From IMG/VR virus record IMGVR_UViG_3300025941_000004: 53,854 nt of DNA; one strand, given 5' to 3'. The position numbers and the translations under genes were made by a program. This document shows, one piece after another, positions 1 through 53,854 of the stretch. The stretch is from a virus. The number at the start of each line of letters is the position of its first letter. Position 1 is the first letter of the stretch. The notes beneath the pieces are model-generated. The model searched no databases, had not been told where the DNA came from, and was given only the letters and a program-made list of their open reading frames with translations.

Positions 1-127
1 GTGGCGTTGCGGATGTCCTTGCAGCCCGGCTCGGGGAAGACGTCGCGGTAGTGGATGGTGTCGTACTTCATGTACCAGCCGCCGGCTGCGTCCTGCAGCA
101 GCACCGGGATGACGCAGCCGAAGCCGA
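1..127. repeat. Circularisation/assembly overlap, copy 1 (identical to 53728-53854)
   Basis: Base-by-base identity of the first and last 127 nt. Both copies lie inside one continuous minus-strand reading frame. Confidence 0.95.
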
Positions 128-572
128 GGGTAAGGCTGGTCTTGGTGGTGGCGAACAGGTTCTGCTGCATGTCGTTGGAGTACTCGTCCGAGCCGATGAT
201 CTTGGAGGTGAGGATGTGGCGGCTGAAGATGCCCTTCAGGTCGTCGTCGTCGAAGCGGCTGATGACCTCGACGTTGGGCGTGTTCTGCACCAGGTTGCGG
301 GCGATGCGGCGGACGAGCCCGGCGGTCTCGCCGCTGCTGATGTTGGGCAGGTCGGCCTTAGGGCTGATGACCTCGGCATCAGCCAGCCGCTCGAGAACGT
401 CGTAGTTCGCAACCCGCAGGTCCATCTCGCGCTTGTAGATCTGCCACATGGACCAGATCTCATCGGCACAGTGAGCGAACCCGCGGTACTCGAGCGTGTC
501 GTCCCGACCTCCGGTCGGGTCGTACTCGATGTACCACTGGGAGAACTCCGTGATGGGCTGGTACCCAACCAT
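1..572 (-). CDS. Portal (head-tail connector)-like protein, 5-prime part (190 codons). It continues across the junction into 53727..52302, 665 aa in total.
   Basis: ATG at 572-570, two nt after the stop of the giant ORF. My translation MVGYQPITEFSQWYIEYDPTGGRDD...GCVIPVLLQDAAGGWYMKYDTIHY runs in frame into track ORF 52302..53831. Size and position directly upstream of the capsid gene fit a portal. Confidence 0.6.
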   Translation of the reverse strand, partial: MVGYQPITEFSQWYIEYDPTGGRDDTLEYRGFAHCADEIWSMWQIYKREMDLRVANYDVLERLADAEVISPKADLPNISSGETAGLVRRIARNLVQNTPNVEVISRFDDDDLKGIFSRHILTSKIIGSDEYSNDMQQNLFATTKTSLTLGFGCVIPVLLQDAAGGWYMKYDTIHYRDVFPEPGCKDIRNA

Positions 573-574
573 GT

Positions 575-3500
575 TCACTGCCACTGCTTCAGCCTTCCTC
601 GCTCGGACCAGACCCGCTCACGGTGGATGTCCTCTCGACGGATGAAAGGACTCGACGTGTTGATGAACGGGATGTCGTCCCCGAACGGGGCCCGCGCACC
701 GGGTAGTGCGTACATCTTGTTGTACTGGCTGTAGCCGCTGCTGCTGTAGCCGCCACCGCCGTAGCTCCGACGCCCGTAGCCGGAGTAGCGGTGGTACGGG
801 AAGCGGCTGTAGCCGTTGCCGTTGGAGTTCGAGTACGGCTGCTGCGGGGTGTACGTCTTGTTCGCAGCGTCGGCGATGGCCTTCTCGATGGACTTCCCGA
901 TCTCCACATCGGTCGGGATGTAGGAGGACTTGTCGACGAGCTGAAGCGCGCGCAGCCCTGTGTTCATACCGTTGACGAGGTCGGTGGTGTTGAGCAGGGA
1001 GTCGTTGCCGGTGGCCGACTGCTCGGAGACGTACGCCTCTTGGTATGGCTTCAGACCAAACGCGCCGAGCACGCCGGCACGCTTGAAGCCGGTGGCCCAC
1101 GGACGACCGTCGGGGCCCATGACGTAGGTCGTGTTCAGCTGCTTGTAGACCACCGACTTGTCATACGAGATGTCCTTGTGCCAGAGGATGTCTCCGATGC
1201 CGAGGGCGTCGGGGTTGGACAGCGGGCCGTACCAGATGCGCTTCATCCGGGACGTGGCCTTCGTCTGGTCCAGGCCCATGTCGACGCCCTCCTGGATCAG
1301 CTCCTCGGTCCACTCCTTCTGGATCTGCACGCGCATGTCTCGTGGGATGAAGATGCCTTGGAGGCTGTCGTCCCCGATCTTCACCGAGCCCTTGGCGAGG
1401 CCCTGGTAGATGCCGCGGGCGCCTGCCTTGGTCAGCACCTCGTGTCCCTGGGCGTCGAGGACCGACAGCGGCTCGAGCATCTCGGGGTGGTAGTTGGCGC
1501 GGGCGATCTTGTCGGCGTTGTTGTAGACGTTCCAGTTCTTCGACGCCATCGCGTCGCCCTTGATCTTGTAGATCAGCTCGTCCAGGGACAGCGCCTCGGT
1601 CCCGCCGGCTGCCTGTGACAGGGAGCGGACGATGGCCTCGGCCCGCTGCTTGGTCATCGGCTGCTTCTCGATCTCCCGCAGCTTCTCCGGCATCTGCGTG
1701 CGGAAGTAGTCGGGCGTACCGCCTGTCATCTTGGCGAACAGCGACGACATGACGGCCAGGGAGAAGCGGTTCTCGGTGAAGGCGTGGAGTGTGGCCTCGC
1801 TGTCGCTGCGAGTCTGGTAGCCCTGCTTGATCTGCCCTGTCTCGGGGTCGATGTAGGACTCCATCGACAGGTTCTGTGGACGCGGGTTGCCTTCGGCGTC
1901 GCCCTGCAGCTCGCGACTGGCGTTGCGCAGCGGCAGTACGAACGGGTCACGGTCGTACTCGTCGCGTGCCACGTAGATCTGGTTGATGAAGGCGTTCTCG
2001 AACAGCATCTTCTCGTAGACGCCGACAGCGTTGGTGAGGAAGCCTGCTGCGATCGGCATGTTGTGGGCTCCACCGAGCTTCGACTGATCGTCTGCCATCT
2101 GCGCGAGCTCGGCTGCGGTCTGGAACGCGTCGTCCCAGGTGTTGGCGTTGATGAGCGGGAACGCTCCGAGCGCGTCCTCGAACCCCCAGCCGACGTTGCG
2201 GAAGTCGCCGGTCTCGTAGAACTTCTCCATCCCCATGATCGGGGAGATGAACTGCTTCAGCACCCAGTTCAGCTGCACCATCGAGCGGGCACCGCCAGGC
2301 GCCTCGTCGGTGGTAACCCGGAACATGGACGCGATGCCCGGCGGCAGCCAGTCGACGAACATGGCGTCGGCGTTGCGGAAGTCGTTCTCGATGCGACGCG
2401 GGTCGTAGATGACCGGTGCTCCCTGCAGAGCAGCCAGGCGCCGGCGCTTCTTGGTCTCGTCGTCCTCACCGGACAGCCCGAGACCACCGGCCATCATGCC
2501 GAAGGCGAAGAGGCCGGTGTGAGTGAGGCTGCCACGGATGAACGAGCGTGACAGGTCGACGCCTTCCAGGACCGACGACATGTCGAAGGTGGCGTCCATC
2601 TCCGGGTCGAACTGGACGCCGCGGATCTTGGCCGATACTCGACCGAACAGCGAGTTCGGTCCCTTCTTGCGTCCCTCGAGGAACATGGCCGTCATGTCCG
2701 AGAGGCCCTGCAGCCCGAGGATCGTGGTCGCCACGTTGACGGCGTAGCCGCTGAACAGCATCGGCATCTTCAGCACCACGTTGCCGAGGAACGCGAGTCC
2801 CATGTTCGGCGACTCCGACAGCGGCTCGTAGATCCCGCGCAACGTGAGCGACAGCGGTGTCGGCTTCAACGAGCGCAGCTGGGCGACGGAGTTCATCCCG
2901 GCCTCGTGTGCCGTCGGGAAGTTCTGCTTCAAGAACTGCGGGCTGGTGGCCATCTCCGCGATCAGCCGGTCGACGCTGAGCTGGTTCATCGTCGGGGTCG
3001 CCATGATGTGCGACAGCGCAGCCTCCATGTAGCGGCGTGCCAGCGTGTTGGCGCGGGTACCCCACGTCGGGTCCTGCACCTTGGTGCCGAGCTTGGCGTA
3101 GTTCTCAAGCCAACGCTCGGCCTTCCCGACACCGGGCTCGTGCGGGCGCAGGAAGAACAGCTCCTTGTAGACCATCGACTTGAAGTCGTTGCGCTGGCCC
3201 ATCACCGTGTACAGCTTGTTCAGCTTGACCAGCTGGTCCGGGCGGTACGCGGCCTCGAGCCCGAGCCGGGACAGGCCGGCGCCGAGGGTGGTGTCGGCCA
3301 GGCGCTCGGTGAGCCGGGCCTGCCGACCGGCGAGGCCCTTGACCTGGCCCTTCCGTCCAACACTTACCGCGGTGGACTGCATGGTGAGCAGGTTTGCGGT
3401 GCGGTCGAGCACGCCTCGGACGAACTGCTCGGGTCCCATCGAGACGTAGAGCTGAGGGTTGAGCAGCGCGGTACCGACTCGGAGGTTGATGAGGGCGCGG

Positions 3501-6500
3501 TACAGGCCGTTGACGGTGGTGGCCCGGTCGGTGAAGGTTCCGCCGTTCTTCAGGAAGTCCTTCATCGAGACGTCCAGTGGCAGCGGGATCCCGTTCTCCT
3601 TGCGCCACTTGCGTCGTGCGTCACGACGCTTGGCGACCTCGGAGACCGGAGCGGCTTTCGCTACGAGCCGGCCCGATACCCGCTGTCCACCGATCAGGTT
3701 GTCGAGGGATGCGCGCTGCAGGTCGAGGGTCACCGGGTCGGTGGCGATCAGCTGCTGCTCGTCGGAGACCGAGACGAACAGCCGGTTCGTGGTCTCGTCC
3801 ATCAGGTTCTGTGTGACCAGCACGTCCATCGACACCGGCAGGTCGAGGAGGTCGCGGGTGGCCGACTGGTAGGTGTGCATGTACCCGTCGAGGGCGAGCA
3901 GGTACAGCGGGTCGAACAGGTGGTCGGAGGTGAACGCGCCACCGAGCGATGTCTTGACCCACTCGTCCCAGGTCCCGGCCTTGATGTTGTTGTCCTCGAG
4001 CCCGGCCTTCGGCTGCCACTGTGGGGACCGGTGCTGGTTGGCACGGAAGATCGCCTGCAGGTCGTGGACGTGGAGCAGCGGCACCTCGGCTCCGACGACA
4101 GGGAGGTAGTTGTGGTTCACGTTCCAGGCGATGTCCTTGACCGCTTCGATCGCTGCGCTGCCGCTGACCTTACCGACGTCGTCGCCGTTGGCGTCGGTGC
4201 CGTGCGGCATCCCGAGTGTCTGCCGGACCCAGTAGTCGACGAGCTTCACCTGCAGCGGGTCGAGCCCGAGGGTCTGCATGACACTGACCGCGGCGGCGTT
4301 GTACTCGGTGCGCTGTGTAGCGGTCCATCCGTTCTCGTCGAGCTGCTTGATCTCGACCCGATCCTGGATGATGGCGTCACGGGCGAGGTCGATGCGCTCG
4401 GCCTCAGCCGGCGACGCCGCCTTCCAGAAGGATCCGGCGCGACGGTCCTCGAACGGGATGCCGGTCAGCATCCGCCACAGCCCGCCGTCCTCGGTGTCGC
4501 GGGCGTGCGGCTCGATGGTGGTGGAGGAGAACAGCTGGGCCTTCGCCACCTCGTAGGAGTGTGCGGTCAGCGCACCGGTCGCCTGGTAGGCGATGGCAGC
4601 AGAGTGCTGGCTGACGTTCGACCGGGTCGCCTCGTCGAACGACATCCCGTTGATGACGGGGTTGTCCCCGGCGGAGTGGGCCTCGGCGAACTGCAGGACG
4701 CCTACCTGGTTCTTCCTCGGGTCGGCGTGGCGGGACTCGAACCGCCACGACTTAGACATCGAGTAGCCGGTGCCGTCCTGGTTCGGGTTGTAGAACTGGG
4801 AGTTGATCCGCTCGTTGATCTCGTTGCGGAGATCGGAGTCCAGCCCGGAGTTGTCGAAGACCTGGGTGAAAAGAATCGGCATCTCGACCGACTTGTGGTC
4901 GATGCTGCTGGTCCTGTCGTTGAAGCCACCGGACTTCAGCACGTCCCCCACACGAGCACCGGGCGTCATCAGGTAGACGATCATCGAGGTGGCGATCTTC
5001 GCCTCCACCGATGCGGGGTCCGCCATGTTGTCGACCCACGACGGGTCGACTGTCTCGGCGTTGGTGAGGGCGAAGCCGTCGAGCTGGCTGCGCAGGGCCT
5101 CGGTGATCCGCTCGGAGTTGAGGATCTCGTCGGCTGCGGTGACCTGGATCCTCGGAGCCTGGGCTGCGATCAGCTTCAGGAAGTCGACGGCTGTGGTGGC
5201 GTCGACACCGAGGAAGGTGGCGACGTCGTCGGTGAAGTCGATGCCGAGGAACTTGAACGCCGACTGGTGGTCGACGATCATCCCGTCGGTCGACTCCTTG
5301 CTCATGGCGTCATCGAGGCTGCCGACGCCGTCGATGTCCCAGTTGGTGAGGAAGCCGTGCTCCTTGCCCTGGTAGGTGGGGAACTGGATGCGGTCGGGAC
5401 GGGCGGTGAGCTCGTACTTCTGCCCGTTCCACTCCAGGACCTTCTTGTCACCGAGAACCTGTAGGTCGATCTCGAGCCGGACGGACAGGCCGTAGTTGGA
5501 GCGCGGGTTGAACTCCACGACGGTCCCTGTGTGGGATGTAGCGTTCGGGTTGCGGGTCGAGGAGAACACGGCCATGTTCGCCGGCTCGTGCTTGGCGGGC
5601 CGGGTGACGCGCTTCTGTGTCATCACCTTGTCCCAGTCCGGCGCCTCGTGTCCGTGCCGGTACAGCAGCACGGTGTCGCCGGGTCCGACCAGCGGGATCA
5701 TGTCCCCGGTGCCGAAGTCGTCTCCGGCCTGGGGCAGGACGGAGCCGGCGTGCAGCTCGAGCCGGTCGATCATCCGGTCGAAGTAGAAGTCGAACTCGGT
5801 ATCGAGGTGGGCACGCTCGGCGGGTGTGAGCTTCTTGCCCTGCTCGGTCTCGGGACCGTGCGCCATGTCACGCAGCATCTGTCGGCCCTCGGGGTCGTTC
5901 TTGAAGCCGAGCACCTGGTTGCGGACCCGTGTGATCTGGGTCTTGTGGATCCGGTCGTCGGTCATCTCGTCGACCGGGACGTTGAACCCGGCCAGGTAGT
6001 TGGTCGGCACCAGGTTCAGGGTCTCCGCGATGGCGTGCAGACGCGGGTTCTTGAAGTCGACCCACAGCGAGCCTTCTTCGACGTTGAGCCCCTGGACGTT
6101 GAAGATCGCCAGGTGCGAACGGGGTGACACGCCACGAGTGGCGGTGAGCGAGGAGATCAGGGCCCGCTGGTTCTGGAACCGGGGTGTGGTGATCGCAGGC
6201 TGGTAGACGTGTCCCGAGCCGGCCATCCTGATGTAGTCGATGGACTCCATGAACTGGGTGGCCTCGACACGCATGTCAGCCTCACCGTCGGTGGCACCGA
6301 GGACGATGGTGGCACCCTGGTCCGCGATGTAGTCCAGACGCTCCCGCATCTTCGCGGCGTTACCACGGAACGAGTCGAGCTCGACGACGACCAGGTCGCC
6401 GGGTGCGATCCGCTTCGCACCCGAGGACGTGGACAGGGTGACCCCGGAGATCAGCCCTGCGTTCGCGTCGGACGCCTGGTCCTCGCGGAAGATCCAGCCG

Positions 6501-9500
6501 GACCGGCTGCCCTTGACCTCGAGTGCCGCCTCGAGCTCGTGGAGCAGCATCTTGGACAGCTCCATGTCCTTGTTCTTGCGGGAGCCGAAGAACGGCAGCC
6601 CGCCTGCCGTCCAGTCCATCGAGATGTTCTCGGCACGCAGCATCAGGTCCGCTGTCTGCAACGCACGACCCAGGTTGGTGCGCGGGTTCCAGCCGCCCTC
6701 ACCGGTCTGTCCGTTGTAGTTGGCGCGGTCGTCCCAGATCTCCTCGCGCTTCTCGGCGAGGTACCTGATCTTCGCCTCGTAGGCGTTGCGGGTCTTCTCG
6801 TCGAGGTAGGCACGGGTCTGCAGCGTCTGCTGCCGGGCACGGTTGGCGATCCTGGTCTCCGGCAACGGCTTCGACTCGCCGTTCAGCCCGTGCTTGAAGT
6901 TCTCCAGCATCTTGGTCGACACGCCCCGGTACGCGGGGACCTGGGACAGGTCGGCGGACAGCACGTCGTCGAAGACGCGGGTGGCACCCTGGGTGCCCTG
7001 CTCACCGAGCATCGAGTTCAGCACCGTGTCGGAGGGCATGTACAGCTTGGCGTCGTCGATGGGGAGCGCGACACCGGGGTTGGCCTGCTGCCAGGCGATC
7101 ACCTGCTCGGCGGTCCACACGAGCCGGTCGCCTGTGCCCTGTGCCTTGCCGACCACCAGGTGCTGAAGCTTCATGTCCTTGTAGACGGCGTTGTAGAACT
7201 CCGGCTCGAGCATCCCCTTCGAGCCCTTCTCGGGGTCACCGAGACCGAGCTGCTTGGTCAGCATCTCCTGGGTCTTCATCCGCAGCACATGGGACAGGTC
7301 GGTGGCCCAGTCGTTCTCGATGGCCTTGCGCTCGGCGTGGGTCATCGTCTCGATGACCTCGATGGCGGAGCGTCCGAGCTTCGAGGCGTCCAGGCCCCAC
7401 GCCTGCATCACCGGGTTGATGGAGCCTTCGGTGAACCAGAGCGTGGCGTTCAGGGACTCGGCCCGATCCGAGTCACGCTTGAAGCTGGTGCCCTCGAAGA
7501 ACAGGTTGTTGTACCAGGTGCGGCCCTTGTCGGACTCCTCCTGGGTCTCGACCGGCTGCATGTCGGGATGGAAGAACTCGATGTCAATGCCGGCCACGTC
7601 ACTCGGGTCGACACCGGAGGCTTCGAGCGCGACCTTCAGCCGGTCCAGGTGGATCTCCTTGTAGCCGGAGGCCACCGCGTTGTCGTTGGTGTGGAAGACG
7701 TGGCCGAGGTTCAGGTCCGAGGCCAGCAGGTCGATGGGTGTCGCGTCGAGGTAGGTTCCCGGCTGGTAGTGGCGCAGCATCACGCGGGCAGCGAAGCGGT
7801 TGTTCAGCTGTGCCAGTGGTCGCGCGACCGCACGGTCACCGGGATGGGTCACCTCGACGTCGTCGAACAGCGACCTGTTCAGGTCGCTGGCCTGCAGCGT
7901 GACCTTCGACAGCAGCTCGGCACCCGGTACCCGGAAGGTGCGCCTGGTGGCAGCCGACTTCGCTGCCTGACGCTTCGGCGCGTTGCCGGTCATCCCGATC
8001 ACCGGCTTTGCGGCGGCGGAGTCGAGCCGCTGGTTGGCCTCGATGGAGGCTCGTGGGATGTCCCCGGTCCACGGGCCGTACCGGAAGTCGGGGTACAGGT
8101 TCAGCTCGATGGTCTTCTTCAGCTCGGTCGGGCTGGGCGGGATGTCACCCTGCAGCCCGGCCCACCTGTGCATGTCCCGACCGGCCAGCAGCAGCGGCTT
8201 CGTCGGGTCCAGCAGCGTGTCGGCCAGGTAGGCGTACGACGTGTCGTAGTAGCGGGTGTTGTCGGGCCTGGTCGCGTCCGGGTACGGGGAGACCGAGATG
8301 CCACCGGAGCCCATCGACACGATGTCGTCGAGGAACACGGTGATGGTGGCACGCGACAGGTGGTTCCACTCCGAAGCCGACAGGTCCACCTGCCCGGAAC
8401 GGGACTTGTCCTCGAGCTGGCCGGACAGCTTCATCATGATCTGGATGGTGGACTGCGACTTCCGGCGGAACTTGTCCGGCGCGGACATGATGTACTGGAT
8501 GATCTCCCGCTGACGGTCGGTCTCGGTCAACGGATCGGAGTGGAAGGAGAACATGTCGACGGCCTGGCCGGCTGGGTCGTCGGAGCGCAGCAGCTCGACA
8601 CGGGCCTCGAACTTTTCAAGGTCGGCACGGGCGCCCAACGTCTCACGCTCGATCTTCTCGACCTCGTGGATGTCCAGGCCGGGCACGAGCTTCGCCTCGA
8701 TCTGGGTGATCTCGTCGTTCATCTCCCCGCGACGCTGTGCCACCAGCTGGTCCAGGGCAAGATCGGTGTAGGCGAACCGCGCGGCTGCCTCCTTGACGTC
8801 CTCACCGGGCCGGGCACCGAAGCCCAGCAGCCCTGCGGTGCGCTGGATCCGGCGTGCCGCATGAACCTCGGACATCACCTGCTTCAAGGTGGCGTCCCCG
8901 GTGCCGTCGGGGACCGAGGCGATGGCCGCGGCGTCCTGCACGATCTTCGCCACCGTGCGGAACGCCCGCTGCGCGGCACGCTCGATCTCGGAGGTGGACA
9001 GCGTGTGGTTCGCACCACTGGTCTCCGCGATCACGATGTCGTTGACGATCCGCTGCACCGAGAAGTGGCCCTTGTGGTTACGGGCGGTGGCTTCCAGCAT
9101 CGCGCAGTAACGCATCGCGGAGTCGTTGTCGATGCTGTTGTCGTGGGCGAACATCTTCTTGTAGTGGTCGCCCTCGAGCAGCGACTTCAGGTCCTTGCCG
9201 ACCAGCATCTGGGTGGTGAGCCTGCCTTCTGGGCCACGCTCCATCACCTGCGGGAACAGCACGGACCTGGCCATCGGCCTGGTGTCGGGGTTGGAGAACA
9301 GCGCCAGCGCCTTGGCCACCGACTCTGCTGTCGGGTTGCCCTCGGAGTCGACCGGCATCTCCCACTCGACCTGGCGTCCGTCGTCGTCCATCGTGACGAC
9401 GCCGTCCTTGGCGAGCTGCGACATGTTGCCGCTGATCGCGTCGAGGTTCACCGCCGTCATGGACGCCTTGAACCGCTCGTAGTTCGTGACGTAGTCGTAG

Positions 9501-12500
9501 GCGTCGCGCTGTGCGTCGAACGCACCAGCCGGGTCCACGTTGTCGGGGTTCTCGCCCTTGGTGTGGGCCTTCGGGTAGAACCCGCGGACCGCTCCGATGA
9601 CCTGGTACATCATCGCCTGCGGCCCGAGCCCCACGTTCATCTCGCGGGAGTTCTTCAGCGACGCCACGAACGCGTCGTAGAGCCTGCGGTCCTCGGTGGT
9701 GGCCGTGACATTGGGTGCGCCGGCGTCGGACTTCAGGACCCGCTCGATGGCGAGGTACACCTGGTTGTCGGACCGCTGGATGTTCTGCTCCTCGACCAGG
9801 TCCTTCTTCAGGTACTGGGCCCCGACCTCGAGGGAGGCGATCGCCTCACGCTGGGTCACGCCCTTCATGCCGGTCGACCAGCCACCGTTCGCCTTGTCCG
9901 CATCGAAGGCGGCGGAGTCGTCGTACCAGCCGACGATGGGTGCCTGGTTGCCACGGATCCCCGGCGTGGTGTTCACCCAGCGGAGGAACTGCTCCAGGTT
10001 CTTGGCGTTCTGGAGCTCGTGCATGAACTTCGTCATCAGCAGCCCGCCGTCTTGCTGCATCTGCGGAGACAGGTCGTACATGATCTTGAACATGCGGCGC
10101 TCGAGCTTGTTGTACCGGCGACCCTGGTGACCGTCCGCATCCTTCTCGGTACGGGCGTGCATGCCCAGTGACTCCCACTGGGCCAGCATCACGTTGCGCC
10201 AGTAGTGCATCTCCGCCTCGTCGGCGTTGGTGATGGTGAACATCTTGTAGACCCAGTTGGCGATGTACAGGTCGTCACCGCGACGCTCGAAGACGGCGTT
10301 CGCGGCGGCGTCCGGGATCAGCGCCATCACCTTCTCCGCGAACGTCGGGTTCTGGTCCAGCATCCGCTGCACCATGTCGAGGGTGAGCTCGTCGACACGA
10401 CGCCCGGACAGCTCGGAGAACTTGAACAGCGCCTCCCGGACATCCTTGTGCGAGTTCTTGAACGCCTCCGAGGCCCGGTAGTGCGCATCGGAGAACTCGC
10501 CGTTCAGGTGGTGCGCGTTGTAGTCGTTGCCGGTAGCGATCTTCTTGTCGAGGGTGATGCGGTTGTGGCCCACCGAGATGATCGAGTCGATGACGCTGCG
10601 GTACGGGGACACGTCGCCGGCTGCGACCTCGGCCACCGAGTACGGCATGTTTGCCGCCGACTCGCGTCCCAGGTAGGCGGCCTCGTTCTTCAGCTTGTAG
10701 TCCTCGGACTTCCGCTCGCCCTCGTCCTTGGCGGTGTAGAACCTGACGTACTGCTCCACACTGATGTGGGGTCCCATCAGTCCGGCTGCGTCACCGATCA
10801 GCGTGAACAGCTGGAACGCTCCGAACACCTCGACGAACGCCCGCTGCGCGTTCAGGCCGGAGCCCTTGACGCCCTGGCCGTCGGGCTTCGTCATCGCCCG
10901 CAGCCGGGCGTGCTTGGCCTGCAGCTCCGGTGAGATCTCGAAGATCGCGTCCTTGGCGACACGGTCCCGGCGCAGCTCCTGCTTCAGCAGCATCTGCGCC
11001 AACGTGATCTCACGTCCGGTGGTCGTCACGTTGCCGTCGGAGTCGATGTCGTAGTCGAGGACCGCGACGTTCGCCACCACCGCCATCGCCTGGGTCTGCG
11101 ACAGCGCCGGATCCAGGTCGGTGGCGTTGTCCGCGAGCGCCTTCAGCTGGGCGATCACCCGTGCCGTGATCTCGTCTACCCCATGCACCCGGTCCAGCTC
11201 GGACTGGGTCGCCATAGCCGACAGCAGCTCGTACTCGGAGGCGAGCGCATACAGCTCGGCACGCTGCGTCGGGTTCGCGGACGACTGCACGGAGGCGGAC
11301 AGGGAGGTGTAGTGGAGCTTCTGGAACTTGCGGAACATCAGGTCGCCGGCCAGCCAGTTCCCGATGGTCTGACCGGTGGTGGCGGACCGTGCGGCCCGGC
11401 GCTCCCGTGCCTCGGACACACGCTTCACCGGGCGGCCCTTCTTCACGGTCCCCGGTGTCGGGCCGAGCATCGCCCGGTAGGAGGCGTAGTCCTCCTGGAA
11501 CGCCTGGAACTGGGCCCGCACCAGCTGGTCCATCCACAGCCACTCGTTGCTCAGGTTGCCCCTGGCGAACGTGTTGATCGGACCGTCGGCCACCTCGAGC
11601 AGCCCGTCCATCAGGACGCTGCGGGCGTCACCGTCACCGGTACGCACCGCAGCGAAGAACTTGGCGAACACCGGATCGAGGATCTCGTCACCGATGATCG
11701 CCTCATACCGGTTGCGGATCGCCTCGGTGACCGACGTCATCGCACCCGTGGCGGCGTTCACCAGCGCCGGCTCCGTGGACGTCAACGCCTCCTGGATGTA
11801 CTGCACCACCCACTTCTCGTACTTCGGGGCCTTCACGTTCACGCTGGTGCCGGCCCCGAGGAAATGCATACCAGCACGAGCCGACACAAACATGTCCTCG
11901 TCCAGCAGCAGCTGGTTCTGGGTCCTGATCTTGTCGCCGTCGTAGTCGCCGCGGATCGCCGGAAGGATCGCGTGGCTGATCTCCAGGACGTTGTCGGAGT
12001 TCGACACCGTCAGCTTCAGTGACGCCTGCGGCACCAGCACCTGGTAGGAGCCCGACTGGTCCTGCGGGTCCCTGGTCACCACCTGGGACACGGCGCGCGC
12101 CAACGCCATCCGCTCCTCGTCGGTGGTCACCGGGACACCGTTCACATCACCGGCACGCCGGTTGAACGCGTCCCGGAGGAACTGGTTCAGCCCCTCGGTC
12201 TCCGCCGCACGGGCCGCAACCGAGGCGTTCGGGTCGTACATGCGACCCACCCGGTCGTCGATCTCGGCACCCAACGCCTGACCCAGCCGGATCATCTCGT
12301 TGATCTGCTTGGTCTGCTGCTGGATCTTCGCCAGGTCGTTCTGCAGCCCCTCGTCGGCGGGCTTCTTGTCGAGGTCGGCCTGCTTCAGCACCTCGTTGTT
12401 CTTCAGCAGCGTCAGCTGCTCGGTGATACCACGCATCCGGTTGCCGAAGTTCCGCATCAGCTGGGCACCGGAGGAGACCACCGCATCGGAGGGGACGCTG

Positions 12501-14770
12501 CCGCGCAGCAGCTGCCCGTTCGCATCGACCTGGCCGGCATCCTCGATCTGGGTGATGACGAACGGCTGGTCGGTGTGCGGCGCGGAGTTCTTCAACGACT
12601 CCGACCTGGACGTGTTGATCGCGTCGACCACCTTGTTCACGCCTGCGACACCTGCGGTGAAGTCCGCAGCCCGGTCGTCGGCGTACTTGGTGAACGCAGC
12701 CTTCGCGGTCTCCCGCTCAAGCTTCCCCATCTGCGCCTTCGCACGCTTCTCCGTCGGCGTCATCGACGCCAACGCCTCATCGGAGAGCACCTCGCCACCG
12801 GTCTGGAAGTAGTGAGCGATCTTCACCTGACCGTCCAGCTTCTCGTCCGCCGTCGGGGAGTGGGCGTTGATGCCCAGACCCATCCCGACACCACCGGCAG
12901 CCCCGTAGAGCCCCGAGTTCACCATGTCCTGCATGCTGCCCACGCCGTGACCGTGGGAGTACGACTCGAGCGCAGACTGGATCACCTCCTCGGTGCCCTC
13001 GCCGAACCCGTTCACCAGCGCCGTGGTGAACCGCCGCTCACCCTGGGCCATCGACTGTGCGGCCCGGTAGAAGTCGTCGGCCTTCAACGCACCCTGGCCG
13101 ACCTCCTTCCCGCGCAACGCGATCACCCGCGTGCTCAGACTCGAGATCGCCTCGGACGGAGCCAGCAGGGAGATCGTGCGGTACCTCTTGCCGACCACCT
13201 GCCCGACATCGTCGGTGATGTACCGGTAGCCCGACTCGATCTCCTCCTTGCCGCCGGCCTCGAGCGCAGCCTTCTGCGCCGCAGTCCTTCCACCGGCCCA
13301 CGTCGGCAGCACATCACGGGCCACCGCCCTACCCGAGACAGCCGTACCGAGAGTGCCTACGGCTCCCGGTGCGGCGCCCATCTGGCTGAGCCCCGCAGCC
13401 TCACGACCAGCCCACGACTTCGTCAACAGCCCTCTGGCGAGACCGATCTGCGCCACATCGACACCGATCTTCGCAATCCCAGCCGCACCCTGGGACGGGC
13501 TGAAGTGCCCCGCCTCGTCCTTGAAGACGTTGTCGAACCCGCCCTTGTTGTAGTCGAACTGGGAGCCACCGGTCAGCGCCAGCTCCGCCGTCTCCCCTGC
13601 GACAGTGGAACCCATCTGTGCCATGTACAGCCCGCGACCGATCGGGGACGCGAACTGCAGCGCACCGTCACCGAGCGCAGCACCGACATCGGCCACCTTC
13701 ACCCACGCCGGCGTCGTCGACTTCCCGGACTTGTCGGTCCGGTAGAACGCCGACTCGCCATCACCCACATCACCCTGGGACCAGTCGTACAGCCCCTGCT
13801 CGGTGTTCTGCAGCGGGGAGATCAACCGGCCCGCGAAACCACCCCACTGCTGGACACCGGTCGAGATCCCGGCACCGGAGCCGTACTGGTCCGTGGACAG
13901 CGCCGTGATCTCGTACGCCCTCGCAGCCTGCTCCGTCAGACTGTCCTTGTTCAGGAACGCGCCGACGCCACCGACCAGCGCACCGATGCCGGCACCCACC
14001 GGGGCACCCACCGCAGCACCCACACCGAAGAACGTCGAGCCAATCGCCGCACCGACACCTGTACCCAACGCCGCGCCACCCGCGGCACCACCCAGGATGA
14101 TCGCCTCATCGGTCGTTCCCTCCTCGAACTGGTGCGCCGTGTCCTTCACGTCCGCGTTGAACTCCATCGCCTTCAGCTGCTGCGGGATCTCGACGTTGTC
14201 CTTCTCCCGCTGCGCCTGAACCTCACGACCCAGGTGCTGCAACGGGTCGGAGGCCGAGAACGCGTGCGCCTTCTGGTCCTTGCTCAACGTCCACGTGGAC
14301 ATCGCAAGGTTCGCGGTGTTCTCGTCGAACCCGCCGTCCTTCTTGTCGTACATGTTGGCGACCTTGTCGCCGTTGACGTAGACATCCCCGTACTTGAACT
14401 GCGTCCCATCGGTACCTGTGTGATCCCAGGTGACGATTCCCGTCGCATGCTCCTGCTCGAAGTACGTGTTCGCCGTCCCCTCCTCCAACGCCTTGTTCCA
14501 CTTGGACATGTAGTCACTCACGAACTGGTTGTCATACCCGTTGTTCGTGCCGTCGAAGTTCGCACCCGTGTACCAGGACTGCGCTGCACCCGTGTACCCG
14601 ATCTCCGGGTCCGTCACCCACGCACCCAGCTTGGACGAGTCGTACATCGGGACGCCGGCGGCCACACCACCACCGGCCCGCGCAGCCTGCTGCATCCCCT
14701 CGGGGGCAGCAGGGTTCTGAGACTGACCCAGCCACGGCTGCAACGCACTCGAGTCGTACTTGCCCACCAC
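575..14770 (-). CDS. Giant virion-operon protein (4,731 aa) with RNA-polymerase-like two-barrel motifs, an N-terminal glycine-zipper segment and C-terminal hydrophobic segments
   Basis: Uninterrupted 14,196-nt ORF in the track. GTG start at 14770 (or 14767) follows GAGGAG. G/C-rich third positions throughout. It sits between the membrane/collagen genes and the portal gene in one co-directional operon. Confidence 0.85.
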   Translation of the reverse strand: MVGKYDSSALQPWLGQSQNPAAPEGMQQAARAGGGVAAGVPMYDSSKLGAWVTDPEIGYTGAAQSWYTGANFDGTNNGYDNQFVSDYMSKWNKALEEGTANTYFEQEHATGIVTWDHTGTDGTQFKYGDVYVNGDKVANMYDKKDGGFDENTANLAMSTWTLSKDQKAHAFSASDPLQHLGREVQAQREKDNVEIPQQLKAMEFNADVKDTAHQFEEGTTDEAIILGGAAGGAALGTGVGAAIGSTFFGVGAAVGAPVGAGIGALVGGVGAFLNKDSLTEQAARAYEITALSTDQYGSGAGISTGVQQWGGFAGRLISPLQNTEQGLYDWSQGDVGDGESAFYRTDKSGKSTTPAWVKVADVGAALGDGALQFASPIGRGLYMAQMGSTVAGETAELALTGGSQFDYNKGGFDNVFKDEAGHFSPSQGAAGIAKIGVDVAQIGLARGLLTKSWAGREAAGLSQMGAAPGAVGTLGTAVSGRAVARDVLPTWAGGRTAAQKAALEAGGKEEIESGYRYITDDVGQVVGKRYRTISLLAPSEAISSLSTRVIALRGKEVGQGALKADDFYRAAQSMAQGERRFTTALVNGFGEGTEEVIQSALESYSHGHGVGSMQDMVNSGLYGAAGGVGMGLGINAHSPTADEKLDGQVKIAHYFQTGGEVLSDEALASMTPTEKRAKAQMGKLERETAKAAFTKYADDRAADFTAGVAGVNKVVDAINTSRSESLKNSAPHTDQPFVITQIEDAGQVDANGQLLRGSVPSDAVVSSGAQLMRNFGNRMRGITEQLTLLKNNEVLKQADLDKKPADEGLQNDLAKIQQQTKQINEMIRLGQALGAEIDDRVGRMYDPNASVAARAAETEGLNQFLRDAFNRRAGDVNGVPVTTDEERMALARAVSQVVTRDPQDQSGSYQVLVPQASLKLTVSNSDNVLEISHAILPAIRGDYDGDKIRTQNQLLLDEDMFVSARAGMHFLGAGTSVNVKAPKYEKWVVQYIQEALTSTEPALVNAATGAMTSVTEAIRNRYEAIIGDEILDPVFAKFFAAVRTGDGDARSVLMDGLLEVADGPINTFARGNLSNEWLWMDQLVRAQFQAFQEDYASYRAMLGPTPGTVKKGRPVKRVSEARERRAARSATTGQTIGNWLAGDLMFRKFQKLHYTSLSASVQSSANPTQRAELYALASEYELLSAMATQSELDRVHGVDEITARVIAQLKALADNATDLDPALSQTQAMAVVANVAVLDYDIDSDGNVTTTGREITLAQMLLKQELRRDRVAKDAIFEISPELQAKHARLRAMTKPDGQGVKGSGLNAQRAFVEVFGAFQLFTLIGDAAGLMGPHISVEQYVRFYTAKDEGERKSEDYKLKNEAAYLGRESAANMPYSVAEVAAGDVSPYRSVIDSIISVGHNRITLDKKIATGNDYNAHHLNGEFSDAHYRASEAFKNSHKDVREALFKFSELSGRRVDELTLDMVQRMLDQNPTFAEKVMALIPDAAANAVFERRGDDLYIANWVYKMFTITNADEAEMHYWRNVMLAQWESLGMHARTEKDADGHQGRRYNKLERRMFKIMYDLSPQMQQDGGLLMTKFMHELQNAKNLEQFLRWVNTTPGIRGNQAPIVGWYDDSAAFDADKANGGWSTGMKGVTQREAIASLEVGAQYLKKDLVEEQNIQRSDNQVYLAIERVLKSDAGAPNVTATTEDRRLYDAFVASLKNSREMNVGLGPQAMMYQVIGAVRGFYPKAHTKGENPDNVDPAGAFDAQRDAYDYVTNYERFKASMTAVNLDAISGNMSQLAKDGVVTMDDDGRQVEWEMPVDSEGNPTAESVAKALALFSNPDTRPMARSVLFPQVMERGPEGRLTTQMLVGKDLKSLLEGDHYKKMFAHDNSIDNDSAMRYCAMLEATARNHKGHFSVQRIVNDIVIAETSGANHTLSTSEIERAAQRAFRTVAKIVQDAAAIASVPDGTGDATLKQVMSEVHAARRIQRTAGLLGFGARPGEDVKEAAARFAYTDLALDQLVAQRRGEMNDEITQIEAKLVPGLDIHEVEKIERETLGARADLEKFEARVELLRSDDPAGQAVDMFSFHSDPLTETDRQREIIQYIMSAPDKFRRKSQSTIQIMMKLSGQLEDKSRSGQVDLSASEWNHLSRATITVFLDDIVSMGSGGISVSPYPDATRPDNTRYYDTSYAYLADTLLDPTKPLLLAGRDMHRWAGLQGDIPPSPTELKKTIELNLYPDFRYGPWTGDIPRASIEANQRLDSAAAKPVIGMTGNAPKRQAAKSAATRRTFRVPGAELLSKVTLQASDLNRSLFDDVEVTHPGDRAVARPLAQLNNRFAARVMLRHYQPGTYLDATPIDLLASDLNLGHVFHTNDNAVASGYKEIHLDRLKVALEASGVDPSDVAGIDIEFFHPDMQPVETQEESDKGRTWYNNLFFEGTSFKRDSDRAESLNATLWFTEGSINPVMQAWGLDASKLGRSAIEVIETMTHAERKAIENDWATDLSHVLRMKTQEMLTKQLGLGDPEKGSKGMLEPEFYNAVYKDMKLQHLVVGKAQGTGDRLVWTAEQVIAWQQANPGVALPIDDAKLYMPSDTVLNSMLGEQGTQGATRVFDDVLSADLSQVPAYRGVSTKMLENFKHGLNGESKPLPETRIANRARQQTLQTRAYLDEKTRNAYEAKIRYLAEKREEIWDDRANYNGQTGEGGWNPRTNLGRALQTADLMLRAENISMDWTAGGLPFFGSRKNKDMELSKMLLHELEAALEVKGSRSGWIFREDQASDANAGLISGVTLSTSSGAKRIAPGDLVVVELDSFRGNAAKMRERLDYIADQGATIVLGATDGEADMRVEATQFMESIDYIRMAGSGHVYQPAITTPRFQNQRALISSLTATRGVSPRSHLAIFNVQGLNVEEGSLWVDFKNPRLHAIAETLNLVPTNYLAGFNVPVDEMTDDRIHKTQITRVRNQVLGFKNDPEGRQMLRDMAHGPETEQGKKLTPAERAHLDTEFDFYFDRMIDRLELHAGSVLPQAGDDFGTGDMIPLVGPGDTVLLYRHGHEAPDWDKVMTQKRVTRPAKHEPANMAVFSSTRNPNATSHTGTVVEFNPRSNYGLSVRLEIDLQVLGDKKVLEWNGQKYELTARPDRIQFPTYQGKEHGFLTNWDIDGVGSLDDAMSKESTDGMIVDHQSAFKFLGIDFTDDVATFLGVDATTAVDFLKLIAAQAPRIQVTAADEILNSERITEALRSQLDGFALTNAETVDPSWVDNMADPASVEAKIATSMIVYLMTPGARVGDVLKSGGFNDRTSSIDHKSVEMPILFTQVFDNSGLDSDLRNEINERINSQFYNPNQDGTGYSMSKSWRFESRHADPRKNQVGVLQFAEAHSAGDNPVINGMSFDEATRSNVSQHSAAIAYQATGALTAHSYEVAKAQLFSSTTIEPHARDTEDGGLWRMLTGIPFEDRRAGSFWKAASPAEAERIDLARDAIIQDRVEIKQLDENGWTATQRTEYNAAAVSVMQTLGLDPLQVKLVDYWVRQTLGMPHGTDANGDDVGKVSGSAAIEAVKDIAWNVNHNYLPVVGAEVPLLHVHDLQAIFRANQHRSPQWQPKAGLEDNNIKAGTWDEWVKTSLGGAFTSDHLFDPLYLLALDGYMHTYQSATRDLLDLPVSMDVLVTQNLMDETTNRLFVSVSDEQQLIATDPVTLDLQRASLDNLIGGQRVSGRLVAKAAPVSEVAKRRDARRKWRKENGIPLPLDVSMKDFLKNGGTFTDRATTVNGLYRALINLRVGTALLNPQLYVSMGPEQFVRGVLDRTANLLTMQSTAVSVGRKGQVKGLAGRQARLTERLADTTLGAGLSRLGLEAAYRPDQLVKLNKLYTVMGQRNDFKSMVYKELFFLRPHEPGVGKAERWLENYAKLGTKVQDPTWGTRANTLARRYMEAALSHIMATPTMNQLSVDRLIAEMATSPQFLKQNFPTAHEAGMNSVAQLRSLKPTPLSLTLRGIYEPLSESPNMGLAFLGNVVLKMPMLFSGYAVNVATTILGLQGLSDMTAMFLEGRKKGPNSLFGRVSAKIRGVQFDPEMDATFDMSSVLEGVDLSRSFIRGSLTHTGLFAFGMMAGGLGLSGEDDETKKRRRLAALQGAPVIYDPRRIENDFRNADAMFVDWLPPGIASMFRVTTDEAPGGARSMVQLNWVLKQFISPIMGMEKFYETGDFRNVGWGFEDALGAFPLINANTWDDAFQTAAELAQMADDQSKLGGAHNMPIAAGFLTNAVGVYEKMLFENAFINQIYVARDEYDRDPFVLPLRNASRELQGDAEGNPRPQNLSMESYIDPETGQIKQGYQTRSDSEATLHAFTENRFSLAVMSSLFAKMTGGTPDYFRTQMPEKLREIEKQPMTKQRAEAIVRSLSQAAGGTEALSLDELIYKIKGDAMASKNWNVYNNADKIARANYHPEMLEPLSVLDAQGHEVLTKAGARGIYQGLAKGSVKIGDDSLQGIFIPRDMRVQIQKEWTEELIQEGVDMGLDQTKATSRMKRIWYGPLSNPDALGIGDILWHKDISYDKSVVYKQLNTTYVMGPDGRPWATGFKRAGVLGAFGLKPYQEAYVSEQSATGNDSLLNTTDLVNGMNTGLRALQLVDKSSYIPTDVEIGKSIEKAIADAANKTYTPQQPYSNSNGNGYSRFPYHRYSGYGRRSYGGGGYSSSGYSQYNKMYALPGARAPFGDDIPFINTSSPFIRREDIHRERVWSERGRLKQWQ
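710..850 (-). other. Tyr/Gly/Ser/Arg-rich low-complexity C-terminal tail of the giant protein
   Basis: Translation NGNGYSRFPYHRYSGYGRRSYGGGGYSSSGYSQYNKMY. The plus strand shows gtagcc/gtagct repeats. Confidence 0.8.
2468..2812 (-). other. C-terminal hydrophobic (possible membrane-inserting) segments of the giant protein
   Basis: GLFAFGMMAGGLGLSG followed by EDDETKKRRR (2468-2515). MGLAFLGNVVLKMPMLFSGYAVNVATTILGLQGL (about 2700-2812). Confidence 0.55.
11891..12088 (-). other. Beta-prime-like barrel segment with DYDGD motif (codons 11933-11947, residues 942-946)
   Basis: VVTRDPQDQSGSYQVLVPQ...NVLEISHAILPAIRGDYDGDKI parallels bacterial beta-prime LNRAPTLHRLGIQAF...[21 protein letters not shown]. 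Reverse complement of 11933-11947 checked as GAC TAC GAC GGC GAC. Confidence 0.6.
13151..13192 (-). other. Beta-subunit-like basic loop GKRYRTISLLAPSE (residues 527-540)
   Basis: Resembles beta-barrel [17 protein letters not shown] (G, basic pair, I-S, then P and E at the same offsets). Short match only. Confidence 0.35.
13952..14101 (-). other. Glycine-zipper / Ala-Gly-rich hydrophobic segment of the giant protein (residues about 224-273)
   Basis: ILGGAAGGAALGTGVGAAIGSTFFGVGAAVGAPVGAGIGALVGGVGAF. Confidence 0.7.
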
Positions 14771-14774
14771 TACT

Positions 14775-14804
14775 CCTCAGGCATCGGGGAAGCTGAGCCT
14801 GAGG
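14775..14804 (-). promoter_or_regulatory. 8-bp GC-rich hairpin overlapping the Shine-Dalgarno of the giant gene
   Basis: mRNA sense reads CCTCAGGC-(14 nt)-GCCTGAGG-AGTA-GTG. The 3-prime arm contains GAGG of the GAGGAG ribosome-binding site. Confidence 0.4.
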
Positions 14805-14811
14805 CTACTCG

Positions 14812-15291
14812 TCAATCAGCCACACAGACACTGACCGTCACATCCGTGTCGACCGGCGAACGCTGATGCAACGCAACAACCGCCACATGGAAGCCGGTCG
14901 GACAGATCGGACCAGCCGGACCCGGTATCCCCTGCTCACCGGTTCTACCGGTGCGACCGGGCCGTCCCGGCTTCCCCCTGAAGCCAGGACGACCCTGACG
15001 ACCCGCTGGTCCAGGCGCCCCCCGCACGCCTGGGCTACCGTTGACGCCGTCCACACCGTCGCGACCCGGATTCCCCGTACGGCCAACGCGACCCTGCGGA
15101 CCCTGGGGACCCTGCCGGCCACGCTCCCCCTGCTGGCCGGCAGGCCCTTGCGGTCCCGGTACTGAGACGACCGTAGTCACCTTCTGTGACGCAGGTTCAG
15201 AGGCTTCAGTCCCGACCATCGCAGCACCGAACGCCAAGACTGCCAGGGCACCGGCTGCGATGTAGCCGAACGGGGAACGCGTGAGGATCAC
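14812..15291 (-). CDS. Membrane-anchored collagen-like protein (159 aa)
   Basis: N-terminal hydrophobic helix FGYIAAGALAVLAFGAAMV, then about 30 G-X-Y triplets (GPQGPAGQQGERGRQGPQGPQGRVGRTGNPGRDG...). GTGA start/stop overlap with the upstream gene. Confidence 0.8.
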   Translation of the reverse strand: MILTRSPFGYIAAGALAVLAFGAAMVGTEASEPASQKVTTVVSVPGPQGPAGQQGERGRQGPQGPQGRVGRTGNPGRDGVDGVNGSPGVRGAPGPAGRQGRPGFRGKPGRPGRTGRTGEQGIPGPAGPICPTGFHVAVVALHQRSPVDTDVTVSVCVAD

Positions 15292-15557
15292 TTCTCGTCC
15301 TCCTTCTTGTGCTTCGCATCCGAGTTGTAGTCCGTACGCCCAGCCAGGAAGCCAGCCAGCAACCCGATCAGCGTGGACAGCACCTCGGTGATCTGCCTCG
15401 ACGCAGACGAGGTGTCCACACTCGGATTCACGATCTCCACCACCACGATCGTGCCCATCGTGCCCACCACCATCAGGCAGATCGTCACAGCGATCATCAG
15501 CACCATCAGGTCACCCGTGCTGCGATCCCTCAACCTGGGACGATCCCGACGATCCAT
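15288..15557 (-). CDS. Small membrane protein with two predicted TMDs (89 aa), first gene of the virion operon
   Basis: ATG at 15557 preceded by GGGAGG. Hydrophobic LMVLMIAVTICLMVVGTMGTIVVV and VLSTLIGLLAGFLAG. Confidence 0.7.
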   Translation of the reverse strand: MDRRDRPRLRDRSTGDLMVLMIAVTICLMVVGTMGTIVVVEIVNPSVDTSSASRQITEVLSTLIGLLAGFLAGRTDYNSDAKHKKEDEK

Positions 15558-15740
15558 GCGCTCAGCCTCCCACCTACACGGCTCTCACGGCTCACCCGCA
15601 GGAGCCCAGGCCGTCACAAGGCTTCCAGCCCTCTCCTGGTGTCGCACAAGCGTCGAAGCTCGAAGGCGATTCCGTCGAAACCCCAAACTCCGTGCATCTG
15701 GAGCTGCATCTGGAACACGGGAAAAGTTTGCGGGAGGTTC

Positions 15741-15900
15741 CAATATAAACAACATAAACAAAAGAAACAATCTATTCCCCCTTATTATATATATATATGG
15801 GTATTAGGATCCATTTGGAATGTAATAAGTGAAACATTTGTTTCGTTTGGTTGATTTCTTTTTGGTTGGTTATCACAGTGGTAACTGATGTCTCATGTGA
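15741..15900. promoter_or_regulatory. AT-rich island with phased A-tracts and a (TA)6 run. Candidate divergent promoter region, DNA-unwinding element or genome end.
   Basis: My hand count gives 48 G+C in 160 nt (about 30%) in an otherwise GC-rich genome. ATAAACAA-like units at 15744, 15754 and 15764 (10-bp phase). TATATATATATAT at 15786-15798. Confidence 0.5.
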
Positions 15901-15913
15901 CTTAGGAGTCAAC

Positions 15914-16147
15914 ATGGATTTTGGAGATGCGCTCAAGGCTAGCGTTATCGCTGGCATGGATCCCATGAATGGGATGATGCGCTCGCTGATGGCGTCGACT
16001 ATTCGTGAGAAGTCGGTTGTTGTCGATGGTCAGGTCATGGACAACATGGATCGGTTGCGTAAGGCAATCGAGGAGATGAAGTCTGCTGGTTCGGACCAGA
16101 AGATCATCGACGCTTATCAGCGTATGCTGGACAACTACACGAAGTAG
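15914..16147 (+). CDS. Hypothetical Met-rich small protein (77 aa), low-GC gene
   Basis: AGGAG at 15904-15908, ATG at 15914. Translation MDFGDALKASVIAGMDPMNGMMRSLMAS... Confidence 0.6.
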   Translation: MDFGDALKASVIAGMDPMNGMMRSLMASTIREKSVVVDGQVMDNMDRLRKAIEEMKSAGSDQKIIDAYQRMLDNYTK

Positions 16148-16161
16148 TTGGGATCGAGTGT

Positions 16162-16198
16162 GGCTTCCAGCTTATGCTGGGAGTCATGCTCTTTTTTT
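16162..16198 (+). terminator. Candidate terminator after the 77-aa gene
   Basis: 10-bp stem (two G-U pairs) GGCTTCCAGC-TTAT-GCTGGGAGTC. A T7 run at 16192-16198 lies 6 nt downstream. Confidence 0.4.
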
Positions 16199-16223
16199 CA
16201 CAATGCGTATGCGTTGATGAGAA

Positions 16224-16243
16224 GACACAACATGACACAACAT
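16224..16243. repeat. Tandem direct repeat GACACAACAT x2
   Basis: Read directly at 16224-16233 and 16234-16243. Confidence 0.9.
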
Positions 16244-16346
16244 ACTTTCACCTAGTCTCGTGACGTTTGCGCCCAGGCTACTGGGCGAGGGATTGTCACA
16301 AGACAAGGTGTGCATGCGCAATGTGGTTGTTAGAGCATGACGGATT

Positions 16347-16408
16347 TTATGACACAGTCATAATGTGGTTTGCCACGCTCGATCATATTCTTATCGCAAT
16401 GCATTGCG
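16347..16408. promoter_or_regulatory. Two perfect palindromes in the non-coding leader: TTATGAC-ACA-GTCATAA (16347-16363) and CGCAATGCATTGCG (16395-16408)
   Basis: Read directly. A related CAATGCG-TAT-GCGTTG lies at 16201-16216. Confidence 0.6.
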
Positions 16409-16492
16409 TATCAGCATTGTCACAGCGGTAGCTGTGTCTCGAGCTGTGCTCGGTTCACTGGGCAGCGAGGGCACCGAGCTGATTGGGCCGGC

Positions 16493-16715
16493 GGTGTGTA
16501 GACACCTGGTGTAGTCACCCTGTGTACAACTGCATCTGTGCAGGTCAGGCGGTGCATGTGGTGTGTAGACACCTTCTCGTATCTAACCTCATCCCTAGGT
16601 GTATGTTGTACACCTTCTGGTGAGATTGGTATGTGAAGGCTGTCTACATGCACCATGTGCCGTCTGACCTGCACGTTTGCAGTTGTACACAGGGTGTCTA
16701 CATGGGGTGTCTACA
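16493..16715. promoter_or_regulatory. Motif array A: 9-mer TGTAGACAC / GTGTCTACA, 4 perfect and 2 one-mismatch copies, sorted by orientation
   Basis: TGTAGACAC at 16497 and 16564, each inside the 15-mer GGTGTGTAGACACCT. TGTAGTCAC at 16510. CTGTCTACA at 16640. GTGTCTACA at 16694 and 16707 (GGGTGTCTACAT x2, 13-bp period). The array ends 57 nt before the RHH gene ATG. Confidence 0.75.
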
Positions 16716-16771
16716 TCCCTGTTTGCCGGCGATTCATTGCAGCATTCGTACACATCGTGTACGTTGTGTCC

Positions 16772-17128
16772 ATGACTATGAACACAACGATCACTGCTCG
16801 TGTTGCCGCCGACGTGCGCTCGTCTCTCGAGACAGCTGCACGTCTGAAGGGCTGGACTCTGTCCAAGTACGTGGACCACGTACTCACCACACATGTGGTG
16901 GACCTTGGGATGTTGAGTCCGGCCAGCATTGGTCCGGTCCGTCACAACGCTTTGCCTGACTCGAAGTATGTGCGAGCTCAGGTACTCGCTGATCTTCAGC
17001 GAGAGTATGAGGCTTTCATCGAGCGAGGCGTTGATCCTCGTCAAGCGAGGGCCAACACCGAAGCGATGGTAGCCATGTATGCATCGAGAGGCGTGTCTAT
17101 CTCATTCGATGATCTAGGTGTGGAGTAA
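16772..17128 (+). CDS. Ribbon-helix-helix (Arc/MetJ/CopG-type) DNA-binding protein (118 aa)
   Basis: N-terminus MTMNTTITARVAADVRSSLETAARLKGWTLSKYVDHVL fits the strand-helix-helix pattern. The track start at 16655 was rejected because that extension translates the repeat array. Confidence 0.55.
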   Translation: MTMNTTITARVAADVRSSLETAARLKGWTLSKYVDHVLTTHVVDLGMLSPASIGPVRHNALPDSKYVRAQVLADLQREYEAFIERGVDPRQARANTEAMVAMYASRGVSISFDDLGVE

Positions 17129-17136
17129 CACCACTT

Positions 17137-17262
17137 GCACACGTGTGTGCTGTCGCTATGCGTAGCGCCGGCTCATGCGTGAGCCGTGGTTATGCGTAAC
17201 CACAGGATACGTATTTCCTTTTTGGTTTGGGGGTAAAGGGATTGAGATATCTAACGATATCT
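17137..17262. promoter_or_regulatory. Intergenic repeat cluster: palindrome CACACGTGTG, three ATGCGT(A/G) copies at an exact 17-bp period, and inverted repeat AGATATC-TAAC-GATATCT
   Basis: CACACGTGTG at 17137-17146. ATGCGTA at 17158, ATGCGTG at 17175, ATGCGTA at 17192. Inverted repeat at 17245-17262. Confidence 0.6.
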
Positions 17263-17285
17263 TGAGAGAGAGATTGGGAGATCTC

Positions 17286-17675
17286 ATGTTGGAAGCTTTG
17301 GGTTTCATGGCATTGGCGACTGTGATCGCCGTGCTCGCACTGTTCGTGATCGCGCTGAAGCGTGATCTCAACGAGTGCGAACTGGGCAATGTCCAGCTCC
17401 TGTCCGACGTTGCGATGAGCAACGCCCGCAACAGGGAGTGGGAGCGTGACATGCTCGGCACTGTCCATGCTCTTGAGCAGGCAGAAGCCGAGGCTGCTGT
17501 ATGGCATGAGCGTTCCGATGCGTTGGCAACTGCCAACCTCGAACTGGTTGAGTCCGTGACCAACCTCGAGACCAGCGTCGGTACGTTGCACGCTGAGCTG
17601 GTGAAGCATGAGCTTGCTCGTGCTGCCAGCGCAGCCAGGCGCAGCGGTGACCCGCGGAAGCGGGTCAAGGCGTGA
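17286..17675 (+). CDS. Membrane-anchored coiled-coil protein (129 aa)
   Basis: GGGAG 5 nt upstream of ATG 17286. TMD ALGFMALATVIAVLALFVIAL, then a heptad-like helical region. Confidence 0.6.
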   Translation: MLEALGFMALATVIAVLALFVIALKRDLNECELGNVQLLSDVAMSNARNREWERDMLGTVHALEQAEAEAAVWHERSDALATANLELVESVTNLETSVGTLHAELVKHELARAASAARRSGDPRKRVKA

Positions 17676-17905
17676 CCAAGCAGGCGGCACGGATCCATGC
17701 CACGTTCGTGGCTGGGTTCGTGCTGCTCTGCTGCCTGATTGTTGGCGTACTGCTGGTGATGTCGGGAAAGGACAGCAACAGCCAGTCGCCGGCGATCCAC
17801 CCTGGATCCTCGTTGCGTCAGCCGTACGGCGGATGCGATGAGGCGTGGCGGTACCCGCATTCCCGTGGGTATCGAGACTGTCAAGCGTTGGGACTGGTTC
17901 CATGA
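17672..17905 (+). CDS. Small membrane protein with Cys-containing C-terminal domain (77 aa)
   Basis: GTGA overlap with the upstream stop. TMD FVAGFVLLCCLIVGVLLVM. Confidence 0.55.
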   Translation: MTKQAARIHATFVAGFVLLCCLIVGVLLVMSGKDSNSQSPAIHPGSSLRQPYGGCDEAWRYPHSRGYRDCQALGLVP

Positions 17906-18153
17906 CGGAGCAACTGCGTGACCAGCTGGGGTCCGAGGCCCTGGCTGTGGCTGAACTCCTGCGGCGTGGCATCAGCATCGGTGACGATGCGATGCCACAG
18001 TCGCACGGATGCACCCTGTGCATCTGGCATCTGCGTAGTGATGGCCACGATCTCGACGGTGGTTCGGCGAACTCCTTGCTGAGCAACCTCGAGTCTGGCT
18101 ACTACGGTCAGGACCCGCAGGGTCTGACGCTTCATCCCCTCGGGGATCAGTAG
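17902..18153 (+). CDS. Hypothetical protein (83 aa)
   Basis: ATGA overlap with the upstream gene. In-frame part of track ORF 17845..18153. Confidence 0.5.
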   Translation: MTEQLRDQLGSEALAVAELLRRGISIGDDAMPQSHGCTLCIWHLRSDGHDLDGGSANSLLSNLESGYYGQDPQGLTLHPLGDQ

Positions 18154-18232
18154 AACTGTCCAGCCATCTGAGTGCTGGGCCGCATGCCGATAGACCGTGA
18201 CCGGGTCGGTATGTGTAGCGAGTCACGGGATC

Positions 18233-18276
18233 AGCGACAGCCTGTGTCCTCCGGGGGGTGGACACAGGCTGTCGCT
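18233..18276 (+). terminator. 17-bp perfect stem-loop without U-tract (I-shaped terminator or processing site)
   Basis: AGCGACAGCCTGTGTCC-(10 nt)-GGACACAGGCTGTCGCT in the 167-nt gap between two genes. Confidence 0.4.
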
Positions 18277-18320
18277 CAGTCACGAGCGGACCAGCCGCTC
18301 ACCTACATCGGAGGTAACCG

Positions 18321-18566
18321 ATGGCGTACCACCCGTTCACTGACTACGACCAGTCTCCGTTCACGGAGGCTGAGCTCGTACGTCATGCTCGGTTGCTCAA
18401 CCACATCACTGCCAGCCATGACGCTTTCGCGCATGCTGCAGTGGTGAGGCTGGAGCATGCGAACGGCCGAGCATCCTCGGCCCAGGTTCGCAGCGCCGAG
18501 CGCCATGCTCGGGCCCACAAGGATCGTCTCCTTGTGGACCTGGGCTTCGGTCGGTACGGGGACTAG
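18321..18566 (+). CDS. Hypothetical protein (81 aa)
   Basis: GGAGG 6 nt upstream of the ATG. Track ORF. Confidence 0.6.
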   Translation: MAYHPFTDYDQSPFTEAELVRHARLLNHITASHDAFAHAAVVRLEHANGRASSAQVRSAERHARAHKDRLLVDLGFGRYGD

Positions 18567-18606
18567 CGTCCTCTGGCAGTCACCGTGAGGTGGCTGCCCC
18601 ACGATC

Positions 18607-18650
18607 AGCAGGCCGAGCCCAAGGGGAAGGGCTCGGCCTGCTTGTTCTGT
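18607..18650 (+). terminator. 14-bp perfect stem-loop followed by TTGTTCTGT
   Basis: AGCAGGCCGAGCCC-AAGGGGAA-GGGCTCGGCCTGCT. Confidence 0.55.
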
Positions 18651-18693
18651 CGTACCTCTGCGGCAGGATGACGTTGCAACGGAAGGAGTGGCT

Positions 18694-18975
18694 ATGCCAC
18701 CGAAGAAGAAGGCGGACGAGACCGCCGCGGACAAGCCCAAGCGCACGCGCGTGGTGCTGTCCCCGGCGGAGAAGATCGCCAAGCTGGAGGCTGACCTCGA
18801 GGCTGCGCGTACGTCGCAGCACGAGGCGGAGCAGAAGCAGATCGACAAGCTCCTCGAGCGTCGCTCGAAGCTGACCGATCGCATCGCGGAGCTGGACGTG
18901 AAGGTTTCCGACCTGAACGAGCAGCTTCAGCTCCTCGGCTACGACGAGCCGACGCCCGAGACCGAAGAGGTCTGA
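18694..18975 (+). CDS. Basic N-terminus / coiled-coil protein (93 aa)
   Basis: GGAAGGAG 5 nt upstream of ATG 18694 (the track uses GTG 18688). Translation MPPKKKADETAADKPKRTR..., then a helical repeat. Confidence 0.6.
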   Translation: MPPKKKADETAADKPKRTRVVLSPAEKIAKLEADLEAARTSQHEAEQKQIDKLLERRSKLTDRIAELDVKVSDLNEQLQLLGYDEPTPETEEV

Positions 18976-18976
18976 G

Positions 18977-19828
18977 GTGTCGACGCCGTCGGCTGTCATT
19001 GCCGACGTGCGTCAGCTGCTGGCCGGCGAGCCCGTGTTCCTTGCGGGCTCGCTGGTGGCAGCCGATGTGTACGGCATGGGCAATGCGTTCACCGATGTCG
19101 ACCTGTTCTGCCCGACTGGCAACGTTCTCGTTGCTACCGGGCAGCGACTGCTCGACAACGGATACAGCTTCGTCGATCGGTTCGATCGTGTGTGGGCGAG
19201 GTGGCTGCGCTACGGGTTCAAGACGTGGCACACCAACTCGTTGAAGCTGATGTCACCTACGGGTGTCGAGCACAACCTGGTGTACAAGCTGACCGATGGG
19301 CACCCGACCACCAGCCTTGGGCAGGTGATCGAGTCGTTCGACTTCGGTCTGCTGGGTGTGGGCTGGGATCTGGAGACAGACACGTTCCGTGACATGCGGA
19401 GCTACCTGTTCCCGGACATCTGGGCTGCATCGCAGCAAGCATCCCGGTCGATGCTGCCGTTCAAGGCGAGCGCGCAGGCTCGGATGCCTGCCGCGCAGAT
19501 AGCTCTGCCGATGATGCCCTCGAAGAGGGCGAACTGGCGGGCTGGTTTCATCAGCCAGTACAACGGGTTGCGTGAGGTCGGACGCTATGCCAAGTACCAC
19601 GGGTATGGCTACGACCTGAGCCTGGTCAAGGCTGACCTGGTCGAGGGTTACTGGGGGGCGAGCAGCTACTTCACCACGCACTTCGATGCGGAGAAGCAGA
19701 TGCTTGGCAAGATCTACGAGGCGATTGCCCTGCACATCGAGGGTGACAACATCTCCGAGTTGGTCCAGGCGAGCAAGACCATCGACTACAAGGACAGCCT
19801 CGACTCGATCATGGAGGCGTTGGAATGA
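18977..19828 (+). CDS. Pol-beta-superfamily nucleotidyltransferase-fold protein (283 aa)
   Basis: FLAGSLVAADVYGMGNAFTDVDLF matches G-S-(x15)-D-x-D of minimal nucleotidyltransferases. GTG start after GAAGAGG. Confidence 0.55.
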   Translation: MSTPSAVIADVRQLLAGEPVFLAGSLVAADVYGMGNAFTDVDLFCPTGNVLVATGQRLLDNGYSFVDRFDRVWARWLRYGFKTWHTNSLKLMSPTGVEHNLVYKLTDGHPTTSLGQVIESFDFGLLGVGWDLETDTFRDMRSYLFPDIWAASQQASRSMLPFKASAQARMPAAQIALPMMPSKRANWRAGFISQYNGLREVGRYAKYHGYGYDLSLVKADLVEGYWGASSYFTTHFDAEKQMLGKIYEAIALHIEGDNISELVQASKTIDYKDSLDSIMEALE

Positions 19829-19929
19829 GAGCCGCAACCAAGAGTGTGCAGCTCGTGTTCGGTCTGCTCATCGTGTCGGCCATGATCCTGTGGGTCGTGG
19901 CTATGGCACAGATGGCAGGCCGAGCATGA
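19825..19929 (+). CDS. 34-aa single-TMD miniprotein (below the ORF-track threshold)
   Basis: ATGA overlaps at both ends. Translation MRAATKSVQLVFGLLIVSAMILWVVAMAQMAGRA. Confidence 0.4.
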   Translation: MRAATKSVQLVFGLLIVSAMILWVVAMAQMAGRA

Positions 19930-20084
19930 TGGTGTCACTGATCGTGGACGTGGACACGGAGAACACCGAGGCTGATGTGGCTGAGCTCTGCTCGAGGATC
20001 GAGCAGCAGCCCACCATCGAGGTGACCACGCATCAGGGGATCACGTTCGACGTGACGATCCTGAGCAGCGAGAGGATGGACTGA
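19926..20084 (+). CDS. Hypothetical acidic protein (52 aa)
   Basis: ATGA-coupled start. Translation MMVSLIVDVDTENTEADVAELCSRIEQQ... Confidence 0.45.
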   Translation: MMVSLIVDVDTENTEADVAELCSRIEQQPTIEVTTHQGITFDVTILSSERMD

Positions 20085-20275
20085 TGTTCTGTCCTGAGTG
20101 TCGCCGCATGTGGCAGGGCACCTGCCCTACGCATGGGCGAGTTGTGTCGGTGGTCGACGATAGCCTGGACCTGATGGTTCAGGCAGCGTCGGCCCCCAAC
20201 CTGGCCAGCCTGTTCAAGGCAGCCAAGGCCAGCGGTGCCATCACCGCTGGCAAGGAGTACGGCGAAGGATCCTGA
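20084..20275 (+). CDS. Small zinc-ribbon-like protein (63 aa)
   Basis: MFCPECRRMWQGTCPTHG (CxxC...CxxH). Start overlaps the upstream stop. Confidence 0.5.
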   Translation: MFCPECRRMWQGTCPTHGRVVSVVDDSLDLMVQAASAPNLASLFKAAKASGAITAGKEYGEGS

Positions 20276-20303
20276 GCCGTCGTTCACGAAGGGAACAAGC
20301 GCA

Positions 20304-20780
20304 ATGGGTTTCACCACGCAGAACCTGGTCAACGACCGGGTGCTGGTGCAGGGCACGGACGTGTTCGGTACCAGCGGTAAGACCGTGCTCAACGCGGAGC
20401 AGTGGAACGAGCTCGGCCAGCGGAAGGACTTCAGCCAGGCTGAGGCCGACTTCCAGGTGGCCGTCGACGCGTTCTTCGCGCCGCTGACCGAGGCCGCGGA
20501 CGCGGTCAAGGCGAAGATGGAGAAGCCGACGGACTCGATCGGCTACCTCGTCTTCGAGGAGGCGGTCGAGGGTGTGCCGGCCAAGCCGGGCACGCTCATC
20601 AAGCTGACGCACGACAGCGTGCTGCTGCGTCTGCTCGAGTCGGGTGACACGGACCGTCTGGTCTGGGTCGACGAGTCCCTCGAGGTTCTCGAGGTGGCCG
20701 TGCCGGTGCAGGCGTCGGGTCAGCCGTCGGCTGCCGAGGTCGGCGCCGAGATCACGGGCATCGAGCTCGACGAGGTCTGA
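20304..20780 (+). CDS. Hypothetical acidic protein (158 aa)
   Basis: In-frame ATG 20304 after GAAGGGAA. GC3-rich. Confidence 0.6.
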   Translation: MGFTTQNLVNDRVLVQGTDVFGTSGKTVLNAEQWNELGQRKDFSQAEADFQVAVDAFFAPLTEAADAVKAKMEKPTDSIGYLVFEEAVEGVPAKPGTLIKLTHDSVLLRLLESGDTDRLVWVDESLEVLEVAVPVQASGQPSAAEVGAEITGIELDEV

Positions 20781-20788
20781 GACAGACC

Positions 20789-20821
20789 CGAGGGCGGCAG
20801 GTGTGCAGCCTGCCGCCCTCG
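20789..20821 (+). terminator. 13-bp perfect stem-loop
   Basis: CGAGGGCGGCAGG-TGTGCAG-CCTGCCGCCCTCG, 9 nt after the stop codon. Confidence 0.5.
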
Positions 20822-20857
20822 TTCAGTCGCTCCACCAGCGAACGGAGATGATGGTAC

Positions 20858-21829
20858 ATGAGCGTGTTCGATCTTGAGTCAGTGCTCAAGCTGTACGTCA
20901 TGGCTATGGCCGGTGACGTGCGGAGCCCGATGCCCCATGCGTTCGGGCCTCCTGGTTGTGGCAAGTCCACGATCATGGAGATGGCCGCAGCACAGATCGG
21001 TTGTCAGCTGCACATCGTCAACGTCAGTCGGATCAGTCCGCTGGAGTTGGAGGGTGTGATGATGCCGGTCGACGAGAACACCAGGCTGAGCCTGTTGCAC
21101 TCGACGCTGTGGACCAACCTCAAAGAGGGAGACATCGTCTTCTTCGATGAGCTGCTTCGGGGTTTCCCCGAGGTGTACAACGGTCTGCTCGACATCTTCA
21201 CGTCGAGGCAGGTGGCAGGGTTGACCCTGCCGAAGGTGTTCTTGATCGGCGCGTCCAACAGCATCGTGTCCTACGACAAGGCGTTGGAGGACAGGCTGTT
21301 GCACCTGCCGGTCCCTGATCCGCGGAAGCTGAAGCGTGAGAAGCGGAAGCTGGCGCAGATCATGGTCGACCAGCTCGGGCTGCTGCCCGAGATGCGGGAC
21401 TCGTTGGAGATGCAGTCTCTGCTGGACAGCGAGGTGCTGCCCATGTTCGAGATCCTCGACTCGTTGAAGAACAAGTCGTCGTCTCCTGCTGTGCTGAAGG
21501 GCAGCAGTGTCCGCAACCTGATCGGTCAGGCTCAGCTTCGTGAGGTGCAGTCAGCTGCGCTGGCGGAGCTGCTGGCCATGAACAACACTCGGGCCATGCA
21601 AGTGGGCAAGATCCAGTATGTCTTCCTGACTACTGGCAAGAAGGTCGATCCTGCGTACGGAGCGAAGGCGTTGAAGCTGGTTGGCAACAGCCGGCTGACG
21701 CCTGTGCAAGCGCAGAACCTGGACCTCAACCTTCAGCTCTTGGAGCTGGAGAAGATTCGATTCGAGAAGGAAGGAACTGACGACGATGACGACAACGAAC
21801 CAGAGTTCGCCGACGATCTCCCGTTCTGA
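20858..21829 (+). CDS. MoxR-like AAA+ ATPase (323 aa)
   Basis: Walker A GPPGCGKST. Walker B and following helix IVFFDELLRGFPEVYNGLLDIF. Acidic tail DDDDDNEPEFADDLPF. Confidence 0.75.
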   Translation: MSVFDLESVLKLYVMAMAGDVRSPMPHAFGPPGCGKSTIMEMAAAQIGCQLHIVNVSRISPLELEGVMMPVDENTRLSLLHSTLWTNLKEGDIVFFDELLRGFPEVYNGLLDIFTSRQVAGLTLPKVFLIGASNSIVSYDKALEDRLLHLPVPDPRKLKREKRKLAQIMVDQLGLLPEMRDSLEMQSLLDSEVLPMFEILDSLKNKSSSPAVLKGSSVRNLIGQAQLREVQSAALAELLAMNNTRAMQVGKIQYVFLTTGKKVDPAYGAKALKLVGNSRLTPVQAQNLDLNLQLLELEKIRFEKEGTDDDDDNEPEFADDLPF

Positions 21830-22865
21830 TCTGAAGGCCAGCCTCGATCTCTTCGAGATCAAGCCGGGCGTGAAGTTCAGCAAGCAGGTTCTGATGGACC
21901 TGCTGCCTGACGTGGAGACGGTGCTGTTCTTCGCCAAGGTGTACACGCTGGACTACGTCCAGCTCAGCGACCTGATCTACCAGGTCGTGCGTACGCCATT
22001 GGTCGAGGCGCTGATGTCGGGTGACCACAGCACCGAACTGCAGGGCTACCTGCTGGACGGGTTCAGCATGCACGAGGGCCACTGCCCTGTCGCACAGTGG
22101 GGCGAGGACGAGGAGTGCTTGTGCTCTCCGGCCTGGTACCCAGGTGTCCTGCTCAACACACCGGAGGCCGGCGCGGTGACCTTCGACCCGGAGGTGCCGA
22201 AGGGTGAGATCCTGCCCGAGGTCTGGAAGGACCTCGAGGTGGAGATCGCGAAGGCGATCAAGGACGTGGCTGCGAAGCTGGAGTCCGTGGTCTCGAAGCT
22301 GCCCGGTAAGCAGGGCAGCCTGGTGTTCAGGTCGATGATGACGCTGAACCGCAACCGGCCCACCATCGGTGACCACAAGGCAGTGGTTCACCACGATCCC
22401 ATCAAGGAGAACTTGGTGGTGTTCGATGTGTCGGGTTCGATGTCGGAGCCGACGGTGCGTGCCATCGTCGAGGACGTGGTGGCCATGTCGTACATGGCCA
22501 ACGCCCACTTCGCCATCGTGTCCGATGGCGTGACGTACTGGGAGCCGGGCACGTACAGCGTGGACGACATCCTCGGTGCTGCCACCTACGGTGGTACGCA
22601 CTACGAGCAGCTGGCTCCGGTGTTCACCCGTGACTGGGGCACGGTGATCTGCGTGGCTGACTACGACAGCAGCCCTGCTGCCGAGAAGAAGCTGCGTCAG
22701 GCGTGCGGTGGTCACCACATCGACACTGTCCTGGACATCAGCCTGGTGAACAGGCCGACGTACCTGTCGGAGTGCATCGGGTGGATGGCCAGCGAGGTGC
22801 GTCCGCTGCTGGTCGGTCAGTCGGTGTACGTCGTGGGCTCGTACTACGACGAGCACTACTCGTGA
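21786..22865 (+). CDS. von Willebrand factor A (vWA) domain protein (359 aa)
   Basis: MIDAS-type motif VVFDVSGSMSEP (DxSxS) in the C-terminal half. 44-nt overlap with the AAA+ gene. Confidence 0.65.
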   Translation: MTTTNQSSPTISRSDLKASLDLFEIKPGVKFSKQVLMDLLPDVETVLFFAKVYTLDYVQLSDLIYQVVRTPLVEALMSGDHSTELQGYLLDGFSMHEGHCPVAQWGEDEECLCSPAWYPGVLLNTPEAGAVTFDPEVPKGEILPEVWKDLEVEIAKAIKDVAAKLESVVSKLPGKQGSLVFRSMMTLNRNRPTIGDHKAVVHHDPIKENLVVFDVSGSMSEPTVRAIVEDVVAMSYMANAHFAIVSDGVTYWEPGTYSVDDILGAATYGGTHYEQLAPVFTRDWGTVICVADYDSSPAAEKKLRQACGGHHIDTVLDISLVNRPTYLSECIGWMASEVRPLLVGQSVYVVGSYYDEHYS

Positions 22866-22869
22866 GACT

Positions 22870-22908
22870 CCGGCGTCCCTGCCTGCTATCAACAGGCAGG
22901 GGCGCCGG
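22870..22908 (+). terminator. 16-bp stem-loop (one G-U pair)
   Basis: CCGGCGTCCCTGCCTG-CTATCAA-CAGGCAGGGGCGCCGG, 5 nt after the stop. Confidence 0.45.
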
Positions 22909-23000
22909 CCACAGTTCAAGCCGCTGGATCAGCGAAGAAATTTTTCGCGCGTGTGGCGGTACGCAACACACATCATCCAACTCAACGAGAGGGGTGGCAC

Positions 23001-23678
23001 ATGGCCACCGGTAAGAACCCGAAGACCGTCACTGTGTACGGTCGCTTGTCGTTCCCGAACTTCGACTACCAGAGGGCAGTCGTGAGGAACGGTACGTCGC
23101 AGTACCCGAAGGACGCCGCCGATGTGGCGCCGGACTTCAACCTGCTGCTCGAGCAGGCACAGCTGGACAAGTTCGTGACTCACATCAAGGACCTGTTCCT
23201 GCCGTACTGCTTGGAGCAGAGCACCAAGGGTGAGAAGCGTGACGCTCTCACTGCAGCGGAGATCAAGCGGATCCTGAAGATCGTGGACGACAGCGACTGG
23301 GGATCCCAGCCGCCGTACATCCCGATCAAGGAGATCGGTGACAAGACGTTGGCCCTCGCACCTGAGTGCGTGGTCAACGTCAAGGTCAACGGCAACAAGG
23401 GTACGGACATCGAGCTCAAGGCCATCGTGAACAACGAGGACGAGCTGCTCGTGCCGGACCCGGACCTGCTGCAGTACCCCGTCATCAAGCCCATCGGGCA
23501 GACGGTGCATCAGATGTACGGGGGCTGCTACGTGGCAGCGACGCTCAACCTGTACGCCTTCATCAGCGGCAAGCTGCCGGGCTTCAGTGCCTCGGCCAGC
23601 GTGGCGGTGTTCAAGGCTGACGGCGACCGCTTCGGCGGCGGCGTCGCTGTCGACGAGGACGAGATCTTCGTCGACTGA
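23001..23678 (+). CDS. T7 gp2.5-like single-stranded DNA-binding protein (225 aa)
   Basis: N-terminal KTVTVYGRLSFPNF strand and acidic/aromatic C-terminal tail VDEDEIFVD. Sits in a nuclease-polymerase module. Confidence 0.6.
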   Translation: MATGKNPKTVTVYGRLSFPNFDYQRAVVRNGTSQYPKDAADVAPDFNLLLEQAQLDKFVTHIKDLFLPYCLEQSTKGEKRDALTAAEIKRILKIVDDSDWGSQPPYIPIKEIGDKTLALAPECVVNVKVNGNKGTDIELKAIVNNEDELLVPDPDLLQYPVIKPIGQTVHQMYGGCYVAATLNLYAFISGKLPGFSASASVAVFKADGDRFGGGVAVDEDEIFVD

Positions 23679-23681
23679 TCC

Positions 23682-23721
23682 AGTGTGGCCCAGCCTGTGA
23701 TGGTTCGGGCTGGGCCACACT
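23682..23721 (+). terminator. 14-bp perfect stem-loop
   Basis: AGTGTGGCCCAGCC-(12 nt)-GGCTGGGCCACACT. Confidence 0.45.
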
Positions 23722-23745
23722 CCCATGTTACGAACGGAGAGAGTG

Positions 23746-24459
23746 ATGGTGGAACGCTTCAGTGCCAGCGTGGCTGGCAGGCAGATGGTGTGTCACGCAT
23801 CTGCCAACTTGGAACTGGCGATCCCAGGATGGGAGCCGCCGGTCGATGACCGTACGGCAGACACCGCTGCCAACAGGGGCAGCGACATGCACGAGCTGTT
23901 CGCCAAGATCATGGAGCTGCCGAACGCTGACATGCAGATGATGGCGAAGGCCATCGCCTATGTGGCAGAGCTGCGGGGTAACCGCAGGTTCAAGGTGTTG
24001 GTGGAACAGAGCATCAAGGCCACCTGGTTGGCCGGCGCACCGGACACGACAGTGGACCTGGTGCTGTACACGCAGGACGAGATCCATGTGCTCGACCTGA
24101 AGACAGGTCGGATCCGTGTGGATGTGGTGGGCAACGAGCAGCTGATGTACTACGCAGCCTGCTTCGCACCTCTTGCGCCGAAGGCCAAGGGTGTGACCAT
24201 CCACATCGTGCAGCCGTGGGCTGACAACATGGACTGGGCGTGGGTCAGTACCACCGAGCTCGGCCAGTTCATGGACGAGGCTCGTGCTGCTGAGGCAGCG
24301 ATCATCGCTGGCGACGTGACCTTCGGTCCGTCGGACCACTGCATGTTCTGCCCTGCCAACCCGCATGCGCGTGGGTTGAAGGGCACGCCGTGCTGTCCGG
24401 TGATGCTGCAGATTCTGTATCCGTTCCGAGTGGACGAGGATGAGATCCTCGGCCTGTGA
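23746..24459 (+). CDS. PD-(D/E)xK exonuclease with Cas4-like Cys cluster (237 aa)
   Basis: DLVLY...IHVLDLKTG (D...D/E-x-K). One N-terminal Cys plus C-terminal CMFCPANPHARGLKGTPCC. GGAGAGAG upstream of ATG 23746 (the track start 23725 lies against the hairpin). Confidence 0.65.
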   Translation: MVERFSASVAGRQMVCHASANLELAIPGWEPPVDDRTADTAANRGSDMHELFAKIMELPNADMQMMAKAIAYVAELRGNRRFKVLVEQSIKATWLAGAPDTTVDLVLYTQDEIHVLDLKTGRIRVDVVGNEQLMYYAACFAPLAPKAKGVTIHIVQPWADNMDWAWVSTTELGQFMDEARAAEAAIIAGDVTFGPSDHCMFCPANPHARGLKGTPCCPVMLQILYPFRVDEDEILGL

Positions 24460-24470
24460 AGGAGGCCAGC

Positions 24471-26564
24471 ATGGCTGGACTGATTGGTCTCGACTTCGAG
24501 ACGTATGGATCGGTGAGCCTGCCGAAGCACGGGCTCGCACGGTACGTGGCGGACCCGAACTTCCAGGCTCTGATCGGGAGCGTGGCATGTGAGGACAGCC
24601 GCGGCATCCTGCAGAAGGACACGTTCGACTTCACGTGCAACCGCAAGGTGAGCACGACCAGTCTGCGTGAGGCGATCGGTGATCGTCTGATCGTGGCGCA
24701 CAACGCCGGCTTCGAGCAGGCGGTGCTGGACTGGCTGGGTCTGGACTACCCGTCGAGTCGGTTCATCGACTCGGCGGTGGTGGCCCGTGCTGCTGGTGCA
24801 GGTGGTGGCCTGGCTGCTGCTGCGCCGCAGCTGCTGGGTGTGGACAAGATGGCCAGTGGCATGGATGGCATCAAGCTGTTCTCGATGCCGGGTCTGTGCC
24901 AGGAGGCGAACGAGGATCTCGCGTTCGACCCGAAGATCGTCGAGCTCTACCCGGATCAGTGGACGGAGTTCATCGAGTACTGCGAGCTGGATGCGACGCT
25001 GTCGTTCCAGCTGGCGAAGCACTACATGGTGCGGCTGACCAAGGCTGAGACCGAGTACATGCAGATGACGATGGACATGAACCGTGCTGGTTGGACGGTC
25101 GACATCGAGTCGGTTGAGGAGATGCATCGCCGGTACCTGGAGAACCAGGACGCTGCACTGGCTGAGTTCCGTGCGACGTGTGCGTCGCCGGACCTGAACC
25201 TCAACAGCCTGAAGCAGATGAAGGAGTGGTGTGCTGACCGTGGCGTGAAGGCTACGTCGTTCGACGAGAAGCATGTTGCTGCGCTGCTCGGGAAGATCGA
25301 GGCGAAGCTGCAGTCTGCTGGGTCGTTGGACCCGGACAAGGCTGCGGGCTACGCCGAGGTGATGCACCTGCTGCAGACCAAGCAGGTGCTGGGTGGCAGC
25401 AGCTTGAAGAAGCTGCAGGTCATCCTCGACACGGCTGCCGATGGCAAGCTGATGGACCAGTACCTGCACTGTGGTGCAGGTCAGTCGCTGCGCACTACGG
25501 GACGCAGCGTCCAGATGCAGAACCTGAAGCGGCTCGCTGATCCTGCGGACATGAGCACACTGGCTGATCCTGCCTCGGAGTGGGACAACACGACGATGGC
25601 GCAGAACCTGCGCCAGGTGTTCACATCCAGCCACAAGGCTGGCCGGCTGATCGTCGGTGACTTCAGTTCGGTGGAGTCACGCGGTCTGGCATGGGCAGCG
25701 GGCGAGCAGTGGAAGCTGGACGGCTACCACTTGGGCTACGACATGTACAAGCAGGGCGCAGCCATGCAGTTCGGTGTCACCTATGAGCAGGTGACCAAGG
25801 AGCAGCGGCAGTTCGGCAAGGTGGGTGAGCTGAGCTGTGGCTACCAGGCTGGGCCTGATGCGGTGAAGGACTTCGCCGAGAAGATGGGTGTGATCCTGTC
25901 GGAGGCTGAGGCTACGAAGATCGTGTGGGACTGGCGTGATGCCAACCCTGCGATCGTTGCGTTCTGGGACAAGCTGGACCAGATGCTGAACGAGGTGGTG
26001 GACACCGGTCGGATGCAGGCGTTGTCGCTTGCTGACGGGTACAACCTGTACCTCGAGCCGGTCACCACACCGAAGTCGTTGCACGACCAGGTGGGTGTGA
26101 CCGTGTCGTCCATCGAGATGCGGGTGCATCACCCTGTGGCAGGGACGCTGTTGAAGCGGTACTTCCACGGGTGCTACCGGCGTGGCCGGAACGTGGCGTA
26201 CCACAAGCCGTCGGATCGTAAGACCGGCGACCTGTGGAAGAACCACTACGTGGATCCGAAGACCAAGCAGATCCGGTTCTTCGAGCTGTACGGCGGGAAG
26301 CTGGCCGGCATCCTGACGCAGTCGCTGTGCCGTGAGATCTTCATGCGTGCAGCGGTGGTCGTGGCGCAGTGGTGTGAGCAGAGCAACCAGCTTCAGCTGG
26401 TCGGTCAGTTCCATGACGAGCTGGTGGTGGACTGGGTGCCGACTGCGCAGATCAGTCCAGCCGGGGCGAAGAAGACGTTGAAGATACTGATGTCTGATGC
26501 TGCTCCGATGAAGTCGTTCCCGCTCGCGGCGGAGGTCCACTCGGACTACCGCTACATCAAGTGA
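24471..26564 (+). CDS. Family A DNA polymerase with 3-5 exonuclease domain (697 aa)
   Basis: Exo motifs GLDFETYG, HNAGFEQ, YCELDATL. Pol motif A IVGDFSSVESR, motif B RQFGKVGELSCGYQAG, motif C QFHDELVV. GAAGGAGG upstream of ATG 24471. Confidence 0.9.
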   Translation: MAGLIGLDFETYGSVSLPKHGLARYVADPNFQALIGSVACEDSRGILQKDTFDFTCNRKVSTTSLREAIGDRLIVAHNAGFEQAVLDWLGLDYPSSRFIDSAVVARAAGAGGGLAAAAPQLLGVDKMASGMDGIKLFSMPGLCQEANEDLAFDPKIVELYPDQWTEFIEYCELDATLSFQLAKHYMVRLTKAETEYMQMTMDMNRAGWTVDIESVEEMHRRYLENQDAALAEFRATCASPDLNLNSLKQMKEWCADRGVKATSFDEKHVAALLGKIEAKLQSAGSLDPDKAAGYAEVMHLLQTKQVLGGSSLKKLQVILDTAADGKLMDQYLHCGAGQSLRTTGRSVQMQNLKRLADPADMSTLADPASEWDNTTMAQNLRQVFTSSHKAGRLIVGDFSSVESRGLAWAAGEQWKLDGYHLGYDMYKQGAAMQFGVTYEQVTKEQRQFGKVGELSCGYQAGPDAVKDFAEKMGVILSEAEATKIVWDWRDANPAIVAFWDKLDQMLNEVVDTGRMQALSLADGYNLYLEPVTTPKSLHDQVGVTVSSIEMRVHHPVAGTLLKRYFHGCYRRGRNVAYHKPSDRKTGDLWKNHYVDPKTKQIRFFELYGGKLAGILTQSLCREIFMRAAVVVAQWCEQSNQLQLVGQFHDELVVDWVPTAQISPAGAKKTLKILMSDAAPMKSFPLAAEVHSDYRYIK

Positions 26565-26568
26565 CAGA

Positions 26569-26622
26569 CCAAGAGAGCCGTAGCCCGGCGGAACGGAGTG
26601 ACGCCGGGCACGGCCCTCTTGG
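26569..26622 (+). terminator. 21-bp stem-loop with two mismatches
   Basis: CCAAGAGAGCCGTAGCCCGGCG-(11 nt)-CGCCGGGCACGGCCCTCTTGG. Confidence 0.4.
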
Positions 26623-26640
26623 GAGAAAGGAACAAGCAAG

Positions 26641-27120
26641 ATGAGTGTGACACATGTGGTCGGCATAGATCCAGGCCTGGTTCACACAGGCATGGTGAGC
26701 ATGCTGTTCAACCTCGACAACCAGACGATCAACCTGCTGGACAGGGTGATCGACGGGCCGGATGCACGAGCAGTGCGGGCATCCATCCCGCTGCTCGGGC
26801 CGAAGCCGGTGAAGTTCATCGAGGGCTACCGCCCGAGGTCGAACTTCTACGGCGACAACAAGATGGTGCAGACCGTGGCCGAGATGGCACGGGAGATCAA
26901 GGCCACCGTCGTACCCAACATGGGTGCCAAGCAGATGGTGAGGCAGCCGTTGATGGAGCTGCTGGGTGTGTGGAAGTTCTCGACTGTCACACACCACCAG
27001 GACCTGCGTGCTGCTGCACGCATCGCTGTCTACGGCATGTTGAAGGACGACGAGCTGAACGACCTGATCGCCACCGTGGTACGTGACCACGTCGACGGTC
27101 ATACGTGGAGGATCACGTAG
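26641..27120 (+). CDS. RuvC-like Holliday junction resolvase (159 aa)
   Basis: VVGIDPGLVHTG (first catalytic Asp), FIEGY (Glu), THHQDLRAAARIA (H-x2-D). Confidence 0.75.
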   Translation: MSVTHVVGIDPGLVHTGMVSMLFNLDNQTINLLDRVIDGPDARAVRASIPLLGPKPVKFIEGYRPRSNFYGDNKMVQTVAEMAREIKATVVPNMGAKQMVRQPLMELLGVWKFSTVTHHQDLRAAARIAVYGMLKDDELNDLIATVVRDHVDGHTWRIT

Positions 27121-27153
27121 AAAAAATTTCGCAACCACCAGAGAGGAACAGGC

Positions 27154-27474
27154 ATGACAATGATCGAGCCTCGAGAAGAGGCAACGACGGAGATCGTCGC
27201 GGAGGTGATCGACGGTAGACGTGGAGTCTACGGTCAGCCGACCGAGACGTTCGCACGAGTGGCGCAGATCTGGTCCGGTATCACCGGCCACGAGATCAAC
27301 GCGTGTGACGTGCCGCTGATGCTGATGGGCTACAAGATCCTGCGTACGCAGGTGTGCCCCACGTACAGCGACAACAGTGATGACATCGAGGGGTACCTTG
27401 CGATCTTCCGGGAGATCGTGGGTGAGGACATGGTCCACGCCCGGTCGGTGTCTGAGTACCTGGAGAAGCGATGA
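27154..27474 (+). CDS. Conserved phage protein of unknown function (106 aa). Pattern R-x3-YG ... K-x2-R ... D-x2-GY.
   Basis: GAGAGGAA upstream of the ATG. RRGVYGQPTETFARVAQIWS...MGYKILRTQ...SDDIEGYLAI resembles a family common next to phage DNA-metabolism genes (from memory, not verified). Confidence 0.5.
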   Translation: MTMIEPREEATTEIVAEVIDGRRGVYGQPTETFARVAQIWSGITGHEINACDVPLMLMGYKILRTQVCPTYSDNSDDIEGYLAIFREIVGEDMVHARSVSEYLEKR

Positions 27475-27644
27475 CCGCGCTCGAGTTCTACATCGAGGAG
27501 CTGCGTGCAGCACTCGCTGACAACGACACGCGGAAGATCCGCCGGATAGCGCTCAGCGTGATCCACGCCTACGACGCGGAACAGGAGGAAGCAGATGAGC
27601 AGCGGCAGAGCGCAGACGATGCAGCTGGTGAAGGACCTGCGTAA
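27471..27644 (+). CDS. Possible 57-aa ORF overlapping the HicA-like gene start by 50 nt
   Basis: ATGA-coupled to the upstream gene. Translation MTALEFYIEELRAALADNDTRKIRRIALSVIHAYDAEQEEADEQ... Below the track threshold. Confidence 0.3.
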   Translation: MTALEFYIEELRAALADNDTRKIRRIALSVIHAYDAEQEEADEQRQSADDAAGEGPA

Positions 27645-27795
27645 GCAGGGGTTCGAGGTGGAGCGCACGGGGTCGGGTCACTGGAAGGTGACCCACCCTG
27701 CGCGGGGTGGGTGTGTGGTGATGGCGTTCAGCCCCAGCCATACCGGCCAGCACCTGACGCTGAAGCGTCTGAGGAAACTGGGGTACCGGCCATGA
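27595..27795 (+). CDS. HicA-like (mRNA-interferase fold) protein (66 aa)
   Basis: AGGAGGAA upstream. LVKDLRKQGFEVERTGSGHWKVTHP...VVMAFSPSH...LKRLRKLGY fits the HicA pattern (xGF...GSxH...vp.H). Confidence 0.6.
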   Translation: MSSGRAQTMQLVKDLRKQGFEVERTGSGHWKVTHPARGGCVVMAFSPSHTGQHLTLKRLRKLGYRP

Positions 27796-28112
27796 CGGAG
27801 ATCGAGGAGCCGACACCACCGTGGCTGACAGCGAAGATCGACCAGCGCGTGGCGCTGATGCTCGACACGCTGGGCCCGGCTGTGTCCGGGTTCGATGAGT
27901 ACACCGTGGTGATGACTCCGTTGACCGAGCCGGAGGAGGACGCGACGCCGGCTGAGATCCAGCGGTGGGAGCGGGCCTGCGACAACTGCGGTAGGTACTG
28001 CCATGTGGGTGAGAACTTCTTCACCGGCCACCTGGTGCGGAACGTTGAAGGTCACCAGGTGATCTTCATGTTCGGTGCCTGCCCCGAGTGTGCGAGGAAG
28101 GGAAGGTCATGA
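27792..28112 (+). CDS. Zinc-ribbon protein (106 aa)
   Basis: ATGA overlap. CDNCGRYC...ACPECARKG (two CxxC pairs). Confidence 0.55.
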   Translation: MTEIEEPTPPWLTAKIDQRVALMLDTLGPAVSGFDEYTVVMTPLTEPEEDATPAEIQRWERACDNCGRYCHVGENFFTGHLVRNVEGHQVIFMFGACPECARKGRS

Positions 28113-29293
28113 CCGAGACACTGGATGCGATCGCATCCCGGATCGGGTTGAGGTTCTTCGACTACCAGATCGAGGCACTCATCAACGCTGGGCAGCAGAC
28201 CGGGCCGGCGCCCAGGCTGTGCCTGTACTACAAGACGGGTGCCGGCAAGACGTTGACTGCCCTCGCCGCGGTGAAGCGGTGGGGTCACAACGAGGTGGTG
28301 GTGATAGCGCCACCCTCGACACACAACGACTGGATGCTGCTCGGGTTCAAGCTGAAGGTCGTGGTCGAGTGCATGTCGCACGCGAAGTTCCGTGCCAAGA
28401 ACGTCCGGCTGAGCCGGACGAAGGCGATCATCGCGGACGAGTTCCACCTGTTCGGTGGTCACCGTGGTCAGGGCTGGACCAAGCTGAAGCGGTTGGCTCA
28501 GGGGTTGGAGGCGCCGCTGGTGCTGGCGTCTGCGACGCCGAACTACAACGACGCGGAGCGGGTGTTCTGCATCCAGTCCATCCTGGACCCGATGTCAGTG
28601 AAGGGTGGGTACATCCAGTTCCTGTACGACAACTGTGAGCTCGAGGCGAACCCGTTCGGGCGGGAGCCGCTGGTGGTCGGGTTCATCCGGCACGCCAACG
28701 CAGCCGAGTACCTGGCTGCGTTGCCGCTGGTGGAGTACCTCGAGGACGACCTGGTCTACCAGATCGTCGATCACATGGTGCCGACGTACCCGCCGGACGA
28801 GCTGACGAGGTACGGGTTCAACCGGCGCAGGCACCGGATCATAGCGAGTGCGATCGAGGAGCGTCACACCCTGGCGTTCCAAGGGCTGGTGGGCCAGGAT
28901 GGACGGATCCATCAGCACGTGCTCGACCATCTCGACACCATCGGGGCTGTTCGTCCGGTGCTGATCTTCTGTGCCCACGCCACTGTGGCGGAGGCTCTTG
29001 ACCTGTCCCTCGCGGACGCTGGACTCAGGGTGGGTCTGGTCACCGGACAGACGCCGGCCAAGAAGAAGAGCGCAAGACTTGAAGCATTCAAGGATGGCGT
29101 GCTCGATGTGCTGGTAGGGACAGCGACCCTGGCCACCGGCACCGATGGGCTGGACAAGGTGTGTGACTGGCTGGTCATCTTCGATGACACGGACGATGAC
29201 GCTCTGCGTCGTCAGCTGATCGGTCGGATCATGCCGCGTGGAATGGACGTGGACGCGAGCAGGAAGAACGTCCACCGCCTGGTACTGCAGTGA
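28109..29293 (+). CDS. Superfamily 2 (DEAD/DEAH-type) helicase (394 aa)
   Basis: Motif I KTGAGKT, motif II ADEFH, motif III SAT, motif VI QLIGRIMPRG. ATGA overlap with the upstream gene. Confidence 0.8.
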   Translation: MTETLDAIASRIGLRFFDYQIEALINAGQQTGPAPRLCLYYKTGAGKTLTALAAVKRWGHNEVVVIAPPSTHNDWMLLGFKLKVVVECMSHAKFRAKNVRLSRTKAIIADEFHLFGGHRGQGWTKLKRLAQGLEAPLVLASATPNYNDAERVFCIQSILDPMSVKGGYIQFLYDNCELEANPFGREPLVVGFIRHANAAEYLAALPLVEYLEDDLVYQIVDHMVPTYPPDELTRYGFNRRRHRIIASAIEERHTLAFQGLVGQDGRIHQHVLDHLDTIGAVRPVLIFCAHATVAEALDLSLADAGLRVGLVTGQTPAKKKSARLEAFKDGVLDVLVGTATLATGTDGLDKVCDWLVIFDDTDDDALRRQLIGRIMPRGMDVDASRKNVHRLVLQ

Positions 29294-29362
29294 CTTCCTC
29301 ACCTCGGTGAACGGGGAGGGTTGGCCCGACCCTGGGTCAACACCGAGAGGGAGGAGACGCCT

Positions 29363-29488
29363 GTGTCTGATGACATCGAGCGTCGTGTCAAGCGACTGCT
29401 GGACCAGCTGGAACGTCCGAATCTCCCCGACCACGAGGTCGAGGCGATCAAGGAGAAGATCGAGTTCCTCCGGGGACTGCAGTCGTGA
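29363..29488 (+). CDS. Possible 41-aa helical protein
   Basis: GGGAGGAG upstream of GTG 29363. GC3-rich frame VSDDIERRVKRLLDQLERPNLPDHEVEAIKEKIEFLRGLQS. Confidence 0.4.
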   Translation: MSDDIERRVKRLLDQLERPNLPDHEVEAIKEKIEFLRGLQS

Positions 29489-29495
29489 AAGGTGT

Positions 29496-29527
29496 GGCAG
29501 GGGCCGTTGCGTGAAGCGGCCCCTGCC
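29496..29527 (+). terminator. 11-bp perfect stem-loop
   Basis: GGCAGGGGCCG-(10 nt)-CGGCCCCTGCC. Confidence 0.4.
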
Positions 29528-29550
29528 CCACCGGGATGAAAGGAGCACGC

Positions 29551-30942
29551 ATGCTAGAGCCCAAGACCCGGAAGGAGCTGGCTACCTATGCCTTCAGTCT
29601 CGCTTCCGGTCATCAGCTGGTGCGCCACCGTGGCGTCACCTATATCCCTGCTGACTATGAGACCCGTGACGTGTCCGTTCCACCGGACATCGACCGTACC
29701 ATGTGGTTGCCGCTGAGCCTGGAACAGGTGGAGCGGATGGCTGCCGACGAGTTCGACATCTTGTTCGCCAACTCCTCGGAGCTGGTGAACTACGACTACA
29801 TGGTGGCGCAGAACGCCAGTCACAACGACAAGCCGGTGACGTCGTTGCTGGTCAGGACCCAAGCAGGGTTGAGAGAGCTGGATCACCGTGGTGATCTGGT
29901 GGCACCGAGTGGGGACTTCCGTCCCAACACGTTGGTGCCGATGCTGAACGAGGACAAGGCCGACAAGGACTACGTCTTCGAGGTTGTGTCGGGTTGGCTC
30001 AACTCCGACGAGGAGGCCGAGTCGTTCCTGAAGCACCTGGCGTCCAGCCTGTCACCAGGCTGGTCGGCAGTGAAGTACATCCTGCTGATCGGTGAGGGCA
30101 GGAACGGGAAGTCTGTGGCGTTGAAGATGCTGCAGCACCTGTTCGGTGCGGAGAACGTGTCGAGTGTGACTCGGCAGATGATCTCCGAGCAGAGCCCGGT
30201 GGTCACCGAGCTCAACGGGAAACTGCTGAACATCGTCTTCGACGGTCAGGCGGTGTACCTGAAGGACAGTGGAACGGAGAAGTCCCTGATCGCGGGTGAG
30301 CCCGTGTCGATCAGGAAGCTGTACGAGTCCAAGTCGACGCAGGTGCAGACGAACGCCTTGTTCCTCGAGGGTCTGAACCGTGAGCCGAAGACGAGCGACA
30401 AGTCTGCTGCCCTGCAGAAGCGGTTGGTCCGGTTCCAGTTCCCGAACGTGTACCGGCTGGACCACCGGTTCGAGCGGCGGATGCTGAGCGAGCGGATGCT
30501 CGGTGCGCTGCTGTCGCTGCTGGTCGACCGCTACATCCTCGAGGATGCGGTGGCCGGCGAGCTGGCGCCGACGAGTCGTGCGCTCGAGCTGCAGCTTGAG
30601 CAGATGCTGGTGAACTCCACGGGTCTGCAGTACTTGAAGTACGTGGAGGACACCGAGCCGAACGGGGTGAACTCCCTGTTCGGTGAGGAGTTCAGTGTGG
30701 TCGTGACGGGGTTCAAGTCGTGGCGGCTGCACACCGAGAACGATCTCGGTGGTTGGTCCGAGCCCGACGTGTTCGCTCAGTTCCAGCCGTTGCTGGAGAC
30801 CGAGCGGAAGTCGGTGAGGTCCAACGAGAAGGTGAGCAAGGTCAGGTTCGTGGTCGGCTTGAAGGAGGAGGCGGCTGCGTTCATGGAGACACAGAGAGCG
30901 GAGGATCCACATGACGACATCACTGCCTTGGTGGAGGACTGA
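29551..30942 (+). CDS. D5/P4-type superfamily 3 helicase (463 aa)
   Basis: Walker A LIGEGRNGKS, Walker B-like LLNIVFDG. AGGAG upstream of ATG 29551. Confidence 0.7.
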   Translation: MLEPKTRKELATYAFSLASGHQLVRHRGVTYIPADYETRDVSVPPDIDRTMWLPLSLEQVERMAADEFDILFANSSELVNYDYMVAQNASHNDKPVTSLLVRTQAGLRELDHRGDLVAPSGDFRPNTLVPMLNEDKADKDYVFEVVSGWLNSDEEAESFLKHLASSLSPGWSAVKYILLIGEGRNGKSVALKMLQHLFGAENVSSVTRQMISEQSPVVTELNGKLLNIVFDGQAVYLKDSGTEKSLIAGEPVSIRKLYESKSTQVQTNALFLEGLNREPKTSDKSAALQKRLVRFQFPNVYRLDHRFERRMLSERMLGALLSLLVDRYILEDAVAGELAPTSRALELQLEQMLVNSTGLQYLKYVEDTEPNGVNSLFGEEFSVVVTGFKSWRLHTENDLGGWSEPDVFAQFQPLLETERKSVRSNEKVSKVRFVVGLKEEAAAFMETQRAEDPHDDITALVED

Positions 30943-31759
30943 CGTCTACGACACCGAGGAACGGAACGTGGCGTTCATGAACTACGCCGGACCGAAGGGC
31001 ACCGCCCTGGTAAGGGTGTGGCCTGATGGTCGGACCGATACAGGCTGGGGACTTACGTCCACGTCCGGTCCGGGGTTCATGGAGAAGTACATGCGTGGCG
31101 AGTTCGACGAGCGTCGCATCCTGTACGGCTACCGCCGCGGCAGGTGGGCGTACGCCTACGTGATGCGGTCGGTGCTGCTGGTGTGCATCGACATCGACGG
31201 GAAGAACGGTGGGCTCGACCATGCCAAGAGGCTGGGCGTGCTGCCGCCGACGATGGCGGAGACGTCGAAGTCGGGAGACGGGTACCACCTGTTCTACGTC
31301 GTCGACGACAAGTGGGATGCGGTCAAGGGCTACGGCCTGCTGAACGATCGCATCGGTGTCGAGCAGGGCGTGGACTTCCGGGCGACCGGATGCGTCTACC
31401 ACTACGACACGCAGAGGTGGAACGGGAGGCAACCGGCCAAGCTGCCGGACCACCTGTTCCAGATCTTGAACGCACGCGATCAGAAGATCGCTGCGACCGC
31501 AGCCAGGATCACGAAGGTCCTGGCGAACGAGGATGAGATGGAGGTATTGATGATGCACGACGAGATCATCGACGACCTGAAGAAGCCGATGCCGCAGGGG
31601 AAGCGCAACCAGACCCTGTTCGCCATCGGCAGCCAGATGCAGCAGGCGCAGATCCCTGGCTGGGAGGAGCTGCTGCAGGACAGGGCGCTCGATGTCGGCC
31701 TGCCGGCGGACGAGGTCGCCAAGCTGGTGGCCAACATCAACAAGTACGGCCTGCCGTGA
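30911..31759 (+). CDS. Archaeo-eukaryotic-type primase-polymerase (PrimPol) with PriCT-like C-terminus (282 aa)
   Basis: CIDIDGKNGG (DxD), SGDGYHLFY, GVDFRATGCVYHY. C-terminal GKRNQTLFAIGSQM. Confidence 0.75.
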   Translation: MTTSLPWWRTDVYDTEERNVAFMNYAGPKGTALVRVWPDGRTDTGWGLTSTSGPGFMEKYMRGEFDERRILYGYRRGRWAYAYVMRSVLLVCIDIDGKNGGLDHAKRLGVLPPTMAETSKSGDGYHLFYVVDDKWDAVKGYGLLNDRIGVEQGVDFRATGCVYHYDTQRWNGRQPAKLPDHLFQILNARDQKIAATAARITKVLANEDEMEVLMMHDEIIDDLKKPMPQGKRNQTLFAIGSQMQQAQIPGWEELLQDRALDVGLPADEVAKLVANINKYGLP

Positions 31760-31974
31760 GCGACCCGATGGACTGGCAGCCCAAGATCGGCCAGGAAGTG
31801 TATGTCCTTGACCCGCTTGGGTATGAGGGCTACGCGGAGGTCGAAGAGGTTCAGCTGAAGCCACACCATTCGGTGCGGGTGAAGATGAAGAGCATCGTCG
31901 ACCGGACTGACCAGAGCAAGGTGGGCCAGTCCGTATGGGTACTCACCGGTCACGTTCACCTGGTGACGTCATGA
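31756..31974 (+). CDS. Hypothetical protein (72 aa)
   Basis: GTGA overlap. Track ORF. Confidence 0.5.
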   Translation: MSDPMDWQPKIGQEVYVLDPLGYEGYAEVEEVQLKPHHSVRVKMKSIVDRTDQSKVGQSVWVLTGHVHLVTS

Positions 31975-32147
31975 CCGACGAGTTCCACGCCAAGCAGCTG
32001 TCGCTGCCCTGCGCGTGGTGCGGGGCTGCGCCGGGTGATCGGTGCCGGTCGAAGTCCGGCAAGGCGGTGTCGTTCCACTCGCGTAGGTTCTACGCGGCGA
32101 AAGCTCAGCTGCGGCGTGAGCAGCAGCCGAGCCAGCGAGGGAAGTGA
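31971..32147 (+). CDS. Small zinc-binding basic protein (58 aa)
   Basis: ATGA overlap. LPCAWCGAAPGDRCRSKSGKAVSFH. Confidence 0.5.
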   Translation: MTDEFHAKQLSLPCAWCGAAPGDRCRSKSGKAVSFHSRRFYAAKAQLRREQQPSQRGK

Positions 32148-32150
32148 GAC

Positions 32151-32189
32151 GAGAGCCGGGACCCAATGGGTCTCGGCTCTCTCTTTTTT
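32151..32189 (+). terminator. Canonical rho-independent terminator
   Basis: 14-bp stem GAGAGCCGGGACCC-AAT-GGGTCTCGGCTCTC (one G-U pair), followed by TCTTTTTT. Confidence 0.8.
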
Positions 32190-32208
32190 GGGGGGTACGA
32201 TCTCGCTC

Positions 32209-32748
32209 ATGGCGTCACTGGATGACCAGAGTCTCCTGACCGAGATCGAGATTCTCTTGAAGAAGAGGTTCGACAAGGAGGAGGCCAACAAGCACCGTAT
32301 GCCGTCGACGGCACACGGTGCGCAGTCGGCAGCTCGGATCGACCAGCTGGTTCTGCCTGACGAAGAAAGAGCAAAAATGCCATTCACCAAGGACAAGTTC
32401 TTGGTGAAGGAGAACCCGCACTTGGTTCAGTGGGAGCGCGAGGTTCGCAAGTTCGAGCGCAACTTGTCGCCACAGACTGGTCACCGCATATCGGCTGTGA
32501 TGATCTACGAGTGGGCCACAGGGATTCGGGTGGCTGAGCTGATGGCCGATGGTGGTACGGCTGGACCTGATCTCATGAAGATCAACAAGTGCCTGCGCTT
32601 CTACTTCGGCAAGCCGTACATGACCTACATCTGTGGTCGCAAAGTGCTGAACGCATATCGGGTTCCACCCGGTTACTACATCCGCCGGCATCGTCCGATG
32701 ACGCTGACGTTGTACGCGGAGCACTGCGAGGGGACGCTCTATCCGTGA
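32209..32748 (+). CDS. Hypothetical protein (179 aa), possibly leaderless
   Basis: In-frame ATG 32209 lies 7 nt after TACGAT (TANNNT-type -10) and just after the terminator. No Shine-Dalgarno sequence. Confidence 0.55.
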   Translation: MASLDDQSLLTEIEILLKKRFDKEEANKHRMPSTAHGAQSAARIDQLVLPDEERAKMPFTKDKFLVKENPHLVQWEREVRKFERNLSPQTGHRISAVMIYEWATGIRVAELMADGGTAGPDLMKINKCLRFYFGKPYMTYICGRKVLNAYRVPPGYYIRRHRPMTLTLYAEHCEGTLYP

Positions 32749-33182
32749 CGTACGGGAAGCCCGTAAGGATTGAGCCGGACGGTACGCATGTCTATGCGAA
32801 CTACCACCGGTACAAGCCGGTGCCCAAGGAGAAGCGGAAGTACGCGGTCAGGAAACCATCGGATCCCGATGCTTTCAGAGTCGGGGGCGTGTGGTACCTG
32901 CCGCTGCCCCTGCTGCCGGACCAGGCCCGTGAGATGCCTGAGACCGTCCCTGACGAGGAGACGCTGTACCACCGGGCCTACTGCCGGTGCGAGGTCTGCC
33001 AGCGCCCTGGCGCCGTGCTCCTGTGGCGCAGGGCACACGGTCTGGGCTGGGCTACACGCGCATCTGGGATTCAGCCTGCTCCAACAGGGCCTCATCAGTC
33101 AGTGCCCCACCCTCGAGCCGCTGGAAGATCTGAGCGATCGAGTCGAGGTCCTTGGCTAGCACGGCCTGGAGGAACAGGGTAG
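32745..33182 (+). CDS. Hypothetical Cys-containing protein (145 aa). Its 3-prime 131 nt overlap the convergent gene 33052..33351.
   Basis: GTGA-coupled start. GC3 is high up to about 33050, then drops in the overlap. Confidence 0.4.
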   Translation: MTYGKPVRIEPDGTHVYANYHRYKPVPKEKRKYAVRKPSDPDAFRVGGVWYLPLPLLPDQAREMPETVPDEETLYHRAYCRCEVCQRPGAVLLWRRAHGLGWATRASGIQPAPTGPHQSVPHPRAAGRSERSSRGPWLARPGGTG

Positions 33183-33351
33183 CCGCGGTCTTGTCGAGAA
33201 CGTCGGGGCTGTCCTTCCAGATCATCTGAACGGTGCCGAACCGCTGGTTCCACAGCCATAGGATGCGGGTGTCCAGCGTCTGACGGTGTGAGTCAGGGAT
33301 CTGCTTGCGGTACTTCCGCTGCGGGGTTACCGGCACAAGCTCGCTTGACAT
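33052..33351 (-). CDS. Hypothetical protein (99 aa), last gene of the packaging unit. Has the helix motif IAQIFQRLEGG.
   Basis: GGGAGAGG upstream of ATG 33351. GC3-rich throughout. Confidence 0.6.
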   Translation of the reverse strand: MSSELVPVTPQRKYRKQIPDSHRQTLDTRILWLWNQRFGTVQMIWKDSPDVLDKTAATLFLQAVLAKDLDSIAQIFQRLEGGALTDEALLEQAESQMRV

Positions 33352-33437
33352 GTGCCTCTCCCTAGGAACATCACAACGAACAACAGGTACGAGATGTAGG
33401 CGAATCCGGCTACCGCCGGCACGCCGTAGAAGAACAT
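33327..33437 (-). CDS. 36-aa hydrophobic miniprotein (below the ORF-track threshold)
   Basis: MFFYGVPAVAGFAYISYLLFVVMFLGRGTCQASLCR. An alternative GTG start at 33446 is possible. Confidence 0.35.
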   Translation of the reverse strand: MFFYGVPAVAGFAYISYLLFVVMFLGRGTCQASLCR

Positions 33438-33456
33438 GAGGATCACACCCAGTGCG

Positions 33457-33768
33457 TCACGCTGGGTCGCTTGGTTCTTGGGCACCGATCTCACCTCCGG
33501 CCAGATCCACGAAGTCGATGGTCACATTGTTCCTGGTGGCCGGGTGGCTGCCGGCGCGGCGCTTGCCGACGAGCCGGTCGAGGATCATCTTCCTCGCCTT
33601 GTTGGCTCTGCCCAGGCTGCCACGTACACCGGCCTCCGGCTGGTTGGCGATCTCGTAGAGCGTGCGGGCCACCAGCTCGTGGACCGGCCACTGGATCATC
33701 TCGTCGTCGAGTGGGTTCGGGTAGTCGGCCACATGCTGTAGCGCCTGCCGCACGGTGATCGACTTCAT
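33457..33768 (-). CDS. Hypothetical protein (103 aa) with helix motif ARKMILDRLVGKR. Weak small-terminase candidate.
   Basis: ATGA-coupled to the upstream 56-aa ORF. Track ORF. Confidence 0.6.
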   Translation of the reverse strand: MKSITVRQALQHVADYPNPLDDEMIQWPVHELVARTLYEIANQPEAGVRGSLGRANKARKMILDRLVGKRRAGSHPATRNNVTIDFVDLAGGEIGAQEPSDPA

Positions 33769-33935
33769 GGCAGCTCCCTGGCTGCATGGTGTAGCAGCGC
33801 GGTGGCGATTCGGACGGCGTCTCTGGGCGGGAAGTCGTAGACGTCGCCCTCGCCGTACACGTCTGTCATCTCGAGACGGACCATTCCGTCGACACGGCTG
33901 ACGGTGAAGCCGTCACGCGGTTCATCCTCGTTCAC
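33765..33935 (-). CDS. 56-aa protein coupled to the terminase stop
   Basis: GTGA overlap with the terminase stop and ATGA overlap with the next gene. Translation VNEDEPRDGFTVSRVDGMVRLEMTDVYGEGDVYDF... Confidence 0.45.
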   Translation of the reverse strand: MNEDEPRDGFTVSRVDGMVRLEMTDVYGEGDVYDFPPRDAVRIATALLHHAARELP

Positions 33936-35392
33936 TTGGCCCACACCTTCGACCAGTCCTCGATGTAGTCGACGGACGTCTCGGATCCTGGTTGCTCAAA
34001 AAATTTTCCGCCGAAGAAGTCCAGCTCCTTGGTGGCCTGCACCGCGTAGCGGTAGGCATCCATCGTGTGGCTGAAGCGGTCGTGCAGCGGCTTCTCTGTC
34101 CACATCTGCAGCTTGTGGTTGAACTCGTACTTGTAGTTCTCGAAGCACTCGAGCAGCCACTGGCAGTTGCCCTCGTGGACGATCAGGTTGTACATCTGCA
34201 GCCGTGCCTGCTGGATATCGGTGATGATGTCGTAGTCCCCCTGGCGTGAGCCGGGGATCTTCCACACCTTGCCGGACTTGGCGAGGACGGAGACGTTGGG
34301 GAACTTGGTGCGCATCATGTCCGCGGGCGTGGTGTTCACGGCCTTCTCGTGGTGCTCTCCGTCCCACGGTAGGATCATCTGCGCCACCTGGTTGAACCAG
34401 GGCTTCTCGCGGAGGACGTCGACGTACTCCGGCAGTGCCTTGCCGTGGCCCTCGCCGCAGTCGTATATGAACATCTTCGAGTTGATCCACTGCCAGGCGA
34501 TCCACGCTGTGGCGTCGGAGTGCATCCCGGATGCGCCGATGTCGAAGACCACGTACACCGGATGCGCGGTGTTGAGGTTGAACGTGTGGATCCGCTGGTC
34601 GTTCATCATCGCCATGTACGCCTCGCCGTACACGGCGGCAGCGTCCATCTCCTCGAACGAGCAGTAGTACTCCTGCTCGAACATCCGGTCGTTGCCGAAC
34701 CGGCGGTGGTAGGTCTCGCGGATCTGCTCGAGCTGAGCCTGCGTCAGCACCGGCTCGAGCTTCTCGGCCACCATCATGGCGTTGAGATCGTCGATGGTGC
34801 GGGTGATGACCTTGAAGTCGGGGTTGCCCTCCATCGACTGCATCAGCTGCCACAGCGGGTTCTTCCGCTTGCCTCGTGGAGTCGAGGCGAACATCAGCTT
34901 CTTGTCCTCGGCCCGGTTCTCGATGATCGGGATGAGCCGGGGGATCGGGTCCTCGCGTGTGAACAGGGCGAGCTCGGTGAAGGCGTAGTCCTGGAAGGAC
35001 GTGCCGACACCGTTCTTGTCGCGGCCCGACTGGAAGTAGCCCTGCAGCTTGAGCCGGCTCTTGTTGGAGAACCGGCCCTCCATGACCGTGCCCTTCCAGT
35101 CGACGAGCTCGGTGGGCACGTTGTCCTGCAGGGCCTGGACGTAGAAGCCGGAGGCCGGGTCGAAGTACGTCTTGTCCCACAGAATGTCGCGGATCATCGG
35201 GTTGTCGAGGCTGACGTAGACGCCCGTGGTCTTGGGTGTGCGGAGCCGGCGCTCGCACATCTCCATGCTCATGCCCACGTCCTTGCCCGACTGGCGCGGG
35301 TACACCACGCCCGAGATGCGGTACTTGCGCCACATCTCGTGGGCCTCACGCTGGTACGGGCGAGGCCGGTAGTGGACAGGGAACGTGGGCAT
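33932..35392 (-). CDS. terL: Terminase large subunit (486 aa)
   Basis: ATPase P-loop-like YPRQSGKD. Nuclease motifs VVFDIGASGMHSDATAW and HDRFSHTMDAYRY. Confidence 0.85.
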   Translation of the reverse strand: MPTFPVHYRPRPYQREAHEMWRKYRISGVVYPRQSGKDVGMSMEMCERRLRTPKTTGVYVSLDNPMIRDILWDKTYFDPASGFYVQALQDNVPTELVDWKGTVMEGRFSNKSRLKLQGYFQSGRDKNGVGTSFQDYAFTELALFTREDPIPRLIPIIENRAEDKKLMFASTPRGKRKNPLWQLMQSMEGNPDFKVITRTIDDLNAMMVAEKLEPVLTQAQLEQIRETYHRRFGNDRMFEQEYYCSFEEMDAAAVYGEAYMAMMNDQRIHTFNLNTAHPVYVVFDIGASGMHSDATAWIAWQWINSKMFIYDCGEGHGKALPEYVDVLREKPWFNQVAQMILPWDGEHHEKAVNTTPADMMRTKFPNVSVLAKSGKVWKIPGSRQGDYDIITDIQQARLQMYNLIVHEGNCQWLLECFENYKYEFNHKLQMWTEKPLHDRFSHTMDAYRYAVQATKELDFFGGKFFEQPGSETSVDYIEDWSKVWAK

Positions 35393-35398
35393 CAGGCA

Positions 35399-35548
35399 CT
35401 ACTTCTTGGCCGAGGTCTTCTTGGCCGTGGACTTCTTGGCCGCGGGCTCCTCGTCGTCCTCGTCATCCTCGGAGATACCGTCGACGTGCTCGGGCTCCTC
35501 GAGACCGACGTACTCGCGGTACTGCTCGGCTGCGCTTGCGCTGCTCAT
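35399..35548 (-). CDS. Small acidic protein with basic tail (49 aa)
   Basis: GGGAGGAAG upstream. ATGA overlap. Translation ...ISEDDEDDEEPAAKKSTAKKTSAKK. Confidence 0.5.
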   Translation of the reverse strand: MSSASAAEQYREYVGLEEPEHVDGISEDDEDDEEPAAKKSTAKKTSAKK

Positions 35549-36315
35549 GATCTTCCTCCCTTCGAGGTGAGTGGCCTGATGTCGAAACCAGCTTCGACCA
35601 GCCAATGGTCAGTGTTCAGCTTGAACTCGGTGTCGTCCAGGGCACGGCAGTATGCGGCTGCCACCCGGTTGTCGTGGTCGTAGGAGGCGATCACGTCGTA
35701 GGTGCCGTGGCCGGTGGACTCCCACCGCTTCAGCTCGTCCCATGCCGAGGTGAGCGGCTGGCCCATGAACGTGTCCTCGGTGCGATCGGTGATGTTCTGG
35801 TCGCCGCCGTAGAAGACCAGGTTCCGGCCCTTGCCGTACTCCTTGGCGAGTCGTCCGATCTCGCGGGCGAGCTGCAGGTTGAACTTGGCGTTCACCCTGC
35901 GTCCCGGATCGTTTGCGTCCGGGTTGCCCTTGAGCAGGTAGTGCGCGGTCAGCACGGTGATGGTGCCGACCTCGGCTGTCTTGAACGACACACCGAGCAC
36001 ACCACGTGGGCCGTGCTTGCCCTCACCGTCAGTGGGAGACAGCACGGGTGAGTAGAACCCGTGCCAGCCTCCGGTCATGAACGACTTGCGCACGGCGATC
36101 CAGGAGTCACCGGCACGAGTGGCGACCCGGTAGCCGTACGCTTCGCCGGCATCCTTGATGCGCTCGCGGAAGTCGTCGGTGTTGGCCTCGGTGCCGGTGA
36201 TCCATCCGACCTTCCTGGCCGAGGCCCGCGTGAAGATCTTCTTCAGGTCGGCGTCCTGCCACGCTGGCTTGTCGGTGAACTGCATGGACGCATGCATCGC
36301 ATGGACGCGGGTCAT
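35545..36315 (-). CDS. Endonuclease/exonuclease/phosphatase (EEP, DNase I-like) family protein (256 aa)
   Basis: ITGTEAN (catalytic Glu region), VFYGGDQNITD (GDxN) and LNTDHWLVEAGF (terminal D-H), in family order. Confidence 0.65.
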   Translation of the reverse strand: MTRVHAMHASMQFTDKPAWQDADLKKIFTRASARKVGWITGTEANTDDFRERIKDAGEAYGYRVATRAGDSWIAVRKSFMTGGWHGFYSPVLSPTDGEGKHGPRGVLGVSFKTAEVGTITVLTAHYLLKGNPDANDPGRRVNAKFNLQLAREIGRLAKEYGKGRNLVFYGGDQNITDRTEDTFMGQPLTSAWDELKRWESTGHGTYDVIASYDHDNRVAAAYCRALDDTEFKLNTDHWLVEAGFDIRPLTSKGGRS

Positions 36316-36321
36316 GGTGCC

Positions 36322-37392
36322 TCAGATCTGGAAGTCGGGTAGCCCGATGGTGCCGAACAGGGTGGAGAAGTCTTCCTTCGCCTCACCCGATCCGGCCTTG
36401 GACTGGATGCCTGCCTGCGGCGGGTCGACCGGCTTCCTCGGTGCAGCCGGCGCGGCGGGTGAAGAGGCCGCCGCACCGGCTGCGGGGGTGGCAGGCGCGG
36501 ACAAGGAACGCTCCGCCACCAGCTGGGCCCGGATCTGTTCGATGATCGGCTGCACGGGGATGGAGTAACCCTGCAGTTTCCCCTCGACCCGGAGCTCGTA
36601 CGGAGTAGCCAGCTCCGCAAACCGGTTGGCGAGGGTGACATCGAACTCGGCAGTGCCGGGCACCAGGTCGGGGTTGTTCTGGAACAGCCCGATCGAGGCG
36701 TGGATGGTGGAGAGGAAGTCGGAGTTCTCCTCCATCGCCGTGGTAGCTCGGTCCTTGATCTCCTCGACCAGGATCGACTTCACGGCCTCCTGCCACTCGC
36801 GGGCGTCGTTGACGTCACGGAGTGTCTCCATGCCTTCGCCTTCGAGGACCGGCACCTGCTGACCGACCATCAGCCGCGGGTGCTTGTTGAGGGCCTCGAA
36901 GTACTGGGCGTGCTCGGTCTGTACCTCTTCGAGTGCAGCGGTCTGGTACGCCTGTGCGGTGCGCTCCTCGAGCGCGGTGGACAACTCGCCCAGCCTGGGG
37001 ATCAGCTCTGCGGCTGGGGTAGTCCAAGTCTCTGGGCGATCTCCAGACGGGGGTCCGGCATCGGCTCCATCTCCGGCTCCGGTTCCGGGGGTGGCGGGGG
37101 CTGCTGTGCCGCTATCAGCTCCGCCAGTCCCGGCGGTGTCGGGTCCGGCAGGAGCTCCGGTAGCGGCTGCACCACCGTCACCTGCGGGTGGAGCAGCTGT
37201 TCCAGGAGCAGCACCGTCTGCTGGCTTTCCGTCACCTGCAGGCTGAGCAGTTCCAGCAGGCGCGTCTCCCGCCGCAGGCGTCTCGCCAGCCGCATCCGGC
37301 GCCAGCGCATCCATGAGCGCCGAGAACGCAGCGTCACCGTGGACCGGAATCTCCACCACCTCAGGTGTGGCTTCAGTGGCTTGCTCACCCAT
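36322..37392 (-). CDS. Ala/Pro/Gly-rich plus helical protein (356 aa). Scaffolding-like, function uncertain.
   Basis: ATG 37392 (TAATG overlap with the upstream stop). The long N-terminal extension in track ORF 36322..37806 was rejected. Confidence 0.5.
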   Translation of the reverse strand: MGEQATEATPEVVEIPVHGDAAFSALMDALAPDAAGETPAAGDAPAGTAQPAGDGKPADGAAPGTAAPPAGDGGAAATGAPAGPDTAGTGGADSGTAAPATPGTGAGDGADAGPPSGDRPETWTTPAAELIPRLGELSTALEERTAQAYQTAALEEVQTEHAQYFEALNKHPRLMVGQQVPVLEGEGMETLRDVNDAREWQEAVKSILVEEIKDRATTAMEENSDFLSTIHASIGLFQNNPDLVPGTAEFDVTLANRFAELATPYELRVEGKLQGYSIPVQPIIEQIRAQLVAERSLSAPATPAAGAAASSPAAPAAPRKPVDPPQAGIQSKAGSGEAKEDFSTLFGTIGLPDFQI

Positions 37393-37997
37393 TACTCCTC
37401 CCCCTTGAACTCCATCAGGGTCTGCGTCAGCATCTCCTGGTCGGCCTCGGTGAACTCGAACTTGATCTGCTCGAGCCACGCCACCAGTCCCTGGTCGGAC
37501 AGGAACATCTTGTGGATCTCGGAGATGACGGCGACGTCGATGGCGGCGTAGCCGCTGGTGCAGTCCCACTCCATCTCCCACTCGAGGATGGCGAGCTGCC
37601 AGTTCATCAGCAGGTTCTTGTAGTGGTAGGAGTTCTCGGCTGCGTCCTCGACGGCGTCGTTCTTGGACAGACAGTCGGGGTCGGAGGCGATCTCGAGCTT
37701 GGCGATGTCGAGCATCTGCTGCAGCCGCTTGTAGTACAGGTCGCGGAAGTCGTTCATGTCGGCGTACGCCAGGCCCATGTAGGTGGCGATCATCCGGTTC
37801 GCCCACTGCGGGGTGACGTTCCTCTTCGACTCGGCTGCCGCCGGCTTCAGCACTTCGCGCCAGGCTTCGAGGATCGTGTGGTACGTGGTGTCCTCGTCGC
37901 CCTCGGGCGCGATGTTCAGCGCAGCCAGGTCCACCTTGTCCCGGTCGGAGTACTCGATGGTCTCGATGACCTCGCCGGGGACGACTTCCTCGCTCAT
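37392..37997 (-). CDS. Hypothetical acidic protein (201 aa)
   Basis: ATGA overlap with the upstream gene. In-frame part of track ORF 37392..38411. Confidence 0.6.
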   Translation of the reverse strand: MSEEVVPGEVIETIEYSDRDKVDLAALNIAPEGDEDTTYHTILEAWREVLKPAAAESKRNVTPQWANRMIATYMGLAYADMNDFRDLYYKRLQQMLDIAKLEIASDPDCLSKNDAVEDAAENSYHYKNLLMNWQLAILEWEMEWDCTSGYAAIDVAVISEIHKMFLSDQGLVAWLEQIKFEFTEADQEMLTQTLMEFKGEE

Positions 37998-38749
37998 TCG
38001 GGCACCTTTCCGGTCAGCATCAGCTGACGGTATTCCGCTTCGATCGCACGTACGACGGAGCGGATGTCGTAGCACAGGACGTTCTCGACGTAGACGAGCT
38101 TGGCCTCGGCGGGCACGAGCTCGGCTCCGCCGTAGTAGTCGCGGACCTCGAACAGGTCGAAGCCCTCGAGGCCGTTGTAGGTGTGGACCTTGAACGGGAA
38201 GCGCGGGTCCTTGAAGACGCCGACCTGGTAGGACGGCAGCGTGATCTTGACCTCCGCTGTCCGTGGCGGGCCGTCGCCCGCTACCTCGAAGGTCTCGACG
38301 AACTCGCCCGACTTGGTCTGGACCTGCTTGGTGCCGGTCTCCACGTAGGTCAGCACGCGGCGCCCGCGCGGCTTGGGGTACGCGGGCTTCAGGATCTCCT
38401 CCTGGTACCACTCGCGCCCGGTCTCCGGGTCGATCCGGATGGGCACGTCCTCAGGCTGGCTGTTCTGCCGTTGCCCGGCCATCTCGCCTGGGTCGGCGTG
38501 CCGGACCTCGATGTCCTGTGTCCGTACGGGATCGGGCTCCGGTGCCTCGAACCCGAAGAAGGTGGGCGGCGGCGGCTCTTCCTGGTCGAGCTGTTGCGGC
38601 TCGGGTGGGGCGTCGAGGTCGACTCCGTCGTTGAGCTTGAGCCAGGCAGAGCGCAGGCCCTCGGTGTTGTACTCGCGGTAGTGCTTGTCGAAGTTGACGC
38701 CTGCGGCCTTCAGAGCCTGGTAGTACCGGGCCTTCTCGTTCTGGCTCAT
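37994..38749 (-). CDS. Hypothetical protein (251 aa), first gene of the packaging unit
   Basis: ATG 38749 after TAGGAA. Upstream codons of track ORF 37994..38947 only translate the repeat array (GVYTGVYTGVYT). Confidence 0.6.
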   Translation of the reverse strand: MSQNEKARYYQALKAAGVNFDKHYREYNTEGLRSAWLKLNDGVDLDAPPEPQQLDQEEPPPPTFFGFEAPEPDPVRTQDIEVRHADPGEMAGQRQNSQPEDVPIRIDPETGREWYQEEILKPAYPKPRGRRVLTYVETGTKQVQTKSGEFVETFEVAGDGPPRTAEVKITLPSYQVGVFKDPRFPFKVHTYNGLEGFDLFEVRDYYGGAELVPAEAKLVYVENVLCYDIRSVVRAIEAEYRQLMLTGKVPE

Positions 38750-38820
38750 GTCGTTCCTAGGTAGGTCGGGCGGACGATGTGACGAACAGTAGCAGCGGCG
38801 GCTGGGCGGCGGCGAGAGCG

Positions 38821-39055
38821 TGTAGACACCCGTGTAGACACCCGTGTAGACACCCTTGTAGACACCTCGAATCGCTGCGTTTCCCCAGGTCAGCGCGATG
38901 TAGACACTGTAGACACCAGAAAAGCGGATTCTTTCTGAGTGTGACACTCATAAACTTTGGTCTTTTTTGGTGTCTACGGTGTCTACATGCCTCTGACCTG
39001 CGGTTATGTGTAGACACGAGGGGGTGTCTACAGGGTGTCTACACGGGTGTCTACA
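38821..39055. promoter_or_regulatory. Motif array B: 12 copies of TGTAGACAC / GTGTCTACA between divergent units U2 and U3
   Basis: TGTAGACAC at 38821, 38833, 38845, 38857 (12-bp period), at 38899 and 38908 (9-bp period) and at 39009. GTGTCTAC(G/A) at 38970 and 38979. GTGTCTACA at 39024, 39035 and 39047. Confidence 0.85.
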
Positions 39056-39086
39056 TTTCGGCACCGCCCAGCGGTACGGTGAGGCC

Positions 39087-39200
39087 ATGAGCGAAGCTCC
39101 CGCCGAACAGCATCCCGACTACGACCCTGAGCTCGATGACCCGGACGACGACGCTTCGGAGTCCGAGGGCGAGATCTTCACGGAGCCGGCCAGTGAGTGA
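39087..39200 (+). CDS. Small acidic protein (37 aa)
   Basis: GGTGAGG upstream of ATG 39087. Translation MSEAPAEQHPDYDPELDDPDDDASESEGEIFTEPASE. Confidence 0.45.
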   Translation: MSEAPAEQHPDYDPELDDPDDDASESEGEIFTEPASE

Positions 39201-39420
39201 GCCCAGCGTCGGTCGCATCGTCCACTACGTGTCGTACGGCTCCGCGGGTGGCAAGTTCACCTCCGAGTGCCGGGCCGCAGTGGTCACCGAGATCAACCCG
39301 AACGACATCGGGATCTGTGTTCTCAACCCGACGGGTGTGTTCTTCGACCGGCAGATCCGTCAGTCTGAGGACGAGCACACCGGTGGCACCTGGCACTGGC
39401 CGGAGAGGGTGGAGGAATGA
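39193..39420 (+). CDS. Conserved small phage protein (75 aa)
   Basis: GTG 39193. VGRIVHYVSYGS...CRAAVVTEI...GTWHWPERV pattern is common in actinobacteriophages (from memory). Confidence 0.55.
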   Translation: MSEPSVGRIVHYVSYGSAGGKFTSECRAAVVTEINPNDIGICVLNPTGVFFDRQIRQSEDEHTGGTWHWPERVEE

Positions 39421-39818
39421 GCAACCCGATCCCGCCGTACACGATCTCCACGCCGTACGGCAAGCGTGGGTCGTGGGCCGCCGGCTACCACACCGGAGAC
39501 GACTACTCGACCAAGGGCAAGACCGGTGTCCCGGTTCGTGCCAGCAAGGCGGGCTGGGTCCACTCCACGTTCAACGCGTGGGGCTCGAGCTACGGGATCC
39601 ACGTGGTGCTCATCAACAAGTCGACGGGCATCAGGATCGGCTACTGCCACCTGAGCTCGATCAAGGTGAAGGCCGGGCAGCGGATCAAGAAGGGCCAGAT
39701 CGTCGGGTACTCCGGGAACACTGGGAACTCGACTGGGCCGCACCTGCACTATGAGGAGCGGAAGTCACCGTACGGCTACTGGGACCACCGGAAGCCCGTC
39801 TTCAACAGAACGGACTGA
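39417..39818 (+). CDS. M23-family metallopeptidase endolysin (133 aa)
   Basis: GYHTGDDYS (HxxxD) and GNSTGPHLHYEE (HxH). ATGA overlap. Membrane proteins follow. Confidence 0.8.
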   Translation: MSNPIPPYTISTPYGKRGSWAAGYHTGDDYSTKGKTGVPVRASKAGWVHSTFNAWGSSYGIHVVLINKSTGIRIGYCHLSSIKVKAGQRIKKGQIVGYSGNTGNSTGPHLHYEERKSPYGYWDHRKPVFNRTD

Positions 39819-39819
39819 C

Positions 39820-39975
39820 ATGGACGTCTTGTACTTCATCCTGTTCCTGGTCGCTGCGATCTTCTTCGCCATCGCAGCGGTCGGCGTCAGCCATCCGCGG
39901 CTGAACCTGATCGCAGCCGGACTGTTCTGCTGGGTGCTGGTGCTGGTGATCCACGCCGGGAAGGCGCTCAACTGA
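39820..39975 (+). CDS. Holin-like protein with two TMDs (51 aa)
   Basis: MDVLYFILFLVAAIFFAIAAVGV...LIAAGLFCWVLVLVIHAG. Directly downstream of the endolysin. Confidence 0.6.
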   Translation: MDVLYFILFLVAAIFFAIAAVGVSHPRLNLIAAGLFCWVLVLVIHAGKALN

Positions 39976-40046
39976 TGGGCGCGCTCGGCTGGATCGTGGT
40001 GCTGCTCGTGCTGGCGTTCCTCGTCGTGCTGATCGTGCGACGCTAG
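39975..40046 (+). CDS. 23-aa single-TMD peptide (possible holin partner or antiholin)
   Basis: ATGA overlap. Translation MGALGWIVVLLVLAFLVVLIVRR. Its TAG stop shares CTAG with the stop of the convergent gene. Confidence 0.4.
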   Translation: MGALGWIVVLLVLAFLVVLIVRR

Positions 40047-40294
40047 TGCTTCTTGTGGAAGGGCTGCAGCTTCGACTTGCCCTTCGACTCACCCGGCTTC
40101 TTCTTGAGGCCGGGGTACTTCTGCAGCACCTTCGCACGAATCGCGTCCTTGTCGCCCTCGGTGTCCTTGCGCGCCGACATCGACAGCGCAGCCTTGGCGT
40201 GGGCCTTGTCGTGGATCGGGTACTTGCGCTTGCCCTTGAGGGCGAATGAGCCCTTCTTGAGCTTGTCGCGGTGTTCGGCGTCGAGCTTGGCCAT
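40043..40294 (-). CDS. Small basic protein (83 aa), last gene of the virion operon
   Basis: TGATG overlap with the upstream gene. Translation MAKLDAEHRDKLKKGSFALKGKRKYPIHDKAHAKAALS... Confidence 0.55.
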   Translation of the reverse strand: MAKLDAEHRDKLKKGSFALKGKRKYPIHDKAHAKAALSMSARKDTEGDKDAIRAKVLQKYPGLKKKPGESKGKSKLQPFHKKH

Positions 40295-43200
40295 CACGGT
40301 CTCCTGGTGTCGATGAAGGGGTTGGGTGTCCCGTTCGTTGTGTACGGGTCTGTGGTGTCGTTCATCCCGGCGTAGTCCGAGCGCCCGTACTCGAAGGTCT
40401 CGACCGAGCCGTACTCGTAGCCGACGTTCACACTGATCGGCGCGTACCGGTACTGGATCAGGCTGATCTGGCCGTACGACGGCTTCGTAACCCCGAGCTT
40501 GTCGGGCACGGACTCGGCGAAGAAGAACCACTCCTTCAGGTCACGCCGGATCTGGAGGAAGTCCTCGAAGTCGTAGTACAGCTCGCTCGGGGCGTTGTGG
40601 TCGTAGACGTGCTTCGACACCTCGACGGCCCTGCCGTTGACGTCCCAGCTGCGGATGCCGTAGCGCATCGACCCGGCGAAGTTCCCGGCGTTGATGCCCA
40701 CCTGCTGCAGGTGGGCCCAGGCGTCGTGGGCGCGGTTGGCTCCCTGGGTGTTGGTCTCGATCTTCCAGGGGATCGCGCGCTGCTTGACGCTGCCGTCGAC
40801 GTCGACGAAGTCGTCGAAGCCGTAGAGCTCGTCGAGGTAGTAGATCCCGTCGGGACGTGACACCGACATGTGGACCATGCCGCCCTGCTCGATCTTCCGC
40901 AGGCTGGTGGCCTGGATCAGGAACCTGGACCAGGAGCCGCCTCCGGTGTCGGAGGACGCGCCACCGTCCAGAACCCAGATCTCGTTGCCGTTGCAGCCTG
41001 GCTCGAGCGACTCGCCGGCTGGGTTGTGGACCAGGTAGTAGAGCCGGAGGTCGTGGACCGAGGACACGATCCACTCCTTCCGGGTCAGTCCTTGCCACAT
41101 GTTGTCGATCTTGTCGGTCTGCGACTTGTGGTTGATGTTGTACATGGTGGCCGTGGACTTCATCAGCTGGTCGTCGAGCGGGTGGTACAGCCCGTTGTTG
41201 AACACCTCGCAGCCGTACGGCGACGTGGTGCCGGGCGTGGCTGTGGTCTCCTCGAAGCCCATCACGTTGACGGCCTCGGACTGCTGGGCGATGTTGGCCG
41301 GCGCCATGTAGTAGCAGGTGTTGTAGCCGTCGACGCCCCGGCACAGGATGGTGAGGGTGTCGGCGGACTGCGGGTTCTGCCACAGCTTCACGGTGGCAGC
41401 CATGTTCAGGTTGCCGGACGTGAGCGTCTTGAACCCGCCGCCGCGGCTGGACGAGAAGTCGGTGTAGGAGCCCTGCTGGTTCGACGTCCACTTGATGACA
41501 GCCGGGTTGGTGGCGTCCTTGACGATAATCATGCGGTCGGCTGCGACGATCCCCTGGCCACCACGTGACGGGTCGGAGTAGTTGATCCGCGTGTTCTTGG
41601 TCGGCACCATCATCTGCTCGTCACCTGCCTCAGACTGTGACGGGGTGACCCGTAGCCAGCCGTCGGGTCCGAGTGTCGAGGTCGGCTTCAGCTCGCGGGA
41701 GTCGACACGCACCGCCATCACCGGGACCGGGGACTGGTCGTTCCACTCGAGCATGTACAGGTTCCACTTGATGGCACCGGAGGCCATCGCGTTGACGAAC
41801 ACGTCCGACGGCATGGAGCAGACCAGCTGGTCGGCGCACTGCTCCGGGTCGGAGGTGGCGTTGCCGGACGGCTCGCCGGCTCCGTTCGGCGTCTCCCACT
41901 TCCACTGGACCCAGCTGCGCTGGCAGCGGACGGTGGTGATCGCCGAAGGCGCGGACTCGCCCACCTCGTTGGCGAAGGTGTAGAAGAACGCGAAGTTGTA
42001 GGCGTTGTCGTGGCCGTTCGACCCGTCGCTGATGAGGGTGTTCGGTGACCTGGTCTCCGGGTTCGGCAGCGTGCCGCCCACGGAGTAGGTGCGCTCGGTG
42101 CTGCTGGATGCGTGCGCGGTGCCGTTCCACTCGTACTTGGACGACGGGCTGTCTCCGAAGGAGCCGTCGAAGTAGGCGCCCAGTGTGGGCCCGCCCTCGA
42201 GGAGGACGGAGTCGACGTAGTGGAACTCGCCACGCGGCAGCGCCGGCACCCGGATCGTCAGCCGTACCGACGTGGTGTTGGCGGGCGCGGTGCCGAGGTT
42301 GGAGAGCCGGGTCCACCCGGCAGTGGCATCGGTGGTCATGGTGCCGACCTCGTTGGAGATGACACCGTTGTTGCCGATGTAGACCAGGTTCAGCTGGGCG
42401 CCGCGGGCGACGGTGCCACGGATGTAGGCAGAGCCTGCCCACCGCTGCGCACCGAGCGACATCGTCTGCCGGATCCCGACGTCGACCGGCGGGTGGTACA
42501 CCGAGGACGAGGCGTTGACCGCGCCGGTCCAGAAGTAGTTGGTTCCCGTGCTGCCGGTGAAGAACGTGGAGGACTCTGCGGACTGGAACAGGGAGACGTT
42601 GCGGACCTTGTAGTTCGCGTCGCCCTGGGCGGAGGTGTGGTAGCCGACCAGGTACACGGCCAGTGTCAGCGCACCGGACGGGACCTTGAACGCACTCGAC
42701 AGCTTCCGGCCCACGGTGTTGGTGAGGCTGTCGTTGACGATCAGGTTCTCCCCGACCTGCTTGTCAGCGGGGTTGTAGAACTTCACCATCACACCGGTAG
42801 CCCGGATCAGGTTGGTGCTGGTCACGTCGAACGCGACCCGGTAGGTCTCGCCAGCCTTCACGTTGACGTCGGGTCCACGGACGTAGCCGGCGAACCCGGC
42901 GGGCCCATCGTGGACGTTGACCCGCATCGCGTTCTCACCCGTGGTGGTGGTGATCGAGTCGACACCTGCCGACGCGTCCCAGCCGCCGATGCCGGTGGAG
43001 TTCACGTCGTGCAGCGGCTTGGTCATCAGGTTGGTGCGCTGCGGCAGCGACGACATCCGCAGCGAGAAGCCACCTGCCTGGTGCTGGGTGCTGTCCCGGC
43101 TGATGAAGGTGTCGGTGGTGTCGAGGGTCCAGGTGTCGTCGTTGGTCTCGAACGACGGGTTGAGCACCCGGTTGGTGCGGGTGGTGAGCGGGACACCTGA

Positions 43201-43833
43201 GTTCACCCAGCCCGCATCTGGATGCACCACGGTCAGCTTGTCGGCCACCGTCCACTCCGGGCGGACGATGGGCAGCATCCGCTTCGCGGTCTTCGTGGTG
43301 CCGACGTTGAACATGCGCAGCATGGAGCCGGCGTCAGAGAGGGCGAAGATCTTGTTGTCGATCTGCAGGTACTTCACGTACTGGGTGGTGGACCGGAAGT
43401 TGATGCCGGAGTCTCCGGCCTCGCCCTGCGGGATCGAGAACCCGGCGTCGGTCAGTGAGATGACGACACGCCCGGACGGGGTCTCGGCCAGCACCCGGAA
43501 GCTGACGGTCAGGTCGGTCTCCCGGACGGCGAACAGGTACGCCTTGGTGCCGTCGTTGAGGAAGAACGCCTCGTGCGACCCGACCACCGGCATGTTGAAC
43601 GCGGTGCCCACCGGCACGGCTTCTGTCGGGACCGTGGTGTAGGACAGGTACCGGAGCCCCGGTCGGATCCGGCAGGCACCCGACTCGGTGATGAGCGTGT
43701 TCTCCATGATCCGCAGGGAAGTCGAATCGGAGACACCCGGAGGGTACGCCGTCGACCAGCCGGTGAACTCGCGCAGGTAGGCGCGAGCCAGAGGCCGGTC
43801 TATCGGGGCCGGGACCTTCATCTTCGGAGGCAC
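40294..43833 (-). CDS. Large tail (nozzle / tail-tubular-B-like) protein with carbohydrate-binding-like inserts (1,179 aa)
   Basis: GGAGG upstream of GTG 43833. Size and position after an adaptor-like gene. VLNPSFETNDDTWTL-type segments are typical of CBM/galactose-binding-like domains. Confidence 0.45.
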   Translation of the reverse strand: MPPKMKVPAPIDRPLARAYLREFTGWSTAYPPGVSDSTSLRIMENTLITESGACRIRPGLRYLSYTTVPTEAVPVGTAFNMPVVGSHEAFFLNDGTKAYLFAVRETDLTVSFRVLAETPSGRVVISLTDAGFSIPQGEAGDSGINFRSTTQYVKYLQIDNKIFALSDAGSMLRMFNVGTTKTAKRMLPIVRPEWTVADKLTVVHPDAGWVNSGVPLTTRTNRVLNPSFETNDDTWTLDTTDTFISRDSTQHQAGGFSLRMSSLPQRTNLMTKPLHDVNSTGIGGWDASAGVDSITTTTGENAMRVNVHDGPAGFAGYVRGPDVNVKAGETYRVAFDVTSTNLIRATGVMVKFYNPADKQVGENLIVNDSLTNTVGRKLSSAFKVPSGALTLAVYLVGYHTSAQGDANYKVRNVSLFQSAESSTFFTGSTGTNYFWTGAVNASSSVYHPPVDVGIRQTMSLGAQRWAGSAYIRGTVARGAQLNLVYIGNNGVISNEVGTMTTDATAGWTRLSNLGTAPANTTSVRLTIRVPALPRGEFHYVDSVLLEGGPTLGAYFDGSFGDSPSSKYEWNGTAHASSSTERTYSVGGTLPNPETRSPNTLISDGSNGHDNAYNFAFFYTFANEVGESAPSAITTVRCQRSWVQWKWETPNGAGEPSGNATSDPEQCADQLVCSMPSDVFVNAMASGAIKWNLYMLEWNDQSPVPVMAVRVDSRELKPTSTLGPDGWLRVTPSQSEAGDEQMMVPTKNTRINYSDPSRGGQGIVAADRMIIVKDATNPAVIKWTSNQQGSYTDFSSSRGGGFKTLTSGNLNMAATVKLWQNPQSADTLTILCRGVDGYNTCYYMAPANIAQQSEAVNVMGFEETTATPGTTSPYGCEVFNNGLYHPLDDQLMKSTATMYNINHKSQTDKIDNMWQGLTRKEWIVSSVHDLRLYYLVHNPAGESLEPGCNGNEIWVLDGGASSDTGGGSWSRFLIQATSLRKIEQGGMVHMSVSRPDGIYYLDELYGFDDFVDVDGSVKQRAIPWKIETNTQGANRAHDAWAHLQQVGINAGNFAGSMRYGIRSWDVNGRAVEVSKHVYDHNAPSELYYDFEDFLQIRRDLKEWFFFAESVPDKLGVTKPSYGQISLIQYRYAPISVNVGYEYGSVETFEYGRSDYAGMNDTTDPYTTNGTPNPFIDTRRP

Positions 43834-43836
43834 GGG

Positions 43837-44634
43837 CTACCTCCGACGCTCGTCGCTGTGCGGGTGGTGGTGGTAGAAGTGATGCGTCTCGAGCCCGGAC
43901 TGGACGGGCACGAAGAACTCGTTGAGGTACGGCGAGTCCGTGTTCCGGTCGTCGCGCTCGATGACCTGGTACATCAGGTCCTTGTACTGCGCCTCGAGCG
44001 TCTGGACTCGTGGCTGCATGATCGGGTCTGTCTGCGCGTAGTAGAAGGATGCGCGGACGGTGATGATGTCGGGGTAGGAGAAGTCGATCGGCTGGTCTCT
44101 GATCGCAGGGTCGACGACGACCGCGGGCACCGTTGGGTCCTCGGGCTGCTCCGGCAGCCGGAACATCACCGGCTCCCGCATCACCGGGATCTGGATGTCG
44201 AGTCCGCCTTCCCACTCGAACAGCGGACGGGAGAAGGTGATCGCGTTGCGGACCACCGAGCACCACAGTCCGCTACGACCGATGTACTTGTGCAGGGCGT
44301 CGCGCGGCAGCACGTAGGCCCAGACGATGATGTGGCCGTCGGCGTCGACCAGGCGCACCGAGTCGTCACCGACGACACGGGGCCGGGAGTCAGCCGGTAG
44401 GAAGACGTCCGTGTCGCCAGCGACCGACGTGCCGGCGGACATCAGGGTGGAGTAGTAGGACCACTCGTGCTCCAACGCGTTCGAGCGGAGCGCCCGGTTC
44501 AGCTGGCGGGTGACGGCGATGTACCTGTCCAGTGTCGGGTCGTAGGACAGGTCGAGCCCGGTGAGGTTGGACAGCACCTCCTTCACACCCTCGTCGAGTG
44601 TGTAGACGAGCTCGGGGTTGATGGAGGCGGTCAC
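43837..44634 (-). CDS. Tail adaptor / tail-tubular-A-like protein (265 aa)
   Basis: GTGA-coupled. The call rests on position upstream of the large tail protein only. Confidence 0.4.
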   Translation of the reverse strand: MTASINPELVYTLDEGVKEVLSNLTGLDLSYDPTLDRYIAVTRQLNRALRSNALEHEWSYYSTLMSAGTSVAGDTDVFLPADSRPRVVGDDSVRLVDADGHIIVWAYVLPRDALHKYIGRSGLWCSVVRNAITFSRPLFEWEGGLDIQIPVMREPVMFRLPEQPEDPTVPAVVVDPAIRDQPIDFSYPDIITVRASFYYAQTDPIMQPRVQTLEAQYKDLMYQVIERDDRNTDSPYLNEFFVPVQSGLETHHFYHHHPHSDERRR

Positions 44635-45674
44635 GGTGCATCCTCCCAGCTTCGTAGCGTCGCGCCCTGTGGCTTGCGGTAGGACAGCTCGGTGTCGGCG
44701 TCAGCCTGCACGTCGTTGCTGACGTCACCGAGGATCTCTCCGCGACCACGCCAGTTCTGGATCCGGTCAGGAACACCGGGGTCCTTCCATGCCATCCCGG
44801 TGGCGCGTGCCATCCCGGTCTGTGCCTGCCGGGACTGACGCCGAGCACGACGCAGCCCGGTGCGCGCCCGCTTCGAGCCTTGCATCTCCAAGGCGTTGCC
44901 GTACTGCTCGGCCTGCATGCCGTAGGTGTTGGCGAGCTGGGTGTACACCTCGGAGCGGTGGGCGTAGTAGTCGGTCCACTGGCCCTCACGGTCGGCGTTG
45001 GCCTGGCCGTAGAGGTTGGCGCGTGCGGTCAGCGTGTCGACGTTGAGGTCCGTGCGCTGACCGTTGATCGAGGTGAGCGTGTCGTAGAAGGCACGGGTGT
45101 TGGTGGTCTCGTTGAAGTTCCAGTTCCGCAGGCTCATGCCCTGGGCACGGAGCATGTCGGACTCGCCGGCTCCTTGGGCCGTCGCCTCGCTCAGCGCGTT
45201 GCCCCGCTCGCGGGCACGGTTGGCGAGGTTGTCGAAGTTCTGTGTCCCGATCTGCTTCTCGTTGTCACCGGCAGCCTTCTCGAGCGTCCCGATACGGTCG
45301 TTGTAGCCGCGCATCAGGATGTCGTCGCGCTGCCCGGTGCGGAACGTGATGTTCGCCAACCGGGTGTCGAGAGCCTTCTTGAACCCAGTCTTGCCGAGTG
45401 CCAGCCTCAGCGCGGCAGCCTGCTCACCCAACGTCTTGGCCTGGCCGAGTGCCTTGACCGCGGCCTTGTGCTTGGCCTGTGCAGCCTGCCGGTCGGCCTT
45501 CGCCTGGGCGGCACGCTGTGCAGCCAGGTACGGGTTGCCACCACTGCCGGTGCCAGTGCCGGTACCGGTGCCACTGCCCGAGCTCGGGTTGGACGGTGGC
45601 GGGTTGGTGTGCGGGGTCGACGGCGGAGCCGACGGCCTGGTCGGGATCGAGTTGCCGGAGTCGTTAGTACGCAT
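44631..45674 (-). CDS. Putative internal virion / ejection protein (347 aa)
   Basis: ATG 45674. N-terminal P/S/G/T-rich region (GSGTGTGTGTGSGG), then an A/Q/R-rich helical region. Confidence 0.45.
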   Translation of the reverse strand: MRTNDSGNSIPTRPSAPPSTPHTNPPPSNPSSGSGTGTGTGTGSGGNPYLAAQRAAQAKADRQAAQAKHKAAVKALGQAKTLGEQAAALRLALGKTGFKKALDTRLANITFRTGQRDDILMRGYNDRIGTLEKAAGDNEKQIGTQNFDNLANRARERGNALSEATAQGAGESDMLRAQGMSLRNWNFNETTNTRAFYDTLTSINGQRTDLNVDTLTARANLYGQANADREGQWTDYYAHRSEVYTQLANTYGMQAEQYGNALEMQGSKRARTGLRRARRQSRQAQTGMARATGMAWKDPGVPDRIQNWRGRGEILGDVSNDVQADADTELSYRKPQGATLRSWEDAP

Positions 45675-47298
45675 AGCCGTTGCCTGTCTGCTGCTGCTGT
45701 GGCGGCTGCTGGGGCTGCTGCTGTGGCTGCGGTGTCGGCGTCGGGTTCGGCTTGGAGCTGGTGCCACCCGTGAGACCGAGCTGCTCACGGAACTGGTCGG
45801 CGGTGTAGAAGTGACCCTCACCTTGGCTCAGCGGGATGTTGTACAACTGCGCGTCCCGCGACCGCTGGTCCGCGTAGTTCATGAACAGATCGTAGTCACC
45901 AGGCTTGAGCTGGGAGTTGATCGCGGAGAGGATCTTGTCCCTCTGGTCGGCGTACTGCGGCTGGGCCAGCGCCTCGAAGGAGTTGCGGAAGAACACCGAC
46001 CGATCGTCCTGGCCGTAGCCGGGACCGGTCTGCGTCGGCCCAGCCGGTAGCCCGCCGAGCCGGTCGACCAGCGGGTTGCGTGCAGCGAGTGCCTCGGGTG
46101 AGACCGAGCGGAGCAGCTGGTTGCCCTCGGCCAGCTTGTCGGTGAGCTTCTGCTCGAAGTCGGCGGTGTTGCCGGACAGCACCTGGGTCAGCTGGTACCG
46201 GTCGAGCTGGGCTGGACCTGCCTTCGCCTCGTAGGCTGTCGGGCCCTGGATGTCCTTCAGGTGCGTCAGGTCGTCGGCAGTGATCGCGGCGTTCAGATGG
46301 ATGAAGTCATCCAGGTCCGCGGTGTGGTCCTTGAACTGGATCTGCTTCAGGACAGCCAGCGTCTCGGGTGCGAACATCTCGGAGCCGTGGTCCGCGCCGA
46401 ACATCCGCTGCACGGTGGCGTCGTACGTCGCCTGGTCCTGCGGGTTCGGCTTGTACGTGTCGGTGTTGGCGCGGTCCTTGTTGACTGCGTCGACCAGCAT
46501 CGTGTTGAAGTCGACGGCAGCCTTCTGCTTCGCGGGCAGCGCGTTGTACTCGCTCCACGTCAGCTGGTCGATGTCACCGACACCGACGCCCTGCGGCTTG
46601 TTCGGAGCCACCGGGCCTTGCATGTTGGTGCCGAGAGCGCGCTCGCGTATCGCCCGCTCCTTGGTGGCCAGGTCGATCCTGGCCTCGTCGACGGCCTGGG
46701 CCGGACCAGGCTGGAACGAGCCGATCGCAGGCTTGCCCTCGTTGTTGAGCTGGATGATCGGCGCAGCCACACCGTTGACGATGGACTGGTACTTCGCCAG
46801 ATCCTCCGGGTCCGCCTTCTTCTTGGCGATGGCGGCATCGAGCACCTGCCGTGCAGTGGCGACAGGGGTCGGTGGCCTGGCTACGCCAGCGACCTTCGGG
46901 ATCAGGTCGGCCTGGACCGGCGGTTCGGCTGACGCCATGATCTCGTTGAAGTCCGCTTGCGGGATCAGCCCTTGGAGCTGGGCGAGCTCGGCCTGCTCCC
47001 CGGTCAGCTTCGGCGGGTTCTTCTCCATCAGCGACTGGATGTCCAGGTGTGGCGTCGGGATCGCGGTCTGCGCCGGCTGCGGAGACGACGACGGTCCCGC
47101 TGGCACCAGGGATGCCAGCCAGTTCGCCAGGTTCACGCCCTGCTGGGGCGCGGGAGCGGGAGCCGGTGCCTGCACAGCAGGCTGGCTGGCCTGGAACCAC
47201 TGCTCCCACGGCAGCAGCCGCGGCCCACCAGGTCTGTTGGGCCTGCCGGGTCGCTGGACTACCGGACGCTGGACCTCCGGGTCATTCGACAGGGGCAT
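45664..47298 (-). CDS. Putative internal virion protein (544 aa) with Pro/Gln-rich termini
   Basis: Track ORF. C-terminal PNPTPTPQPQQQPQQPPQQQQ. Confidence 0.45.
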   Translation of the reverse strand: MPLSNDPEVQRPVVQRPGRPNRPGGPRLLPWEQWFQASQPAVQAPAPAPAPQQGVNLANWLASLVPAGPSSSPQPAQTAIPTPHLDIQSLMEKNPPKLTGEQAELAQLQGLIPQADFNEIMASAEPPVQADLIPKVAGVARPPTPVATARQVLDAAIAKKKADPEDLAKYQSIVNGVAAPIIQLNNEGKPAIGSFQPGPAQAVDEARIDLATKERAIRERALGTNMQGPVAPNKPQGVGVGDIDQLTWSEYNALPAKQKAAVDFNTMLVDAVNKDRANTDTYKPNPQDQATYDATVQRMFGADHGSEMFAPETLAVLKQIQFKDHTADLDDFIHLNAAITADDLTHLKDIQGPTAYEAKAGPAQLDRYQLTQVLSGNTADFEQKLTDKLAEGNQLLRSVSPEALAARNPLVDRLGGLPAGPTQTGPGYGQDDRSVFFRNSFEALAQPQYADQRDKILSAINSQLKPGDYDLFMNYADQRSRDAQLYNIPLSQGEGHFYTADQFREQLGLTGGTSSKPNPTPTPQPQQQPQQPPQQQQTGNGYAY

Positions 47299-47542
47299 CA
47301 GGCACCTCCTCGGCTACGTGCTCGCCATCTCCGGGCGATGGGACGTTGGCTGCCGACTGGAAGCCGAGGTACCCACCGATGATGACGAGTGCTTCGTTGA
47401 TCTTGTCGTAGTCGAGATCGACGCCGAACAGCGCGAGGAGCCCGACCACGACGCAGACCAGGGCGTACGCCAGCAGAATCCCCTGCCGCACCTTCGGCGG
47501 GATCGACTGAAGCCACGACGTGATGATGCTGACGGGGTTCAT
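47282..47542 (-). CDS. Small membrane protein (86 aa)
   Basis: TGATG overlap. Hydrophobic ILLAYALVCVVVGLLALFGV and ALVIIGGYLGF. Confidence 0.5.
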   Translation of the reverse strand: MNPVSIITSWLQSIPPKVRQGILLAYALVCVVVGLLALFGVDLDYDKINEALVIIGGYLGFQSAANVPSPGDGEHVAEEVPDAPVE

Positions 47543-47763
47543 CAGGCCGGCGTCTGTCCTGTCGCACCGGTTCCGGAGATCTTCCAGACATCGGTGGCGA
47601 GCGGGCCCGCTGCACACAGCAGGATGCCGGTGGTGTCGTTGAACGCCAGCTTCCCCTTGTACTTGTTGCGGGTGTTGACGGCGTTGGCCTTGTCGGTCAG
47701 CGCAGCCGTGGTGGTCACCACCGGCATGTACTTGCTGGCGTTCTTGGTGTTGAGAGCGGGCAT
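47542..47763 (-). CDS. Hypothetical protein (73 aa)
   Basis: AAGGAG upstream of ATG 47763. Confidence 0.5.
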   Translation of the reverse strand: MPALNTKNASKYMPVVTTTAALTDKANAVNTRNKYKGKLAFNDTTGILLCAAGPLATDVWKISGTGATGQTPA

Positions 47764-47788
47764 TGCGATTCTCCTTGGTTGGTTGGTG

Positions 47789-48304
47789 CTAGGCGAGCCG
47801 GATGAGCTGAAGGTTGTGGTTGGGCGGACCGAGTGCCAGGTTGCTACCCAAGTTATGCCAGCATCGGGGCTCAATGGTGTCGTTGACCGCCATGTACCTG
47901 CAGTGGACGAGCTCTGTGGTGATAGCGGTGGACGTGTAGTTCTCGTTGCGCCGATCCTCCACGCCGTTGTAATGGAACGTGGTGATACGGCGCCCGGCGG
48001 CTCCGGCGGAGAACGAGATGTCCGTGGTCATCAGGTACAGCCCTGCGATCAGAACGGTGAAGACACCGCCGGTAGCGGGACCGGACACATAGCCGGGGTT
48101 GGTCACGCCAGCCACCCTGGTCCATCCAGGGATGCCGTTGTAGGTGGCCGTTGGAATGGATGTGGTCGCCGTCGACTGGAACCAGTCCATCGCAGGCTTC
48201 ACCCCGCCAGTCACTGCAGCGTCGACGTACTGCTTGGTGGCAGCCTCCATCGCTGCCGCCGGGTCGGCGGGCAGGACGATGGGGGTCAGGGTCTTGCGGC
48301 TCAC
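47789..48304 (-). CDS. Tail-fibre-associated protein with beta-rich C-terminal domain (171 aa)
   Basis: N-terminal LPADPAAAMEAATKQYVD fibre-type motif. GTGA overlap with the fibre gene. A C1q/TNF-like jelly roll is only a guess. Confidence 0.45.
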   Translation of the reverse strand: MSRKTLTPIVLPADPAAAMEAATKQYVDAAVTGGVKPAMDWFQSTATTSIPTATYNGIPGWTRVAGVTNPGYVSGPATGGVFTVLIAGLYLMTTDISFSAGAAGRRITTFHYNGVEDRRNENYTSTAITTELVHCRYMAVNDTIEPRCWHNLGSNLALGPPNHNLQLIRLA

Positions 48305-49668
48305 GCAGCCACCACCACCCGGTAGTCACCGGCAGCGGGTGCGACCGTGAAGCGGAGCGTCACGTTGTTCACGGTGCCACGTTCGACATCGCAGTCGATG
48401 GTGTCCCAGGGCGTGGTGTTCCGGTACACCTCGACGGTGACGTCACGGGTGTTCAGGTTGTGAGCCACCGTCACCGCTGTACCACTGCCGACGTCGGCTG
48501 CGTACCTGGTGGTGGAGGCGGTGTGCGTGTGGTCGGACTTGGCTGCGGTGACAGCCGCTCCGGTGCCTGCGAAGTTCACGGACAGCAGGTCGGCGGCTGC
48601 GGTCAGCGATCCATCGGTGACGACGTTGATGGTCTGCCCGGACTGGGTCAGGCCGTTACCGGCGTTGACCGAGCCGGCGGAGGAGAACTGGGTCCAGGTG
48701 ATCGGAGTGGTGTTCAGGGTGCCACCCTGGTCGGCGGTGCAGACCCAGCCGGTGTCGGCGTTGACGGTGCCACGCTCGACGAACACGTAGGCGCTGGGAA
48801 CCTCGGTCCAGACGTCCATCTCGCTATCGCGGGTACCAACCCAGGGCGGGGAGTTCTGGACGAAGTAGATGCCGTTCTGTGCCGGGGTCGCCTGGTCCTT
48901 GACCAGGATCCGGCAGCCGTCGACCAGGGCGATGCCGTCGATGGTGGATGGCAGGTTGGAGAGGGTGACGGGACCGGTCGTCGCGCACAGCACGCTGGAC
49001 TTGGAGTCCAGCCCGCGAGCGACGTCATCGACGTAGAGCTTGGAGGCTGCGTCACCGTTCTGCTGCGGTACCGCCAGGTTGGTGATCCTGAAGCCACCCA
49101 TCGAGATGTCTTTGGTGGCGGCAGCGAAGTTGCTGACCGGGTATGCAGCATGCGCGGCAGCGTCGTGGTTGGCCCAGGTCGGTGACGCTGCCCCACCGGA
49201 TAGCAGCATCTGACCGGCGGTGCCGACGGCGGAGCCACCGAACGTGGCGCCGTTGCCCTGCCAGATCACGCCACCGATAGCGAAGCCGGAAGCGTTGACC
49301 CCAGTGCCGCCCTTGGTCTGGGCGAGCAGCCCGGTGATGCCGACGTCGGTGAGCGCGTGGCCGTGGTCACCGGCTGCAGCATCGGTGGCGGCGGTGCCGA
49401 GCTTTCGCAGAGTCGGCGTGGCAGCCGCGCCGTTGGCTGCCAGTGCGTCGCCGCCACCGAAGTTGTGGGTGGCGGCGTGCGCTGCCGGGATGCCGGACTT
49501 GGCTGCCTGCCACGACGTGCCGTCGTACCAGTTGAGGACGTTGGCTCCGGTGTCGAAGTAGATCTGCCCTTTGACCGGCGAGCTGGGGGCAGCACCGAGG
49601 TTCTGCGCGACAGCGTTCTGGAACTCGTTCTTCCCCAGGTCGATGTGGGTCAGGAACTTCCGTGCCAT
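48301..49668 (-). CDS. Tail fibre protein (455 aa)
   Basis: Conserved fibre N-terminus MARKFLTHIDLGKNEFQNAVAQNLGAAPSSPVKGQIYFDT. C-terminal domain is shared with 49678..50547. Confidence 0.65.
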   Translation of the reverse strand: MARKFLTHIDLGKNEFQNAVAQNLGAAPSSPVKGQIYFDTGANVLNWYDGTSWQAAKSGIPAAHAATHNFGGGDALAANGAAATPTLRKLGTAATDAAAGDHGHALTDVGITGLLAQTKGGTGVNASGFAIGGVIWQGNGATFGGSAVGTAGQMLLSGGAASPTWANHDAAAHAAYPVSNFAAATKDISMGGFRITNLAVPQQNGDAASKLYVDDVARGLDSKSSVLCATTGPVTLSNLPSTIDGIALVDGCRILVKDQATPAQNGIYFVQNSPPWVGTRDSEMDVWTEVPSAYVFVERGTVNADTGWVCTADQGGTLNTTPITWTQFSSAGSVNAGNGLTQSGQTINVVTDGSLTAAADLLSVNFAGTGAAVTAAKSDHTHTASTTRYAADVGSGTAVTVAHNLNTRDVTVEVYRNTTPWDTIDCDVERGTVNNVTLRFTVAPAAGDYRVVVAA

Positions 49669-49677
49669 CGTGTGCTC

Positions 49678-50547
49678 CTAGCTCAAGTAGGCGTAGCCGC
49701 TGAACGCAGCGGAGAAGTGCAGGGTCAGGGAGTTGGCGTTGACGTAGGTGACATCGCCCTCGACGTTGGTTCCGGCGGAGTCGATGACGATGACGTTCGG
49801 GTTGAAGCCGAGGTTGTGGGTCACCGTCCAGTTCGCTGACGCTGCACCCTGGTTGTGGGTGTAGCCGGTGCCACCACCGGAGCCTGGTGGTCCAGGCGGA
49901 CCGGGCGCTCCCGGTGTTCCGGGATCGCCCTTGGGTCCTGGTCCGGTGATGGTGGGCAGCCCGAGCTTCAGGACCTGGTACGGGTAGTCACCGACGATCT
50001 GTGCGGTGGCCGGCTCACCAGGTGCCAGCACGGTGACCGGCCCGGCTTCCAGCACCAGCCCGGCCAGGTGGTTCACCACCACCGAGACGGAGTGGTTGTC
50101 GAGGATCTTCGCGGTGATCGAGGCCGGTGGGTTGGCTGCGTCGTAGACCTCGTCGACGTAGCCGGGGTCGGGGTTCGCCACGACCTCGAGGTAGCCCTTG
50201 ACCACCGGGCTCGAGTACATCTCCGGAGTCAGCAGCGTCGCATCGAACTCGTACTGCGCCGCCGTCAGGTCGAGGTCGACGGCTTGGAGGTTGATCTGCG
50301 CGTGGCCATTCGGCCCGTCGACGATGTCAGCGACCTTGGAGATCGCCACACCGAGTCCCTTGTAGACGGGCTGCAGCGCGGTGAACGTGATGGTGCAGCC
50401 GGTGATGTTGACCCGGTGCTGGTCGGCGGTCTCGAAGTAGATGCCAAAGGAGAACGAGTGCCGCTGCTCGCAGCGCAGCTGGATGCGCGACGGGCTGTTG
50501 GTGAGGTCAGCCTGAAGCAGGCTGGTGTCAGTCTGCTGTCGCGGCAT
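49678..50547 (-). CDS. Collagen-repeat fibre / decoration protein (289 aa)
   Basis: GPGPKGDPGTPGAPGPPGPPGSGGG, followed by YTHNQGAASANWTVTHNLGFNPNVIVID...LTLHFS. Confidence 0.6.
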   Translation of the reverse strand: MPRQQTDTSLLQADLTNSPSRIQLRCEQRHSFSFGIYFETADQHRVNITGCTITFTALQPVYKGLGVAISKVADIVDGPNGHAQINLQAVDLDLTAAQYEFDATLLTPEMYSSPVVKGYLEVVANPDPGYVDEVYDAANPPASITAKILDNHSVSVVVNHLAGLVLEAGPVTVLAPGEPATAQIVGDYPYQVLKLGLPTITGPGPKGDPGTPGAPGPPGPPGSGGGTGYTHNQGAASANWTVTHNLGFNPNVIVIDSAGTNVEGDVTYVNANSLTLHFSAAFSGYAYLS

Positions 50548-50569
50548 CTCGCCTCCTCGGTCCAGACGA

Positions 50570-50601
50570 ACGCCGGGACGGCAGTCGCTCCGTCCCGGCG
50601 T
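50570..50601 (-). terminator. 12-bp perfect stem-loop between the G/P-rich gene and the fibre genes (possible attenuator after the capsid genes)
   Basis: ACGCCGGGACGG-(8 nt)-CCGTCCCGGCGT. Confidence 0.4.
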
Positions 50602-50610
50602 CCATGTCGG

Positions 50611-50856
50611 TCAGCCGCCAGGCGGCTGCTCCTCGGGTGGCGGACCGCCTCGACCGCCGCCGCCTCCACCGCCGGGAGGGCCGCCACGCTGCTGCGGTGG
50701 ACGTCCACCTCCCTCGGGCGGAGGACCGCCGCCACCTTCGGGCGGACCACCCTCGGGTGGCTTCCCGCCCTCACCACCGGCTGCACCTTGCAGTGCGTCG
50801 ATGGCGACCCCAGCCAGATCCTGGATCTGCTGGAGAAGCTCGATGAGCTTGTCCAT
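50611..50856 (-). CDS. Gly/Pro-rich small protein (81 aa)
   Basis: AGGAGG upstream. Helical N-terminus MDKLIELLQQIQDLAGVAIDALQ, then GGPPEGG-type repeats. Confidence 0.55.
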   Translation of the reverse strand: MDKLIELLQQIQDLAGVAIDALQGAAGGEGGKPPEGGPPEGGGGPPPEGGGRPPQQRGGPPGGGGGGGRGGPPPEEQPPGG

Positions 50857-50867
50857 GCGTCAGCCTC

Positions 50868-52271
50868 CTAGTTCCCGGCAGTCGGGTCGTCGGGGTCGTC
50901 GCTCGCCAGGATCGGGTTGCGGTGACCGACGTCGCCCGTGTCGGTGACGCCAGCGGTGGTCGCCTGGGTGGTGCCGGTGTACGGCGGGGTGTACCACTCG
51001 GGACGGCTCTTGAGCGTGACCGGGCCGGACAGCGGGTAGGTGACCGGAGCCACGGACAGCTGGGCGCGGGCGGCAGCGACCTTGGACGCCACGACGGTGA
51101 AGCTGTCGGAGACGACCTGCAGGTTGCTGATGGTGGCGGGCAGGAACAACGGGACCACTCCCTCGCTCAGCTGGTCGATGACCCAGCAGTCGTAGGAGAA
51201 GTCCTGGACGTACTCGGTGCCCTTGAACCGGGTGCCGCCGTCCTGCTGGCGACGCTCGGCGAAGTGCTCGTAGGTCTGCACCGAGTTCTTGTACGCCGCG
51301 AGTGCGACGACCTGGCGCTTGGTACGGGCCGCGGTGCCGGAGTTTGCGATCGGGTCGACCACCAGGTTGGAGTCGGTGTAGACCTTCGGCAGGAACTCCG
51401 GGTGGATCTTCTGCAGCTTCCAGGATCCCTTCAGCGTGCCGAGGAAGCCGGAGGCGTTGGCACCGGAGATGTCGCCGTCCTTCAGCAGCTTGAACGCCGA
51501 CTCGGTTCCGGCGCCGGCATCGATGAGCGCGTTGATGTAGACGAGCTCGAGGGCGCTGGTGACCAGCAGGAAGCGGTCGTTGTTCCCGAAGTTGGAGTCG
51601 AACCAGTTGTCGCTGAACAGCAGGGTGAGTGCGTCCAGCGTGGCGAGCGGGTCGACGTCGTTGAGGAACATGCCCTTGATGGTGGCGAAGGACGGCTGGA
51701 TCTGGTTGTCGGTGTCCTCGCCGGGCTCCGCGATCCACTTGTAGTCCTGCGCGTCCCCGGTGTTGGAGACCTTGACCGCATCGACGTAGCCCGGTCCGGG
51801 CGTGTCGGCGGCGGTGCGGGGCACCATCTTGCCGGTCATGTGTCCCATGCACGCGGCGAGCAGGCAGTACTTGTCGTGGTCGCGGAGGACCGTGGTCTGC
51901 ATCTTGCGACCGGTGTACTCCTGGACGATGTTCTTGATGGGCGAGTAGCGGAGCTGCTCGTCGAAGACGGTGAAGCCGAAGGCACGGTGCCGGCTCATGG
52001 AGTAGGTGCGCCACTCGATAGGCGGCACGCCGTTCTTCCACTCGCCCGTGAACTCGGATCCCGAGTAGTGCTCGGATCCGATGCGCCCGATCTCGGCGTC
52101 GACGATGTAGTCGTCGACCCGGATGTCCGGGACGCGAATGCTCCTGGCATTCGGGTTGGGCTTGATCTCGCTGCCGGTGAACATCCCTGCCACCGGAGAC
52201 GTGATCCGAAGGTACGTGGCCAGAGCGACCTGGTAGTCGGTCAGGCTGTCCTTCTGGACTGGTGCGACCAT
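50868..52271 (-). CDS. Putative major capsid protein (467 aa)
   Basis: GAGGAGGGG upstream. Immediately downstream of the portal-like gene. No motif-level proof. Confidence 0.55.
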   Translation of the reverse strand: MVAPVQKDSLTDYQVALATYLRITSPVAGMFTGSEIKPNPNARSIRVPDIRVDDYIVDAEIGRIGSEHYSGSEFTGEWKNGVPPIEWRTYSMSRHRAFGFTVFDEQLRYSPIKNIVQEYTGRKMQTTVLRDHDKYCLLAACMGHMTGKMVPRTAADTPGPGYVDAVKVSNTGDAQDYKWIAEPGEDTDNQIQPSFATIKGMFLNDVDPLATLDALTLLFSDNWFDSNFGNNDRFLLVTSALELVYINALIDAGAGTESAFKLLKDGDISGANASGFLGTLKGSWKLQKIHPEFLPKVYTDSNLVVDPIANSGTAARTKRQVVALAAYKNSVQTYEHFAERRQQDGGTRFKGTEYVQDFSYDCWVIDQLSEGVVPLFLPATISNLQVVSDSFTVVASKVAAARAQLSVAPVTYPLSGPVTLKSRPEWYTPPYTGTTQATTAGVTDTGDVGHRNPILASDDPDDPTAGN

Positions 52272-52301
52272 GTCGCCCCTCCTCTAGTTGTTGGCCTGCG
52301 G

Positions 52302-53854
52302 TCAGGCGCTGGCAGCCTGAATGTACGGCTCGCGCGGCGGCTCGGCTTCCTCTGGAACAGAAGTAGGCTCGTGCGCCTCAGAACCAGGTACAGATCCCGG
52401 AGAGACCACACCTAGTTTCTCGAGCAGAACCTGCTGGTTCTGCGTCATCTGAGACATCTGCTCCTGCAGCTGACGGATGGCGAGGTTGTTGAACTCGAGC
52501 TCCATGCTGCTGTTTCCGTGCAGACCGGAGATCGCATCCTCCAAACTGGTGATGCGCTGGTCGCGCTCGTCGACCTCCTTGACGTCGCCACGGTTCCAGA
52601 GCAGTCCGAGCTCCTTGGCGCTGGCAGCACCGCTCAGCTCGATCTGCTTGCCGACGATGTACTTCATCGCGGTGGTGGCCTGGTTGATGAGCGTGGGGTT
52701 CTGTGTCGCAACGATGGCCGGCATCGACTGGCTCAACGGGATGAACAGCTGGTTCAGGATCCTCAGCTGCTTCTCGTCCTCCATCTCGACCAGTGATCCG
52801 GGGACGCAGCGTACGAAGAACTCGACGCTCATGTCCTCGAAGTCGACGTCGATGGTCCCGTCGTCGTTGATGTACTTGGTGTCGAGCCCTGCCTCGAGGA
52901 GACGGATCCTGGCCTCCGCGGTCGGGTGGACCTTCTTGACGGCCTTCAGCTCCTGGAAGTAGATGGTCAGCGCGTAGGAGCAGTAGTGGCTGAAGAAGGC
53001 TTCGATCGCCTTCTGGTAGTTGTTCGTGGTGATGTCGACCATCTGCTGCTGGGCGTCGACTCCCTGAGGCGTCTTGCTCATGCCGCCGGGGTTGGGTGAC
53101 TGCATCGCCATCTGCTGGTCGGCGGCTCCGATCAGCTGGACCATGCTGCCGAGGTTCTGCTGGCTGATCGAGCCGTACTGCATCAGCGTCTGCGTGTTCA
53201 CCTCGAACGGTTCGATCTTCGCGTTCGGGTTGGAGATCTGCGTGTACTTGCCGGGGGACAGGTTGGGCACCGCGTTGACGGTGCCGTAGCCGATGATCGA
53301 CGGGTTGATGTTGCGGTACCACAGCTTCATCGCGCCGTTCAGCATCAGGTCCTGGAAGTCCTGGCGCCCGATCAGCAGCTCGACCTGGGACTTCCCGAGC
53401 GGCTGCATGTCGTCCTTCTCGAGGACGAGGAAGTGGACGGGGTGCTGCTTGAGCGGGTGCTTGTTCTTCTCGATGCGGAGCAGCAGCTTGGTGCTGCCCT
53501 CGAAGGTGAGGAACGGCTCGCCGCTGGATGTGTAGAGCGTGATGATCTCGTAGCCCACCGGGATCTGGTGGTGCTTCTTGGTCTGGTGGTCGACGCTCTG
53601 CTGCTCGCGTGACTGCGGTCGGTTCTTCACCATCCGCTTCAGGGCGTCCAGGTCCCAGCCGGGAGCCTGGTCCTGGATCAGGCAGACCGCCTCACCACGG
53701 GTGAGGTAGCGACGGACGAACACCGAGGTGGCGTTGCGGATGTCCTTGCAGCCCGGCTCGGGGAAGACGTCGCGGTAGTGGATGGTGTCGTACTTCATGT
53801 ACCAGCCGCCGGCTGCGTCCTGCAGCAGCACCGGGATGACGCAGCCGAAGCCGA
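52302..53854 (-). CDS. Portal-like protein, 3-prime part. The ORF runs to the window end, and 53728-53854 duplicates 1-127.
   Basis: Track ORF 52302..53831 is in frame with 572..1 across the junction. Confidence 0.6.
   Translation of the reverse strand, partial: GFGCVIPVLLQDAAGGWYMKYDTIHYRDVFPEPGCKDIRNATSVFVRRYLTRGEAVCLIQDQAPGWDLDALKRMVKNRPQSREQQSVDHQTKKHHQIPVGYEIITLYTSSGEPFLTFEGSTKLLLRIEKNKHPLKQHPVHFLVLEKDDMQPLGKSQVELLIGRQDFQDLMLNGAMKLWYRNINPSIIGYGTVNAVPNLSPGKYTQISNPNAKIEPFEVNTQTLMQYGSISQQNLGSMVQLIGAADQQMAMQSPNPGGMSKTPQGVDAQQQMVDITTNNYQKAIEAFFSHYCSYALTIYFQELKAVKKVHPTAEARIRLLEAGLDTKYINDDGTIDVDFEDMSVEFFVRCVPGSLVEMEDEKQLRILNQLFIPLSQSMPAIVATQNPTLINQATTAMKYIVGKQIELSGAASAKELGLLWNRGDVKEVDERDQRITSLEDAISGLHGNSSMELEFNNLAIRQLQEQMSQMTQNQQVLLEKLGVVSPGSVPGSEAHEPTSVPEEAEPPREPYIQAASA
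53728..53854. repeat. Circularisation/assembly overlap, copy 2
   Basis: Identical to 1-127. Confidence 0.95.

Follow-up and report, generated by a model that had tools for sequence, protein, structure and literature searches.

A giant gene of a Burro/EK-type phage genome probably encodes a divergent two-barrel RNA polymerase in a single reading frame

What is encoded by a gene that fills about a quarter of a 54-kb phage genome? Phages of cluster EK and the phage Burro carry a gene of more than 13 kb whose function is unknown (PMC7302621, PMC8281081); no actinobacteriophage gene is larger, as has been remarked since 2020. The window analysed here, a 53,854-nt stretch of virus DNA (IMG/VR record IMGVR_UViG_3300025941_000004), holds a gene of this kind. 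Because the window contains a 127-nt terminal duplication, the true genome is a circle of 53,727 bp; it is of podovirus type, and the giant gene makes up 26.4% of it. The gene and its neighbours are:

575..14770, minus strand: giant ORF, 4,731 aa, 518.7 kDa, pI 5.4, homologous over its full length to the Burro/EK giant genes
1..584, minus strand: 5' part of the portal gene, with a GTG start at 584; the gene crosses the circular junction, ends at 52302 and encodes 669 aa
14812-15291, minus strand: small upstream gene, 159 aa, with an N-terminal TM segment and collagen G-X-Y repeats (Pfam PF01391, E 1.6e-15)
15288-15557, minus strand: small upstream gene, 89 aa, with 1-2 TM segments

The portal gene, whose product is 56-61% identical to the portals of Araxxi and MissAmericana, is the downstream neighbour, and its start overlaps the giant-gene stop by 10 nt. 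The first-pass annotation had placed the giant gene between two membrane-protein genes and the portal gene, which agrees with the TM genes at 14812-15557 and the portal from 584. It had also put the gene at the head of the virion operon; the gene does lie in one block with the portal, but two small same-strand genes precede it, and it is therefore third in the block rather than strictly first. The GTG start has GAGGAG just 5' of it and is supported by residues 13-28, which lie ahead of the next in-frame ATG and are kept in homologues. Elsewhere the genome codes for DNA polymerase I, a primase/polymerase and helicases; besides the first two, no other polymerase-like gene was found in it.

A frame this long could in principle be a misassembly or a chance opening in GC-rich DNA, where spurious long ORFs do arise: antisense ORFs of 1,320, 852 and 763 aa sit inside the giant gene itself. 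However, the frame from 575 to 14770 has zero internal stops across 4,731 codons, an event with a chance probability of ~1e-54 at the same base composition, and GC3 is 0.84-0.94 in every 300-codon window, as expected from the earlier description of a single stop-free gene with G/C-rich third positions throughout. More than 50 isolated phages carry a collinear, full-length homologue, as do 117 metagenomic clusters, and misassembly is very unlikely because 117 independent full-length homologues span 4,170-4,890 aa. For practical purposes the artefact explanation is already refuted.

The giant protein belongs to the Burro/EK giant-protein family, both by homology and by its portal-adjacent position in a ~54-kb genome. 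Named homologues are Burro gp27 and Araxxi gp27 (Burrovirus), gp30 of Arthrobacter phage MissAmericana, and EK gp28/31 (Eekayvirinae). Full-length identity is 29-34% to the Burro/Araxxi and MissAmericana proteins (tblastn covers 98-100% of the query at this identity, E = 0) and 20-26% to the cluster EK homologues Akoni gp31 and TinyTimothy gp28; collinearity with isolated relatives was checked by seven-way alignment. The suggested kinship with ~54-kb Microbacterium podoviruses is thus correct, although the Burro/Araxxi group and MissAmericana stand closer to the present phage than does EK proper. A megablast of the giant gene against 50,697 phage records gave zero matches, so this kinship is detectable at the protein level only, and the exact protein has no record in public assemblies. 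A word-indexed protein search returned just two truncated relatives, and an exhaustive HMMER scan was needed to reveal the family: 167 metagenomic clusters with at least 117 full-length representatives, 117 of which are less than 50% identical to one another and range from 4,170 to 4,890 aa. We considered whether shorter members might be natural gene splits and rejected the idea; in the one contig examined the gene is shattered into many small ORFs, a pattern of indel errors.

The present phage shares with Burro/EK phages a genome of ~54 kb with the same architecture of two divergent gene blocks, and a giant gene of the same size at the same site, just upstream of and overlapping the portal gene. 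It differs in having the longest copy (4,731 aa, where the six isolated relatives in the alignment have 4,434-4,494 aa), in the two extra small membrane-protein genes that precede it, and in a giant protein far more diverged than the capsid protein (79% identity) or terminase (71%). Podovirus morphology and virion association are known from isolated relatives, the present phage being known as sequence alone. Cluster EK phages and Burro are podoviruses, the Burro homologue is associated with the virion, and Jacobs-Sera et al. reported no similarity of the giant protein to the N4 vRNAP (PMC7302621). An earlier assignment of this family as an RNAP was not found in the literature and supplementary files, subscription-only papers aside, and as far as the literature searched goes, the one proposed below is the first for the Burro/EK giant gene.

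Searches with whole sequences say little about function. Pfam, PHROGs and NCBIfam (the whole protein in each case, and for Pfam also ten divergent members) gave only a sub-threshold DUF6861 match and a weak PHROG match, both on an N-terminal glycine-rich segment described below, and a phmmer search with the entire protein against PDB sequences gave nothing. Domain-wise structure prediction had been proposed in the first-pass annotation as a check, and two AF2 models were built from shallow input alignments of 27 and 17 rows. Model 1, template-free, covers aa 481-1480 with an overall pLDDT of 74.6 and contains the first of two polymerase-like modules:

11471..12553, minus strand: beta'-like module core, aa 740-1100, AF2 pLDDT >90
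11921..12085, minus strand: DPBB-A signature block, aa 896-950, TRDPQDQSGSYQVLVPQ...ISHAILPAIRGDYDGDKIR
11933..11947, minus strand: DYDGD, candidate Mg2+-binding catalytic triad, aa 942-946

In a Foldseek search of the PDB with this model the best 50 matches consist entirely of RNAP beta' chains, with E from 1.6e-4 to 2.6e-3 and probabilities of 0.93-1.0. The E-values of the fold searches are modest (1e-4 for beta' and 6e-3 for beta), with low TM-scores (0.13-0.19) and a large global rmsd. The barrel is predicted at about aa 880-960 and coincides with an R-x-P...S...D-x-D-G-D block at aa 900-946, in which R900, P902, D942, D944, G945 and D946 are 100% conserved and S908 97% conserved in a 116-sequence alignment; D-x-D-G-D occurs at the equivalent position in 117/117 full-length representatives. 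In an hhalign comparison (E 0.14) the block lines up in register with E. coli beta' 416-472, and its profile aligns with the phiKZ nvRNAP 7OGP_A (E 0.15) and AR9 beta' 7S00_d (E 0.5), also 7S01_d. The phiKZ and AR9 enzymes are the sole natural polymerases in the match lists of this profile against PDB sequences, where matches were marginal and confined to the beta' block (best E 0.12-0.5) and none was significant. Taken together, the motif, the in-register alignments and the Foldseek best 50 point to a beta'-type DPBB with a DxDxD metal-binding loop. Long helices follow DPBB-A in the model; neither a bridge helix nor a trigger loop could be picked out there, and the stretch around the invariant R1147 is of low confidence (pLDDT ~40-50). 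A beta-type barrel upstream of DPBB-A, in the order of gp66, QDE-1 and gp96, was also considered and dropped because aa 481-730 is helical in the model.

The second module was absent from the first-pass annotation, which had recognised a polymerase-like core. Its barrel lies ~2,070 residues downstream of the first catalytic barrel, in reversed order, and the module was captured by AF2 model 2 (aa 2651-3450, pLDDT 74.8):

4661..6523, minus strand: beta-like module, aa 2750-3370, the confidently modelled part of model 2
5291..5725, minus strand: candidate DPBB-B, aa 3016-3160, GDMIPL...LYRHG...TGTVVEF...LQVLGDKKVLEWNGQKYELTARP
5444-5446 and 5417-5419, minus strand: codons of K3109 and K3118, conserved lysines of the candidate DPBB-B

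With this model, ranks 1-43 of the Foldseek PDB search hold nothing but second-largest RNAP subunits (bacterial beta, Rpb2, A135, subunits of Pol I/II/IV, plastid, ASFV and archaeal B), at E 6e-3 and weaker. In a fold search of a viral library, family members come first, followed by RNAP subunits of mimivirus, Noxifer, vaccinia and pithovirus. A beta-type barrel is predicted at about aa 3016-3135, and the elements of the candidate DPBB-B are ordered as in E. coli beta 880-1081 (GDILVGK, SGTVIDV and a third element). G3022, R3038, G3040, K3109, K3118 and K3158 are conserved in 96-99% of 116 sequences. A profile search of the candidate DPBB-B against PDB sequences gave zero matches and hhalign of its profile against E. 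coli beta gave no support, so that the module resembles a beta-type DPBB with conserved lysines at the fold level only, without HMM-level support.

The invariant DxDGD block, the beta'-only and beta-type fold matches and the conserved K3109 and K3118 lead us to propose that the giant gene probably codes for a virion protein of half a megadalton, built around a DNA-dependent RNA polymerase of the two-barrel (cellular-type, beta'/beta) kind that has diverged very far. Most likely, the barrels stand in beta'-then-beta order with ~2,070 residues between them in one reading frame. The claim that the core has a fold unlike that of N4 gp50 is borne out by the invariant motifs and two independent fold searches, which point to a two-barrel and not a T7-like enzyme: a right-hand T7-like polymerase domain had no Pfam, NCBIfam or PDB sequence match, and the fold matches are two-barrel subunits. 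That D-x-D-G-D is kept in 117/117 members and the lysines in 96-99%, amid identities of 20-30%, points to retained catalysis, and we infer that the giant protein is itself catalytic.

The same conservation weighs against the view that the protein is mainly structural, an internal-core, ejectosome or tape-measure-like protein whose RNAP-like folds are vestigial, non-catalytic scaffolds or spurious matches. Some records label homologues 'tape measure protein', ~3,500 of the 4,731 residues are without any match, ejection proteins and tape measures typically have hydrophobic and Gly-rich stretches and a low-complexity tail of the kind seen here, and the sequence-profile evidence for an RNAP is not significant. 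Yet two separate segments each match a different RNAP subunit with complete specificity, and the gene lies upstream of the portal, away from the tail genes; no tape-measure family match was found in Pfam or PHROGs. A tape measure extends ~1.5 A per residue, and one of 4,731 aa would call for a tail some 700 nm long. The relatives are podoviruses (PMC7302621) and the tail of the EK2 phage Akoni is <10 nm (PMC8281081), so there is no tail to measure. We regard a mainly structural role as unlikely.

A two-barrel enzyme might instead have another activity, as a primase-like or QDE-1-like RdRP or a PolD-like DNA polymerase. RdRPs of the QDE-1 type share the D-[aromatic]-D-G-D motif. PolD too has a two-barrel fold (PMC7281927), and QDE-1 is described as doing both DdRP and RdRP synthesis (PMC9508822). 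However, QDE-1 and PolD are absent from the best 50 of both PDB fold searches, in which the matches are DNA-dependent RNAP subunits, and the phage already has DNA polymerase I, a primase/polymerase and helicases. We therefore consider such an activity very improbable.

Outside the two modules, several further segments stand out:

14336..14593, minus strand: conserved N-terminal domain, aa 60-145, with G69, G111, G128, D129, G134 and N139 98-100% conserved (116 sequences)
13952..14101, minus strand: Gly/Ala-rich hydrophobic helix pair ('glycine zipper'), aa 224-273, KD 1.48-1.73
12851..13183, minus strand: helical region in the AF2 model, aa 530-640
8471..9073, minus strand: least conserved, gap-rich stretch, aa 1900-2100
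2468..2812, minus strand: weakly hydrophobic conserved segments, aa 3987-4101, KD 1.2-1.35
2435..2470, minus strand: acidic-then-basic patch GEDDETKKRRRL (GEDDETKKRRR), aa 4101-4112
710..850, minus strand: Tyr/Gly/Ser/Arg-rich low-complexity tail, aa 4641-4687
578..670, minus strand: extreme C-terminal basic peptide ...IRRExIxRERvWSERGRLKQWQ, aa 4701-4731

Several membrane-type segments had been described before. The glycine zipper at 13952-14101 is indeed a strongly hydrophobic helix pair (KD ~1.7) and convincingly membrane-like; it is conserved in the family, is followed directly by the invariant N274 and D276, gives a weak match to Pfam DUF6861 (E 6e-6, under the curated cutoff), and is a candidate membrane-insertion element. 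The C-terminal segments fare less well: basic residues do follow them, but their hydrophobicity is weak and the patch is acidic before it is basic, with G4101, D4103 and E4105 invariant and R4109 invariant or nearly so in seven- and ten-sequence alignments. The first-pass annotation took the segments to fit a packaged protein that spans the host envelope, a reading that is conjectural for the present protein. The tail rich in Tyr, Gly, Ser and Arg is present as described. In the helical region P538-S539-E540, E591, E594, E595, Q598, G623, G627 and G629 are strictly invariant. The C-terminal basic peptide is the most conserved stretch of the giant protein (75% mean identity) and may serve as a packaging or portal-interaction signal. 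The giant protein showed neither a lytic transglycosylase nor any other domain of the T7 gp16 type.

The gap-rich stretch at aa 1900-2100 is a candidate linker or processing region between an N half of 216 kDa and a C half of 303 kDa. This raises a variant of the two-barrel RNAP explanation, not its opposite, in which the protein is a polyprotein-like precursor cut during head maturation into beta'-like and beta-like subunits plus internal or ejection proteins; the working enzyme would be multisubunit, like the virion RNAP of phiKZ-like jumbo phages, and not a single chain. Processing is suggested by the Burro virion band, which runs at ~250 kDa versus a predicted ~490 kDa (PMC7302621), though a single gel band is weak evidence. 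The central position of the least conserved stretch would fit such a cut, and in both sequence and fold the protein comes closest to subunits of multisubunit RNAPs, jumbo-phage ones included, rather than to QDE-1, gp66 or gp96. On the other hand, neither a protease gene nor a cleavage motif was identified, one ORF holds everything in 117/117 full-length members, and apparent split versions stem from frameshift-error contigs, judging by the one examined. We hold a cleaved precursor to be a realistic possibility, if a somewhat doubtful one.

Cleaved or not, the two-barrel protein is most likely meant for delivery with the phage DNA. Its synthesis would come late, as part of the structural gene block and with translation coupled to that of the portal gene, and the product would be packed in the capsid, with the invariant basic C-terminal peptide as a candidate targeting signal. 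A possible cleavage near the poorly conserved middle would yield two pieces of roughly 220-300 kDa. At infection the protein would be expelled via the short tail, and the N-terminal glycine-zipper helices, perhaps with the C-terminal hydrophobic region, would engage the membrane. The two barrels would then join into one active site and transcribe the first phage genes without the host polymerase, and the same joint polymerase may help to draw the phage DNA in. For the present protein, packaging, ejection, processing, membrane insertion and promoter specificity are all presumed steps of this scheme. No repeated promoter-like motif was found in intergenic DNA. The only repeat to emerge was an iteron-like 11-mer in two clusters, which looks more like an origin or an operator than like a set of promoters.

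The polymerase assignment makes function testable through D942, D944, D946, K3109 and K3118, and through rifampicin-resistant early transcription in Microbacterium foliorum, a host that is safe for classroom use and from which dozens of phages have been isolated. If true, it would add a Gram-positive actinobacterial case to the few virion-delivered RNAPs, those of N4, crAss-like, phiKZ-like and P23-45 phages, and it would correct the 'tape measure protein' label now spreading in public records. If real, the beta'-then-beta order and 2,000-residue spacer would widen the known builds of the universal two-barrel transcription enzyme, and the permuted order would bear on whether single-chain phage enzymes derive from or predate multisubunit ones. 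A bolder proposition, to which we give even chances, is that the Burro/EK giant proteins are an unrecognised major lineage of two-barrel RNAPs: a permuted beta'-then-beta fusion, more closely akin to multisubunit RNAPs than to the known single-chain enzymes of phages and RNAi, with ~2,000 residues between the barrels, carried in the particle of a 54-kb podovirus and injected so as to set off transcription. On this reading it would be the largest viral polymerase polypeptide known and the first virion RNAP described for actinobacterial phages.

How does this protein compare with known virion polymerases? The concept is that of N4 and of the T7 gp14/15/16 ejectosome, in which a podovirus loads its particle with very large internal proteins and ejects them into the cell, and in N4 the ejected protein is the polymerase for early genes (PMC13434306); N4 gp50, however, is a T7-like single-subunit right-hand polymerase. 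Phages of the phiKZ type carry an RNAP inside the virion (PMC7598289). In the sequence-profile comparisons the DPBB-A block comes closest to the jumbo-phage enzymes of phiKZ and AR9 (7OGP_A, 7S00_d), and a Noxifer RNAP subunit is among the top viral fold matches of the beta-like module. The jumbo-phage RNAPs are separate, split beta and beta' products of genomes >200 kb, whereas here there is one ORF in a 54-kb genome.

Precedents for giant virion proteins with a two-barrel RNAP are crAss-like phi14:2 gp66 and Thermus phage P23-45 gp96. In common with the protein proposed here, gp66 is a giant virion-packaged single polypeptide, most of its chain lacks recognisable homologues, and it shares with QDE-1 both DPBBs and the DxDxD Mg2+ motif. 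It differs in its length of 2,180 aa and its host phylum, and in its B-then-A order with a ~140-residue connector, where the present protein has A then B and ~2,070 residues; neither gp66 nor QDE-1 is among the top fold matches of the present modules. P23-45 gp96 is a ~5,000-residue virion protein with a DFDGD motif and membrane segments, and there too the polymerase was found via a DxDxD search in a giant 'structural' protein. But P23-45 is a siphovirus with an 800-nm tail whereas the relatives here are podoviruses, and gp96 holds a complete RNAP in its first ~1,100 residues, in B-then-A order and with the clamp absent, the remainder being a genuine tape measure that includes a metallopeptidase domain; here the barrels flank a 2,000-residue spacer. 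The A-then-B order sets the present protein outside the single-chain clade of gp66, QDE-1 and gp96, in which DPBB-B is joined to DPBB-A by a connector of at most ~140 aa, and both its ~2,000-residue spacer and its reversed barrel order are without precedent.

The giant gene (575..14770, minus strand) is one frame of 4,731 codons, uninterrupted by stop codons, encoding a protein of 519 kDa. GC at third positions is 0.84-0.94 in every 300-codon window, and at the given composition a stop-free frame of this length would arise with a chance of ~1e-54, which upholds the first-pass annotation of a single uninterrupted gene with G/C-rich third positions; the long antisense ORFs within it (1,320, 852 and 763 aa) are the usual by-product of such third positions. 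We place the start at a GTG with GAGGAG in front because homologues conserve residues 13-28, which precede the next in-frame ATG. The protein contains a single cysteine, C1889. Window nucleotides 1-127 and 53728-53854 are an exact direct repeat of 127 nt, an overlap left by assembling a genome that is circular or circularly permuted; the true length is therefore 53,727 bp, and the giant gene occupies 26.4% of it, close to the quarter first estimated. Read as linear, the sequence appears to have a frameshifted or split portal gene, owing to the same end duplication. With the duplicate removed, the giant gene lies, as had been proposed, between the portal gene and two genes whose products both carry transmembrane (TM) segments:

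584 (GTG) across the junction to 52302: portal gene, intact, 669 aa, overlapping the giant-gene stop by 10 nt; 56-61% identical to the Araxxi and MissAmericana portals
14812-15291, minus strand: collagen-repeat protein, 159 aa, adjacent to the giant gene on its upstream side; a TM helix at the N-terminus is followed by ~28 G-X-Y triplets (Pfam PF01391, E 1.6e-15); GC3 just 0.64; no counterpart found by blastp in Araxxi or MissAmericana
upstream of the giant gene, minus strand: 89-aa protein with 1-2 TM segments

No nucleotide-level match of the giant gene was found among 50,697 phage records. Its protein matches end to end the giant gene products of several Microbacterium and Arthrobacter phages:

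Identity of the giant protein to its phage homologues
Microbacterium phages Burro, Araxxi and DoTi (genus Burrovirus) and Arthrobacter phage MissAmericana: 29-34%
Cluster EK phages Akoni, Phedro and TinyTimothy: 20-26%

Gene order is constant among the window and these relatives, and other core proteins are closer than the giant protein (capsid 79%, terminase 71%, nozzle 53-57%, DNA polymerase I 46%); from these identities the window represents a relative of the Burro/MissAmericana group that is new and fairly distant, with a giant gene that is evolving faster than the virion core. The suggested link to cluster EK-type Microbacterium podoviruses with a huge gene proved right, both from the protein matches and from the literature (PMC7302621). 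Jacobs-Sera et al. (2020) described these giant genes (>13 kb, >4,400 residues) as the largest of any actinobacteriophage, reported little in the way of informative domains and nothing similar to N4 vRNAP, and called the Burro protein virion-associated because a virion band of ~250 kDa exceeds every other predicted product (PMC7302621); the same is said of the giant gene of EK2 phages (PMC8281081). Exhaustive scanning of 1.84 billion cluster representatives with HMMER yielded 167 clusters of the family, from which 149 sequences were retrieved, 117 of them full-length (4,170-4,890 aa). The family is large, diverse in metagenomes and always one chain, and its shorter 'members' derive from error-ridden contigs. 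On L007, a 27.9-kb metagenomic contig, the giant-gene homologue (6910-20365) is shattered into >15 small ORFs, a pattern typical of indel errors in long-read assemblies, and such pieces inflate the count of short members.

The public records NC_048801.1, NC_048860.1 and PQ184795.1 (L003 18976-32280) label their homologues 'tail length tape measure protein' or 'tape measure protein'. This identity is ruled out by the morphology of the relatives (Burro and the phages of cluster EK are podoviruses; Akoni, an EK2 phage, has a tail of <10 nm) and by the location of the gene beside the portal, not among tail genes; the label is inconsistent with that position and with the morphology of the imaged Microbacterium relatives.

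Sequence searches of Pfam, PHROGs, NCBIfam and the PDB with the giant protein returned essentially nothing. Alignments contain an unvarying block at aa 896-950 (TRDPQDQSGSYQVLVPQ...ISHAILPAIRGDYDGDKIR), in which R900, P902, G907, S908, D942, D944, G945 and D946 are invariant among seven phage proteins of 20-34% identity. All full-length representatives (117/117) have D-x-D-G-D at the equivalent position, and every sequence in a 116-sequence alignment (100%) keeps R900, P902 and the DxDGD residues. Judged by its residues, this block has the pattern of the beta' double-psi beta-barrel. The comparison sequence, E. coli beta' 416-472, was taken from the actual gene (...NRAPTLHRLGIQAF...NADFDGDQM...); hhalign placed the family block exactly on it (E 0.14) and two different family profiles retrieved phage beta' at the same block (AR9 7S00_d/7S01_d and phiKZ 7OGP_A; E 0.15-2.8), none of these E-values being significant alone. 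An AlphaFold2 model of aa 481-1480, built without templates from a shallow alignment of 27 rows, has a mean pLDDT of 74.6, rising to >90 across aa 740-1100. When compared with the PDB using Foldseek, all of its top 50 matches were beta'-type RNAP subunits (Thermus, E. coli, Mycobacterium, Streptomyces, cyanobacteria and others; E from 1.6e-4, probability 0.93-1.00) at TM-scores of 0.13-0.19, low values that are expected because huge multidomain chains share just a core. Neither a bridge helix nor a trigger loop was identified in this predicted model. Upstream of the DxDGD barrel, aa 481-730 are modeled as helical. Within this region aa 530-640 (12851-13183, minus strand) carry residues (P538-S539-E540, E591, E594, E595, Q598, G623, G627 and G629) that are as strictly invariant as the catalytic-type aspartates and are explained by neither the polymerase nor the membrane reading.

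A second conserved region contains K3109, K3118, K3158, G3022, R3038 and G3040, each 96-99% conserved in 116 sequences. Its elements follow the order of those in E. coli beta:

Elements of the candidate beta-type barrel and their E. coli counterparts
First strand: giant protein GDMIPL...LYRHG; E. coli beta GDILVGKVTPKG (880)
Second strand: giant protein TGTVVEF; E. coli beta SGTVIDV (925)
Lysine motif: giant protein LQVLGDKKVLEWNGQKYELTARP; E. coli beta 1060-1081

This block went undetected in HMM-level searches. The AlphaFold2 model of aa 2651-3450, also from a shallow alignment, has a pLDDT of 74.8 (83-94 in its beta-rich core) and a pTM of 0.57, and Foldseek ranks 1-43 in the PDB are exclusively the second-largest RNAP subunit, including bacterial beta, Pol II Rpb2, Pol I A135, Pol IV, plastid, archaeal B and ASFV types (E 5.8e-3 and higher, probability up to 0.8). 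The PDB scores from Foldseek are modest for both models. In a viral structure library the first matches are to the protein's own family (Burro, 2.5e-27; TinyTimothy, 6.9e-18), followed by DNA-directed RNA polymerase subunits of mimivirus (1.3e-3), jumbo phage Noxifer (3.6e-3), vaccinia and pithovirus.

That one segment matches beta' alone and another, 2,000 residues away, beta alone, with invariant catalytic-type residues in each, is otherwise hard to explain, and argues that both halves of a two-barrel RNA polymerase are present. We consider it highly probable that both modules are real homologues; the polymerase-like core with a fold unlike that of N4 gp50, suspected in the first pass, holds at the level of predicted folds and motifs. 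The giant protein would then be a cellular-type virion RNA polymerase inside a 519-kDa chain that also has membrane-active and packaging elements, its two barrels forming a joint, catalytically active site. The window's own giant protein would be packaged, processed and ejected, with the Gly-zipper pair inserting in the membrane. We favor this full mechanism, delivery included, with fair rather than high confidence. The three segments flagged earlier are all where they had been placed:

aa 224-273: Gly/Ala-rich helix pair near the N-terminus, truly hydrophobic
aa 3987-4101: weakly hydrophobic C-terminal segments, with GEDDETKKRRR after them
aa 4641-4687: tail rich in Tyr, Gly, Ser and Arg

The extreme C-terminal basic peptide is the most conserved stretch of the protein and is a candidate packaging signal; the least conserved is in the middle, at aa 1900-2100. 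Because the Burro band corresponds to roughly half of the predicted mass and conservation is lowest at the center, an attractive variant is that the chain is cut into two pieces, one with beta' (~216 kDa) and one with beta (~303 kDa). The genome has no other recognisable polymerase gene, and no promoter motif was found in it.

Several other features of the genome were recorded. The 11-mer GTGTAGACACC occurs 17 times with <=1 mismatch (1.1 expected), nearly always in two clusters, 16493-16716 and 38820-39056, that resemble origin iterons or an operator; the second is an inverted pair of tandem arrays with 12-nt spacing around an AT-rich center (~38940-38970). The exact 11-mer is absent from loci L001-L006. 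Between the divergent gene blocks, ~3.1 kb (15558-18687) have almost no ORF with coding-type GC3 and are a possible site for an origin, early promoters or small RNAs. GC is as low as 0.35 at 15701-15900, where a (TA)n run lies at 15786; an imperfect inverted repeat of 75 nt (16497-16571/16641-16715) and near-perfect hairpins (18233-18276, 18607-18642) are also present. In the relatives, this place is a gap of 0.8-0.9 kb that carries no annotation. The nozzle-protein homologue (40294-43833, minus strand) has 1,179 aa versus 794 aa in Araxxi and MissAmericana, and its BLAST match is split in two, indicating a ~385-aa insertion; aa 278-368 give a weak carbohydrate-binding (CBM_4_9) match. The gene at 22953-23678 (plus strand), conserved and labeled 'hypothetical' in Araxxi and MissAmericana, has a Pfam Enc34-type ssDNA-binding match above the curated cutoff (E 1.4e-6).

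The giant gene as such was already known; its assignment as a polymerase and its reversed, widely spaced barrels appear to be new, and no paper or supplementary file tying the EK/Burro giant gene to RNA polymerase was found in a search of openly accessible literature. N4 gp50 is alike in concept but different in fold. The crAss-like gp66 and P23-45 gp96 are alike both in fold and as giant virion proteins, yet known single-chain two-barrel enzymes run from the beta-type barrel through a short connector to the beta'-type barrel, an order that defines gp66 and gp96 and that the giant protein does not have; neither is among the top fold matches of its models. The nearest matches are instead subunits of multisubunit RNAPs, jumbo-phage enzymes among them. 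Jumbo phages likewise package an RNAP, but the subunits of those enzymes are separate gene products whereas the giant protein is a single ORF.

Follow-up and report, generated by a model that had tools for sequence, protein, structure and literature searches.

A giant minus-strand ORF, whose 4,731-aa product was read from the ORF list and its translation, carries at residues ~735-1100 what sequence conservation and structure prediction together identify as a beta'-type double-psi beta-barrel module. We regard this barrel as real because its motif is invariant, because profile and hhalign searches match it to RNA polymerase (RNAP) beta' sequences, and because AlphaFold2 and Foldseek assign it the corresponding fold. 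The protein probably belongs to a putative new family of virion-delivered RNAPs of the two-barrel type, and this actinobacterial podophage probably delivers a polymerase of its own into the host by injection. One barrel only is demonstrated, and the two-barrel character of the protein is what we infer from it. A polymerase core in the giant protein is absent from the published descriptions of the corresponding gene in Burro and in the phages of clusters EK and EM. The features discussed below are collected in Table 1, in which all positions refer to the window, i.e. the whole stretch of 53,854 nucleotides that was analyzed (IMG/VR record IMGVR_UViG_3300025941_000004).

Table 1. Features of the giant ORF and its product, in order from the N-terminus
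Feature	Position (nt)	Strand	Residues	Remarks
Giant ORF	575..14770	-	1-4731	4,731 aa; orthologue of the ~13-kb gene of Microbacterium/Arthrobacter podophages (Burro gp27, cluster EK gp31-33)
Glycine-zipper, membrane-like hydrophobic segment	13955..14158	-	~205-272	ILGGAAGGAALGTGVGAAIGSTFFGVGAAVGAPVGAGIGALVGGVGAF
Helical domain	12569..13963	-	270-734	includes the 520-540 loop, invariant PSE (538-540) and GEGxEExxQ (590-598)
Predicted beta'-type double-psi beta-barrel (DPBB-A)	11921..12568	-	~735-950	AlphaFold2 and Foldseek
R-x-P...G/S-x-Q-x3-P strand motif	12026..12073	-	R900 to Q915	RDPQDQSGSYQVLVPQ; counterpart of beta' NRAPTLHRLGIQAFEP
DYDGD metal-binding loop	11933..11947	-	942-946	D942, D944, D946; codons read directly
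Helical region after the barrel	11471..11920	-	951-1100	pLDDT ~90 up to 1099; near-invariant R965 and G967
F-R1147-x-F-Q1150-x-L-H-Y1154 motif	11309..11335	-	1146-1154	
Candidate beta-type element (weak)	5231..5743	-	3010-3180	conservation and hhalign
Basic C-terminal tail	578..673	-	4700-4731	...RRxxxRRERxWSERGRLKQWQ; adjoins the portal gene start

The giant protein family and its genomic setting

The GC content of the giant ORF by codon position (0.63/0.43/0.90) is usual for real genes in this genome, which is complete and syntenic over its whole length with that of Microbacterium phage Burro. Arrays of GTGTAGACACC occur as repeated motifs in the DNA of this phage. The portal homologue begins at nt 578 and crosses the circular junction, and the giant gene lies upstream of the portal gene both here and in Burro. 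Word-indexed searches with the giant protein returned only one to three relatives, even with the alignment as query, and it took an exhaustive HMMER search to recover 167 homologues, whose length is 4,400-4,900 aa in nearly every case; counted at 50% identity, the family in public data consists of 167 clusters. The closest relative comes from an uncultured IMG/VR contig (83% identity), while most members share 25-47% identity with the giant protein. Conservation was scored in an alignment of the query with 115 homologues of >4,300 aa (n = 116; identity 25-47%). A tblastn search of phage records recovered Burro, Araxxi, Arete, the EK phages, and MissAmericana, and blastn of the giant-ORF region against phage records gave no DNA match. 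Burro gp27 could be aligned along its full length at 31% identity (residues 271-4491). With full-length homology, a length in the ~4,400-4,900 aa range, a gene directly upstream of the portal, and a podophage genome of ~54 kb, the protein belongs to the Burro gp27-like family, and the proteins of Burro (gp27), cluster EK (gp31-33), cluster EM, and Arthrobacter phage MissAmericana share its size and gene position in syntenic genomes.

In Burro and the Microbacterium podophages of clusters EK and EM, a quarter of the genome is occupied by this ~13-kb gene, which has been described as one of the largest viral genes and has been a puzzle since 2020 that was still called 'elusive' in 2026. Published accounts give it no function, report no similarity to the N4 virion RNAP (vRNAP), and say that its function 'remains elusive' (PMC7302621, PMC8281081, PMC13069448). 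Our own searches with the giant protein alone against Pfam, PHROGs, and PDB sequences gave nothing relevant, and when 21 and 18 family members were scanned singly against Pfam there was no RNAP match, nor was there one in PHROGs. Across all sizeable ORFs of the genome, Pfam and PHROGs scans detected neither a T7-type RNAP nor any further two-barrel RNAP or sigma gene, so that at this sensitivity the preliminary description was right to see no further polymerase or sigma-like gene.

Residues 1-200 (nt 14171-14770) constitute a conserved N-terminal domain that is divided from the remainder of the giant protein by the glycine-zipper segment, which has weak Pfam matches to DUF6861 and, in two family members, to Gly-zipper_Omp; two transmembrane domains are predicted close to the N-terminus of Burro gp27 (Jacobs-Sera 2020, PMC7302621). 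At the other end, no block of the alignment is better conserved than the C-terminal tail (mean top-residue frequency 0.74), in which R4719, R4726, and L4727 are present in 100% of the 116 sequences.

In some RefSeq records the homologues from Araxxi, Arete, and MissAmericana are annotated as 'tape measure protein', and the giant protein is comparable in size to the tape measure protein of phage P23-45. That the giant protein is a tape measure, or has a purely structural role in the tail, with DxDGD as a chance motif, is nevertheless extremely improbable. The cultured relatives are podoviruses with tails <10 nm, for which no tape measure similarity has been reported (PMC8281081, PMC13069448), and the giant gene precedes the portal gene, unlike a tape measure gene, whose neighbors are the tail assembly chaperones on one side and the distal tail genes on the other. 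We rejected the annotation on these two grounds, morphology and gene position. Moreover, there was no match to tape measure families in Pfam or PHROGs, and the supposed chance motif is invariant and placed in a predicted beta'-type fold.

The predicted beta'-type catalytic barrel

The segment first noticed in the giant ORF, residues 897-948, agrees exactly with both the translation and the codons, including its DYDGD loop (nt 11947-11933). D942, D944, G945, and D946 are invariant in 116/116 aligned giant proteins, and a D-[FYHW]-D-G-D pattern occurs in essentially all family members covering the site. Because a bare D.DGD could arise by chance in ~8% of proteins of such length (our own estimate), it is the conservation of the motif that constitutes the evidence. 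The upstream R-x-P strand is similarly constrained, with R900 and P902 at 100%, S908 at 97%, P914 at 91%, and G907 at 87% (n = 116). R900, P902, G907/S908, Q910, and P914 align without gaps to R425-P427...G433...Q435...P439 of E. coli beta' (rpoC), and the beta' order of elements that had been read from the sequence, R-x-P, then P, then DxDGD, is co-linear, gaplessly so up to P439 and by hhalign over residues 896-966.

Profile searches pointed to the same place. Against PDB sequences, the top match of the family profile was gp55, a beta' fragment of the phiKZ non-virion RNAP (E 5e-4), in an alignment that spans R-x-P...DFDGD and pairs the strand motif with 'fhRnPtlqrGS.q'; AR9 beta' and a cyanobacterial gamma subunit ranked after it. 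When hhalign windows were slid along the protein against rpoC, the sole outlier was residues 896-966 versus E. coli beta' 421-482 (score 40, P 3e-4), while every other window of the 4,731 residues scored ≤24.

The AlphaFold2 model places barrel strands at residues 735-741, 763-766, 896-899, 909-916, 928-931, and 947-950, with a coiled-coil insertion at residues 768-869 (nt 12164-12469) and a pLDDT of ~90 over residues 739-1099. All of the top 50 Foldseek matches in the PDB were RNAP beta' chains, with a probability of ~1. The corresponding TM-scores were low (~0.15) because the domains are poorly packed in the 1,200-residue model (pTM 0.41). In BFVD, matches outside the family were mostly RPB1/beta' homologues of giant viruses, poxviruses, and jumbo phages. 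The D-x-D-G-D spacing also agrees with RNAPs and not with the archaeal PolD motif, C-D-G-D-E-D, in a structure-based alignment (PMC10770324 supplement). Thus, with an invariant motif, the phiKZ gp55 match, and 50/50 beta' chains in Foldseek, the beta'-type active-site barrel put forward in the preliminary description is borne out, at the level of alignment and predicted fold.

The Foldseek alignments to beta' chains were co-linear over 900-1,060 columns at TM-scores of 0.15, which suggests that, in the model, similarity to beta' reaches beyond the barrel itself. Where a bridge helix and trigger loop would follow DPBB-A, helices are present with no specific match. Residues 1104-1198 were modeled as helices at a pLDDT of <50 and contain the FRxFQxLHY motif, in which R1147 is conserved in 100%, Q1150 in 86%, and Y1154 in 91% of the 116 sequences; a bridge-helix-like role for this motif is only a guess.

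Searches for a second barrel

A basic loop of beta type had been proposed at residues 520-540, and with it a single-chain layout like that of QDE-1 and phi14:2 gp66, in which a beta-like barrel bearing this loop would lie ~400 residues N-terminal to the beta'-like one. The residue numbers given for K528 and R529 were correct, but the sequence concerned, DDVGQVVGKRYRTISLLAPSE, spans nt 13151-13213 rather than 13151-13192. In all characterized single-chain two-barrel RNAPs the beta-like barrel does come first (PMC10770324), and column 530 of our alignment is R or K in 97/116 sequences (Y in this phage), with a hydrophobic stretch and then an invariant P538-S539-E540 after it (n = 116), an arrangement reminiscent of beta. 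In addition, the second-best hhalign window against beta profiles was residues 596-633 versus beta 1093-1129, although its score of 22.7 is within the noise. The two basic residues themselves lack conservation: S or A predominates in column 528, with K in 15/116, and column 529 has R in 29/116 and K in 14/116, and within residues 270-890 there is no invariant basic residue. AlphaFold2 modeled residues 270-745 (476 residues) as all-helical with two small hairpins (pLDDT 75.5, pTM 0.69), the motif region 580-605 being a helix, and a Foldseek search of the PDB with this model found nothing better than E ~1 and no polymerase. With unconserved residues and a helical domain that matches no polymerase, the beta-type loop at 520-540 was rejected. 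Because the loop is unsupported, the QDE-1/gp66 layout is unsupported as well; helices make up the modeled N-terminal flank, comparing the family with the phi14:2 gp66 sequence by hhalign gave no signal, and neither 2J7N (QDE-1) nor 6VR4 (gp66) was among the top 50 Foldseek matches of the barrel model. Of the two facing barrels envisaged, structure prediction returned the beta' one and none at the site named for its partner, and we consider this exact model quite unlikely.

A beta-type barrel was not found elsewhere in the chain by any profile or fold search. A full-length profile of 12 sequences gave only beta'-type matches against PDB sequences and no beta-type barrel, and only noise came back when sliding hhalign windows were compared with 80 gammaproteobacterial rpoB sequences as a profile, whether the insertion specific to the E. 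coli lineage was kept or removed, and also under greedy alignment. The invariant Lys-Gly pair K1738-G1739 was considered as the 'K-G' strand of beta and dropped, since E-N-P-D follows it in place of a strand and no alignment supports it.

One weak and statistically insecure candidate for a beta-type element did emerge from sequence comparison, at residues ~3010-3180 and ~2,170 residues downstream of DYDGD. It comprises GDxIPL...LYRHGxKxP (3022-3045), GDK3109-x6-G3116-x-K3118 (nt 5417-5452), P3131, and S3157-K3158 (nt 5297-5302), so that GDK-x6-G-x-K and then SK follow one another within residues 3107-3158. Its basic residues are strongly conserved (K3109 in 113/116, K3118 in 114/116, K3158 in 113/116, R3038 in 112/116), as is G3116 (104/116). 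Against a profile of bacterial and jumbo-phage beta C-terminal regions, hhalign pairs K3109 with K1065, G3116 with G1071, K3118 with K1073, P3131 with P1086, and SK3158 with SR1106 (beta numbering). Window 3101-3178 ranked first of 75 once Staphylococcus (one sequence) and jumbo phages (11 beta subunits) were represented in the target profile, with a score of 23.5, reversed-sequence controls reaching ≤18.5; its single-comparison E of 0.038 falls short of significance by the usual standards. A profile of the 3010-3180 region matched no RNAP among PDB sequences or in Pfam. By crude secondary-structure propensity, residues 3000-3200 are compatible with a beta/coil-rich domain, a method that is too inaccurate to serve as evidence, as its calibration recovered only 34/90 AlphaFold2 strand residues.

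Given that just one barrel is demonstrable, we also considered whether it might be a lone beta'-derived barrel with some other role, whether another kind of nucleotidyl transfer (RNA-templated synthesis, priming, or nucleotide signaling), an enzyme completed by a second barrel borrowed from another protein, or a structural relic in an ejection protein. The remaining parts of the 4,731 residues hold no recognizable domain in Pfam, PHROGs, PDB-sequence, and profile searches, and the phage encodes its own primase, helicase, and DNA polymerase, which already cover its nucleic-acid enzymology; both points favor such a reading. On the other hand, even between very divergent sequences the glycine, all three aspartates, and the RxP strand never vary, which argues for catalysis and against a relic, and the same Pfam and PHROGs scans revealed no separate beta-subunit-like gene in the genome. 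All known proteins with a D-x-D-G-D loop in a double-psi barrel fold are template-dependent nucleic acid polymerases. We hold a lone barrel with another role to be unlikely.

Comparison with known polymerases and a proposed role

The giant protein shares the R-x-P...G-x-Q-x3-P...D-x-D-G-D frame with beta'/RPB1 subunits, including the split beta' of phiKZ (gp55) and AR9, which supplied its best profile and fold matches. It differs from them in that the barrel is embedded in a protein of 4,731 residues and similarity is undetectable beyond ~100-400 residues. In contrast to multisubunit RNAPs, it has no recognizable partners of beta, alpha, or omega type, nor is there a match at the Pfam level. 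The crAss-like phage protein phi14:2 gp66 and Neurospora QDE-1 each consist of a single chain and share this catalytic loop, which in QDE-1 also reads DYDGD, and gp66, which is large and packaged in the virion, transcribes early genes. In both, a second barrel and a connector of ~140 residues lie N-terminal to the catalytic barrel, whereas the same region of the giant protein is predicted to be helical.

P23-45 gp96 offers a precedent for both discovery and biology, as this virion protein of 5,002 aa was recognized as a two-barrel RNAP through a conserved DFDGD and no other detectable similarity. However, P23-45 is a long-tailed siphovirus in which gp96 serves as the tape measure and carries its polymerase in the N-terminal 1,200 residues, whereas here the phage is of podovirus type and the barrel begins at ~735, after the membrane-like segment; unlike P23-45, this phage also has no gene for a non-virion polymerase detectable by Pfam and PHROGs. 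The N4-like vRNAP of the Schitoviridae (~3,500 aa), packaged in the capsid and ejected by a podovirus, is a functional analogue. Its fold is that of a T7-like, right-hand, single-subunit enzyme, unrelated to double-psi barrels, and the giant protein showed no right-hand T7-type polymerase domain in Pfam, PHROGs, or PDB-sequence searches, its Foldseek matches being beta' and not T7-like.

We think it fairly probable that the product of the giant ORF is a multi-domain ejection protein with a catalytic module related to beta'/RPB1 of two-barrel RNAPs, which would be packaged, ejected, and then transcribe the first phage genes. Burro gp27 was found to be virion-associated by SDS-PAGE and is apparently processed to ~250 kDa (PMC7302621). 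By analogy with Burro, the giant protein would be packaged in the capsid beside the portal and ejected into a Gram-positive host, where its glycine-zipper N-terminal part may help it to cross the envelope. The polymerase module would then transcribe the first phage genes without the host RNA polymerase, as crAss-like gp66, P23-45 gp96, and N4 vRNAP do. The basic residues of the active site would be supplied by another part of the same chain, for which the best candidate is ~3010-3180 and not 520-540. The literature searched contained no activity, transcript, or rifampicin data for any phage of the group.

A more specific form of this proposal, possible but doubtful in our judgment, is that of a permuted and stretched single-chain RNAP. 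Here the beta'-like module (~735-1100 and beyond) would come first and the beta-like element (~3010-3180) >2,000 residues downstream, the two being brought together by folding or after proteolysis in the capsid. A podovirus would eject such an enzyme into a Gram-positive cell, where the whole of early transcription would fall to it, and it would define a new and widespread family of virion RNAPs. If beta-type residues do sit ~2,000 residues downstream, the architecture would be without precedent, and the permuted reading, if true, would explain the largest gene in actinobacteriophages.

For the ejection protein with a beta'-related module, which remains our preferred reading, the consequences are broader. 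The conserved beta'-type catalytic barrel gives the ~13-kb gene a concrete, testable function, and the existence of cultivable relatives, namely Burro, Akoni, and Araxxi, makes the polymerase idea directly testable. The protein would be the third independent two-barrel RNAP concealed in a giant virion protein, after crAss-like gp66 and P23-45 gp96, and would provide a very divergent branch for studies of the evolution of two-barrel polymerases. It would also extend the strategy of polymerase injection to phages of Gram-positive Actinobacteria.

The giant gene in its genome and family

The window begins and ends with the same 127 nt, which indicates a circular (terminally overlapping) assembly and a complete genome of ~53.7 kb. 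Pfam and PHROGs searches identified a set of replication genes (family A DNA polymerase, helicase, primase, primase/polymerase, exonuclease, and ssDNA-binding protein) together with genes encoding an AAA ATPase, the large terminase, an M23 peptidase, and structural proteins. The genome is syntenic, gene for gene, with Microbacterium phage Burro, to which the terminase is 71%, the putative capsid protein 76%, the portal 52-61%, and the giant protein 31% identical. The giant ORF (4,731 codons) has a codon-position GC of 0.63/0.43/0.90, the pattern of genuine genes in this genome of 62-66% GC, and stands immediately upstream of the adjoining portal gene. The latter crosses the circular junction, and thus the listed ORF at 52302-53831 is only its C-terminal part. 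Judging from the identities to Burro, the giant protein is evolving much faster than its capsid and terminase neighbors, with its catalytic-motif residues absolutely fixed. No T7-type polymerase, other two-barrel polymerase, or sigma factor turned up when all sizeable ORFs, as well as the small ones of the low-GC region, were scanned against PHROGs and Pfam, in agreement with the preliminary description, which had seen no other RNA polymerase (RNAP) or sigma gene.

A word-indexed protein search for relatives of the giant protein returned almost nothing. An exhaustive HMMER search with residues 450-1500 against 1.84 billion cluster representatives (E ≤1e-3) yielded a family of 167 proteins, nearly all of 4,400-4,900 residues, whose cultured members come from podophages: Burro, the Microbacterium EM and EK clusters, and Arthrobacter phage MissAmericana. 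The giant gene of these phages, at >13 kb and 25% of the genome, is the largest in any actinobacteriophage; in Burro its product is virion-associated, with a ~250 kDa band that implies processing, and it was reported to lack similarity to the N4 vRNAP and described as having an unknown role (PMC7302621; PMC8281081). A March 2026 paper states that its function "remains elusive" (PMC13069448), and no paper found in the literature searched assigns it a polymerase role. The tape-measure annotation of the homologues in Araxxi (NC_048801), Arete (NC_048860), and MissAmericana (PQ184795) has probably been propagated in error on the basis of protein size.

Coordinates of features in the window and in the giant protein
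Feature	Position (nt)	Residues	Remarks
Identical ends	1-127; 53728-53854
Giant gene	575-14770 (-)
Glycine-zipper hydrophobic segment	13955-14158	205-272	weak matches to DUF6861 and Gly-zipper_Omp
DYDGD loop	11947-11933	942-946
Candidate second-barrel element		3010-3180	GDxIPL...LYR3038-H-G3040; ...YGLSVRLEIDLQVLG-D-K3109-KVLEWN-G3116-Q-K3118-YELT...P3131; ...S3157-K3158
C-terminal 32 residues	578-673	4700-4731	...PFIRREDIHRERVWSERGRLKQWQ; most conserved block of the whole family
Portal gene, across the junction	578 to 3; 53852 to 52359	1-191; 151-659	residues numbered in the portal protein
First GTGTAGACACC cluster	16496-16716
Second GTGTAGACACC cluster	38820-39056
Low-GC region	~15600-18650		~3 kb at 55% GC versus 62-67% elsewhere
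Inverted repeat, 75-nt arms	16497-16571; 16641-16715		in low-GC region
20-nt hairpin	18233-18276		in low-GC region

A conserved beta'-type catalytic barrel

The preliminary description proposed that a DYDGD loop in the giant protein is the metal loop of a beta'-type barrel, and residues 897-948 read exactly as quoted there. By our own estimate, a bare D.DGD has an ~8% chance of occurring in a protein this long, so the pentapeptide is not rare and the case hangs on conservation and fold. We therefore aligned the query with 115 homologues of >4,300 aa (116 proteins in all, with identities to the query mostly of 25-47%). Across this set, D942, D944, G945, and D946 show 100% conservation, and the residue between the first two aspartates is F, Y, H, or W. 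R900 and P902 are likewise 100% conserved, while S908 (97%), P914 (91%), R965 (92%), and G967 (98%) are near-invariant. The segment R900-D-P-x4-G-S-x-Q-x3-P914 aligns without gaps to R425-A-P-x4-L-G-x-Q-x3-P439 of E. coli beta'. The spacing of the three aspartates is that of RNA polymerases rather than of the archaeal PolD motif (structure-based alignment, PMC10770324 supplement).

When a 21-sequence family profile was compared to PDB sequences, the top match was gp55, the N-terminal beta' fragment of the phiKZ nvRNAP (7OGP; E 5e-4), with an alignment covering R-x-P to DFDGD; AR9 beta' came next. A full-length 12-sequence profile matched only beta'-type chains (phiKZ gp55 and a cyanobacterial gamma subunit). 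As 300-residue windows of the family alignment were slid against an rpoC profile with hhalign, residues 896-966 stood out as the equivalent of beta' 421-482 (score 40, P 3e-4), all other windows along the protein scoring ≤24 against rpoC and rpoB alike. In an AlphaFold2 model of residues 270-1469, pLDDT is ~90 over 739-1099, and the strands around DYDGD fit a double-psi barrel into which a coiled coil (768-869) is inserted. In Foldseek searches of PDB with this model, all of the top 50 matches were RNAP beta' chains (E 6e-5 to 2e-3, probability ~1). In BFVD, the first three matches were from its own family (Burro, Truong, and TinyTimothy), followed mostly by RPB1/beta' homologues of giant viruses, poxviruses, nudiviruses, and jumbo phages. 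The TM-scores are low (~0.15) because the domains of this long model are poorly placed relative to each other (pTM 0.41), and hence the fold assignment is to be taken as local. With four independent tests in agreement (PDB profile, sliding hhalign, AlphaFold2, and Foldseek), we consider the predicted beta'-type barrel to be real and the original interpretation of the aspartate loop to be correct and well supported.

The search for a second barrel

A beta-type basic loop had also been proposed N-terminal to the aspartate loop, in a beta-then-beta' layout like that of QDE-1 or gp66 of the crAss-like phage phi14:2. For this segment, DDVGQVVGKRYRTISLLAPSE, the numbering of K528/R529 was correct, but residues 520-540 correspond to 13151-13213, the reported end of 13192 being 21 nt short. 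Neither residue is conserved: most of the 116 proteins have S or A in column 528, and only 43 have R or K in column 529. Column 530, a Y in this phage, is the only one of the three that is mostly basic (R or K in 97/116), and P538-S539-E540, farther along, is invariant. No invariant basic residue occurs in this alignment within residues 270-890. Modeled separately with AlphaFold2, residues 270-745 are predicted to form a helical domain that has two short hairpins (pLDDT 75.5, pTM 0.69), and Foldseek found only generic helical-bundle matches for it (E >1). An hhalign comparison to beta profiles gave a weak match, slightly downstream of the proposed loop, of 596-633 to beta 1093-1129 (scores 21-23, within noise), and this segment is a helix in the AlphaFold2 model. 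The proposed beta-type loop, and with it the QDE-1/gp66 layout, in which the beta-like barrel comes first, is thus not supported for this protein. Neither enzyme was among its top Foldseek matches, and hhalign of the family against the gp66 sequence was empty.

A survey of the lysines that are invariant in the family pointed instead to residues 3010-3180, where K3109 (113/116), K3118 (114/116), K3158 (113/116), R3038 (112/116), and G3116 (104/116) are conserved. This region resembles ...VKVYLAVKRRIQPGDK1065MAGRHGNK1073...PSR1106MN of beta, whose K1065, K1073, and R1106 are active-site residues. It is also like the pattern "K-G-strand-P" that a published structure-based alignment of the beta-type double-psi barrel shows for the beta4 strand. 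Against a profile of beta C-terminal regions from bacteria, with 11 more from jumbo phages, window 3101-3178 ranked first of 75 (hhalign score 23.5; E 0.038 for the single comparison), pairing K3109 with K1065, G3116 with G1071, K3118 with K1073, P3131 with P1086, and S-K3158 with S-R1106. Reversed-sequence controls reached at most 18.5 (mean 13.2, standard deviation 2.2), whereas the forward windows averaged 15.7 (standard deviation 2.9), among which 23.5 is not significant. Searches of PDB sequences and Pfam with a profile of the region retrieved no polymerase. We therefore regard residues 3010-3180 as a candidate beta-type element, a lead from sequence comparison rather than a result.

A putative virion-delivered polymerase

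The giant protein thus contains a conserved beta'-type catalytic barrel and has a virion-borne homologue. Its glycine-zipper segment, suggestive of the membrane-inserting part of an ejection protein, is preceded by a conserved N-terminal domain (G69, G111, and G128 invariant; D129, G134, and N139 each 98%). Its C-terminal block (R4719, R4726, and L4727 invariant; G4725, W4730, and Q4731 99%) terminates right at the portal start codon and is possibly a packaging or portal-docking signal.

There are 17 copies of GTGTAGACACC (≤1 mismatch) versus 1.1 expected, 15 of which lie in two intergenic clusters. In each cluster, plus-strand tandem copies, spaced by 12 nt in the second, face inverted minus-strand copies 100-130 nt away. 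The first cluster lies between the giant-gene operon, which runs leftward, and the rightward replication genes, at their point of divergence; the second adjoins the M23 peptidase gene. The core motif is absent from Burro; in the 83%-identical uncultured IMG/VR relative, it is clustered ~1.8 kb upstream of the giant gene (6572-6901 of its DNA, L001). These arrays may act as operators, iterons, or phage-polymerase promoters. The low-GC region contains several inverted repeats and only short ORFs having neither codon-position GC bias nor Pfam matches, and may be an early or regulatory region, or an origin.

We envision that the giant protein would be packaged near the portal, perhaps with the aid of its basic C-terminal tail, which is extremely conserved, and ejected upon infection, with the N-terminal domain and glycine-zipper segment contributing to passage through the envelope. 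The polymerase module may then transcribe early genes, as in crAss-like phages and P23-45, with the GTGTAGACACC arrays at the two divergent intergenic regions as candidate regulatory or promoter sites. N4 likewise uses a virion polymerase for early transcription, but one of unrelated fold. The giant proteins of these actinobacterial podophages are best seen as a new, very divergent family in which a probable virion-delivered RNAP of the two-barrel type is embedded, and this probable virion RNAP is experimentally tractable.

Follow-up and report, generated by a model that had tools for sequence, protein, structure and literature searches.

Two palindromic repeat arrays proposed as replication origins in the genome of a podophage allied to the Burro phages and to Microbacterium cluster EK

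The DNA analysed here, called the window in the following, is the complete IMG/VR record IMGVR_UViG_3300025941_000004 with a length of 53,854 nucleotides. Comparison of its two ends revealed that positions 1-127 are exactly repeated at positions 53728-53854. The identity of these 127 bases indicates a circularly closed assembly and a genome of 53,727 bp. The window therefore represents a complete podophage genome of 53.7 kb with a GC content of 63.7%, and its kin are the Microbacterium phages of cluster EK and the Burro phages. The large terminase (33932-35392) is 71% identical to the terminase of Microbacterium phage Araxxi, and the order of genes is that of the cluster EK and Burro podophages, including a giant gene of 4731 codons (575-14770, minus strand) that takes up about one quarter of the genome. 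Directly upstream of the giant gene, a collagen-like protein with Gly-X-Y repeats is encoded (14812-15291, minus strand; Pfam Collagen, E=1.6e-15). Scans for Rfam families and tRNAs yielded nothing.

Two intergenic regions of this genome contain arrays of the same short repeat, designated A and B. Array A lies in a low-GC intergenic region of 1.2 kb. On one side it is flanked by a small low-GC gene on the plus strand (15851-16147), which has its own strong intrinsic terminator consisting of a 16-bp stem and a run of seven T residues (16156-16191). Relatives and Araxxi (gp26) contain a small gene in equal position and orientation. The stretch of highest AT content in the genome, 15744-15860 with 22-27% GC, is found beside the gene at 15851-16147. 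On the other side of array A, a rightward early/replication operon begins, and its first gene (16772-17128, plus strand) specifies a putative ribbon-helix-helix (RHH) protein of 118 aa. Array B is located between a leftward packaging operon, whose first gene is 37994-38749, and a rightward lysis cassette (39087-39975). Judged from the orientation of these genes, the promoters of both units must fall within the interval 38750-39086. The lysis cassette, which is inverted and adjoins array B, encodes an M23 peptidase (39417-39818) and a small membrane protein; the endolysin gene of Araxxi, unlike this cassette, is placed within the structural operon.

The repeat is by far too frequent to be obtained by chance. 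The exact 9-mer GTGTCTACA occurs 15 times against 0.31 expected copies, and none of 100 shuffled sequences reached this number. It is the commonest 9-mer of the window and is confined to 16497-16715 (array A) and 38821-39055 (array B). When the 53.8 kb were scanned with the 10-mer GGTGTCTACA and up to one mismatch, six copies were detected in array A, twelve in array B, and two elsewhere, so that the total of 18 copies given in the original prediction was right. All copies listed there for array A are present in the sequence. The leftward copies TGTAGACAC at 16497 and 16564 are each contained in the identical 15-mer GGTGTGTAGACACCT (16493-16507 and 16560-16574), 67 bp apart, and the variants TGTAGTCAC and CTGTCTACA are located at 16510 and 16640, respectively. 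Rightward exact copies of GTGTCTACA are found at 16694 and 16707. Position 16715 marks the end of the final copy, as predicted shortly before the ATG of the RHH gene at 16772-16774, with 56 nt between them. The heptamer TGTACAC, previously regarded as a degenerate relative of the repeat, is also present, but the positions 16608 and 16685 given for it were off by one; it occupies 16607-16613 and 16684-16690, and a third TGTACAC is located on the minus strand at 16522-16528.

The copies of array A were described as sorted by orientation. This is indeed seen, but the sorting is part of an imperfect inverted repeat of 75 nt. Its arms, 16497-16571 and 16641-16715, are 81% complementary and separated by 69 nt. 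Array B constitutes a larger palindrome with its centre at 38943. Thus, both arrays are large imperfect palindromes with an AT-rich centre and copies directed outward, and each arm contains one copy of a further element, CTGACCTG. The four half-arrays can be aligned with each other. From the AT-rich centre outward, one or two inner copies are followed by one CTGACCTG, then by approximately 10-20 nt, sometimes including an inverted copy, and finally by two to four tandem copies with a spacing of 11-13 bp, which are directed at the flanking gene.

In array A, the outer left repeats on the minus strand (16497-16519) consist of GGTGTCTACA at 16497-16506 and the A variant GGTGACTACA at 16510-16519, spaced by 13 bp. 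They are followed by CTGACCTG at 16541-16548 (minus strand) and by an inner left repeat at 16564-16573 (minus strand) matching GGTGTCTACA exactly. The centre, 16574-16638, comprises 65 nt with 43% GC. It is a candidate DNA-unwinding region and includes the TGTACAC at 16607-16613. On the plus strand, the right arm contains an inner repeat at 16639-16648 (GCTGTCTACA, one mismatch), CTGACCTG at 16664-16671, and two outer exact copies of GGTGTCTACA at 16693-16715, again with a spacing of 13 bp. In array B, four outer left repeats with an exact spacing of 12 bp are located at 38821-38866, CTGACCTG at 38886-38893, and a pair of inner repeats spaced by 9 bp at 38899-38917, all on the minus strand. 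The centre, 38918-38968, has 51 nt with 35% GC and belongs to the five 50-nt windows of lowest GC content in the genome. The right arm begins with an inner pair spaced by 9 bp (38969-38987, plus strand), continues with CTGACCTG at 38993-39000 (plus strand), and ends with outer repeats at 39009-39055, of which one is inverted (39009-39018, minus strand) and three are in tandem (39023, 39034, and 39046). Array B therefore has six copies per arm and array A three, with single inner copies.

The element CTGACCTG occurs once per half-array (16541, 16664, 38886, and 38993), while its number in the whole window, six versus 3.8 expected, is not above chance. It is kept in most arrays of relatives, in genomes with either form of the repeat described below. 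A function of CTGACCTG as a -35 element was considered and dismissed, since by our reading no -10 element is located at a workable distance.

To find related arrays, IMG/VR was scanned for tandem copies, followed by protein-anchored retrieval. Many of the relatives obtained are uncultured, and these uncultured relatives keep arrays of the same type at both positions. Array B is retained in front of genes homologous to 37994 (52-99% identity), and array A at the equivalent position in at least 12 contigs. In some genomes the copies read GGTGACTACA, and several contain the two forms side by side within one array, from which the site is deduced to be GGTG(T/A)CTACA. The idea that the T and A variants might serve as a specificity switch was rejected for the same reason, because both are mixed in single arrays of L026, L362, and others. 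In four genomes (L009, L010, L016, and L020), array B lies between co-oriented genes and the inverted inner pairs are still retained. The palindrome is thus not a mere by-product of divergent promoters, and an explanation as their simple reflection is not supported by these genomes. Three further candidates were set aside: L005 and L013 contain coding tandem repeats, and L019 only a short run of two or three copies. The original prediction that one factor coordinates both loci is in part borne out by these comparisons, as the same motif and the same layout of half-arrays are present at both and are kept in relatives whose proteins show only about 52-58% identity.

Megablast searches with both array regions against cultured phages gave no match, and cultured relatives were reached solely via protein searches. 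In these phages, arrays with other motifs were detected. Araxxi, Arete, and Burro contain nine to eleven copies of AGGTAACG at the position equivalent to array A, Alex44 an array of GCGAACCGCC, and MissAmericana an array of CTCGTTAC. All three motifs differ from that of the window. Like array A, the arrays of these five phages are located between the small gene on the side of the giant gene and the early operon, which is leftward in their genomes, and those of Araxxi, Arete, Burro, and Alex44 show, like the window, inverted inner copies flanking an AT-rich centre that measures about 50-90 nt. In Araxxi, a single array was detected as compared to two in the window, and its second element is CCATGCGAGACATGG instead of CTGACCTG. 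This small palindrome, or close variants of it, recurs among the repeats of EK1 and Burro-type arrays (Alex44, L036, 2500-2840; Araxxi, L001, 18586-18726), where it occupies the place held by CTGACCTG in the lineage of the window. A scan of viral contigs for tandem AGGTAACG was too unspecific to be informative. A single host strain served for the isolation of Araxxi and Alex44, and their array motifs are unrelated, which indicates that the phage and not the host encodes the factor recognising the motif. A literature search revealed no description of these arrays, and the cluster EK section of the genome paper is silent on these repeats (PMC7302621).

A candidate for such a reader is encoded in the replication module. 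The gene at 29536-30942 (plus strand) specifies an SF3 (D5-like) helicase (Pfam DUF5906, E=1.7e-8), a relative of the Rep proteins of staphylococcal pathogenicity islands (SaPIs), and is adjoined by a primase-polymerase gene (30911-31759, plus strand; Pfam Prim-Pol). Also in this module, a small gene at 27595-27795 resembles HicA toxin genes just under the Pfam cut-off, and a gene at 31935-32147 encodes a zinc-finger DNA-binding domain (Phage_zn_bind_8). Among PDB sequences, the sole significant match of the helicase was 7OLA, the primase-helicase of SaPI5 (E=1.3e-7 in a single-sequence search, 3.7e-10 with a profile). An AlphaFold model built on 37 homologues (pLDDT 81) was matched by Foldseek to 7OLA_C with E=3.8e-10 and TM scores of 0.57 and 0.62 over approximately 450 alignment columns. 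At its C-terminal end, the model exhibits two helices (386-401 and 409-416) followed by a beta-hairpin (420-442), with pLDDT values of 85-94. This predicted helix-helix-beta-hairpin arrangement of residues 380-445 (30673-30870, plus strand) is, by our reading of the secondary structure, winged-helix-like; the PDB profile search gave no sequence match over this region.

Comparison of the helicases revealed a relationship between this segment and the repeats. Among the genomes for which the array motif could be assigned, 11 contigs with arrays of the GGTG(T/A)CTACA type, one of them with the variant GTGACTGC, have a helicase C-terminal domain like that of the window. Seven genomes with CGTTAC-type arrays share a second type, and Alex44 has a third. 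For residues 380-445, identity is 48-49% within a class and 22% between classes. The respective values for the N-terminus are 49-51% and 38%, and for the ATPase core 69-73% and 62%, with overlapping ranges in the case of the core. Several helicases of the CGTTAC class are 66-68% identical to the window helicase in the core, as compared to 62-67% for distant members of its own class, but in the C-terminal domain they reach only 24-27% against 38-47% for the same class. On the basis of these sequence comparisons, the C-terminal segment tracks the class of the repeat and the ATPase core does not. The screen covered the helicase and the proteins encoded within about 10 kb of array A, and no other early protein in this range showed a comparable break between classes. 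Two of them, the small proteins 20084 (a zinc ribbon) and 18688, were dismissed as binders, since they are absent from several genomes carrying the motif. The classes of repeats largely coincide with lineages, so that the tracking is partly confounded by phylogeny, and another protein following the motif could exist.

From these data, the arrays are best explained as two replication origins, and the GGTG(T/A)CTACA copies as iterons to which the helicase of the phage would bind. We consider this reading moderately probable. Each array would represent an origin-like module, A at 16.5 kb and B at 38.9 kb. The iterons would be bound by the winged-helix-like C-terminal domain of the SF3 helicase, one helicase hexamer would assemble per arm, the AT-rich centre would melt, and replication would run bidirectionally from there. 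With six copies per arm, array B would offer as many sites on each side as a hexamer has binding domains. In accordance with this reading, inverted inner copies flank a centre of 35-43% GC in a genome of 63.7%, and tandem copies with a spacing of 11-13 bp are placed outside. The minimum of the cumulative GC skew at 15.8 kb is near array A, which is weak evidence for an origin.

The closest known system is the origin of SaPIs. It consists of six to twelve short iterons around an AT-rich centre with at least two opposed iterons per side, and the iterons are bound by the C-terminal winged helix of a self-loading Rep helicase (PMC9371898). The arrays of the window conform to this pattern, with three copies on either side of the AT-rich centre in A and six in B, in opposed orientations. 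The window also encodes an SF3/D5-like helicase with a predicted C-terminal DNA-recognition domain, which is a relative of PriRep5 of SaPI5 by sequence (Pfam and PDB sequences) and by predicted fold (Foldseek), as well as a primase. There are also clear differences. The iterons of the window are about 10 bp long instead of 5-6, two arrays are present per genome, each arm contains the additional conserved element CTGACCTG, and the genome is that of a lytic actinobacterial podophage and not of a satellite. In addition, a SaPI origin is located directly downstream of rep, whereas the helicase gene of the window starts 12.8 kb after array A and ends 7.9 kb before array B.

A second system for comparison is phage P4 with its two loci ori and crr. 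According to Ziegelin and Lanka, these are reportedly separate loci sharing one octamer-type iteron in both orientations, which is said to be recognised by the origin-binding domain at the C-terminus of the alpha primase-helicase. Like P4, the window has two loci with one short iteron in both orientations. While P4 combines the functions of primase, helicase, and origin binding in a single polypeptide, the primase-polymerase and the helicase of the window are specified by separate genes, and its two arrays look equivalent, unlike crr, which is an accessory cis element. Iteron origins of self-loading SF3 helicases are therefore already known from SaPIs and P4. New would be their presence in lytic actinobacterial podophages, the occurrence of two arrays, and the extra element.

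Several observations do not fit easily with two origins. The conserved element CTGACCTG is not accounted for, array A has just three copies per arm with single inner copies, and the extreme of the GC skew in Araxxi does not coincide with its array. Moreover, array B must overlap two promoters, and this arrangement is explained equally well by operators. The main rival is that the repeats are operators. A transcription factor specified by the phage, distinct from the RHH protein, would bind cooperatively at the early promoter (array A) and the packaging and lysis promoters (array B) and switch them jointly. Both arrays are intergenic and located where promoters must lie: the promoter of the early operon is needed between the terminator at 16156-16191 and position 16772, and packaging operon and lysis cassette diverge from the interval containing array B. 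The outer tandem copies face the downstream gene in all half-arrays, and a distance of 11-13 bp between copies is commonly seen where proteins bind cooperatively to one face of the helix. On the other hand, the palindromic core is kept between co-oriented genes, the left arm of array A is not directed at any gene, and no DNA-binding protein encoded near the array tracks the motif, 20084 and 18688 being missing from several carriers. A sigma-70-like promoter was not detected in 16493-16715 or 38750-39090, but this search was weak, as it covered the E. coli-type consensus only. Since the C-terminal domain of the helicase does track the class of the motif, replication origins are favoured over a transcriptional switch, and we regard operators as possible but unlikely. 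The two functions may overlap. As the arrays are situated in intergenic regions bearing promoters, binding of the helicase may also affect transcription. For the coordination of transcription proposed originally, one shared reader is probable, but its identification with the RHH protein is not supported.

The arrays could also be clusters of promoters for a phage-specific transcription machinery, in which the giant virion protein might serve as an RNA polymerase upon injection. The giant protein contains the sequence GDYDGDK at residues 940-946, similar to the motif at the catalytic site of two-barrel RNA polymerases, and no sigma-70 promoters were detected in the arrays. Despite the presence of the DYDGD motif, Pfam and PDB searches gave no support for a polymerase. 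Copies 9-13 bp apart in both orientations are unlike promoters, and the arrays precede early as well as late genes. The homologue of the giant protein in Burro is reported to be associated with the virion, but according to the same paper there is no similarity to the virion polymerase of N4 (PMC7302621). Such promoter clusters appear very unlikely.

Two further assignments, either as pac sites recognised by the small subunit of a terminase or as DnaA boxes of the host in clusters, are taken together as highly improbable. The motif resembles the actinobacterial DnaA box TTGTCCACA at seven of nine positions. All 18 copies, however, have a T where the DnaA box consensus, TTGTCCACA or TTATNCACA, has a C, and the unrelated motifs in phages of one host strain argue against a host factor. 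With respect to packaging, array B is located upstream of the operon containing the large terminase gene, and in an unrelated phage (L022, see below) a similar array is found upstream of terS. Genomes of cluster EK are circularly permuted (PMC9584313) and therefore require a pac site. A genome with two pac sites, including one in the early region, is improbable, and phages of the Burro type do not have an array near the terminase gene.

The weakest explanation is the one suggested at first sight by the arrangement of the genes, namely that the adjacent RHH protein binds GTGTCTACA in both arrays and controls early, packaging, and lysis genes. Binding to arrays of short repeats is known for several RHH proteins, among them ParR, omega, and CopG, and the window resembles parC, the omega heptads, and the CopG sites in having short repeats spaced by about one helical turn, direct and inverted, beside a small RHH-like gene located 56 nt downstream of array A. 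The protein shows a weak match to Pfam TacA1 (E=0.02; 15.3 bits, under the cut-off of 21), and its N-terminal pattern TITARV...LSKYV is RHH-like by eye. A partition ATPase was not seen among the window proteins scanned against Pfam. Searches for related RHH proteins in PDB sequences gave no match, those among 5.8 billion proteins yielded only the query itself, and searches with peptide patterns revealed no locus. The sole homologue found, with 39% identity, is encoded in L024 next to an array consisting purely of the A variant. In L021/L023, a close relative, an array of 11 copies is located directly upstream of the next gene and the RHH gene is missing; L014 has too little space next to its array to accommodate it, and no match was detected in the array regions of other relatives. 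Unlike known RHH repeat systems, the gene is therefore absent from most genomes keeping the array, and the expected co-occurrence of repeat and RHH gene fails. The predicted link is thus largely refuted by the comparative data, and control of the arrays by the RHH protein is very improbable. Assigning the repeats to the neighbouring RHH gene is an attractive solution, but it is most likely wrong and is corrected here.

The RHH gene appears to be accompanied by a different sequence. Copies of GTACAC/GTGTAC number five in array A of the window and three in L024, but zero or one in ten other arrays. In both RHH-bearing genomes, they are present in the centre of the array and just upstream of the RHH start codon, where the window contains the inverted repeat CGTACAC-ATC-GTGTACG (16748-16764). 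It is these palindromes and not GTGTCTACA that co-occur with the RHH gene. As they are clustered just in these two genomes, TGTACAC is read as the operator of the RHH protein itself, and the sites at 16522, 16607, and 16684 together with 16748-16764 are probably its set of operators. With two genomes as its basis, this comparison suggests that the RHH gene is a lineage-specific accessory insertion and not the conserved partner of the array.

A more speculative and rather improbable extension would combine these elements. The arrays would be origins and promoter hubs at once, loading of the helicase onto six plus six iterons would couple the start of replication to the switch from early to packaging and lysis genes, CTGACCTG would be a promoter or an origin-activating element, and the RHH protein would act as a lineage-specific brake via TGTACAC in the origin centre.

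Replication origins have previously not been described for the actinobacterial podophages of cluster EK and the Burro type. Should the interpretation as helicase-bound origins be correct, testable origins and a domain determining initiator specificity would become available for a group of phages that is abundant in metagenomes, in which 815 homologues of the helicase were detected at E<=1e-20. The matched classes of iterons and winged helices would represent a natural series for the evolution of initiator specificity, and the components could serve as parts for building replicons for Microbacterium.

Two further elements were noticed during these searches. In L022 (IMGVR_UViG_3300017963_001691), an unrelated low-GC phage, a TGTAGACAC-type array surrounds an AT-rich centre at 1450-1918. 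It is located directly downstream of a primase-helicase gene with BT4734_N and VapE domains and upstream of a putative small terminase gene, a placement that corresponds to the SaPI arrangement and speaks in favour of the origin reading. In a screen for a common binder, no protein shared by L022 and the window was detected, and similarity between the profile of the window helicase and the L022 primase-helicase was limited to the Walker A region. The second element, a non-coding sequence of about 45 nt at 16252-16290 within a conserved block (16190-16365), follows the terminator of the small gene and precedes array A. It has no match in Rfam and consists of CTAGTC.CGTGACG.TTGCGC and a hairpin of 7 bp, possibly with an outer stem. 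Its conservation extends to 22 different genomes, among them Araxxi, Burro, Arete, and MissAmericana, and both iteron classes are represented. The element could function as a structured RNA or as a site recognised in the DNA; three pairs of the hairpin show compensatory changes, and no pair is broken.

Follow-up and report, generated by a model that had tools for sequence, protein, structure and literature searches.

The stretch of DNA analyzed here (the window, 53,854 nucleotides) is the whole genome (54 kb) of a Microbacterium podovirus of the EK/Burro type. In the right half of the window, two gene blocks were transcribed away from each other. The gp43-like gene (37994..38749, - strand) opened a leftward block that ended in the large terminase gene (33932-35392), and a -10-like TACTGT hexamer was located about 40 nt upstream of its start. 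On the opposite side, a mini-cassette on the + strand (39087..39975) contained four ORFs, which encoded a 37-aa acidic protein (39087-39200), a 75-aa PHROG_2293 protein (39193-39420), an M23 peptidase (39417-39818) and a small membrane protein (39820-39975). This mini-cassette stood in the place of the in-operon lysin/holin genes of Araxxi. The gap between the two blocks was filled by a repeat module, named module B (38801..39072), and a second module with the same motif, module A, was found at 16497..16715. A search of the whole window against Rfam matched no known RNA family.

The sequence-only reading had described array B as twelve copies of a 9-bp motif, and every coordinate was correct on rechecking. 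Exact copies of TGTAGACAC on the + strand started at 38821, 38833, 38845 and 38857 with an exact 12-bp period, at 38899 and 38908 back to back, and at 39009. On the - strand, exact copies started at 38979, 39024, 39035 and 39047, and a copy with 8 of 9 matches started at 38970. The inverted repeat proposed for the copies at 39009 and 39024, GTGTAGACAC-6 nt-GTGTCTACA, was also present as described. The exact 9-mer occurred 15 times in the window, compared with 0.33 expected and a maximum of 2 in dinucleotide-preserving shuffles. The suggestion that the motif is limited to two loci was borne out, as exact copies were found only in 38821-39055 and 16497-16715, and a search that allowed one mismatch showed only a background level of such copies elsewhere. 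An analysis of all copies showed that the real motif was the 10-mer TGTAGACACC; 16 of the 18 copies had C as their tenth base. Such a distribution is far from random and supports a real array of sites of the protein-binding type. The 9-mer itself was rejected as a marker of one function, since other contigs had copies in coding repeats or beside an integrase-like gene.

Module B as a whole was a 272-bp imperfect palindrome with its center near 38943 and with nested inverted repeats (I1, I2 and I6). The single strand was calculated to fold as one hairpin with a dG of -97.7 kcal/mol (z = -14). The twelve copies were packed in 235 bp, six on each side of a 53-nt AT-rich center (38917..38969), which is the proposed site of DNA melting. 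From either end inward, the module had tandem copies, a CAGGTCAG box, a doublet and, in the middle, the AT-rich center between the two mirror-image halves. The outer left iterons (38821..38868, + strand) were four tandem copies of TGTAGACACC, in which two units of TGTAGACACCCG were followed by one unit ending in CCT and one ending in CTC. The conserved second box CAGGTCAG was located at 38886..38893 (+ strand), and the inner left doublet of two back-to-back iterons at 38899..38916 (+ strand). On the right side, the inner doublet, the first copy of which matched at 8 of 9 positions, occupied 38970..38987 (- strand), the conserved right copy of the box, CTGACCTG, occupied 38993..39000 (- strand), and three outer iterons with spacings of 11 and 12 bp occupied 39024..39055 (- strand). 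The copies at 39009-39017 (+) and 39024-39032 (-), separated by 6 nt, formed a local palindrome of two iterons (39009..39032), and a counterpart of this pair was found in relatives. The lowest GC content of a 50-nt stretch in the center was 0.36, compared with 0.637 for the genome, which placed it in the lowest 0.27% of windows; the center was one of only five regions of the genome with a GC content of 0.40 or below. The earlier claim that the copies are sorted by orientation held for 11 of the 12 copies, and the copy at 39009 broke the pattern. By our own arithmetic, the chance of at least 11 of 12 copies fitting the mirror pattern was about 0.006.

Module A contained four exact and two one-mismatch iterons and was also palindromic, with arms at 16497-16571 and 16641-16715 that were 81% complementary. 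Its CAGGTCAG boxes were located at 16541 (+) and 16664 (-). The core of this module was degenerate in the window, with single inner copies and a 67-nt center, whereas a canonical module was found at the A position in L033, L016, L013, L108 and L109. Array A was not located in a divergent gap; it was bordered on one side by the terminator of a same-strand gene (16156-16191) and on the other by the first early gene. The GC skew of the window changed sign at array A; this was uninformative for the location of an origin because the pattern was absent from Araxxi, Burro, Akoni and TinyTimothy.

About 20 related lineages had the mirror-image plan as well, and in most of them the flanking genes shared a strand. 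In L045/L053, L047, L042 and L021, the module started right after the stop codon of a gp41-like gene and upstream of the gp43-like gene. The inner doublet was the most conserved part of the module across all lineages, and the equivalent position of the second box was usually occupied by CAGGTCAGAGG followed by a small GC hairpin. The motif itself was specific to the lineage. Distant relatives carried different motifs (AGGTAACG, GCGTAACC and CGGTTCAC), and each genome used one variant at both loci, as seen in the window, in the L033/L052 contig and in L109/L095. Since both loci of a genome share the lineage-specific variant, a single phage-encoded reader for both is indicated. The facing-doublet core rule was obeyed in every motif class: GGTAAC (Araxxi and Burro), GTAACC (Akoni), TGTAGTCAC, CTAGTCACC and TGTAGACAC. 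In Araxxi, Burro, Akoni and TinyTimothy, arrays were found only at the A position, and L048 had the gp43-like gene without an array. The earlier reading had also proposed that the copies are oriented outward, each toward the gene downstream of it. This was not supported, because the mirror module was also found between same-strand genes in relatives and because one half of array A in the window itself faced a terminator and no gene. The dyad therefore belongs to the element and not to the flanking genes. Such symmetry, independent of the direction of the flanking genes, is expected of a replication origin and not of divergent promoters.

A candidate initiator was encoded in the same genome. 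The SF3 helicase (29536..30942, + strand; Pfam DUF5906) was followed by a Prim-Pol primase (30911..31759, + strand; Pfam PF09250) as its partner. The only relative of the helicase detected by sequence in the PDB was PriRep5 of SaPI5 (7OLA, E = 1.3e-7), which was also the best Foldseek match of the AlphaFold2 model (pLDDT 78; E = 6.7e-15 over 444 aligned columns). Residues ~386-454 were predicted to be winged-helix-like, with residues 386-442 modeled as helix-helix-beta-hairpin. The EK/Burro-type podoviruses have many uncultured relatives. More than 800 homologues of the helicase and many contigs of about 53 kb were found.

SaPI origins (Ubeda 2007 and 2012; Qiao et al. 2022, PMC9371898) contain 6-12 short iterons around an AT-rich center, half of them on each side, with at least two per side in opposition (PMC9371898). 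Our results showed the same arrangement: 12 clustered non-coding iterons at array B and 6 at array A, with no others in the window; an AT-rich center with half of the iterons on each side at array B; and at least two opposing iterons per side, 38899/38908 (+) against 38970/38979 (-), as in all relatives. The element-specific sequence of the iterons and the SF3 initiator with a C-terminal winged helix (here predicted) and a primase are further similarities. The two TGTAGACACC arrays may thus be iteron-type replication origins of self-loading SF3 helicases, of the kind of SaPI Rep and P4 alpha, a reading to which we give about an even chance. We infer that the iterons are bound by the helicase and that replication starts at the arrays. 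The helicase would use the winged-helix-like domain at its C-terminus to bind the 10-bp iterons, and two rings would assemble head to head at the AT-rich center, since the copies on either side face each other. The 53-nt center would then melt, and the adjacent Prim-Pol would prime synthesis. There were also clear differences from the SaPI origins. The iterons are 5-6 bp long in SaPI and 10 bp here, and a conserved CAGGTCAG(AGG) box and a small GC hairpin are additionally present between the inner and outer iterons. The SaPI origin is immediately 3' of rep, whereas the arrays at 38821 and 16497 were 8 kb and 13 kb away from the helicase gene, which ended at 30942. The window genome had two loci, and the host element is a satellite island in one case and a lytic actinobacterial podovirus in the other.

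The motif and the helicase were compared for signs of co-variation. In lineages with unrelated motifs, the C-terminal ~90 residues of the helicase were 15-21% identical to those of the window and the P-loop core was 62-65% identical, a contrast confounded with phylogenetic distance. C-terminal identity did not separate genomes with ...ACAC motifs from those with ...TCAC motifs. The residue before a conserved KVR in the predicted hairpin sorted all of the first eight genomes and predicted five of seven new ones (13 of 15 overall), and was rejected as the specificity residue because L077 and L078 failed. A residue-by-motif-class scan of 34 window proteins, with the giant protein left out and the early-region proteins poorly sampled, found no discriminating column in the well-sampled proteins, including the helicase; position 6 of the motif varied within genomes, so that this contrast has little power.

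The location of the arrays also fits another function. Both arrays closely preceded gene starts that had plausible -10 hexamers, an arrangement that counts against an origin and agrees with regulation. The main rival, less favored than the iteron origin and rather unlikely in our estimate, is that the arrays are operators or enhancers of a lineage-specific phage transcription regulator, cooperative binding of which would switch the early operon at A and the packaging operon and lysis mini-cassette at B. Such sites would be similar to the p4 control region of phi29 or to the heptad arrays of the RHH/omega type. Two operator loci per genome would be normal. Like the motifs, the genes at the start of the early region differ from lineage to lineage; in Araxxi and Burro, DNA-binding proteins are among their products. 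The ATG codons at 16772 and 39087 each had a TANNNT hexamer 6 nt upstream, a geometry that in our reading fits leaderless mRNAs. The hexamer ~40 nt upstream of the gp43-like start was kept across lineages as TAsTGT (L001, L021, L046 and L047), even in L048, which has no array. The last iteron was 19 nt (right) and 29 nt (left) from the candidate -10 hexamer in the window and L001, and 39 nt in L021, which by our counting are steps of one helical turn, but the phasing broke in L046, where the distance was 74 nt. A search of array B for sigma-70 promoters found none at consensus, with only -10-like hexamers near both arrays. The ~270-bp dyad persisted where one side or neither had a gene to control, and facing doublets of an asymmetric motif around an AT-rich center would be an atypical design for an operator. 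Among the sampled proteins, with those of the early region poorly sampled, no candidate regulator was conserved with the arrays, and Araxxi gp23 and gp8 had no homologue in the window.

The RHH-like ORF (16772..17128, + strand), which the sequence-only reading had proposed as the binder, proved to be outside the conserved system. It was absent from all relatives, among them L033, which is 82% identical to the window and retains arrays at both loci. The ORF had no match in Pfam, PHROG or PDB and no relatives among viral contigs. It was also rejected on the evidence of Araxxi, Burro, Akoni and TinyTimothy, whose arrays had no adjoining homologue. The phi29 system (p4/p6) is similar in that a podovirus has oppositely transcribed early and late blocks and a central non-coding region full of repeated binding sites. 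No cognate regulator like phi29 p4 or those of RHH/omega-type operators was found in the window, and both systems differ from the arrays, in which the symmetry is independent of gene direction and an AT-rich center lies between facing doublets. The stoperators of Cluster A mycobacteriophages were rejected as a model because they are dispersed and in one orientation relative to transcription, while the copies here formed two clusters in both orientations. Origin and regulatory functions could also be combined. The arrays would then be dual-purpose hubs, in which the helicase-bound palindrome fires replication and gates the adjacent promoters of the early operon at A and of the packaging and lysis genes at B. 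We consider this unlikely; if true, late-gene expression would be coupled to origin firing, and this coupling would be the reason why a second copy was acquired in front of the packaging genes.

In about 20 lineages, array B directly preceded the gene block that has the large terminase at its end. The circular permutation of EK/Burro-type phages implies headful packaging (PMC7302621). Array B might accordingly be a pac site, at which the small terminase would bind the clusters flanking a central cleavage region, as in P1. An array of TGTAGACA just upstream of terminase-like ORFs in the unrelated contig family L034/L020 would agree with this, although the ORFs were judged terminase-like by us from their translations and had no match in a family search. 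The pac site of phage P1 has hexamer clusters that flank the cut site. In P1-type packaging there is one site per genome, tied to the small-terminase gene, whereas two loci were found here, and no small terminase was recognized near array B. Array A, which had the matching motif and plan, was distant from the packaging genes. In Araxxi, Burro, Akoni and TinyTimothy, arrays were found only at this position, and the gp43-like gene of L048 was kept without any array. A near-perfect palindrome would also set no direction of packaging. A pac function is highly improbable on these grounds. The L034/L020 array adjoined terminase-like and not helicase ORFs, an observation that counts against the origin reading.

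The giant virion protein (575-14770) offered another possible reader. The motif D(F/Y/N)DGD, which is the catalytic signature of two-barrel RNA polymerases, was found at the equivalent position in all five giant proteins compared, despite only 21-30% identity around it, and crAss-like phages and P23-45 have virion polymerases of the two-barrel kind as fusions with giant proteins. The arrays could then be promoters or entry sites for an RNA polymerase in this protein. Array A was upstream of the early operon, and the motifs were lineage-specific, as polymerase-promoter pairs are. Yet the giant protein had no sequence match in Pfam or PDB, and the best profile hit, to a phage beta' chain, reached only E = 2.9. 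The known promoters of virion polymerases are single sites before individual genes and not mirror arrays of 6-12 copies, array B preceded late genes (packaging and lysis), and half of the copies pointed away from any gene. We regard such a role as hardly probable at all.

Among the closest known systems is also that of phage P4, in which an 8-bp asymmetric iteron, TGTTCACC, occurs in several copies and both orientations at two separate cis-acting loci, ori and crr. The P4 alpha protein is an SF3 primase-helicase, and its C-terminal winged-helix domain reads the iterons. The window likewise had asymmetric iterons in both orientations at two loci. The arrays may represent one origin and a second cis-acting replication site. 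P4 crr consists of direct 120-bp repeats, in contrast to the palindrome found here, and some relatives of the window have locus A only.

Most likely, the repeats mark a replication origin, an element of a known kind that was unreported in the EK/Burro-type group and is present twice per genome. The paper describing these phages makes no mention of arrays. If the origin reading is true, the origins of the whole clade could be located from their sequences, and lytic actinobacterial phages would join SaPI and P4 as users of the mechanism of a self-loading helicase plus iterons. It would also follow that an origin can be apart from the helicase gene and can be present as two concertedly evolving copies. 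The five motif classes provide a natural set of iteron variants for studying changes of initiator specificity.

A related word was found far outside this group. In four unrelated low-GC phage groups (L002, L056, L065 and L054), arrays of (T)GTAG(A/T)CAC(C) were located directly 3' of VapE/DUF5906 helicase genes; in L056 and L054, these genes were accompanied by a Prim-Pol gene or primase domains. The predicted origins of these phages are at the canonical pri-rep-ori position, which speaks for the origin reading, whereas the arrays of the window were distant from its helicase gene. The helicases of these phages had no detectable similarity to that of the window beyond the P-loop, C-termini included, which counts against that reading. 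The iteron word was shared with the window, and the doublets faced each other across a TATATA-rich center. The occurrence of the GTAG(A/T)CAC word beside VapE/DUF5906 helicases in distant phyla suggests an old and portable pairing of origin and initiator.

Re-reading of the sequence showed that the coordinates listed for array B in the sequence-only reading were all correct. The exact 9-mer TGTAGACAC occurred 15 times in the 53,854-base window, against an expectation of 0.33 and a maximum of 2 in dinucleotide-preserving shuffles of the window. As had been claimed, exact copies were found solely at two loci, array B (38821-39055; 11 exact copies and one 8/9 copy at 38970) and array A (16497-16715; four exact copies and two one-mismatch copies), and a search of the window for one-mismatch copies outside the two arrays gave background level only. 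The observation of array B is fully confirmed and far from chance. Alignment of the 18 copies extended the repeat unit to the 10-mer TGTAGACACC, whose tenth position was C in 16 copies. All six copies in the left half of array B were on the + strand, and five of the six in the right half were on the - strand. The earlier claim that the copies were sorted by orientation therefore held for 11 of 12 and failed for the copy at 39009, which formed a local palindrome with 39024. The copies sat within a 272-bp imperfect palindrome (38801-39072, centre near 38943), which folded as a single strand into one long hairpin (-97.7 kcal/mol, z = -14). From the outside inward, each half consisted of tandem iterons (single repeat copies, with a period of 11-12 bp), another conserved box, CAGGTCAG (38886, + strand; 38993, - strand), and a back-to-back iteron doublet. 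An AT-rich centre of 53 nt (38917-38969) separated the two facing doublets, and its minimum 50-nt GC content was 0.36 versus 0.637 for the genome. GC content of 0.40 or less was found at five places in the window, namely this centre and four places around array A (15.7-17.3 kb). Array A followed the same plan, with arms (16497-16571 and 16641-16715) that were 81% complementary and CAGGTCAG boxes at 16541 and 16664; its core was degenerate, the inner copies being single and not doublets.

The window was a complete, circularly permuted genome, and its large terminase (33932-35392, - strand) showed 71% identity to those of the Microbacterium phages Araxxi, Burro, and DoTi, which are Cluster EK/Burro podoviruses (PMC7302621). 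In this group the early and replication genes run leftward, the structural genes run rightward, and one gene exceeds 13 kb (PMC7302621); the giant gene of the window spanned 575-14770 (4731 aa). Repeat arrays are not mentioned in the paper describing the group (PMC7302621). Array B filled a 337-bp gap between two gene blocks. On one side was the gp43-like gene (37994-38749, - strand), heading the block that ends with the terminase, and on the other a + strand mini-cassette (39087-39975) with a very acidic 37-aa ORF and genes for a PHROG_2293 protein of 75 aa, a peptidase of the M23 family, and a small membrane protein. The genes gp41, gp42, and gp43 of Araxxi were consecutive in one operon, with the lysin elsewhere; in the window, array B and the mini-cassette were placed between the gp41 and gp43 homologues, and no window homologue was found for the Araxxi lysis genes (the in-operon lysin A and membrane-protein genes, within genes 34-37). 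At the place of the mini-cassette, the related contigs L073, L076, and L077 had just a small + strand ORF, which in L073 and L076 was a membrane protein by reading of the translation. Elsewhere in the relatives, a gene for an M15 peptidase (L073 and L078) or for an amidase (L076) was seen. In L076 (15635-15850) and L079 (15894-16148), a small gene just ahead of the large terminase, in transcriptional order, encoded an Acb2/Tad1 hairpin domain (PF24729, a family of anti-CBASS/Thoeris sponges); no PF24729 match was seen among the window genes of the terminase block. Array A was flanked by the gp26-like gene (+ strand, about 15911-16147) and by the first early gene. Since the gp26-like gene ended in a strong terminator (16156-16191, a 16-bp stem followed by T7), the gap holding array A was not a divergent one. 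A stretch of very high AT content that included TATATA (15708-15928) separated the gp26-like gene from the small genes preceding the giant gene, and a similar 'atatatacatatatataggggg' element was present in Araxxi, L016, and L013.

Array B was present in IMG/VR contigs 81-98% identical to the window (L024, L001, L014, L007+L027, L021, and L003), and array A was present in L033. In distant relatives, whose flanks could no longer be aligned, the full module was found at the A position (L016 and L013) or at the B position (L046, L073, L074, L076, L077, and L078). The same plan was built from the variant motif TGTAGTCAC in L042, L045/L053, L058, L067, L070, L072, and L079, and from CTAGTCACC in L047. 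In these variant-motif lineages the module mostly lay between same-strand genes, starting directly after the gp41-like stop codon, and in L021 a same-strand ORF terminated within the last iteron. The mirror symmetry was therefore independent of gene direction, and the proposal that the copies point toward the flanking genes was not sustained. This symmetry also bears on the main rival explanation, a transcriptional operator array, which we regard as plausible but rather unlikely. Both arrays were just upstream of gene starts, TANNNT hexamers preceded the ATGs at 16772 and 39087 by 6 nt, and the gp43-like start was preceded, at about 40 nt, by a TAsTGT hexamer that was kept even in the array-less L048; however, the symmetry ignored gene direction, no cognate regulator was found among the proteins sampled, and a consensus promoter was absent from array B. 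The position of array B ahead of the packaging block could instead suggest a pac site, and L034/L020 had a similar array beside ORFs that were read as terminase genes from their translations, although the family search found nothing. Such a function is quite improbable, since the same module was also present at locus A, the Araxxi-type phages carried arrays solely at locus A, and a small terminase was not identified.

Araxxi, Burro, Akoni, and TinyTimothy used other motifs. Araxxi and Burro carried the unrelated AGGTAACG, with 11/11 and 9/9 copies within the gap when 50 kb was scanned per genome, and Akoni carried the unrelated GCGTAACC; in TinyTimothy, CGGTTCAC was the top repeated word in the gap. 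All four arrays were in a gap of ~900 bp at the A position, and the layouts read for three of them (Araxxi, Burro, and Akoni) each had an AT-rich centre with two or more copies facing one another across it. Amid the lineage-specific iterons of EK/Burro phages, a box resembling a hairpin, (C)CCATG(C/G)GAGACATGG(G), was seen in up to four copies per region (Araxxi 18500-18790, Burro 17890-18150, and Akoni 16470-16800). This box, common to phages with differing iterons, occupied the same place as the CAGGTCAG box in the window's lineage. Within a genome the two loci shared their variant, as seen in the window, in the L033/L052 contig, and in the TGTAGTCAC genome 3300048834_000075 (L109 for A, L095 for B), which implied that one lineage-specific factor reads both loci. 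Because phages of one host strain used different motifs, the reading factor should be phage-encoded. Many metagenomic contigs of the group (L003, L013, L014, L016, L021, and L024) had an end no more than a few hundred bases from an array, probably owing to assembly breakage at a two-copy repeat, which may bias the parts of the genome that are recovered.

The reading that we prefer, with about an even chance of being correct, is that the arrays are an iteron-type replication origin for a SaPI-Rep-like self-loading helicase of the phage, in two concertedly evolving copies. SaPI Rep is initiator and helicase in one protein and recognises short iterons by its C-terminal winged-helix domain (PMC9371898). 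The SaPI origin has 6-12 iterons, half of them on each side of an AT-rich centre, and its conserved feature is at least two iterons per side pointing opposite ways (PMC9371898). Every structural point of this description was found in array B and in the modules of all lineages and motif classes whose layout was read, Araxxi, Burro, and Akoni included. Unlike SaPI, the window group had iterons of 10 bp instead of 5-6 bp and a further box, CAGGTCAG(AGG), accompanied by a small GC hairpin; its loci numbered two per genome, and its arrays did not adjoin the helicase gene. An iteron origin is known in kind and unreported in this phage group, and the one proposed here differs from the known kind in where it is placed, in its copy number, and in having an additional conserved box. 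Phage P4 has two loci, ori and crr, both bound by the alpha primase-helicase, and the two loci of the window resemble this arrangement.

A better candidate for the reading factor than the RHH-like ORF of the earlier interpretation was the window helicase (29536-30942, 468 aa), a DUF5906 protein whose gene overlapped a Prim-Pol gene (30911-31759), as did those of the DUF5906 homologues in Araxxi and Akoni. Its sole sequence relative in the PDB was 7OLA/7OM0 (E = 1.3e-7), the SaPI5 primase-helicase PriRep5 (PMC9371898). In the AlphaFold2 model (31-sequence alignment, mean pLDDT 78), the C-terminus consisted of two helices (386-401 and 409-416) and a β-hairpin (420-442), a predicted fold that is winged-helix-like. 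Foldseek matched the model best to PriRep5 (E = 6.7e-15, 444 aligned columns, TM about 0.6), followed by the ASFV and poxvirus D5/E5 primase-helicases. Pattern scans also showed that unrelated low- and mid-GC phage contigs shared the word (T)GTAG(A/T)CAC(C), as facing doublets around a TATATA-rich centre. In four independent groups, the array (L002 5143-5400, L056 8359-8720, L065 2220-2490, and L054 8037-8250) was directly 3' of a VapE-like/DUF5906 helicase gene; in L056 Prim-Pol was encoded by its own gene, and in L054 the protein carried primase C-terminal domains. The same origin word seems to recur across phyla, though by sequence comparison the helicases were not detectably similar.

The P-loop core of the helicase was 62-74% identical to that of the window in all lineages compared. 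Identity over the last ~90 residues was 48-49% in L021 and L046, which have the same motif, 35-39% in L053, L042, and L047, with motifs 1-2 bases off, and 15-21% in Araxxi, Burro, Akoni, and TinyTimothy. This collapse where the motif was unrelated is consistent with the helicase as the reading factor, yet is confounded with phylogenetic distance. The C-termini of L067 and L058 were as near to the window's as those of same-motif lineages despite the TGTAGTCAC motif, and the fine-scale identity signal was thus lost with more genomes. One hairpin residue sorted 8/8 genomes (non-Arg with ...ACAC, Arg with ...TCAC). When the prediction was applied to seven further genomes, L072, L073, L074, L076, and L079 fitted, whereas L077 and L078 did not. 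With totals of six T-type and two A-type for Arg, and none and seven for non-Arg, the residue was rejected as a recognition code and is an association only. An unbiased scan of 34 window proteins, in which the early-region and giant proteins were poorly sampled, revealed no discriminating residue in any well-sampled protein. Iteron position 6 varied within genomes (L001 12+2, L058 2+7, and L077 11+3), and array A of the window itself held one TGTAGTCACC copy. With such variation the A/T contrast has little power, which likely explains the null scan.

The earlier interpretation had named the RHH-like ORF (16772-17128) as a candidate binder. This ORF had no family or structure match, no relatives among the viral contigs, and no counterpart beside the arrays of Araxxi, Burro, Akoni, or TinyTimothy. 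It was absent in L033, where the homologue of the next window gene directly followed array A, and was rejected. What stood of that interpretation was an array of protein-binding type at two loci, without the gene-directed polarity and the RHH partner. Just downstream of the ORF (17150-17200), short ATGCGT(A/G) words and CTCATGCGTGAG palindromes were clustered, and the cluster was kept in L033 (reverse complement, about 9650-9710). ATGCGTA occurred six times in the window versus 2.2 expected, three of these within 16.2-17.2 kb, and the cluster may serve the early region as a second regulatory site.

The arrays could also be promoters for a virion RNA polymerase. In each of the five phages, the giant protein had, at an equivalent position, the sequence D(F/Y/N)DGD, the catalytic signature of two-barrel RNA polymerases known from the crAss-like and P23-45 virion polymerases, even though identity in the surrounding aligned region was 21-30%. 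The giant protein may, judging from this signature, carry a virion RNA polymerase, and no paper stating so for EK/Burro was found. However, the giant protein had no significant family (Pfam) or PDB sequence support, and mirror arrays are unlike such promoters, so that the promoter reading is very improbable. GC skew did not discriminate among the origin, operator, pac, and polymerase readings. In the window, the motif was GDYDGDK, in the region of residues 942-946 (11933-11947, - strand); the Araxxi and Burro proteins had GDFDGDK, and D(F/Y/N)DGD was at the equivalent position in Akoni and TinyTimothy. Just upstream of the giant gene, a 159-aa ORF (14812-15291, - strand) had a hydrophobic segment at its N-terminus and, after it, collagen-like G-X-Y repeats over ~90 residues, and its L033 counterpart showed 56% identity.
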